Source: Octopus bimaculoides
Taxonomy: Eukaryota
Reading direction: 5' to 3'
Length of the DNA: 35,324 nucleotides
NCBI RefSeq assembly: GCF_001194135.2
Contig: NC_068991.1
Coordinates: 29,279,375 to 29,314,698 of the forward strand
Numbering within the stretch: the stretch's first letter is position 1; the number at the start of each line of letters is the position of its first letter. Shown in pieces: positions 1 to 35,324 of the stretch. The translations under genes and the position numbers were made by a program. The notes below the pieces were generated by a model. The model saw nothing but the letters and a program-made list of their open reading frames with translations. It had not been told where the DNA came from and made no database searches.

Positions 1-166
1 AATACCGGTCTTCTCTAAATTTTATATATATATACATGTATGCATACATAGACATGACAGGAGTAAATAAACACTCAAACAAGCATCATTTTATGTTTAT
101 TTCAACTTAAAAAGCTTTGTTAACTGACATTCTTATGTTTCAGATTCAATATGTGACAGTTTAATC

Positions 167-1140
167 ATGCCACGTACAAAAAGAACCCTTGGAACTGTTC
201 GAATTTCAATGAGGCCTCACTGTGGGTCAATCTGAAGGTGGACTTAGAGTTAAATCGCAGAACACCTTGGGATTCCGCTTTCTACAGTTAATTGAGCTAT
301 TGTGCTATTCACCAGAGAAGGAAAGGAATGCATACAACCTCGCCCAGATGGAGTAGGGCACTCAGGTATGACCCTGGCTTTATGAAGAAAAGTGTGGAGG
401 ATAATCTTCGTTGTAAGGAATTTGACATAAGAGAACAAATTGATGTCAGTCTCAGAAAAGCTGTCAGATATTTCTACAAATTTGGCTACTATTGTAGAGC
501 AACAAGAAGGAAGCCATTTCTTCGACCAGCCAATATCATCTGGAGAAAAGATTGGTCTAGTGAGATGGTGGAGAGGCCACTAGCATTTTGGGACACTGTC
601 ATATTTTCTGATGAGTCCAGATTTGCTGTATTTTCCGACAGTGGTCGCGTGCGGGTCTGGAGACTCTGTGATCAACAATCTGACGTGAAAAGATTACAGC
701 AAACTATGAAATACGGTAGCTATTCTGTGATGCTTTGGGGAGCAGTTTGGAGCAATGGTCTATCAGAGCTGGTGGAGTGTGAGGGGAACATAGACTCAGA
801 TAAATATGTGCAGAAAGGACTCCTTCCAATCTTCTCTAGTGCTGAAATGATTACAGAAGACTATTTGTAGAAGATAGGTTCCTTGTCACACGACTAAAGA
901 GACCCAAGATTGCTTGGAAGACAGTGGCATTAAAAAGCTTCCAAGCCTGTCACGAGATATGAATTGGATACCTCTGGGGCATAAAGGACAGGGCACTTCA
1001 TAAAAAGAACAAGAAAGCATCCTCAAGGCGAGATCTATTCAGATTAGTGCATGAAACTTGGCAAGAAATTCCTCGAGAATATTCGTCATTTGTTCAGTAG
1101 CATGCCTAATAGGGTAATTGCATTGACCTACAAAATATTA
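167..1140 (+). mobile_element. Degenerate Tc1-family (DD34E-type) transposase remnant, in the intron after SLC22 exon 2
   Basis: ATG CCA CGT ACA (MPRT) at 167. ORF 292-870 has RKPFL...WDTVIFSDESRF...GRVRVWR...SVMLWGAV...ECEGNIDSDKY, the Tc1 first-Asp region. Downstream motifs are decayed (SRDMNWI for SPDLNPIE; SMPNRV near the C-terminus), with stops and frameshifts. TIRs not identified. Confidence 0.85.
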
Positions 1141-1257
1141 GATATTCATATTATAATGATTAATGAACAATTAATAAATAACTTGAAATTATAATATTAG
1201 ATTTAAATAATTTAAATGATTGTCTATTTACTCCTGTCATGTCTATATATGTAATTA

Positions 1258-1258
1258 T

Positions 1259-1307
<49 letters not shown>

Positions 1308-1455
1308 CCTTTCTCAATGTTAGAGCAAACCCACTTCTACTCAATTATTGGCCAAGCCGAAACAGTTCACCAGGCCAGTGTGTAGGTGAATCGAACTCGG
1401 TATCCAAACTAACAATAGAAACTTCATAACCAAAAGGCCATAAGTGCTTACTTGG
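1258..1455 (-). mobile_element. tRNA-derived SINE fragment with (CAT)n tail
   Basis: Minus strand has a B-box-like GAGTTCGATTC (1398-1388) and ends in about 16 copies of CAT (GAT run 1258-1306 on +). Confidence 0.5.
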
Positions 1456-2019
1456 GTTGTTCATTCGTGAAAATTAAGTTGTGTTGGTCTTAGGATATTT
1501 CCCATAGAAGAATTAAGTTCCATAGAAGAATGAAAGTATCAGCAGTATGGACCGGAGGATATGACCAACCTCGTATTCCGGTAGTTTAGGGACCTTTTCC
1601 ACATGGGAAAAAATGACAGGAAACTCCTTTAGTATGACAAAGCTAACGACGAACCCTCTCTGTATTCTAATGACCTGTTATAAATAGCAGACTAATCTCC
1701 CCCAAATCACACTATACCGTTTTAAAAATATGAAGGGATAACTATAATTATATTCCTATATAACTATATTAACTATTGGATAACTCTATTCCTAGATAAT
1801 CTACGTTTGAGTAAAGGTCTGATTGATCATGATGAGAATGATTTAAGCATAGGAATTCTCATTCAGGGTTGACTGGTCGCTAGACAGCAAAAGCAATTCT
1901 CTTTCAATATCGTATATCAGTTTAACTGTTCAAACATATATCTGAAAGCGGATGTGTTAGTGAAACAGAGAGGAAGAGAAGTGTAGGTTAAATAAGATCT
2001 AAAATATTAACATTCTTAC

Positions 2020-2216
2020 CTCTATCACAAAAGAGATATCTTTATTTGCTGAGAAGTTGTGTCCATTAATACAGGAGAGTTCATCCGTAATATTTTTCAA
2101 GCCACGAAATATGTTAATGTGACACTTCTCATAATTGATGACATCGTATGACGTCACGTTGTATATGGACAGCTGTTCCTCTGAGAGATCCTTGCATTGA
2201 TGATCTGGAGTATAAC
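2020..2216 (-). CDS. SLC22/organic cation transporter-like gene, second coding exon (large extracellular loop after TM1)
   Basis: Acceptor ttttcttttcag|GT at 2217/2216 and donor GAG|gtaaga at 2020/2019. 197 nt, phase 1 to phase 0, stop-free: (G)YTPDHQCKDLSEEQLSIYNVTSYDVINYEKCHINIFRGLKNITDELSCINGHNFSANKDISFVIE. It matches the SLC22 loop pattern (H-x-C ... C ... C ... S(F/I)VxE, normally followed by WDLVC), has three N-x-S/T sequons, and joins in frame to the 9190 donor. Confidence 0.88.
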
Positions 2217-2964
2217 CTGAAAAGAAAATGCTATTTCATAAACTCAAAGTTCCTTTAATTTGATGTTAACATTTCTGAGATAAGTTGTCATATAATTTTC
2301 TCATATTATTAACCCCATCTTTAAATATAAAACTACTGCGTTTTCATCAGTTTCGCCTCCAATCATCACAAAGCATTCTATTCCTGGATGTATACAAAAT
2401 AATAGACTGGATCCGAACCAGAAAATTTAATTTATTTCCCCTTTTAAAAAATATTTATTCTATTTGTTAACCGCCGTCTGTCTTCTCGTAATGTAAAAAC
2501 TGAAGTAGCCTCCGTTCAGCCTCCGAAAAATTAAAGAGTTTATGCAGTGGGTTTTGCAATGTGAGATAAAGAACTAAAAAAGAAGAGAAGGTGTTGGAAT
2601 GAGAATTGTAGAGTATGTACTAAGTGGGGTGTGTACTATTATTGGTTAACAGTTGAGTTGAATGTGAGCTGTGAGCTGGTAGAGATTACAGAAGGGAATG
2701 TATCGTATTATTTCATTGAGTGATAATTTCATAGTGTATGTTTTGTGCTATTTAAGATATGATATTGAAAGTGTTATTTGGAGTGCAGGTTGTGTCAAAC
2801 ACTAAACATGTTTTGACTGCGTGTAATGTTGTCTTCCTTGCAGAATATCTTGACCGTCGGACAAAATACTTTGCTTTATTCCGTTGCGGCACGTTACATT
2901 CTGACTTCACATACCATCGAGGTTTACTTGGTCTTCCATTCTTTCGAGATTGGTGAAATAAAGT

Positions 2965-3240
2965 ACCATTCAAGTACTGGGATCGATGTAATCGACTAAC
3001 TACCTGCTTATATAACTACCGGCCTTGTATCTAGATCAGAAAGTATTAGGACAGCGAGCAAGCAGAATCATTAGTGAGCCGGAAATAAAACATGCTTTGT
3101 GGTATTCTTTCAGTCTCTTTACATTCTGAGTTCAAACCTCTCCGAGATCAACTTTGCGGTTCATATTTTCGAAGTCGATAAAATGAAGTACCTGCCAATT
3201 ACCGGGGTCGGTGTAATCACTTCCATCAAACTATCTCGTG
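2965..3240 (+). mobile_element. Octopus-type tRNA-derived SINE: tail of one copy followed by a second, diverged copy
   Basis: gggatcgatgtaatcgacta...ggccttgt tail motif, then gcagaatcattag (A-box-like) and ctgagttcaaa (B-box-like). Homologous to copies at 5661-6285, 8731-8985 and 11895-12320. Confidence 0.7.
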
Positions 3241-4069
3241 TGAAACTTATAAAAAATACAACAAAAGCTATTAAACCTAATTTATTTAGCAGAGATGTTA
3301 CCTAGAGATTTGGTGATAATAAGTTTCCTCAGATTTCAGTAATCTTTCTTTCACAATTTGTTTCTTTGCCCTCTATAGTCGTACCTGGTCTTGTTACTGC
3401 TGTAGTATTGTCTGTATTTATGGAGAACTCCCATAAATACAGAAGTTATCATTCACCATACTGGAACTGAAGCATATTTATACCATTTTCCCATTATTTC
3501 AAATTCATACACTTCACTAACATCCTACTGCACTCTTTCATAGATATAGTCATGCCTGCATTGAAAATCTAATTATACTAGTTTACTGTACTTAGTTTCG
3601 AAATGGTTAATACTTTCGTCCCCTTCTCCACATATTCTGTATTTACTCTCTTATAAGTTTTACAACTCTTTGTATCAAGTTTGGTCCAATGGCTTTTTCT
3701 TTTGCGTCTATAATTAGTGATTCGGTGTCTCGTTTCAGGTTTCCATCTGTCAAACACCACTAGTGTTAGTGTTCTTTCTTCTGACTATCGTTGAACAAGT
3801 TCACACATGAAATAATTTTTGTGTTGCTTTGAATTCTTGAACGTGGACATTGCTCACTGCAATGTCTCACAAAGAGAGGAGGCTTTCTCTGAAGACATCA
3901 TAACATCGCTGTTTGGGAAAGCCGAGAGTGACAAAAAAGATACCCAAAATGATTAAAGGAGACTTGACTGCTGTCTGGGTAAGTGTCATTTACACAGAAA
4001 AAAGGAAAATCCCACGGAGCCAACAACCTGACATTCACAAACAGATTTTGCGCGAAATACTCACTCATG

Positions 4070-4965
4070 CTTGTGTATATGAAAAGGTTCTGGGACTAGT
4101 TATATTTAATAGAATATAACTTATTTACCTAAATTTTAATATCATCTCCTTCGAAATAGTCACCTTGCACAGCGTTCCGGCTACTTTTGAAATCCAGTCG
4201 TTTTTCGTGAGTCGAAAACCTTCTGCGATTTAATCTAGATCTCGACAACGGTGTTAAAGCAGCGACCTCTGAGCTGCATTTTCGTTTTGAGAAAGAGATG
4301 GAAGTCCGTAGGTGCTAAATCTGGCGAATACGGTTGGTGCAGAAACGATACCATGTTGTTCTTGGTGAGAAACACGCGAGTGAGGAGAGCTCGGTGACAG
4401 GATGCATTGTCGTCATAAAGAATTCAATTTTTCGCTTTCCACAGATCCGGTCGCTTTCGCCGAATGTCATCCATCAAAGGCTTCAAAACGTCGCTGTAGA
4501 ACTATCGATTGTCTGTGTGGAACTGTGGGACGAATTCTCGATGCACAATACCACTTTCCAGGGTGTGACGCTTGTAGCAGGTCTTCCAGATCGCTCATAA
4601 TCTTCCAGGGTCGTTCTTCCCCTTTTGAAGTTCCCAGTACCACTCAAAGCATTGCGTAAGACCCATTGCCTCGTTGCCATAAGCTTGCCAAAATATGCTC
4701 AATGTCTCCGTAGCAGACTTTCCAGGTTTAACGCAAAATTTCACGTTGGCTCTTTATTCTTGTCCGTGACAGAATCACAGACTACAGCATATACGTAATA
4801 ACAAAGACACAAATTCCACAATTTGCGAAATAAAGACAGCATTGTCACTCGGCACACTGCCTTATTTATGTGACTGCTAGTTCTCATTGTGCACGCAACT
4901 GTGTGCTGCCATCCGTTGGCGCGCTACAGAACTAGTCCCAGAACTTTTTGGCTGGACAACATTAT
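4070..4965 (-). mobile_element. Internally deleted mariner element (D34D) with both TIRs
   Basis: Inverted repeats 4082-4101 (aaaaggttctgggactagtt) and 4930-4949 match 19/20. Minus strand reads RANVKFCVKPGKSATETL...QCFEWY...FKRGRTTLEDYERSGRP (N-terminal HTH), then jumps to GIVHREFVP...DDNASCH...HQPYSPDLAPTDF, with 34 residues between the last two Asp. Stops are present. Confidence 0.9.
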
Positions 4966-5660
4966 AAAAGTGTCACCATTGAAGGTATAGCAAATGATTG
5001 TATCCCTTCGTTTGACACTTTATTGAAGCCATGGATATGTACTAAACGCTAGATAAAGAAAAATCATGTGTCGGGAGGTGATCAGCATTGACTTGCCAGC
5101 CCTAAGGCCCACAATACTACTCTAGAATCTAACCTTGTTGTAGGCTCTGAGTTTAAGGCAATACGACTGGTGGTGTAGGATAGAAAACCCAGTCGTTATA
5201 CTTGTGACAGAAAAAGCCACTTGAAGACTAATCAGGGTTTTCAGGCTCATGTTCTGGTTGCACCGGTTGCAGATCTGAAATGGTCGAAATTTGTATCTCG
5301 TTTCAGGTTTCAGACGCAAACGTTGACAAAACACACTGTCCCATCTAGGAAAGTGGAAGAAATCAACTCAGGCCCGATCTAAAAAAAAAAAACAAAAGCA
5401 AACAATAACCAATTAAACTGTCTCCCTACCATAATTAACAACAACAGTTCCACTCCATCGTTTTCTGACGAAAGGAATAGAAAATAAATTTGCAAACAGT
5501 ACCAGAAAACACATTAAGGGAAAGAAAAAGAAAGACTTTGGTTGGGCCATCCGTTTCACTTTAGTAAGGGAAAACCTTTTCATTATTCAGTTACTTCGTA
5601 GCAAAAATAATAAAAGTTCTTACATGAATTTATTCTCAAGTTACTTATTTTGTGGTTAAT

Positions 5661-6285
5661 ATTAATAATAATCCCTTCTACTATAGGCACAATGCCTGAA
5701 ATTTTGGAGGAGGTGAATAGTCGATTACATCGACCTCAGTGTTTCACTGGTGTTTGATTTATCCACCCCGAAAGGATGAAAGGCAAACTCGAGATTCACG
5801 GAACTTGAACTCAGAACGTGCAGACAGACGAAGTGCCGCAAAGCATTTTGCCCGGCGTGCTAACGATTCCGTCAGTTCGCCGCCTTAGTAATCCCTTCTA
5901 CTATAGGCACAATGCCTGAAATTTGGTCGGAGTGGATAAGTCGATCACATCGACCAAAGTACTTGACAGGTACTTATTTCATCGACCCTGAAGAGGTGAA
6001 AGGCAAAGTCAACCTCAGCGGAGTTTGAAGTCAGAATGCAAAGGCGGACAAAATACCTATTTCGTTATTGCCCACAAGGGGCTAAACATAGAGGGAACAA
6101 ACAAGAACAGACGAACGGATTAAGTCGATTACATCGACCCCAGTGCGTAACTGGTACTTAATTTATCGACCCCGAAAGGATGAAAGGCAAAGTCGACCTC
6201 GGCGGAATTTGAACTCAGAACGTAACGGCGGACAAAATACCGCTAAGCATTTTGGCCGGCGTGCTAACGATTCTGCCATCTCGTC
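5661..6285 (-). mobile_element. Three head-to-tail copies of octopus-type tRNA SINE
   Basis: Repeated blocks aatcccttctactataggcacaatgcctgaaat...gtcgattacatcgacc...gaaaggatgaaaggcaaa...gaactcagaacg...ggcgtgctaacgattc at about 5661-5885, 5887-6060 (5'-truncated) and 6061-6285 (variant tail). Confidence 0.85.

Positions 6286-6348
<63 letters not shown>
6286..6348. repeat. (AAT)n microsatellite
   Basis: About 20 perfect AAT units. Confidence 0.95.
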
Positions 6349-6352
6349 CCTA

Positions 6353-6395
6353 TCACATATAGCATTTCGGTCGAAACTAGACTTCTTCAGTGTGA
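6353..6395 (-). ncRNA. Minimal type I hammerhead ribozyme motif (Penelope-like-element type)
   Basis: Minus strand: TCACA CTGAAGA AGTC tagtttc GACC GAAA T gct A TA TGTGA. Core CUGANGA/GAAA/UH, helix I UCACA:UGUGA, helix II GUC:GAC with an A.C closing mismatch, and a 2-bp helix III. Confidence 0.6.
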
Positions 6396-8104
6396 AGTTG
6401 AATTTATGACTCTGAAGATGAGGACAGATATAATTCTTCAGATGAGAAAGTTAGTGACTGAGTGTATTCATGAGTTTTTTTTACCAAATCAGAAAGGCAA
6501 ATAGATAGACAGACAAATATCTCGCATGACAGTGAGAATACAGGATACATTCACATATTTACTGCTTTAAACTTTGTTAAACTTGTTTTAAGTAAAGCAT
6601 GCCATTTCACGCTGCGCCATTCCTACAGCTGAAAACGAATAGCATCTAAGTGATGGAGCAGCCCCACCCCACTTCGACTGTCACATCGTCTGTCTTCCGC
6701 TGAGTCAAGTGTGGAAGGGCCGAGAGAAAGTCTCTCTGTTGGTGGTTTCATAGACATCCAAAAGAGTTAGCGAAGGCACGGTACATTTATATGACGATTA
6801 TGGTGGGGACTGAGATCGCTGAAGTTTGGCATAAGCAATATGTGGAATTTTATGATTATTTTATTCACCCCAAAATAATTTAGATATAAATCTACAGGTG
6901 AATGGTATAGTGGGTAAAATGAGGTCGGTGGGGTTATGATCGTAAAATAAATGAAGGCACTTTTTTACTTTTTCTTTGTTTATCCACCTCCACAATGGAG
7001 TTCTTATCTGACAGAAATGAAGATATCGTGTCACTCAAGTTATTTTGTGTAATTTTCATTCTATTCTATTGTAGACTACTACAGTTTCACTGGGTCTGGT
7101 GGGAGCATGGTTCAAGGGAGAAGCGGACTTCAGACAATAACCTATCTTAAATATACTGTCAGACAACAATACTCGATCGATGGAACATTTTGTGTACATT
7201 ATTTAATGTTATAACAGTTGGATTCGACCCTACATTTTGCCACTTAGAAATCACAAGTGGATCATGTGCACAAACCTATGATACAACAAACTTAAAATCA
7301 GTAAATATTAATGTCCTCTCTATTCCCATTGTGAAACTTGCATCGAATATCGTGTGCTGAAGGTTTCCAATCTTTTGGGAAGGTAAAGTCAATAAAATCA
7401 GTCCAATTCTTAATTGGTATTTCATCAGTTCTTGAAGAATAAATGACAAAGTGCAGCTAGAGAGATTTGAACCTACAACGTAAGGACAGTAACTAAATAA
7501 AGTTATTTCAAATTAAAAGCTACTTTTTTATGTATACAATCATGCTTATATAGACATCTGCACACATGCATACAAACACCTACACATACTCAGTTACATA
7601 TACATGTACAGATCTAAACGCACTTACATATATGCACACACACACACACACATGTACATGCACATGTATATACATATACACGGACAAACGCTCACACACA
7701 TATCTATACGGGATCGTGTGCGTACATTTTCAATGACGATTAACGGACTTTTCTGGTAGTTAGGCACCTTATCCAAGGGAGATTAATCTGCTGTCTGCTT
7801 TACTTTAGTTTTATGATAATGCAGCATCAAGACAACAAGCTACCTTAAAGATGTACCCAGACAAAAAAATACTCGTTCCATGGATAATTGTGTATACGTA
7901 ATCTAATTCGTTGAGAGCAAATCAACATCTAGGAAGGGGAAGACTAATTTTCATCTTCGAAGGCTAATGCAACAGAGCCCTGCTCAAAACAAATTACAAT
8001 TTACAAGGACTTACTTTATTCTGTAATTTCTCCCACTAGTTTCGGTCTGTGGCTAAGGCTGGATTACTGTATTTTTTAATATATTCGATATTTTCTTTTT
8101 AATT

Positions 8105-8310
8105 TTGCTACGAGGCCAGCAGTTTTGAGGGGAAGAGAAAGTCGATTATATCAACCTCAATACCTGACTGGTACTTTATTTCATCGAACATAAAAGGAAT
8201 GAAATACACAGGTGACATCGGCAGAATTTAAACACAGAATCGTAAGAAATGCCGTCAGGCATTTTGTCTGACATGCTAAAGATTTTGGCAGATGTTCACC
8301 TTAATATATT
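8105..8310 (-). mobile_element. Old, diverged copy of octopus-type tRNA SINE
   Basis: gtcgattatatcaacc...actggtactttatttcatcga...aatgccgtcaggcattttgtctgacatgctaaaga, similar to the copies at 5661-6285. Confidence 0.6.
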
Positions 8311-8332
8311 TGATAATATTCCTTTCAGCAGA

Positions 8333-8455
8333 GGCGCAGGCGTGGCCGTGGTAAGAAGTTTGCTGCCCAGCCATATGGTTCCAGGTTCAGTTCCACCGTG
8401 TGGCACCTTGGGCAAGTGTCTTTTACTATAGCATCGAGCCGACCAAATTTTTGTG
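8333..8455 (+). mobile_element. tRNA-derived CORE-type SINE 5' part (second family)
   Basis: ggcgtggccgtggtaag (A-box-like), ggttcagttcc (B-box-like), then caccttgggcaagtgtctt, which resembles the CORE-domain ccttgggcaagt. Confidence 0.6.
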
Positions 8456-8459
8456 AGGG

Positions 8460-8985
8460 TGTTAGTCGATTACCTTAATCCCAGTACTTGACTGGTACTT
8501 ATTTTATTGGCCCCCTCCACCGCTACCGAAATAATGAAACGAAATTTGAACTCAGAACGTAAAGCCTGACGAAATGCCGCCAAGCTTTTTCTTCGGCGTG
8601 CTAGCGTGTCTACCAGCTCGTCGCCTTTAAAGTTTGTGTAGGCAAGAGATTGTTATCGTCTACTTAATTTGAACTGGAACTCAAATGTGAAACAACTACT
8701 GCAAGATGTGTTACTCCGTTGCACAACCACAATAATAATAATCCTTTCTACTGATGGCACAAGGCCTGAAATTTGGGGTAGCGGTTAAGTCGATTACATC
8801 GGCCCCAGTACTCATTTGGTACTTAATCTATCGATCCCAAGAGGATGAAAGGCAAAGTTGACCTCGGTGGAATTCGAACTGAAAGTGGGCCTCGGTAGAA
8901 TTTGAATCCACAAGGTAAAGCATTGGGAGAAATGTCGTTAAGTATTTTATCCGATGTGCCAATGATTCTGCCATCCTGCTGCTTG
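8460..8985 (-). mobile_element. Two further octopus-type SINE copies (about 8460-8628 and 8731-8985)
   Basis: Same motifs (gtcgattac..., gaactcagaacg, ggcgtgctag; aataataatcctttctact...ggcacaaggcctgaaat). The second copy has a locally duplicated ggaattcgaac/gaatttgaatc segment. Confidence 0.8.
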
Positions 8986-9189
8986 AAGAAGTGGAGTAGA
9001 ACTAGGGAATATATTTCTTATTGACAAAATGACTCCATCCCTAAGATCAGGAATCTTGTAAATTTAATACAAAAGTGATTTTTAAAAATTATATAATCAC
9101 TTATTTTCTGTATATTTACGATGTATGACACAATTCTATGGTAAGTATAAATGAAGTGGAGAATAAAATGTAATGTATATATAACTTAC

Positions 9190-9334
9190 CTATTGCCAGG
9201 AATAGGAAAAGACTATGAGATACAATCAAAAGAGAAGACGAAACAACTAGCAGCTGCCTAATTTGGTAATTACCATAAGTCTTTAAATTGATGAATAGAT
9301 TATCCAAATCATAAACGGCCTGTGTACCAGCCAT
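9190..9334 (-). CDS. SLC22/organic cation transporter-like gene, first coding exon 1a (N-terminal tail plus TM1)
   Basis: ATG at 9334; MAGTQAVYDLDNLFINLKTYGNYQIRQLLVVSSSLLIVSHSLFLFLAI plus G, then donor G|gtaagt at 9190/9189 (145 nt, phase 1). Fits the SLC22 N-terminal pattern (F/L)Dxxxxxxxx(F/Y)Gx(Y/F)Q followed by a hydrophobic helix, and splices in frame to 2216. Confidence 0.85.
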
Positions 9335-9629
9335 CTACGAAGCTTGTGGCCTTGTTATTGGTTGATGATATTATTGGTATTGTTTTCAGTGATCAATAAT
9401 AGTCGCCGTGAAGTTGTCGCTGTTATGCTGTGAAATCGCTGTTCTTATTATATTGGTGTGGTTAATATTGTTAGCGGTCGTAGTGATATTGTTCTTAATG
9501 GCGGAGTTGTTCTTTCGTGACTGTGATGGTAGTGGTTGTTGGTTGTTGGTCGAGCTAGTGCTTACGATGGCGGGGGTGGTGCGTGGTGGTGGTAGTGGTA
9601 ATGATTGTATGATATATTCCATATATCGA

Positions 9630-9788
9630 TCTTCTTCTTCTTCTTCTTCTGCTTCTTCTTCTTCTTCTTCTTCTTCTTCTTCTTCTTCTTCTTCTTCTTC
9701 TTCTTCTTCTTCTTCTTCTTCTTCTTCTTCTTCTTCTTCTTCTTCTTCTTCTTCTTCTTCTTCTTCTTCCTCCTCCTCCTCCTCCTCC
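9630..9788. repeat. (TTC)n then (CCT)n polypyrimidine/polypurine microsatellite
   Basis: Near-perfect TTC run of about 140 bp with one G interruption, followed by CCT units. It explains the poly-E, poly-S, poly-R and poly-F ORFs. Confidence 0.95.
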
Positions 9789-9984
9789 ACTTACTAAGCC
9801 GTCTGAACCTTTTAACCTTTCATTTACCCATAAGTTCATATATTCTTTGTTTCTGGCCTTTATTCTATCGTTCGATCATTCAGCCATTTATTCAGCGGTT
9901 CCACTTTTAAATCTTAACAACTTCATTCCATTCATATAGGAGACCAAATACTGAACACATACACAGACACACACATACCTTTAT

Positions 9985-10349
9985 ATGTTATATATATATA
10001 TATATATATACATATGTACGTATGCATGTATGTATGTATGTATGTATGTATGTATGTATGTATGTATGTATGCATATATGTAAAAATACTCACACACGGA
10101 CACACACGGTGAGGTTAAAATCAGGAAAAAGAAAGGAAGAATGATGATCGGGGAAAGCAAAAAAGCAGTTCATTTGGACAGATATTTTAATTTAATCAAC
10201 GTTAACCTTCCTCCTCCTCCTCATCATCATCATTATCATCATCATCATCGTTATTATCATTGTCAATTTAGCTATTGTCTTACATATCAAATTCAAAGAA
10301 TATGAAATGTGGATGAGACAAACAGCAGCACCAACACCACCACTTCTAA

Positions 10350-10418
<69 letters not shown>

Positions 10419-10521
10419 GCTGTTGTTGTTGTTATTGTTAAATTATTTTCAGAGTGTCTGAGCATAGCTACAGGATGTACCTAGGTAAGTACGGGTGGTA
10501 GATGAGGGAAAGATGGAAAAT

Positions 10522-10561
<40 letters not shown>

Positions 10562-10849
10562 AAAAGAAAGAAAGAATGAATGGATGAATGAATGAAAAAA
10601 GAAAGAAGGAAATTGTGTATAAGGCTTAGACAGAGAAAGAAAGGGAGAGAGTGTGAGTGAAAAAGGGTGTGAGATGCAAGGGAATAAAATTGAGTTGTGA
10701 CGTCAATTCAAATAATTTGGTCCATCCGTAGTTTTGAACTTCCCTTGTAACCTACATATATTAAATGATGTCTAACAACATCCTGATGAAGAATCTGTCT
10801 GTCTATCTATCTATCTATCTATCTATCTGTTTGTCAATTCATCTGTCCA

Positions 10850-10910
<61 letters not shown>

Positions 10911-10980
10911 CTGTATATTACACAGTTACACATATATACATACACACACACACATATGCACACACGCGCACACACACATG
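9985..10980. repeat. Compound microsatellite cluster: (TA)n, (TATG)n, (CAT)n, (TTA)n, (AGAT)n, (TATC)n, (TC)n, (CA)n
   Basis: Directly visible simple-repeat runs. Confidence 0.9.
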
Positions 10981-11439
10981 TAACAGTTTACAGATATTTT
11001 TTACGAATAAAACTGGAGAACTCTGTACTTTCAGAGGAATAAAACATGTTGTTATATAGTCTGTTATTGGTAATACATCGCAATTTTTTTTGAAAAACAG
11101 TCATCATAAGATGCTTTCTATCAGTTCCGTGAGATATATGAGTTATCATTACGTTGTGTAACCGATGATTTTATTTTGGCTAGAGAATAATATTGTGAGA
11201 TACATGGCTCATTACATATAAATATTATTAGGTGTGGTCTATTTCCCTTTGCTATATAGAAGAAGAAAGACTTTAAGATAATTAAGTTGAAGAATTTTAA
11301 ATGTATTTCTGAGGAAAAGAGGAGATAAATAAACACTTCCTAAATATACCATAGAGTGCATTTGATAAAGTGTGATGAAATAAGGATTCTCTGTTAGTGA
11401 TAAAAGGAAAGAAATGTGTATTTGTTTGTATTCGTTTGT

Positions 11440-11451
11440 ATGTATGTGTAT

Positions 11452-11497
<46 letters not shown>

Positions 11498-11568
11498 NNN
11501 NNNNNNNNNNNNNNNNNNNNNNNNNNNNNNNNNNNNNNNNNNNNNNNNNNNNNNNNNNNNNNNNNNNN

Positions 11569-11614
<46 letters not shown>

Positions 11615-11625
11615 CGAGAGAGATC
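11440..11625. repeat. (GT)n and (GA)n microsatellites flanking an assembly gap
   Basis: Directly visible; N gap at 11498-11568. Confidence 0.9.
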
Positions 11626-11894
11626 GTTCCTAGTAATTAGATCAGTATTGATCCTTTCTGCAATATAGAAAGGAGCGTTGTGTGCAAAAAAAAAAAAAAA
11701 TACTATGTAGGAAGCTTGTCGCGTAAATACTTTCTTATAAAAACGACATGAAGGTACGTAAATTCGACTAAAAATTAAAAACCTGTAACCATATCAATCT
11801 GATCTCAGATATATAATATCCCAACGTAATTGTCTGTAAGTATACCAATACCTTTTAAGCTACACTTTGCTTTGATATTAAATCGCAGCGAATT

Positions 11895-12320
11895 AAGGCG
11901 AGCTGACAGAAACGTTAGCTCGCCGGGTGAAATGCTTAGCAGTATTTCTTCTGTCTTTGTGTTCTGAGTTCAAATTTCGCCGAGGTCGACTTTTCCTTCA
12001 TCCTTTCGGGGTCGATAAATTAAGTACCAGTTGCGTAGTGGGGTAAATCCAATCGACTGGTCTCCTCCCCAAAAATTTCGGGCCTTGTGCCTAGGGCAGA
12101 AACGGATTAAATCGTAGCGAGCTGGCAGAATTGTTAGCACACCTGACATAGTGCTTAGCGGCATTTCGCTTGTCTTTGCGTTCGGAGTTCAAATACCACT
12201 GATGTGGGCTTTGCATCTCATCCTTTCGGGTTCAGTAAAATAAATATCAGTTGAGCACTGGGGTCAGTGAAATCAACTAGCCTCCTCCCACAAAATTTCA
12301 AGTATTGTACTTATTGTAGA
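11895..12320 (+). mobile_element. Head-to-tail dimer of octopus-type tRNA SINE
   Basis: ggcgagctgacagaaacgttagc...ctgagttcaaat...gggccttgtgcc, followed within a few bases by gcgagctggcagaattgttagc...ggagttcaaat...aaaatttca. Confidence 0.85.
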
Positions 12321-12649
12321 AGTTGAGAACATTAAGAGATATATGAATATATTCAAAAAGGAAGGAACCGAAACACCTTTTGGAAGTTAAACAATATTTC
12401 TAATAAACTCATACATAATATTATTATCGTAAACAGAAAGACTAGAGTACAAATTGATAATGATGTAAAGTTTAGATAAAAATTATAGCTAATTAATTTT
12501 AATCAAATTACAAATTAAAATCGATAAGTAAATTTGAAGCAATATTGATTGTATTATTAATTAAGCAATATTAACAGTAAGATTAGAAACCAAACTATAG
12601 CAGTATTGTATGTAATTTTCTACGTAATATTGATGTGATGACACATCCT

Positions 12650-13200
12650 CGTAATGTCAAGGAAGCGTGTTCTATTCTTTGTACCATACTTCTGGTAGAG
12701 GGAGCACGGGATTTTGCTACAGAACCCCAGACACAAAATTAGAACATCAGTATCCTCAGCACTAATAACAACAGCATAGTGCAGGAGTCGCATGCCAGTT
12801 TCTTTTTGTGATGACTTTAACTCAGAGGCTTCCTCTCACCTTTCTGTCGTGATTTTGAAGCAGAAGTATTGCAAAAGACCTTTGTCCCCCAGTTTTGCTC
12901 TGTATGTTGGTCCCTTCCATTCATCCACCAGGAACTTTATCAGACTTGCTTTGTTGGAAGGGATGCTGAACAACTTACGCCACTACTGGATAGTGTGCCC
13001 AAGTACTATGCTTCTGAAGTCGATTCCTGTTTCTGATCCCCTATTAATCCTTTGTGCATTTTTTTTTATGGATGTTTCCTTGTAAACATCAATGACAACA
13101 TCAGTACAATGAATATGGGCTCCTTCGTGGAGAACATACGTTTCGTCACTTCTTTTCAGTCTCTGTACCAAGCTCATCTCGTCAAATCTGTTTTCTCAGG
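12650..13200 (-). pseudogene. Degenerate fragment of a PIN/XPG-like (EEADT...EDTDV family) repeat-encoded protein
   Basis: Minus strand reads MSLVQ...DVVIDVYKETSIKKNAQRINRGSETGIDFRSIVLGHTIQ*WRKLFSIPSNKASLIKFLVDEWK...EEASELKSSQKETGMRLLH...VVISAEDTDVLILCLGFCSKIPCSLYQKYGTKNRTRFLDI, with stops and indels. Family recognised from motif memory; TE class uncertain. Confidence 0.6.
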
Positions 13201-13859
13201 GCACTATGAAATTCAACCATGGTGATTGTTTTTGCATTCCAGGATTGCAGAAACAGGTGTGGTTCGAGCGATGTTAACGCGACTTCTTCCAGGAAGATGA
13301 GTCAACCCTTCGGGGCCATCTCATTTTCCAGTCAGAGGCTTGATGAAAAATAGAAAACGGATCCCCCACCTGTAACGCATACGTTTGGAGTCTTGTCACT
13401 TTCCCTTAGAAATTTGATTCCTTTTGGTTGTCGTTTAATGCAATTAATTATCTGGAGGTCTATCTAATTTCTGAAAAGATCTTGTCATGCCTCAATTGAT
13501 ATCGGCCTTCTTTCAATGGTGTTAGCCGTAGGAACGTGATTATAATAACATGATTATGGTAATGTGTTGCCTACTAGTCTAGAGTAGGAATTTTTAGAAT
13601 GAAAAAGAATTAATTCATGGGATAAGATATCATCTAATTCCGTGACACCTTTAAATAGAATTATTATCAGCCATTTTGAAATAATTATAAAAGCGCATTA
13701 CATGATAAGTCATGTTTCTCCAGGTTAATCATATTTCTTGTTAAATAAAGATGGAAGATTTAAAAACATTTTTTTATTCATCATGCGGTTGTCGACTAAT
13801 TAATCCCAGCATGTGATACGAAAGTCTTTGATTCAATAAAATAACGAAGGGTCATTGGT

Positions 13860-14680
13860 TAGTGTTATGGCAGCAGTACACTGCAGTAGTGTGTGTCTGT
13901 TTGGTGCCGAGTCCTCTTCGAGGACCAAAGTGCGCCTTGCAAGTGCTCATTCGCCCATGGTGGTATTTCAGTTTCCAAAATGTCGCTAATGTATCGTTGA
14001 GTGTTGATCTTAACACCCGAGTGCACAAAAACCTTGGAGAGACCTTCCAGTGGCTGTCACCGCCGCCCAAACTATAACTGACTTTGTCATCGATTTACGA
14101 GTCTACCCTCGACGGAGCCAAATACACTCCAAAGTTGATAATTCTGGGGGTTTACTGTCTGTTCGATGTCAAAAATTTTCACCAGTGAATACCAGATTGA
14201 GCAGCGTGCCTTCAGCTATCTGACGCAGCATAAGACAACTTTTCTCCAGTCTCTTGGCCTTATAAACTTGCGCGAGCTCATGACGACGGATCATCTTATA
14301 TGGGTGGGTCCTGAGATTCTCCTTCAGCACTTGATACATCGATGTTCGGCTTACTTTTGCTGTGGCAGCTAGTTTTCTGGCGGAACCATAAGGATTTCAC
14401 CGTATCTTCTCTTTGGTACATTTGATAAACTGAGTGGTCCGCACACTTCTTTTTCGGCTACGTCCAAGTCGATCAGCGGTGGAACCAATCTCTTGAAATT
14501 TCTTGACAATTTTCCAGACTGTTCGGTTAATTTTAACCTTTTTCGCTACAACTGTATTACTTTCGCCTCTTTTGTGGAGATTTATGATTTTATTTCGGTC
14601 TATAGCCATTATCCAATTTATAAATATGAATTCATTCAGTTTGAAACAAAAAGAAGATATACTAAGCTTTTATAATTATA
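13860..14680 (-). mobile_element. Tc1/mariner superfamily transposase remnant, probably maT (DD37D)-like
   Basis: MAIDRNKIINLHKRGESN...VWKIVKKFQEIGSTADRLGRSRKRSVRT (HTH), then SARKLA...LVFTGEKIFDIEQ...NPQNYQLW (from SDEK), VFVHSGVKINTQRYISDILE...DSAP. Truncated before the third catalytic residue; the 5' end runs into a gap. Confidence 0.75.
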
Positions 14681-15149
14681 TNNNNNNNNNNNNNNNNNNN
14701 NNNNNNNNNNNNNNNNNNNNNNNNNNNNNNNNNNNNNNNNNNNNNNNNNNNNNNNNNNNNNNNNNNNNNNNNNNNNNNNNNNNNNNNNNNNNNNNNNNNN
14801 NNNNNNNNNNNNNNNNNNNNNNNNNNNNNNNNNNNNNNNNNNNNNNNNNNNNNNNNNNNNNNNNNNNNNNNNNNNNNNNNNNNNNNNNNNNNNNNNNNNN
14901 NNNNNNNNNNNNNNNNNNNNNNNNNNNNNNNNNNNNNNNNNNNNNNNNNNNNNNNNNNNNNNNNNNNNNNNNNNNNNNNNNNNNNNNNNNNNNNNNNNNN
15001 NNNNNNNNNNNNNNNNNNNNNNNNNNNNNNNNNNNNNNNNNNNNNNNNNNNNNNNNNNNNNNNNNNNNNNNNNNNNNNNNNNNNNNNNNNNNNNNNNNNN
15101 NNNNNNNNNNNNNNNNNNNNNNNNNNNNNNNNNNNNNNNNNNNNNNAAG

Positions 15150-17095
15150 GAACCTGTAAGTCGTGATGGTGTTGGTGGCTTTCGAAGAAAAGTATTAAAG
15201 GAAGGAAGCAAACAAAATAATAGAACAGAGTTAGTAGTGATATATTCTAAAAATAGAGTTAAACCTATTTTAAAGATGGTAGAAGGGGGACCAGTTTGAT
15301 AACTCGAGTTGGTTGGGGTTACCTATAGGGAGTTGTGGGAGTACGTTGTGTGGTCATTTGTGCATTTGTGTCTGTGATAGAATTTGAATGTATGGAAAAA
15401 ACGGTGATTACAGGTGCTAAGTGCTTCGTTATATCGATTAAGTAGAGTGGGAGAATTGTATTTTAAAATATAGAACGCCTCCTTTAAGCAAAGCTTGCAA
15501 TTAGAGCGCTAGCCCTGGTATGGAATTCCAGAGTCCAGAATGGACCATTTTAAAGTATACTGGATATTTGTGTTTTTGAGGTGGTGAACGTGGTTGACTA
15601 GTTTTTGTAGATTTGCTGTGTTTGTCATATCTAAAAGAGTGAAGGTGGGCTGCATAGCGTTGCTTGAAATTTTTAGTTGAACCTATGTATGCAGCTGTAG
15701 AATTATGTAGCAGATAGCTTACAGTGCATTTATATATTACGTTATATCTTACACAATGCGTTTGCAGCGGGCGGATTGCCCCAGAGCGACAGTTACAAAT
15801 AGATGAAACTTGGGGGTTGTGTTCTGTGGTGGATGAGGCAATATTGTTGGAGGATATGTTGAATGAGGATGCAGAAGAATCTAGATCAATGAAATCATTA
15901 CTGTTATAGTTATTATTCCCTCCATTGTTATTATTGTAGGATATAGTAATATTATTTCCGGGTATACTAGTGGGCTGGGATCTATTATGGTCGTGTTCAA
16001 GTGTACGAGTGTCAGTGTTAGATGTACGTATATGAATGTCTATGTTGGGTATATGCATGCACTGAGTGCTAGTATTGCCATAATTGTAGTTGAGTGAGTT
16101 TTGATAATAAAGTGAGAGTTTATGTTTATTAGAAGTTGCTATAATAGATTCGAAGCTAGGCGTGGTTGAGTAAGACAATTCAAAGTGGATCCGTTAAATA
16201 TAGAATGGTATTTATGTTGTCGGGGGAAGTTAAAGTCAAGTATTTTGAAGAAAAATTTAGCTAAGTTTTTAGTGTTAAGTGAGAATNNNNNNNNNNNNNN
16301 NNNNNNNNNNNNNNNNNNNNNNNNNNNNNNNNNNNNNNNNNNTGTACCACACTATAGAGCGGCCACCGCTTTTTTTGGGGGTTCTGTGTACGTTGTAATC
16401 TAAGCATTTAGGTGGAGAAGAGTTGTCCACATTTTTGGTGTTGCTAATTGCTTTATTTATCTTGGATTTAGCCCTAGTGTTATAAGTGTGTTTGTGGGGT
16501 CTGTTGGAAACTGTGGGTGGTTGGTTGCGGATGTGATGATTGGTATGTCTTTGGGATGTGATTTGGGATATAAATTATTTAAGTCTGGTGTTATGGATGT
16601 ATTTTATTTGTTGGGAGAAACCACTAGCGGCGAGAGCTTGATTGTAGTATGGAGCGTGACTGTTGAAGATTTCTTCGGAAGAGGATAGATCAGATATGCG
16701 GGTTGAAATACCCATGACTTTGTTATCGAAAGTAGATTTGTGGTGATTAGAGTGAACGTTGAGGTATTTCAGGTATTGGTTAGGTTTATGATAGGGGGAG
16801 TATTGTGAGTTTGACAAGTTTAGAGTAACGTCTAGAAAGTTAGCCGTTTTATATGCGTTTTCAAATGTGATGGATAGATTTAGATTAGAGAAGAATTTGT
16901 GTAGATCCAGTCCTTTCCAGAAAAGATTTATTAATGGCCTTGGTAAGTAATAAGGCGTCGTCCCTATATAGACCTCCGCGGATATTAGGGAAATGTGAGC
17001 GCAGTTGGTGAAGTATATATAACCCAACTAAATCAGTGGCCTGAGCGGAATCGGATGATCCCATGGTTACATCGAATAAGTTGTTATAGTTATTA
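15150..17095 (-). mobile_element. 5'-truncated Penelope-like element (RT plus C-terminal GIY-YIG), Naiad-type signature
   Basis: Across frameshifts: FDVTMGSSDSAQATDLVGLYILH, GGLYRDDALL, NFLDVTLNL...YSPYHKPN...ISTRISDLSSSEEIFNSHAPYYNQALAASGF, LAKFFFKILDFNFP...SYSTTP, CNCR...C...NVIYKCTV...YIGSTKNFKQRYAAHLHSFR, LKEAFYIL...LLNRYNEALSTCNH. Confidence 0.85.
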
Positions 17096-17137
17096 TTATG
17101 TTGGTTAGCTCGGCACCAGAGCTATATATATATATAG

Positions 17138-17177
<40 letters not shown>

Positions 17178-17710
17178 NNNNNNNNNNNNNNNNNNNNNNN
17201 NNNNNNNNNNNNNNNNNNNNNNNNNNNNNNNNNNNNNNNNNNNNNNNNNNNNNNNNNNNNNNNNNNNNNNNNNNNNNNNNNNNNNNNNNNNNNNNNNNNN
17301 NNNNNNNNNNNNNNNNNNNNNNNNNNNNNNNNNNNNNNNNNNNNNNNNNNNNNNNNNNNNNNNNNNNNNNNNNNNNNNNNNNNNNNNNNNNNNNNNNNNN
17401 NNNNNNNNNNNNNNNNNNNNNNNNNNNNNNNNNNNNNNNNNNNNNNNNNNNNNNNNNNNNNNNNNNNNNNNNNNNNNNNNNNNNNNNNNNNNNNNNNNNN
17501 NNNNNNNNNNNNNNNNNNNNNNNNNNNNNNNNNNNNNNNNNNNNNNNNNNNNNNNNNNNNNNNNNNNNNNNNNNNNNNNNNNNNNNNNNNNNNNNNNNNN
17601 NNNNNNNNNNNNNNNNNNNNNNNNNNNNNNNNNNNNNNNNNNNNNNNNNNNNNNNNNNNNNNNNNNNNNNNNNNNNNNNNNNNNNNNNNNNNNNNNNNNN
17701 NNNNNNNNNN

Positions 17711-17846
17711 CAACAACAACAACAACAACAGCAACAACAACAACAACAATAACAACAACAACAGCAACAACAACAACAGCAACAACAACAACAATAACAA
17801 CAACAACAGCAACAACAACAACAGCAACAACAACAACAACAACAAC

Positions 17847-17897
<51 letters not shown>
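17711..17897. repeat. (AAC/AGC)n then (AAT)n microsatellite
   Basis: Directly visible; preceded by a gap (17178-17710) and a (TA)n run. Confidence 0.95.
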
Positions 17898-19424
17898 TCC
17901 TTGAGTTGCCAGAAGATGGATTTGGTATTCATGTTTATTTCGTACAATTGCCGTTTCGATCCACCCTGCTACTACTATCTCCTATGGGTGGGGGACTCCG
18001 TTCAGCATGTGTCGCATTCATCTTGCTGTCTGGTTCTCACCTAGAACATCCATACACAAAGTTGTTTCTCGCTAAATATCTTGAGTTTTGGCTATCATGT
18101 TGGTTAGGGAATGAAACATTGCTACAATTTTCGATTACTATTATCTTTCTATAATAAGAATTGGAAACATTTGTGAAATAGACAAATAACTGTTAATAAA
18201 AAAAGATGAATGTCGGGCAAGTGAGTGGATAGCTAGGGATGGATTGAGTTACACTGGGGTTTAAGACAAAGGAATGGTATTAGAAAAAGAAGGAAAGATA
18301 TATGCCGGCTAGAATGTCTAGGGGATGAAAGATTGTGTAGCTAGCTACCTAGCTTTGGTCAAGGATGTGTATACATACATTCACACTCCAACCCGCTCGT
18401 CCATAAACTCACACAAAGGATGTTGCACCACCCGCCCATATGGTCAATTTCGGCTGTAGTTCGTATAATTTATGATTGGAAGACAATCTCTCCACAAATC
18501 TGTCATCATAGTCACCATGGCGTGAAATGGAGGGCATCGTGCATTTGTTAGAAATACAAAGTGTTTTCTTGTATCTTCATGTGGTTGTTTTTTATTAACC
18601 TTTCAAATCGGGGCAGATTTTCTGCCGCTTTTGTACATACGTACCCAGCTACATATATACATCTACTTTTATATGCACACACGCGCGCACCCCCCACCCA
18701 CACAGGTGTACACACACACACACATACACACAGGCATNNNNNNNNNNNNNNNNNNNNNNNNNNNNNNNNNNNNNNNNNNNNNNNNNNNNNNNTATATATA
18801 TATATATATATGCGCATATACATATATATATATTCCCACACACATGCATGTGCGATCCACGTAATACCTCGCCCCACTCTCTCCACACACGCAGACACAC
18901 ATGTATACGTATATCTACACACGCCCATACGCACACATGTACGTGCACACATACACATACACATTCCTGCATCACGTTCATTTTTCGAGCAGTAACTAAT
19001 TGTTGGCATATATTATTATTATTATTATTAATGTACAGCTGCATTGTAAGGTTACATCTCTGAAATTATATGAAAATCCATATCTGCACACAAGCGTAAA
19101 GGCAAAGAAAGGCATATTTTAGCCTCTCTACATAATTCATCTGTTACGTTAGTCTAGAGGCTATGTTCCTACATGATACCTTTGGAAGGAGACAAAGAGT
19201 CACTTATGTATGCAAACTAAAAGATACTAGAACATAGCCTCTCCGATTCATTAATGTTTATCAAACATTTACATATTTTTTCTCCCCACATCGTTCGTAA
19301 TACTTCAATGTTATCTACTGTTTCTCTCTCCTATTGCTCTCTGTAACTTGTCTCTGGTTTCATCGATTTACGTGGATAAAGAGATACAAATAAATACCAC
19401 CCATGAATAGGCAGTTAGTCTCCG

Positions 19425-19570
19425 TAACTTACCGGTTCGTCAAAAGAGACCGACAGCATAAATATTAAACTTGAAAATTAAGATCTGGGCTCGATTTATT
19501 TCACTAAATCCCTTCAATGCGGTGCCCCTACATCGCCGCACTCTAATGACTCAAACGAATAAAAGATATA
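19425..19570 (+). mobile_element. 3' part of a related octopus SINE family
   Basis: ctgggctcgatttatttcactaaatcccttcaatgcggtgcccc...tctaatgactcaaac resembles the tail of a common octopus SINE variant (recognised from memory). Confidence 0.45.
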
Positions 19571-21222
19571 AATGATGCTTGACAAACTTGGAATTTGTTA
19601 AACATTTTCAAATCAATAAAAATTCCGTCTGAATCATAATTTTCCTGTGACATATTGGTTAACTAATCTTATGTCAAGTGTTTGCCTCTGAAGTTTTTAC
19701 TGTCAGTCAGTTTAGGGAAAAATAAATCAACATCCAGGTTGATACTGCTGTCCTTATGACTTTACAGCAAGCCTATCATTAGAACTCTCTCTCTCTCTCT
19801 ACCACACCGTACTTTCTTCCTCTTTTTCTTTCTTCCTTTCTTCCTTTCTCTCTCTCTTTCTTTCTTTCTTTCTTTCCTGCCTTCTCCCCCACTCTCTTGC
19901 GTTGTCTTTATATGTATGTCTGCATTTATGTATGTGTGTGTGTGAATGTCAGGTCACTCTTAGTGCCACAGGTAACATGTAACCCAGTGCAACCTTTTGC
20001 GCAGTCGGACCGACATCAACAAATCGGCAACCCTGGTTAATAACGTGGTTTTCTTTGGACACCCTGCAGGACGAAAAACAAACCTGTTAAATGACGAATT
20101 AACTCAGCAGAGTCAACAGTCAATGATCAATAGTTTATTGATGAGTATTGTTATAGCTCACATATAGGATGCGAAACAGCTCATTTTCTTAGCAGTCAAC
20201 GTTGTTTACAGCAGAATGTGTTAGACAGTCAACGTCCCCATCCAAAAAAAAAAAAAAAAAATAGTAAAAAGAAAATCTGAGGTCATCCTCTCTCTTCTAA
20301 CCACTTTCTTTGTACAAGAACAATAACTAATCCTAAGCCTCCCTATTCAGATATTTATGAAGTATCATTTCCAACGACTGCACTCGAGACGAGGAGATTC
20401 TAAGCAGCCTCAAACTGTCCTCTGTAACATTTGGAAGGTGCTAGTCTGTCATTTAAACCTTCATAATAAAGTTCTCATCCTCTGCACCGTTTGTGTCCAC
20501 TCTCCTGTATGGGTTCAAGGCGTGAACTACATACAGCCAAGTCATTAATACTCTGGAAGCCTTTAACATATCTTACAGCCATAAGGCTATTTCTAATCAT
20601 CTGGCGAGATAGTATTAAACACACAGTAATCATCTGTTATGTCAACACCAGGAATCATTGATTACACGATATACAGGTACGGGACATACAGTGTACGTAT
20701 TTGAATATTATCTCCCGTGTAGGACCCTCTAGAGTTGGCTATCCCATGGTCAAATTATGAATAAAGGGACTGAAAGTTGTACTGTAATAGTAGTTGAGTA
20801 GTTGTGATGGGACGAGGTACAGAAACGTCATCAGATTGTCACAAGAAACTGTTTTTCATTCTCCATTTCTTTCTCTCTCCCTTTCACTAATTCACATCTA
20901 CTCCCTCTCTTTCTTCTACGACACACGCGCGCGCGCACACATACACACACAGATGCACATGTATGTATATGTGTGTGTATATGTATGTGTGTCTATAAAG
21001 AGATGAAAGATAGAAAATGGAATTCACGAGACTTTATTCAAAACCACTACAATCGTTTCGACTCATCATGCACCCGTACCTTACAGGTGAGATGCTGTAA
21101 ATCAATTGTTATGCATTATACGTGCACGTGCTTCTCCTCAGGTGACTTTTCAAAGAAGTACCTCGATTTCTACTGGTCGCGTTACTTATTTCTAAAACAA
21201 CAGATTTTTAGTTAGTGTAGCG

Positions 21223-21417
21223 TTCACCTATCGCGGTTTATTATTTAAGCTTACGTCGATTCCTCCGTGATGTTGTTTTGCATTTATAATAAAATAAATA
21301 TATGCAAATTATAAAGATGATAAAAAAACAGTACAGTACTGTTTCTACTTTGCGAATTTTCACCTATCGCGGAGGCTTTTGAAACGCAACACCCGCAATA
21401 GTCGAAGGATTACTGTA
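21223..21417. mobile_element. Terminus of a pogo/Tigger-like MITE
   Basis: Reverse complement of 21417-21330 is TA-cagtaatccttcgactattgcgggtgttgcg..., a Tigger-type terminus next to TA. ttcacctatcgcgg occurs twice (21223-21236, 21359-21372). Partner TIR not found. Confidence 0.45.
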
Positions 21418-22784
21418 CATAAAATTAATTATAAGAAATTAAACCAGAAAATAATGACAGTTAGTGAGGACATACTCAGGGATAATTTATCTGACAAAGA
21501 CTAATAATAAGAAAATAGTCAAGCCTGTTCTAATAATTACAATGAAATTAATAAAGCAATCACCGGGATACCACCACTGACAGTGAATATGTTGATAATC
21601 TGAAAGTTGATAAAAGTCATAATAGAAGCGACGGACTTAACAAAATCCAATTATATATAGACACACATACACACAAATATAAAGAGGAAAGAACTTATAC
21701 ACATATACACGAATTTACTTATACATATATACACGAATTCACCTATACAAATATATACGTTTATATACACACACATATATATACGTACATATATACATAT
21801 ACGCCTGCACACACATACATACATACATACATACATACATACATACATACGTGCATGCATGCATACATTACCATTGCAGTGGCATGCATACATTACCATT
21901 ACAGTGTGGATGTGCCTCAATTTGCTGGAAATAAAACACTACATCTTCAAAGTCCAAGTAATTGGGGTTGTTCAATAAATAATTCCATTAATCCTTTCGA
22001 TGATAAGACGCCCTATATTGTAACTCCTAATAAAAGAACATAATAAACGTCCGTAATATGCAGATTCTTCAGACCCCTAGTATGTGCAATTGTGGCGGTT
22101 AACCGAGTCATTTTATTTAAATGTAGCTTCTCTCTAAACAATCTTTATGGGAAAGTGTTTATCTGCACATCTTGCTAAGTACCTCTCACCAAACCCCACT
22201 TTTCAATTCGTTTCATCTTCATTAAGTGAATACTAATTAAGAAATCTAACTTTTTCAATGACAGGCTTCAATATGCGAAAGATGCTTCATTTGAAAATGC
22301 TTACCGCACAGATTTTCTTGAAGTCAGGCAACACGTTTCTAATACACTTCCATCCTTTGTGGGTCTCGTCGATGCCCGCTATCTTCCGGAAAGTTGGTTG
22401 TGGTCATTCTGAACAGGACCATCTACTTATCTCTAATTCTAGCAATAGTAAAGTTGGTATGTGGATCTGTTTGAAACTCTCTTCTAAACTGTCTCTGCAC
22501 TTGGACTGCCTTTCTAAACTTTTAATTTTATAATTGCTTATAATTCAGTAAAGAGACTCTCTTTATTACAAAATACAGATCCCTTTTGAACGCATCTACA
22601 ACAAACGACATATCCACCACGGCCTTAGAATAACACAAACACACACGCAAATATTAAAAATGATACATTCAAGAGATTCCAGGAATTCATTAAAAAACAG
22701 TCTCAATCACACCTATAAACCATAACGAGTCACTTTTAGTTCACTTGACCATTTAACACCTTACTACTCTCATACTACCTACAT

Positions 22785-22901
22785 TTCTTCTTCTTCTTCT
22801 TCTTCTTCTTCTTCTTCTTCTTCTTCTTCTTCTTCTTCTTCTTCTTCTTCTTCTTCTTCTTCTTCTTCTTCTTCTTCTTCTTCTTCTTCTTCTTCTTCTT
22901 C
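22785..22901. repeat. (TTC)39 microsatellite
   Basis: Perfect run, inside the first copy of a diverged local duplication. Confidence 0.95.
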
Positions 22902-23573
22902 TCCGCCACCCCCTTCCTAACTTTACCACCATTGCTGTTTAGAATAACACTTACGCAAATTTCATAAACAAAATATCCACAAGAGATATTTCAGGAATTC
23001 AATCACTACCACCATCTACAACGGATCACGTTCAGGGCATTTAACAATTTAACATACGACTATCATGGCACACCCGCATTCTTCTTCTGCTCCTTGTATT
23101 TGAACACCATGCAAATATTCTTTTAAAAACTTTTCTTTTAATTTTTCCAAAATTTAATTGTTTTCCATACTTAGAGTTGAATAAAGGCTCAATGACAAAC
23201 GGGTACTGAAATGTTTTTTATAAAATTATTTTAGCATTTTCTACCTTAACTTTTTTTTTCCATATATATATANNNNNNNNNNNNNNNNNNNNNNNNNNNN
23301 NNNNNNNNNNNNNNNNNNNNNNNNNNNNNNNNNNNNNNNNNNNNNNNNNNNNNNNNNNNNNNNNNNNNNNNNNNNNNNNNNNNNNNNTATACGGAAAGGC
23401 AGGAGGATCCATGGGTGGAGAGTCATTGAACATAGAAAAGCTTGAACTGGGGCAAAAGAAGAGCAGCTCAACTGTCTGCTCTTTCAACCACATTACCACT
23501 TTATTTCAGTAAATTAGTTCTGACATCAAAATTTAAAAAAATAAATAACCAAGAATCGTAAATCACAGCTTAC

Positions 23574-23715
23574 CCAGGAAGACAACTTGTAGCAATGTAA
23601 AAGAAACCGTCAGCAATGTTATTAGAATTACAAAAGTTTGAAGTCTTTGAAATTTTCCGAATTGTGTAAGATCAGTAAAGAGACCGTCAAAATTGTATTC
23701 CTTACTCTGTGTCAT
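23574..23715 (-). CDS. Second SLC22-like first coding exon 1b (N-terminal tail plus TM1); alternative first exon or paralogue
   Basis: ATG at 23715; MTQSKEYNFDGLFTDLTQFGKFQRLQTFVILITLLTVSFTLLQVVFL plus G, then donor G|gtaagc at 23574/23573 (142 nt, phase 1). Aligns without gaps to exon 1a from Tyr to the junction Gly: 15/42 identical by manual count. Confidence 0.82.
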
Positions 23716-23756
23716 GCTTCTTCAAATATTATTTAGCAAACGCGTTTCAGCTTATA

Positions 23757-23787
<31 letters not shown>

Positions 23788-23974
23788 CATGTATGTATAT
23801 ATATATGTGTGTGTGTGTGTTTGTATGTTTGTGTCTTTGTATGTGTGTGAGTGTTTGAGTAAATTAAGACATGCGAAGTCAGGTAATATGTATTCAGGTC
23901 ATGGTCTTGTTCCCAAAATACCTCTTACTGTCACCCGTTTTGTCTAGATACGAAATAAACTCATGTAAATGAAT

Positions 23975-23976
23975 GC

Positions 23977-24046
<70 letters not shown>

Positions 24047-24050
24047 TAAT
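23975..24050. repeat. (AAT)n microsatellite
   Basis: Directly visible. Confidence 0.95.
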
Positions 24051-25254
24051 TCGTTTTATTGGCCACAAGGGCTAATATCAATTAAAAACATGTAAGGAAA
24101 AAGACAGGACGAAGGTTACAAAAGGTTTTGTCCGAAAAGGTAAGAAATAATAGGTATGATAGTTAGTCCCAACTTGCCCTATACATAAATTGGCCCACAC
24201 GCTAGAATTTTGGTGAGCTTTCCTGCCTCCCTGTTCGTCTATCTTCTCTTCCCCCTCTATCTACCTCTCTCCCTCTTCCCCTCTTCTTCCAATGGGTTCT
24301 CAGTGGTGCTGAAATCATTCATACGATGATGTGGTTACTTAACAACTTCCCGCCAAAAAATGAGTGAGCTTTTACTAGTGCTTTCTATGCTTACTAAAAC
24401 TTTGAGATGGTTATGTTTATAGACATTATATCTTAAATAAGATTAAGGGTTTATAGATAGAATACAATATAGTTTCTTAAAACTTCTTATACACTTCTTA
24501 GCTATGATAGCTACTTACCGAAGATTCTTTTAAAATCACCCCCGACCCTTAACCTATTGCCAGCTATGTCAAATAACTGTCCAATCAAACCATCTGGATT
24601 AGTAGTTACAAGCCCACTCTTCCATTTAACGCCGCAGCATCAGCAGCAGCTAAACCAACGGTCGTGAATGTGCTATTATTTATTGTCTAAAGAAGTCAGG
24701 GGAAACAATATTAGGACCCCTCGGAATTATTGTAAAACTATAATCATAGTAATAATTTTGAAACTATAGTAGTAAACAAGTAAATAATAAGATAGGGATT
24801 ATAGTAATAATACGGAAATTATAATAGTGAACAATAAATACCCAGAATGATTTAACAAGTGGAGCTGTGAAACCGTCTAGTCGTCGGCAACTAAACCAGC
24901 AAACCCACTAAGCTTGCTGGTGAAGAGGGTGGGTTTTCGACACCCTGCGGGACTAAAAACAAAGCCCGGTAAAGGGCAGAGGAACTTAAAAGAGTCAATG
25001 GTCATTCCGAAAACGAGTAAACAGAACTCGTGAGCCTTGGCTGGCAGTCTGTCTAGGAGAAGGAATAACACTCCTTTGTCACAGTGGTCAAGGCCGACTC
25101 CTACGCGAAACCAACAGGAGAAGTTTGGAAAAAGGCGAGTATCTGGCGCTTCTAAATAACCAGCGCTCCGGGTATGCTGTACTCGTCAGCCTTGGGTAGC
25201 AGGCAGCTTAGGACAAAGAACACTCCAAGCCCCCAAATCGAAGCTCAACTCAAT

Positions 25255-26310
25255 AAACCTTGTGACTGCCACCAGCATATGGGCTGTTGCTGTAGTCCGC
25301 TATAGTGCACCTATCCTGAGATGAACACAGGCGGAGATTGACCAACTCGATCGCACTACCCGAAAGACAATAACAATGCATGGTGCCCTCCACCCTAAGG
25401 CAAAGGTACACAGGCTCTACATGAAGAGAGGTAAGGGTGGATGTGGGCTGATTAGCGTACGGGAGTGCATCAACAGTGAAAGAAGAAACATGGCAGAATA
25501 TTTGGTAAACAGCAAAGAAGACCTGCTACACTATGCTGTTAGTGCAGAAGGAGTTAACGAAAATGGACTTGAGATTGCTCATGAATTTCAAACAGGAACA
25601 GCCGACGAGAGAGAAGAAATCCTGCTCCGTATTGAATTACATGGTCAGTTCTACTGTGAAACCAACAAGGGTGACCTAAAAAAGAATACTGAAAGCTTAA
25701 TCATCCTTGCCCAGGACCAAGCATTGAATACCAACTTCGTGAAAAAGAATATATACCACACAAGTGCATCGGACCTCTGCAGAACGTATGGGACGAGGGT
25801 CGAAAGTGTGACTAACATTGTTATTGCTTGTGAAAGTCTTGCGCAGAAAGAGTACACGCGTAGACACGACAGAGTAGCCAAAAACCTCCACTGGCCACTA
25901 TGCCGTAAGTATGGATATGAGGTTACGGGTGCTTGGTACTAACATACTCCGCAAAAGGTAATGGACGAAAAGCGAAAGACAAAAATCCTCTGGGACTTGA
26001 TTTCCAGACAGACAAAGTGTTAGAGCACAGAAGGCCGGATAGAGTAACCTTTAGGAGGGACAAACAAGATTCCCAAATAGTCGACGTAGCAGTGCCAGGA
26101 GATCAACACATCAACTTGAAAGAAGAGAAAAAGTTAATAAATATGGAGACCTGAGAATTGAGATCGCTAAGATGTGGCAATACCCCCCCCCCCACACACA
26201 CAAAAAAAAAATCTGAAAACCTTAGAAATACCCTACAATCTAGATGTATTGCAAAAGTCGGCATTACTTGGAACTGTACGCATATTGCGTAAAGTACTGT
26301 CTGTCTAATG
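25255..26310 (+). mobile_element. R4/Dong-like (restriction-like endonuclease) non-LTR retrotransposon, 3' fragment
   Basis: AVAVVRYSA...LDRTTRK...MHGALHPKAKVHRLYMKRGKGGCGL (RT thumb/motif 9), ESLIILAQDQALNT, decayed CCHC (CRTYG...ES...NIVIAC), RRHDRVA, KILWD...RRPD...IVDVAVP (PD..D endonuclease), LQKSALLGTVRILRKVL*. Stops and frameshifts. Confidence 0.85.
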
Positions 26311-26329
26311 TCCTTGTTGTGGTCCGCGA

Positions 26330-26520
26330 TTGGGATGGAGATTTTGATCAAGGCAAAACTGGTACCTCTGGAAGAGATCCCCGATCTCATTGAGCTGCCG
26401 AGCGGTGTACAATTTCAGGTCGTGGTGGGAGGTAGAAAACGGAGATGTCACACTTCTGGGTCTAACTTACATTTGAAAGTCCTCTGCCCACAACAACAAA
26501 AGAGAATAAGAGGAATGCCT
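26330..26520 (+). mobile_element. Possible LINE ORF1 (gag-like) fragment
   Basis: IPDLIELPSGVQFQVVVGGRKRRCHTSGSNLHLKVLCP resembles the L1/Tx1-type ORF1 V-x-x-x-G...C-x2-C-x4-H-x4-C knuckle, with the second Cys lost. Confidence 0.4.
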
Positions 26521-27034
26521 GCTCTGCTACCACCGCCGCCACTTTTAGAAGGCCCTTCAATAATTCTATTTCAATAAACGAGACAGCTGAATCACTCCGC
26601 CTACTCAAAACCCATATCTTAAGATGTTTTAGAAATTGATAAGTAAACTAAAAAGTAACCTAAAGTAATCGCCTTTTCAGTTGTAAATCACACACCAAAG
26701 TAGCACCAATTATGTTTTAATGGCGAAGTTTGTAAATTATTTATTTTTGCATTGAAAATGATTATCCAGTGTTATGTTAACATATTATTAACATAGTTGG
26801 GAAGAATGATCAGCCGTCTTTTACTAACTTCATGGTATACTTGGGTGGTAGATTAAGCCTTTGCCAAGCTTAACACCATCATATGGTTCACTGGGGTCTT
26901 AAGCGGAGTCCACTTTGTTACAAGCGTTCGGGACAGGTTTTCCATTTAAGGATACCTTCCTATCTCTCACCAAGGAGTCTCGAAGGCCTCTTAATCGATC
27001 ATGACCACTAAAATCATTTAATGCTAATAACTAT

Positions 27035-27036
27035 AA

Positions 27037-27080
<44 letters not shown>
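27035..27080. repeat. (AGAT)n microsatellite
   Basis: Directly visible. Confidence 0.95.
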
Positions 27081-27081
<1 letters not shown>

Positions 27082-27296
27082 ATAACAGAGAGATTACATC
27101 AACTAACAGTGAAAAGAAGAGAAAGGTTCACACAGAGAGAAAACAAAAGAGAATGCATTTGTTAAAATATGTCATTACATTTTAAATGTCATATTTCAAA
27201 TAAACAATTTGAACACTGAAGAAGTTAGTAGAAAATTAATACAGGCATTTGATGAACATCTGAGAGGTTAGGTCGGTTAGGTCAAATTCCGATTCT

Positions 27297-28720
27297 CACG
27301 AAAACAAAACCAGAACCTCTACATCCTCTTCGTGGACCTGACGAAGGCTTTTGACACAGTAAGCCGAGAGGGCCTGTGGGATATCTTGTCCAAGCTAGGC
27401 TGCCCACCAAAGCTCGTCAGGATCATCCCGTAATTTCATGATGGCATGATGGTTCACATCGTGGAAAACGGAGATGTCTCTGATCCATTCCCGGTCTCCA
27501 ATGGCCTGAAGAAAGGCTGCGTGGTGGCTCCCACACTCTTCAGCCTCATGTTTGCCACCATGCTCTTCCGCGCCCTGCCAAAGTCTGATGCTGGTGTCAC
27601 TATTCGTTACAGATGTGACGGCCGATTTTTTTACCTTAGACGTCTGAAGGCAAAACCCAAAGTCCTGGACGCCCTNNNNNNNNNNNNNNNNNNNNNNNNN
27701 NNNNNNNNNNNNNNNNNNNNNNNNNNNNNNNNNNNNNNNNNNNNNNNNNNNNNNNNNNNNNNNNNNNNNNNNNNNNNNNNNNNNNNNNNNNNNNNNNNNN
27801 NNNNNNNNNNNNNNNNNNNNNNNNNNNNNNNNNNNNNNNNNNNNNNNNNNNNNNNNNNNNNNNNNNNNNNNNNNNNNNNNNNNNNNNNNNNNNNNNNNNN
27901 NNNNNNNNNNNNNNNNNNNNNNNNNNNNNNNNNNNNNNNNNNNNNNNNNNNNNNNNNNNNNNNNNNNNNNNNNNNNNNNNNNNNNNNNNNNNNNNNNNNN
28001 NNNNNNNNNNNNNNNNNNNNNNNNNNNNNNNNNNNNNNNNNNNNNNNNNNNNNNNNNNNNNNNNNNNNNNNNNNNNNNNNNNNNNNNNNNNNNNNNNNNN
28101 NNNNNNNNNNNNNNNNNNNNNNNNNNNNNNNNNNNNNNNNNNNNNNNNNNNNNNNNNNNNNNNNNNNNNNNNNNNNNNNNNNNNNACTTGACCATTTCCA
28201 CCTCCACTGCTTGCGACGAATCGTGGGAATTTCCTGGGAGGACAAATCTCCAACACTGAGGTGCTTCGCAGAGCCGAAATGCCCAGGATCGAAGCCCTCA
28301 TCATGAAGGCCCAGCTCCGGTGGGTCGGACATGTAGTCCGAATGGACGACGCGCGTCTACCAAAAATGATGATCTTCTCTCAGCTGGCTTCTGGAGCAAG
28401 AAACACCTGGAAGGCCACTGGGGCGATATAAGCAAAGCTTGAAAACTTCCCTTGAGGCCTGCGGCATTTCAGCCTGTGGCTGGGAATCCCTTGCCTCTGA
28501 CCGGAGCGCCTGGCATTCAGCTGTCTAAAAGGGTGTTAGGCTGTTCGAGGAAAAGCTCCCCAAGAGCCTGGACCAGAAGCAACAAGCCCGAAAAGAGAGG
28601 ATCCCTAACCCTACTTCTGCTGTTACGTGCCCAACATGTGGCCGCGTCTGCGCATCCGCCTTTGGGTACCACTCCTACGTCCGGCGTCACTAACGTCATT
28701 GTCGAACCCCGACAGACTTC
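27297..28720 (+). mobile_element. RTE clade (BovB-like) LINE, 5'-truncated, gap in the middle of the RT
   Basis: LYILFVDLTKAFDTVSREGLW...GCPPK...FHDGM...NGLKKGCVVAPTLFS...IRYRCDGRFF; after the gap, LHCLRRIVGISWEDK...LRWVGHVVRMDDARLPK...DRSAW...CPTCGRVCASAFGYHSYVRRH* (terminal C2H2-like finger typical of RTE/BovB). In-frame stop and frameshifts present. Confidence 0.9.
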
Positions 28721-30099
28721 CATTATATGTAACTACTTGGACTTTAGGTATATCTCTATTAGTATGTCGATTAAAGCACATCCACCGTTTGAGCTACCTG
28801 ATGTCATCCACAGTTACGATATAATTTTCACTGGATCTACGCCAGGAAATCAGCAGAATTTGTTGAGTTTATAATCAGTGCACTGATTCATGCAACACAA
28901 CTCGATGCACAATATCCTACCCCAATGGGACAGATGCAAGATGGGTCGAAACGATCGTCGTGCTGAATAAAATTCGTACTAAATTCACCTACCGTTTCCT
29001 TCATCAATTATGTGTGTGTGTGTGCGTGCGTTTTGAGACCATGAAAATATTGCAAAATGTAGTACCATATATATTAATATATATTATTTTATTGCCTGGT
29101 ATTTTTTTCTTGCTGCATGTTATTTGATAGCATTATATATACAGAGTTGATCAAAGAATTCTATCTTTACACATGCAGAGATATTATGAACCTACTGTAC
29201 ATTAAATAAATGTACACTTCTGTCAATTAAAAGACCGTATCTGCATAAAATGCTTTGTTTCCCCGATAACAAAATTTCTGACATCGAAACAAAAGAAAAA
29301 AATTAATAGTATGGAACGTTAATTTCGTTAATCGAGCTACTGGTGTATTTGCAAATGACCTAACATTAATTTTCATTAAAAGCAGAACGTACTTTTGTTC
29401 TTATCAAAATCACTTGGCAAATATGCCATGAAGCAAATCTTCATGCATTTTCTTATTTGCACAATCTTCAATACCTTAATTACATTTTTAGTTATGTTAT
29501 TTGACAATTTAAGGATGCATTCTTCTCACTGATTTGTTTACAATCGAATTCCACAACGTACAAATTTTTATTGCTGTAGTTTCGGTAAATCGTGATCTAC
29601 GAAGTTAACATCTTCAAACACCTATTGAGACAGTAATGAACCGGAGTGGTNNNNNNNNNNTTTATCACATCTCTTTTTATCGAGATCTCGCGGTGATTGC
29701 TGCAATATTACCCAAAATAAAATGGATAATATCAAAAAATGAAAGTGGGAAAAATTCTAATTCGGAAACAAATACTGTGTACGCTTGTGTGCATGTTTAT
29801 ATATGTATGCACATACATACATACATACATACATGCATGCATGCATAAGAAAACACACACACACACACACACACACTGACCCACACACATGCGCACAAAC
29901 AAGCAAAAAGGAACGCAGTGTAAATAACGGACAGGGTCAAGACTATTGAAAAGGTTGCAAAACGCAACGAAAATTTAAGGAAAATAAAAATAATGAAAAG
30001 TGGAAATTTTACTGGTGAGTGTGTTAAATTATAAGGCACAAAAAGAAAATGACTCTCCCCAGACACAACAGAGTATATATATATATATATAAGGTGAAT

Positions 30100-31955
30100 G
30101 ACAAGGACCTTTTTGTGTACACAGTCTGTGACAGACCATGCCTGTCTTTGGCTGGCCNNNNNNNNNNNNNNNNNNNNNNNNNNNNNNNNNNNNNNNNNNN
30201 NNNNNNNNNNNNNNNNNNNNNNNNNNNNNNNNNNNNNNNNNNNNNNNNNNNNNNNNNNNNNNNNNNNNNNNNNNNNNNNNNNNNNNNNNNNNNNNNNNNN
30301 NNNNNNNNNNNNNNNNNNNNNNNNNNNNNNNNNNNNNNNNNNNNNNNNNNNNNNNNNNNNNNNNNNNNNNNNNNNNNNNNNNNNNNNNNNNNNNNNNNNN
30401 NNNNNNNNNNNNNNNNNNNNNNNNNNNNNNNNNNNNNNNNNNNNNNNNNNNNNNNNNNNNNNNNNNNNNNNNNNNNNNNNNNNNNNNNNNNNNNNNNNNN
30501 NNNNNNNNNNNNNNNNNNNNNNNNNNNNNNNNNNNNNNNNNNNNNNNNNNNNNNNNNNNNNNNNNNNNNNNNNNNNNNNNNNNNNNNNNNNNNNNNNNNN
30601 NNNNNNNNNNNNNNNNNNNNNNNNNNNNNNNNNNNNNNNNNNNNNNNNNNNNNNNNNNNNNNNNNNNNNNNNNNNNNNNNNNNNNNNNNNNNNNNNNNNN
30701 NNNNNNNNNNNNNNNNNNNNNNNNNNNNNNNNNNNNNNNNNNNNNNNNNNNNNNNNNNNNNNNNNNNNNNNNNNNNNNNNNNNNNNNNNNNNNNNNNNNN
30801 NNNNNNNNNNNNNNNNNNNNNNNNNNNNNNNNNNNNNNNNNNNNNNNNNNNNNNNNNNNNNNNNNNNNNNNNNNNNNTGTCTAGGCGTTCTCTTCTTATG
30901 GCTCTTCGGATGGCTGTAGTTATCCTCTCGCTAAAATAAGGTATTTTAAGGAAGCATGTGTTACTGGGTTTTCTATGTGTTCGGCGTGTTGGTCGTCTGG
31001 GATATTTAAGCCGATTTATAATGGATCTATGATACCCATTGGTTTTCAATATATCTAGGAAGCGTGTAGTATGGGTCACCTTGTCCTCCGTTCTGCTGCA
31101 GTTGCCTTGAATGCGTGCAAGTTCATTTCTGGCGTATCCTATTTTGGCACCGAGTGGAAGTGCTGAATTGTATTGGACAAACATATCTTTACTGGATGTT
31201 TTCCTGTAGAACTCGGTGTGGACCTTCCCTTCTTCCGTTATATTCAGTTTGAATTCTAGTAATAATAGTGATCCAGTGATGTCGGGATGTTCTATAGTGA
31301 AATTTATATTCATGTCCATATTGTTGAACGTCGTGAATATTCTGTCAGCCGCTTCACGGGAGGCTGTGAGTATGAGGATGTAATCTACGTACCTGGTGAA
31401 GAAGGTGCACGAGTGGCAAATGTTGAGTGCTTGATGTTCCAGATGGTTCATATAAGTGATGGCTAGTAGGCCCGAGAGAATGGATCCCATGGGGAGACCT
31501 GTTGTCTGTTTGTATATATGGTCCTGGAAAGAGAAGTAGGTGTTGTCCACGACGATGGACAAAAGTTGATATATATCAGCGGTGGTAAGTTCGAAGCATT
31601 AGATGTTGGACGCTATTATGCAGTCAGTCAATAGGTTGACCGCCGGGTGTGCTGGCACCGTTGTGTACATTGAGACAACGTCAAGACAAAAGGCGTATCT
31701 GTTTTGCCTGAGTTGGTCTAGGAGTAATTAGTGCAGTCTTTTGATGACTTCGTCGGAGTTCTTGTCGTGTCCCGGAAAGGTGGAGAGTATGGGTTTCAGA
31801 ATGTGAGAAAGTAACCAGGATATTTTATTTTGAGGTCCTTCCACGCTGGAGACGATGGATTTAATCTGGATCGTGTGGCTATTCTTGTGTTTTAATGAGG
31901 TGATAAAATCTGGGTAACCTACCGTTCTTTGTGGTGAAGTTGTTCTTGAATGTAT
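30100..31955 (-). mobile_element. Penelope/Poseidon-type PLE reverse transcriptase, 5'-truncated; endonuclease region probably in the gap at 30158-30877
   Basis: LDVVSMYTTVP, NTYFSFQDHIYKQTTGLPMGSILSGLLAITYM, RYVDYIL (from RYVDD), INFTIE...LLEF, YRK...YNSALP, NGY...KIPY. Stops upstream and a mutated catalytic Asp show it is inactive. Confidence 0.88.
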
Positions 31956-31961
31956 TATGTA

Positions 31962-32512
31962 CTAGCAGTATAACCCGACCTTGTCCGGGCGTGACTTATT
32001 ACGCCATCTACGATAAGTCTTGCTAGGTGAAAATCAACTAAAAAAGAAAGCCTTACAACGAAAAAACCCTTATGATTTAAATATGTTCATAATTCAAACG
32101 ACGATAAAATTAATAGGGAAAGTCTGATGGCTGTTTTGCGTAAAATTATTAAGCGTACGTAAATTTCATCATTCTAATTGGCTATAGAAATGCTTGTGCA
32201 AAACAACTTTTTGCGCTGCCCTGATTATACATAGTATGGTAATCCCTTTTCGCAGGAGCTAGGACAGAAATTTGTGATGAAGCAATTGCTGGCGATCTGT
32301 TGCTACACAGTTTTGCCAGAATTCTATCAGATTAGACAGAAGATGTTGATGCACCATCTTGCATTATGTTCAAAGTAGCTTTTGGAATGTGGTGAATTGC
32401 TGCAGTCTGGTGCTGCCATTTTAAACCGGTTGCTGTCTTTCCCCAGCAAACTCTCTTCTTTGGAGGCATAATCTATGTATATATTAAACAGAACAACAAA
32501 AGTTATAATAGA
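31962..32512 (-). mobile_element. Probable non-autonomous Helitron (about 550 bp)
   Basis: Minus strand: A|TCTATTATAA at 32513/32512; 3' end cccggacaaggtcggg hairpin plus ttatactgCTAG|T at 31962/31961 (A-T target). It contains a short ATG CCT CCA AAG AAG AGA (MPPKKR) start at 32469, like many Helitron Rep-Hel N-termini. The 5' end assignment is less certain. Confidence 0.55.
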
Positions 32513-32571
32513 TGGCAGGGTCGGTACTTTTCACATATCTGTAATTTTTCAGATTAACACCCGCACGATTA

Positions 32572-32733
32572 CCCAACTCTAATCCTAAACCTAATCCTAA
32601 CCCTAACCCTAACACTAACCCTAAACCCTAAACCTAACCCTAAAACCCTAACCCTGACCCTAAAACCCCAACCGTAACACTAATCCTAACCCTAAACGTA
32701 ACCCGAACCCTAAACCCTAAGCCTAACACCCTA
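32572..32733. repeat. Degenerate (CCCTAA)n telomere-like array (TTAGGG on minus strand)
   Basis: About 25 units of ccctaa and variants (cctaaa, cactaa, ccctga, ccgtaa, cccgaa). Confidence 0.85.
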
Positions 32734-33479
32734 GTGAAAATCGTGGTATATCTACAAACCATTGACGAACATGACTTATATTTTACTGAATGATTGTGTA
32801 TTTGCACGTTTATGCGTTTGAGAGAGCGAGAGAGGAAGAGGTAGAGAGAGGGGGAGAAAGGAATAGCGGTAGTTAAAAGTTTTCTTATAACGACTTCTCT
32901 TCACTGCCTATTACTTCATAAGAAATCTAAGGATGCACATATGCACATAATAGAGAAAAATGAAACAAATATGGACGACTTGCTCCGAAACACCACCGAG
33001 TGGGGAACACTTCTCAAAAATAACCTGCAGTTGTTTCTTTCAAAATTCCTACATGTCCAAAATGTACATACATCAAGGTGTATTAGTAGAAAATTTCACG
33101 AAAAAATATTCATTTTCCTGGAGGTTAAGAGGAATTAAATTGGAATTTCCGAAAATTGTCCTACACCCCTCCCAAAACACTTTCACCGAAATTTTTTGTA
33201 TATTCGGAATCTAAATAATAAATAATNNNNNNNNNNNNNNNNNNNNNNNNNNNNNNNNNNNNNNNNNNNNNNNNNNNNNNNNNNNNNNNNNNNNNNNNNN
33301 NNNNNNNNNNNNNNNNNNNNNNNNNNACTCATTTCATACTAGGAGCTAACAAGTTTCTTTCATGAGCCTCCTGCATTTTGTCGTCTCAGAATACAGTCAG
33401 TTCTCAGAATCTAAGATGATGACTATGTCTGGACGAAGTGTCGTTAGTATGATGTGCTTAACAAAATCTATTCATGGTT

Positions 33480-34900
33480 CCGGTCTGGGACTTTGGTAAG
33501 TAGTTACGATCTTTGCCGTGAAAATAAAAAGCTCTTCTCTTTATCTTTGGAAAAAGGAAGAGTTTCCTTTCTGGATTGTGTTTACTGTGCAAAATGATTG
33601 TTGTGACCATGTCCATAACCGCCTTGAGAACCTGGTCATAGCAGCTATCAGCCATGACTTTGTGAGAGATGTTGAGGAAGTGTTGAAGGGACACTTTTGT
33701 AGAATGCGGAAAATAGGAGGGAGCCTGAATCCTATTCGATACATGGAGATTTGTTCGGCTTTGTAAGTTATCGTAGACTGCTTCAATCAGGAATCTAAAG
33801 CGAGAAATGTCAGTCCGCAAGAGATCTAGATGTACCGCTACTGTACGTTGACCCGTCTCATTCAGTCTTCTTGCTGACTGAGTCCCACTGCTTTGCTAAC
33901 CTGTGTCTCTTCCAAGGCCTGTTAAATGAATTTCGACTTTAAAATGATGCACACGCAGTATTTCTTTGGCTTAATTGTTCTAGCAAGTTGGATAGTACCC
34001 CAAGCATGAATGCCCTGTCATCACGGTTCATAGACGAGCCTCCATCCTCAACTATTCCTCTGCCACCTGATGCTCACCCACAGCATTCAACTTTCTAACT
34101 GTGTGAACCTCAATAGCATCTGCTTCTACTTTAAGGCCCTGGAATATATGTATTGCATGGCTTCGTGACATCATAAATTCTTCCAGGAGGTTTCCAGCGT
34201 AGAGTCGTAAGGTGTTAGCAGATTCATACTAAGTAATACTTCTTAAATTCTTTAATTCTTTGGTAAGCCAAACTACCTTTTTAATAAGCTACCAATCTCC
34301 TTCTACTGTGTTTATACAGCTGACTCACTAATACTGTATAGTAACAGAAGGTATAAAACTCTGGACAAGAATGTATTATGACATGTCCAAGCTTTGAAGT
34401 GACCAGACTATTCAGAAATGTCAGTTAGGCCTGAAAGTTTTCGATGATTCTGAGCATAGGACTTGTCACATAGGTTACAGACAAAGAGTTTCTCCAAGCT
34501 CTTCACTGATTCTGACAATGTTCGGATGGCGTTTTCAGATGAGGAGAAATAGAACTTTTCAGTTAATTTCCCCTTCTACAAGACATCTTGAGTTTGATGG
34601 TTTACCGCAATGGAGATAAAATTCTCAAACATTTCTAAGAACCGTATTCTTAGTGGCTGTTGCATGTCATTTTTTGTCACGGAGCGACATCTCTGCCAAC
34701 TCGTCAGCTAATAATTTTTAGTTTTAATTCCTTTCTCTAACCTGAACCACTCCGATGTTGTGGATACAGAAGTAACTCTGATGTTGAAGTTGCGATAATG
34801 ATCCAGAATGAGGTCACTGTTCTTGCTGGGAACATTGCGTCTTTGAAAGACCTCCTCTACTAATCTCTAGTAATTAGTGATACTTATACCCCGTAGGAGT
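33480..34900 (-). mobile_element. Highly decayed HERO/NeSL-like (R2 group) non-LTR retrotransposon fragment
   Basis: Minus-strand pieces: NVPSKNSDLILDHYRNF...TSEWFRLEKGI; SVKSLEK; LLEEFMMSRS...VHTVRK; AKAVGLSQQ; RFRFLIEAVYDNLQSRTNLH...SLQHFLN...YDQVL, matching the HERO-type FL-x2-VYDxLP...TLxHIL...HxQVL pattern. Many stops. Confidence 0.7.
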
Positions 34901-35324
34901 TTGAGAGGGTCAACCACAGAACTATGACATCTCATGTACGGTTATTTTCCCTCGTATGTTCCAAGTAATCAAATGCAACAGAGATCTTAGCTTTCTCTAT
35001 TTGTGCCATATCACTCTCAGAATTATCTGCAATTGCTGAAGAGATTCTGACATAAGTCATTGACACTACAGTATACTTTGAAGCTGATATTTCAAACTGT
35101 TGCTACAGGCAGATTTTGGAAACATGCTAACAGACTGCAATGATAAACAAATAATGATATAAAATATATATATAGATAAAATAACTTTACATAAAGGTAA
35201 CGAAAAATCTAAAATAAATATAAATTGGACTTGTAAAATCGCAGTAATATAATTACTAAATAAATTTTTAAAATTATCATATTAGCATAAGAAACACATA
35301 ATGATATATATATATATATATATA

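What the first reader, a model, noticed from the sequence alone, without database searches (positions are those of the whole stretch)
9190..23715. Two intact, diverged SLC22 first exons upstream of one shared exon 2: candidate variable-first-exon transporter locus
Seen in sequence: exon 1a (9334-9190) and exon 1b (23715-23574) each start with ATG and encode the N-tail plus TM1. They align without gaps at only 15/42 identity yet both stay open, and both end at the same Gly codon with a phase-1 GT donor. Either one splices in frame to exon 2 at 2216 (...LAI-G-YTPDHQC or ...VFL-G-YTPDHQC). I found no exon 2 or later SLC22 exons between 9.4 and 23.5 kb, and the N gaps there total only about 1.3 kb, too little for the rest of a roughly 550-aa SLC22 if the sizes are right. 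Established: alternative first exons spliced to common exons are known for vertebrate UGT1A and clustered protocadherins, and TM1 contributes to the SLC22 substrate cavity. Inference: two promoters could give transporters differing in N-tail/TM1, and so in trafficking or substrate range.
Basis: partly seen in the sequence, partly recalled or inferred. Interest (0 to 1): 0.8.

Follow-up and report, generated by a model that had tools for sequence, protein, structure and literature searches.

The report
Octopus SLC22 transporter, alternative first exons
The window holds the front end of an Octopus bimaculoides organic-cation-transporter (SLC22) gene in which two diverged first exons, each encoding the N-tail plus first membrane helix, sit upstream of one shared exon 2; this layout is conserved across octopods and NCBI's predicted isoforms already record it, though I found no paper on it.

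Summary
On the minus strand, exon 1a (9334-9190), exon 1b (23715-23574) and exon 2 (2216-2019) are as described: own ATG, in-frame stop just upstream, phase-1 GT donors at the same Gly codon, 15/42 identity. No gap touches an exon.

The window's 1a+exon 2 and 1b+exon 2 match, residue for residue, the N-termini of RefSeq isoforms X1 (XP_014786633.2) and X2 (XP_052827625.1) of O. bimaculoides "solute carrier family 22 member 21". Isoform X3 uses a further first exon outside the window. O. sinensis has four full-length isoforms (566/567 aa) that differ only in exon 1. The gap-free Argonauta hians locus has a distal b-type and a proximal a-type first exon before one exon 2 and a complete 554-aa gene.

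Near-identical full-length probes find no exon 3 or later in the window. The intervals hold transposon debris.

- a third, dead exon-1 copy (19653-19543);
- a tandem duplicate of the whole 5' module (LOC106869705);
- that the models for this locus lack exon 3 and the last exon.

Transcript use rests on predicted models, and functional consequences are untested. This is a new member of a known kind and is moderately interesting.

The parts
23574..23715 (-). Exon 1b: distal alternative first coding exon (b1 class), 142 nt, encoding the N-tail plus TM1. Ends in the first base of a Gly codon, followed by donor GTAAGC.
   Evidence: Searches give sequence and frame. It is 100% identical to the N-terminus of XP_052827625.1, isoform X2. 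An in-frame stop lies 3 codons upstream. It is 89.6% identical to the O. sinensis isoform X2 exon. dN/dS is 0.24 against the paralogous copy in L001, p = 0.013.
19543..19653 (-). Exon 1c: decayed third exon-1 copy (b3-like), 36 codons then TAG, with no donor at the homologous place. Homology ends where a repeat begins.
   Evidence: tblastn E = 7e-7 to the LOC106869705 X1 exon. Sequence. The 3' part matches a repeat also present at L001 40868-41000.
9190..9334 (-). Exon 1a: proximal alternative first coding exon (a class), 145 nt, encoding the N-tail plus TM1. Same split Gly codon, donor GTAAGT.
   Evidence: It is 100% identical to the N-terminus of XP_014786633.2, isoform X1. A stop codon lies directly before the ATG. 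Orthologous a-type exons exist in O. vulgaris (L003 10001-10144), O. sinensis (L004 16479-16622) and Argonauta hians (L002 13338-13482, also 145 nt, 49% identity, same AI|G + GT end).
2019..2216 (-). Shared exon 2: start of the large extracellular loop (YTPDHQC...SFVIE), with 3 Cys and N-glycosylation sequons. It has the only acceptor. Its donor is in phase 0.
   Evidence: It is the single tblastn hit for exon 2 in the window. It is present in all three RefSeq isoforms of the gene.
9335..23573 (-). Interval between 1b and 1a: intron for 1b transcripts, and it should hold the 1a promoter. It contains transposon fragments, microsatellites and six N gaps (1,295 nt in total), and no SLC22 exon apart from the 1c relic.
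   Evidence: Pfam hits: Sleeping Beauty/Tc1 HTH at 14400-14609, GIY-YIG (weak, E = 0.008, below Pfam's cut-off) at 15504-16178. No hit beyond residue 117 with full-length probes.
5888..13180 (-). A 7.3-kb segment that holds exon 1a and has only 0.63 kb as its counterpart in the paralogous 5' module (L001 28474-29107).
   Evidence: Collinear blastn blocks. tblastn with 1a finds no a-type exon in L001.

Best explanation
The window is the 5' end of an Octopus bimaculoides SLC22 (organic cation transporter-like) gene, which RefSeq names 'solute carrier family 22 member 21'.

It holds an array of homologous first coding exons. Each has its own ATG, about 20 residues of cytosolic tail, TM1 and a phase-1 GT donor, and none can serve as an internal coding exon. 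A single exon 2 follows.

The likely mechanism is promoter choice. A transcript that starts at 1b removes 1c and 1a as part of a 21-kb intron. A transcript that starts at 1a uses the 7-kb intron. Both join the only acceptor, at 2216. The products would share everything from the YTPDHQC loop onward and differ in the N-tail and TM1.

The array evolves by birth and death. An a class (proximal) and a b class (distal) predate the Octopus/Argonauta split. The b class expanded to three types in Octopus. One copy in this window (1c) is dead.

Shown: the exons, their frames, their conservation, the absence of other SLC22 exons in the readable sequence, and the existence of matching predicted isoforms.

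Inferred: separate promoters, real use of each exon in mRNA, and any functional difference between products.
For: - The exons and splice signals are as stated, with in-frame stops directly upstream of each ATG.
- A profile of the exon 1+2 products hits only SLC22 chains in the PDB (OCT1, OCT2, OCT3, OCTN2), always at residues 3-53. This covers TM1 and the TPDHxC motif; best E = 6e-4.
- RefSeq X1, X2 and X3 (P0102, P0103, P0105) are three different first exons joined to the window's exon 2 and the same body. 1a and 1b match the window 100%.
- O. sinensis X1-X4 (P0097, P0101, P0098, P0095; 567/566 aa; cluster representative carries PF00083 and PF07690) differ only in exon 1.
- Argonauta hians L002 has no gaps. 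Its b-type exon is at 10001-10144, its a-type exon at 13338-13482, exon 2 at 14253-14449 and exons 3-10 run to 19902. No other SLC22 exon lies between the two first exons.
- The 16 exon-1 sequences fall into four classes. The a class is 49 codons (48 in the O. vulgaris and one O. sinensis copy, which lack one codon) and ends in AIG in the octopods. The b classes are 48 codons and end in FLG.
- Between O. bimaculoides and O. sinensis, 1a is 89.8% and 1b 89.6% identical, against 91.2% for the common body.
- 1b against its paralogue in L001 gives dN/dS = 0.24, binomial p = 0.013.
- Exon 1a is 95.8% identical to the O. vulgaris exon, with one in-frame 3-nt indel. Its flanks are 90-92% identical and carry 39 gap columns.
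Against: - No transcript reads were examined. The isoforms are Gnomon predictions.
- Exon 2 here and exon 2' of the neighbouring duplicated module differ at only 8 of 198 nt, and the first 25 nt are identical. Short junction reads could therefore be assigned to the wrong copy.
- Some models require splicing over 60 kb or more, past another exon 2 (O. bimaculoides X3) or past a whole paralogous gene (O. sinensis). Such models could be chaining artefacts.
- All three O. bimaculoides models lack exon 3 (TM2-TM3) and the last exon. This copy may be incomplete or misassembled.
- 1a against O. vulgaris shows about 5 replacement changes and 1 silent change. Exon 2 against exon 2' gives dN/dS = 0.74 and is no better conserved than its flanks. 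Selection signals over short distances are therefore weak.
- Transcript-derived proteins from decapodiform cephalopods show a single N-terminus per cluster.
Confidence: 0.8

Rival explanations
1. Exon 1b is an orphan left by duplication of the 5' module. Only the proximal 1a is really used, and the X2/X3/X4 isoforms are annotation artefacts caused by near-identical exon 2 copies in tandem paralogues.
For: The locus is a tandem cluster with a duplicated 5' module about 88% identical to the window. Exon 2 and exon 2' are 96% identical. One copy (1c) is demonstrably dead. The paralogous module has lost its a-type exon. In gap-free O. vulgaris and O. sinensis, the gene copy I could read has no b-type exon within 10 and 16.5 kb upstream of its a-type exon.
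Against: 1b is intact, with ATG, frame and donor, and is 89.6% identical to its O. sinensis counterpart. That matches the constant body. dN/dS is 0.24. Argonauta keeps a b-type exon upstream of the a-type exon in a single compact gene, and its annotated 554-aa product uses the b-type exon. NCBI's pipeline normally builds alternative variants from transcript evidence (my knowledge; not checked here).
Confidence: 0.12
2. A complete paralogous gene, or at least its exon 2 and exon 3, lies hidden in the N gaps between 1b and 1a. On this view 1b and 1a belong to two separate genes.
For: Six gaps of estimated size lie in the interval. The cluster does contain tandem paralogues.
Against: The gaps total 1,295 nt, whereas exons 2-10 of even the compact Argonauta gene span 5.6 kb. 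The readable 12.9 kb of the interval holds no exon 2 or later. Order across the gaps is collinear with the paralogous module. The RefSeq models on the chromosome-level assembly join 1b to the window's exon 2.
Confidence: 0.03
3. This O. bimaculoides copy is a decaying gene. Its first exons are real relics of a variable-exon array, but the locus no longer makes a working transporter.
For: All three RefSeq products lack the 77-codon exon 3 (TM2, the GRK motif, TM3) and end in read-through sequence in place of the last exon. One first exon (1c) is dead. The neighbouring module yields only 119-aa open frames. dN/dS for exon 2 is 0.74.
Against: The assembly is full of gaps, so missing exons may simply be unassembled. 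Exons 4-9 are 91% identical to O. sinensis and stay open. An exon-3-skipped isoform is also annotated beside the full one in O. vulgaris (P0104 against P0077). Skipping could therefore be real splicing and not loss.
Confidence: 0.15

Closest known systems
UGT1A locus of vertebrates (variable first exons spliced to common exons 2-5)
   Same: Tandem, homologous first coding exons, each with its own start codon and a donor but no usable acceptor, are joined one at a time to one set of common exons. The array grows and loses members by duplication and decay, and dead copies lie among live ones.
   Different: In UGT1A the variable exon encodes a whole substrate-binding domain of about 285 residues. 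Here it encodes 48-49 residues (N-tail plus one membrane helix). There are 2-4 members here, not 9-13. Promoter-per-exon and transcript use are established for UGT1A and only inferred here.
Clustered protocadherins (Pcdh alpha/gamma variable exons plus constant exons)
   Same: Promoter choice selects one of several tandem first exons, which is spliced over the downstream ones to shared exons.
   Different: Pcdh variable exons encode the whole ectodomain, the membrane helix and part of the tail, and come in dozens with stochastic neuronal choice. Nothing is known here about cell-type choice. From my own knowledge (not checked here), octopus protocadherin expansions are not described as using this layout.
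SLC2A9 (GLUT9a/GLUT9b) alternative first exons
   Same: An MFS transporter with two promoters and two first coding exons gives products with different N-termini. For GLUT9 this changes membrane targeting (my knowledge; not checked here).
   Different: The GLUT9 variants differ only in the cytosolic tail, and the two exons are not homologous duplicates. Here TM1 itself is exchanged and the exons are paralogues.
SLC12A1 (NKCC2) mutually exclusive exon 4 variants A/B/F
   Same: Duplicated exons encoding a membrane helix of a transporter are used one at a time, giving isoforms with different transport properties (my knowledge; not checked here).
   Different: Those are internal cassette exons chosen by splicing, not first exons chosen by promoter.
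Mammalian SLC22 transporters OCT1-3 and OCTN2 (solved structures 8et6, 8et9, 7zh0, 9pdq)
   Same: The N-tail, TM1 and the (F/Y)TP(D/E)HxC start of the large loop align residue for residue. Full-length octopod relatives carry PF00083 and PF07690.
   Different: In these searches I found no description of a tandem array of homologous first exons for any SLC22 gene. The TM1 cavity residue Tyr36/Cys36 of OCT1 (PMC10055046) aligns with Leu in both 1a and 1b.

Membership tests
SLC22 family of MFS transporters | N-terminal cytosolic tail, TM1, then a conserved motif that opens the large extracellular loop | tested here: met
   The profile of exon 1+2 products hits only SLC22 chains in the PDB, at residues 3-53, aligning VFLGYTPDHQC with VFLGFTPDHRC. 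Pfam alone gives no hit on the 113-114 aa fragment.
SLC22 family of MFS transporters | Large TM1-TM2 loop with conserved cysteines and N-glycosylation sites | tested here: met
   Exon 2 encodes 3 Cys and the sequons NVT and NIT. It is homologous over residues 49-115 to full-length molluscan SLC22 proteins.
SLC22 family of MFS transporters | Twelve membrane helices with the Sugar_tr/MFS_1 domain downstream | tested here: inconclusive
   These exons are not in the window. The RefSeq products of this gene carry PF00083 but lack exon 3 and the last exon. The O. sinensis, O. vulgaris and Argonauta relatives are complete at 554-567 aa with PF00083 and PF07690.
SLC22 family of MFS transporters | Transport of organic cations or anions | not testable with these tools
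   This needs uptake assays.
Variable-first-exon gene (UGT1A / clustered Pcdh type) | Two or more tandem, homologous first coding exons, each with its own start codon | tested here: met
   1a, 1b and the dead 1c are in the window. In-frame stops lie just upstream of each ATG. Four classes appear across species.
Variable-first-exon gene (UGT1A / clustered Pcdh type) | All variable exons end in a donor of the same phase and share one downstream acceptor | tested here: met
   Phase-1 GT donors follow the same Gly codon. There is a single exon 2 in the window. The same holds in Argonauta.
Variable-first-exon gene (UGT1A / clustered Pcdh type) | No constant exons between the variable exons | tested here: met
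   No exon 2 or later lies between 1b and 1a in readable sequence, nor in gap-free Argonauta. About 1.3 kb of N in the window remains unread.
Variable-first-exon gene (UGT1A / clustered Pcdh type) | Mature transcripts that join each variable exon to the common exons | not tested
   Only predicted isoforms were seen: XP_014786633.2, XP_052827625.1 and XP_052827626.1 in O. bimaculoides, and O. sinensis XP_036363379.1 to XP_036363382.1. No reads could be examined.
Variable-first-exon gene (UGT1A / clustered Pcdh type) | A separate promoter in front of each variable exon | not testable with these tools
   This needs CAGE, 5' RACE or ATAC data. The available promoter scan is for bacterial sigma-70 sites.

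The most novel reading that the evidence does not exclude
The octopod SLC22 cluster may work as a true variable-exon array. Four classes of first exon, spread over tandemly duplicated 5' modules, would each be driven by its own promoter. They would be spliced over tens to more than a hundred kilobases, even across another exon 2 or a whole paralogous gene, onto common exons. Cell types would then express transporters with different TM1 helices and hence different gating or substrate preference. The a class carries a conserved His in TM1 where every b class has Phe.
Probability: 0.2. Interest if true: 0.65.

Novelty: new member of a known kind. Interest (0 to 1): 0.4.

Why it matters
If both first exons are used, octopods swap the first membrane helix of an organic cation transporter by promoter choice, and have kept this arrangement since before Octopus and Argonauta diverged.

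TM1 lines the substrate cavity of OCT1, and in OCT2 its Tyr37 forms the thin extracellular gate with Tyr362 (PMC10055046). The isoforms are therefore a natural helix-swap experiment on SLC22 selectivity, gating or targeting. They would also extend the UGT1A/protocadherin style of gene organisation to a transporter family and to molluscs.

What would be new is recognising the pattern across species and testing it.

Tried and rejected
1. Human OCT1 written from memory, used as a tblastn probe. It was too distant to settle anything and was replaced by close full-length probes.

2. Two word-indexed protein searches with the window's exon 1+2. They returned only three 119-aa proteins. This suggested for a while that no full-length protein carries this N-terminus. 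That was a false negative. The exhaustive search and a search with a full-length query found P0080, P0077 and others. I do not use as negative evidence.

3. I first took L001 (LOC106869705) for the orthologous locus of another species. I rejected this when the window proved 100% identical to O. bimaculoides products. L001 is a paralogous 5' module in the same genome.

4. dN/dS on exon 2 against exon 2' (0.74, 8 changes) and exon-versus-flank identity around exon 2. These were uninformative because the whole 1.1 kb around exon 2 is 94-98% identical.

The full gene loci of O. bimaculoides and O. sinensis were too long to fetch. I could therefore neither place the window exactly nor read the b-type exons of O. 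sinensis as DNA.

6. Transcript-derived clusters from other cephalopods showed one N-terminus per cluster, so they gave no transcript proof of alternative first exons.

7. Literature searches for the locus tag, SLC22 with alternative first exons, SLC22 with cephalopods, and organic cation transporter with octopus found nothing relevant.

8. Pfam on the 113-114 aa fragments gave no family.

Full report
**What is in the sequence**

- Exon 1a, 9334..9190, 145 nt: MAGTQAVYDLDNLFINLKTYGNYQIRQLLVVSSSLLIVSHSLFLFLAI|G, donor GTAAGT.
- Exon 1b, 23715..23574, 142 nt: MTQSKEYNFDGLFTDLTQFGKFQRLQTFVILITLLTVSFTLLQVVFL|G, donor GTAAGC.
- Exon 2, 2216..2019: preceded by ttttcag and followed by GTAAGA.

Either first exon gives ...G-YTPDHQC... 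in frame. The two first exons align without gaps at 15/42 identity, E = 1e-5 within the window. Each ATG has an in-frame stop one or three codons upstream, and each exon holds one strongly hydrophobic stretch.

The six N runs in the finding add up to 1,295 nt. None touches an exon. The closest lies 187 nt inside the intron after 1b, so the frames do not depend on any gap. Order and orientation across the gaps agree with a paralogous copy of the region.

tblastn with exon-1 sequences finds one more copy at 19653..19543: MSQENYDSDGIFIDLKMFNKFQVCQASFISFIRLSH followed by TAG. Its homology stops in the middle of TM1, where a repeat also seen elsewhere begins. It is a dead member of the array.

**Is it SLC22?**

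A profile of the exon 1+2 products hits eight distinct PDB sequences. All are SLC22 (OCT1, OCT2, OCT3, OCTN2) and all match at residues 3-53, aligning TM1 and VFLGYTPDHQC with VFLGFTPDHRC. The best E-value is 6e-4. Pfam gives nothing on the short fragment.

The exhaustive HMMER search found 74 relatives. Many are full-length proteins of about 550 aa that match at their N-terminal 115 residues or so.

**What the locus is**

A search with a full-length relative returned P0080, the superseded XP_014786633.1 'solute carrier family 22 member 21-like [Octopus bimaculoides]'. Its first 114 residues are identical to the window's 1a + exon 2. The cluster members settle the matter.
- XP_014786633.2, isoform X1, 442 aa: 1a + exon 2 + body.
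- XP_052827625.1, isoform X2, 441 aa: 1b + the same exon 2 + the same body.
- XP_052827626.1, isoform X3, 441 aa: a further first exon (MSPKKEYDFDG...), absent from the window, + the same exon 2.

In O. sinensis, isoforms X1-X4 (567/566/566/566 aa, full length) differ only in the first exon: one a-type and three b-types.

**Nothing else between the first exons**

I ran tblastn with the gene's own product P0102 and with full-length relatives from O. vulgaris (P0077), O. sinensis (P0097) and Argonauta (P0005). These find only 1a, 1b, 1c and exon 2 in the 35 kb. Nothing beyond residue 117 appears.

The longer open frames in the intervals are transposon fragments:
- Tc1/Sleeping Beauty HTH at 14.4-14.6 kb;
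- a weak GIY-YIG hit (E = 0.008, below Pfam's cut-off) at 15.5-16.2 kb, possibly Penelope-like;
- reverse transcriptase at 27.4-27.7 kb and 30.9-31.6 kb;
- a Tc1-like element in the first 1.2 kb.

**Gap-free relatives**

Argonauta hians (L002, no N) carries a compact, complete gene for a 554-aa product.
- b-type first exon at 10001-10144 (142 nt);
- a-type first exon at 13338-13482;
- exon 2 at 14253-14449;
- exons 3-10 running to 19902.

Its a-type exon, MANRITNLDIDEMFIKLKVYGKFQILQLVIPSVSLLMAAHVLFEYIAI|G with donor gtgagt, is also 145 nt and is 49% identical to 1a. It lies about 770 nt before exon 2. No other SLC22 exon lies between the two first exons.

This is the layout of the window, kept across a divergence at which exon 2 is only 61.5% identical. 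A neutral relic would not keep its ATG, frame, length and donor over that distance. A random 48-codon frame here stays open with p = 0.037.

O. vulgaris (L003) and O. sinensis (L004) are both free of gaps. Each shows the a-type exon, a 14.3-kb intron, exon 2, exon 3 and the rest of the gene. No SLC22 exon lies in the first intron.

**Classes and constraint**

Sixteen exon-1 sequences fall into an a class and three b classes. The a class is 49 codons (48 in the O. vulgaris and one O. sinensis copy, which lack one codon), starts MA and ends in AIG in the octopods. The b classes are 48 codons and end in FLG. The a class has a conserved His in TM1 where all b classes have Phe.

Identity between O. 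bimaculoides and O. sinensis:

| Part | Identity |
|---|---|
| 1a | 89.8% |
| 1b | 89.6% |
| b2 class | 81% |
| b3 class | 85% |
| exon 2 | 93.8% |
| common body | 91.2% |

The variable exons are thus about as constrained as the rest of the protein.

- 1b against its paralogue in L001 gives 8 silent and 8 replacement changes: dN/dS 0.24, p = 0.013.
- Exon 1a is 95.8% identical to the O. vulgaris exon, with one in-frame 3-nt deletion. Its flanks are 90-92% identical with many indels (Fisher p = 0.06). Most of the six exon changes are replacements.
- Exon 2 against exon 2' is uninformative.

**The wider locus**

L001 (LOC106869705, 119-aa models X1/X2) is collinear with the window at about 88% identity. 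It carries two intact b-type first exons and its own exon 2'. It has no a-type exon: 7.3 kb of the window, including 1a, corresponds to 0.63 kb there.

In the chromosome-level assembly the SLC22 member 21 gene spans 147.6 kb. LOC106869705 is nested 17.0-40.1 kb from its start. The window's 21.7-kb span from 1b to exon 2 cannot fit in the 17 kb upstream and does not overlap L001. The window must therefore lie downstream, as a second tandem 5' module.

In O. sinensis the 205-kb gene encloses a whole paralogue.

Some predicted isoforms thus splice across another exon 2 or another gene. Exon 2 and exon 2' share their first 25 nt, so such models could be mis-chained. This is the main reason I hold transcript use at about 0.8 and not higher.

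All three O. bimaculoides models also lack the 77-codon exon 3 (an in-frame skip) and the last exon. In this gap-rich assembly that may mean unassembled sequence, real exon skipping, or decay. O. vulgaris has both the exon 3-containing and exon 3-skipped forms annotated, P0077 and P0104.

**Mechanism**

The most likely mechanism is promoter choice, followed by splicing of the cap-proximal donor to the only acceptor, as in UGT1A and the clustered protocadherins.

TM1 matters in this family. Tyr36 of OCT1 lines the cavity, and Tyr37 of OCT2 forms the thin extracellular gate with Tyr362 (PMC10055046). By the profile alignment that position is Leu in both 1a and 1b. The differences lie around it: His/Phe two residues before, and Phe-Leu against Leu-Gln directly after.

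Any effect on substrate range, gating or targeting is inference.

**Comparison and novelty**

The kind of system, tandem homologous first exons joined to common exons, is well known. I found no paper that describes it for SLC22 or for this gene in cephalopods. The isoforms themselves do sit in RefSeq as predictions.

I rate it a new member of a known kind. It is real, conserved and moderately interesting. What it needs is junction-level transcript evidence and a functional comparison of the isoforms.

Noticed in passing
window 19543-19653 (minus strand): A third exon-1 copy, b3-like, with 36 codons and then TAG. The TM1 part is replaced by a repeat that also occurs at L001 40868-41000. It is a dead member of the first-exon array.
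   Followed up: yes
L001 (O. bimaculoides CM046611.1 29350529-29393632, reversed) 10001-33104: This is a tandem duplicate of the whole 5' module, about 88% identical to the window: two intact b-type first exons plus its own exon 2'. It is annotated as LOC106869705, with 119-aa products that read through the exon 2' donor (VRMLIF*). It is nested in the SLC22 member 21 gene. No exon 3 is seen within the readable 10 kb downstream.
   Followed up: partly
window 5888-13180: This 7.3-kb segment contains exon 1a and several copies of a short repeat. It corresponds to only 0.63 kb in the paralogous module, which therefore lacks an a-type first exon. The cause could be a deletion between repeats there or an expansion here.
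   Followed up: partly
downstream of the window (RefSeq products P0102, P0103, P0105): All three O. bimaculoides isoforms skip the 77-codon exon 3 (WNLVCD..., covering TM2, the GRK motif and TM3) and end in read-through sequence in place of the last exon. O. vulgaris has both an exon 3-containing form (P0077) and an exon 3-skipped form (P0104).
   Followed up: partly
alignment A2 (exon-1 classes): The a class has a conserved His in TM1 (SHS, AHV, AHI) where every b class has Phe. The position aligned with the OCT1 cavity residue Tyr36/Cys36 is Leu in both 1a and 1b.
   Followed up: partly
L004 10001 (O. sinensis), product P0096: One O. sinensis paralogue has a further, non-homologous first exon (MSGVRTILIKVKCCLEG) about 6.5 kb upstream of its a-type exon. 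It is joined to exon 2 and gives a product without TM1.
   Followed up: no
window 1-1190, 13852-14609, 15501-17027, 27395-28431, 30024-31562: Transposon fragments: Tc1/mariner-type HTH, an ORF with a weak GIY-YIG hit (below Pfam's cut-off) next to an ORF with no Pfam hit, possibly Penelope-like, and two reverse-transcriptase fragments. Several are broken by the N gaps.
   Followed up: partly
window 9386-9790 and 22753-22932: Long trinucleotide runs (GAG/CTC-type) give spurious poly-Glu, poly-Ser or poly-Arg open frames just upstream of exon 1a and within the first intron. Many ACAT/TATG-type microsatellites also flank the gaps.
   Followed up: no
tool behaviour: The word-indexed protein search missed proteins whose first 114 residues are identical to the query (P0080, and the 90%-identical P0077). 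The exhaustive search and a full-length query found them.
   Followed up: yes
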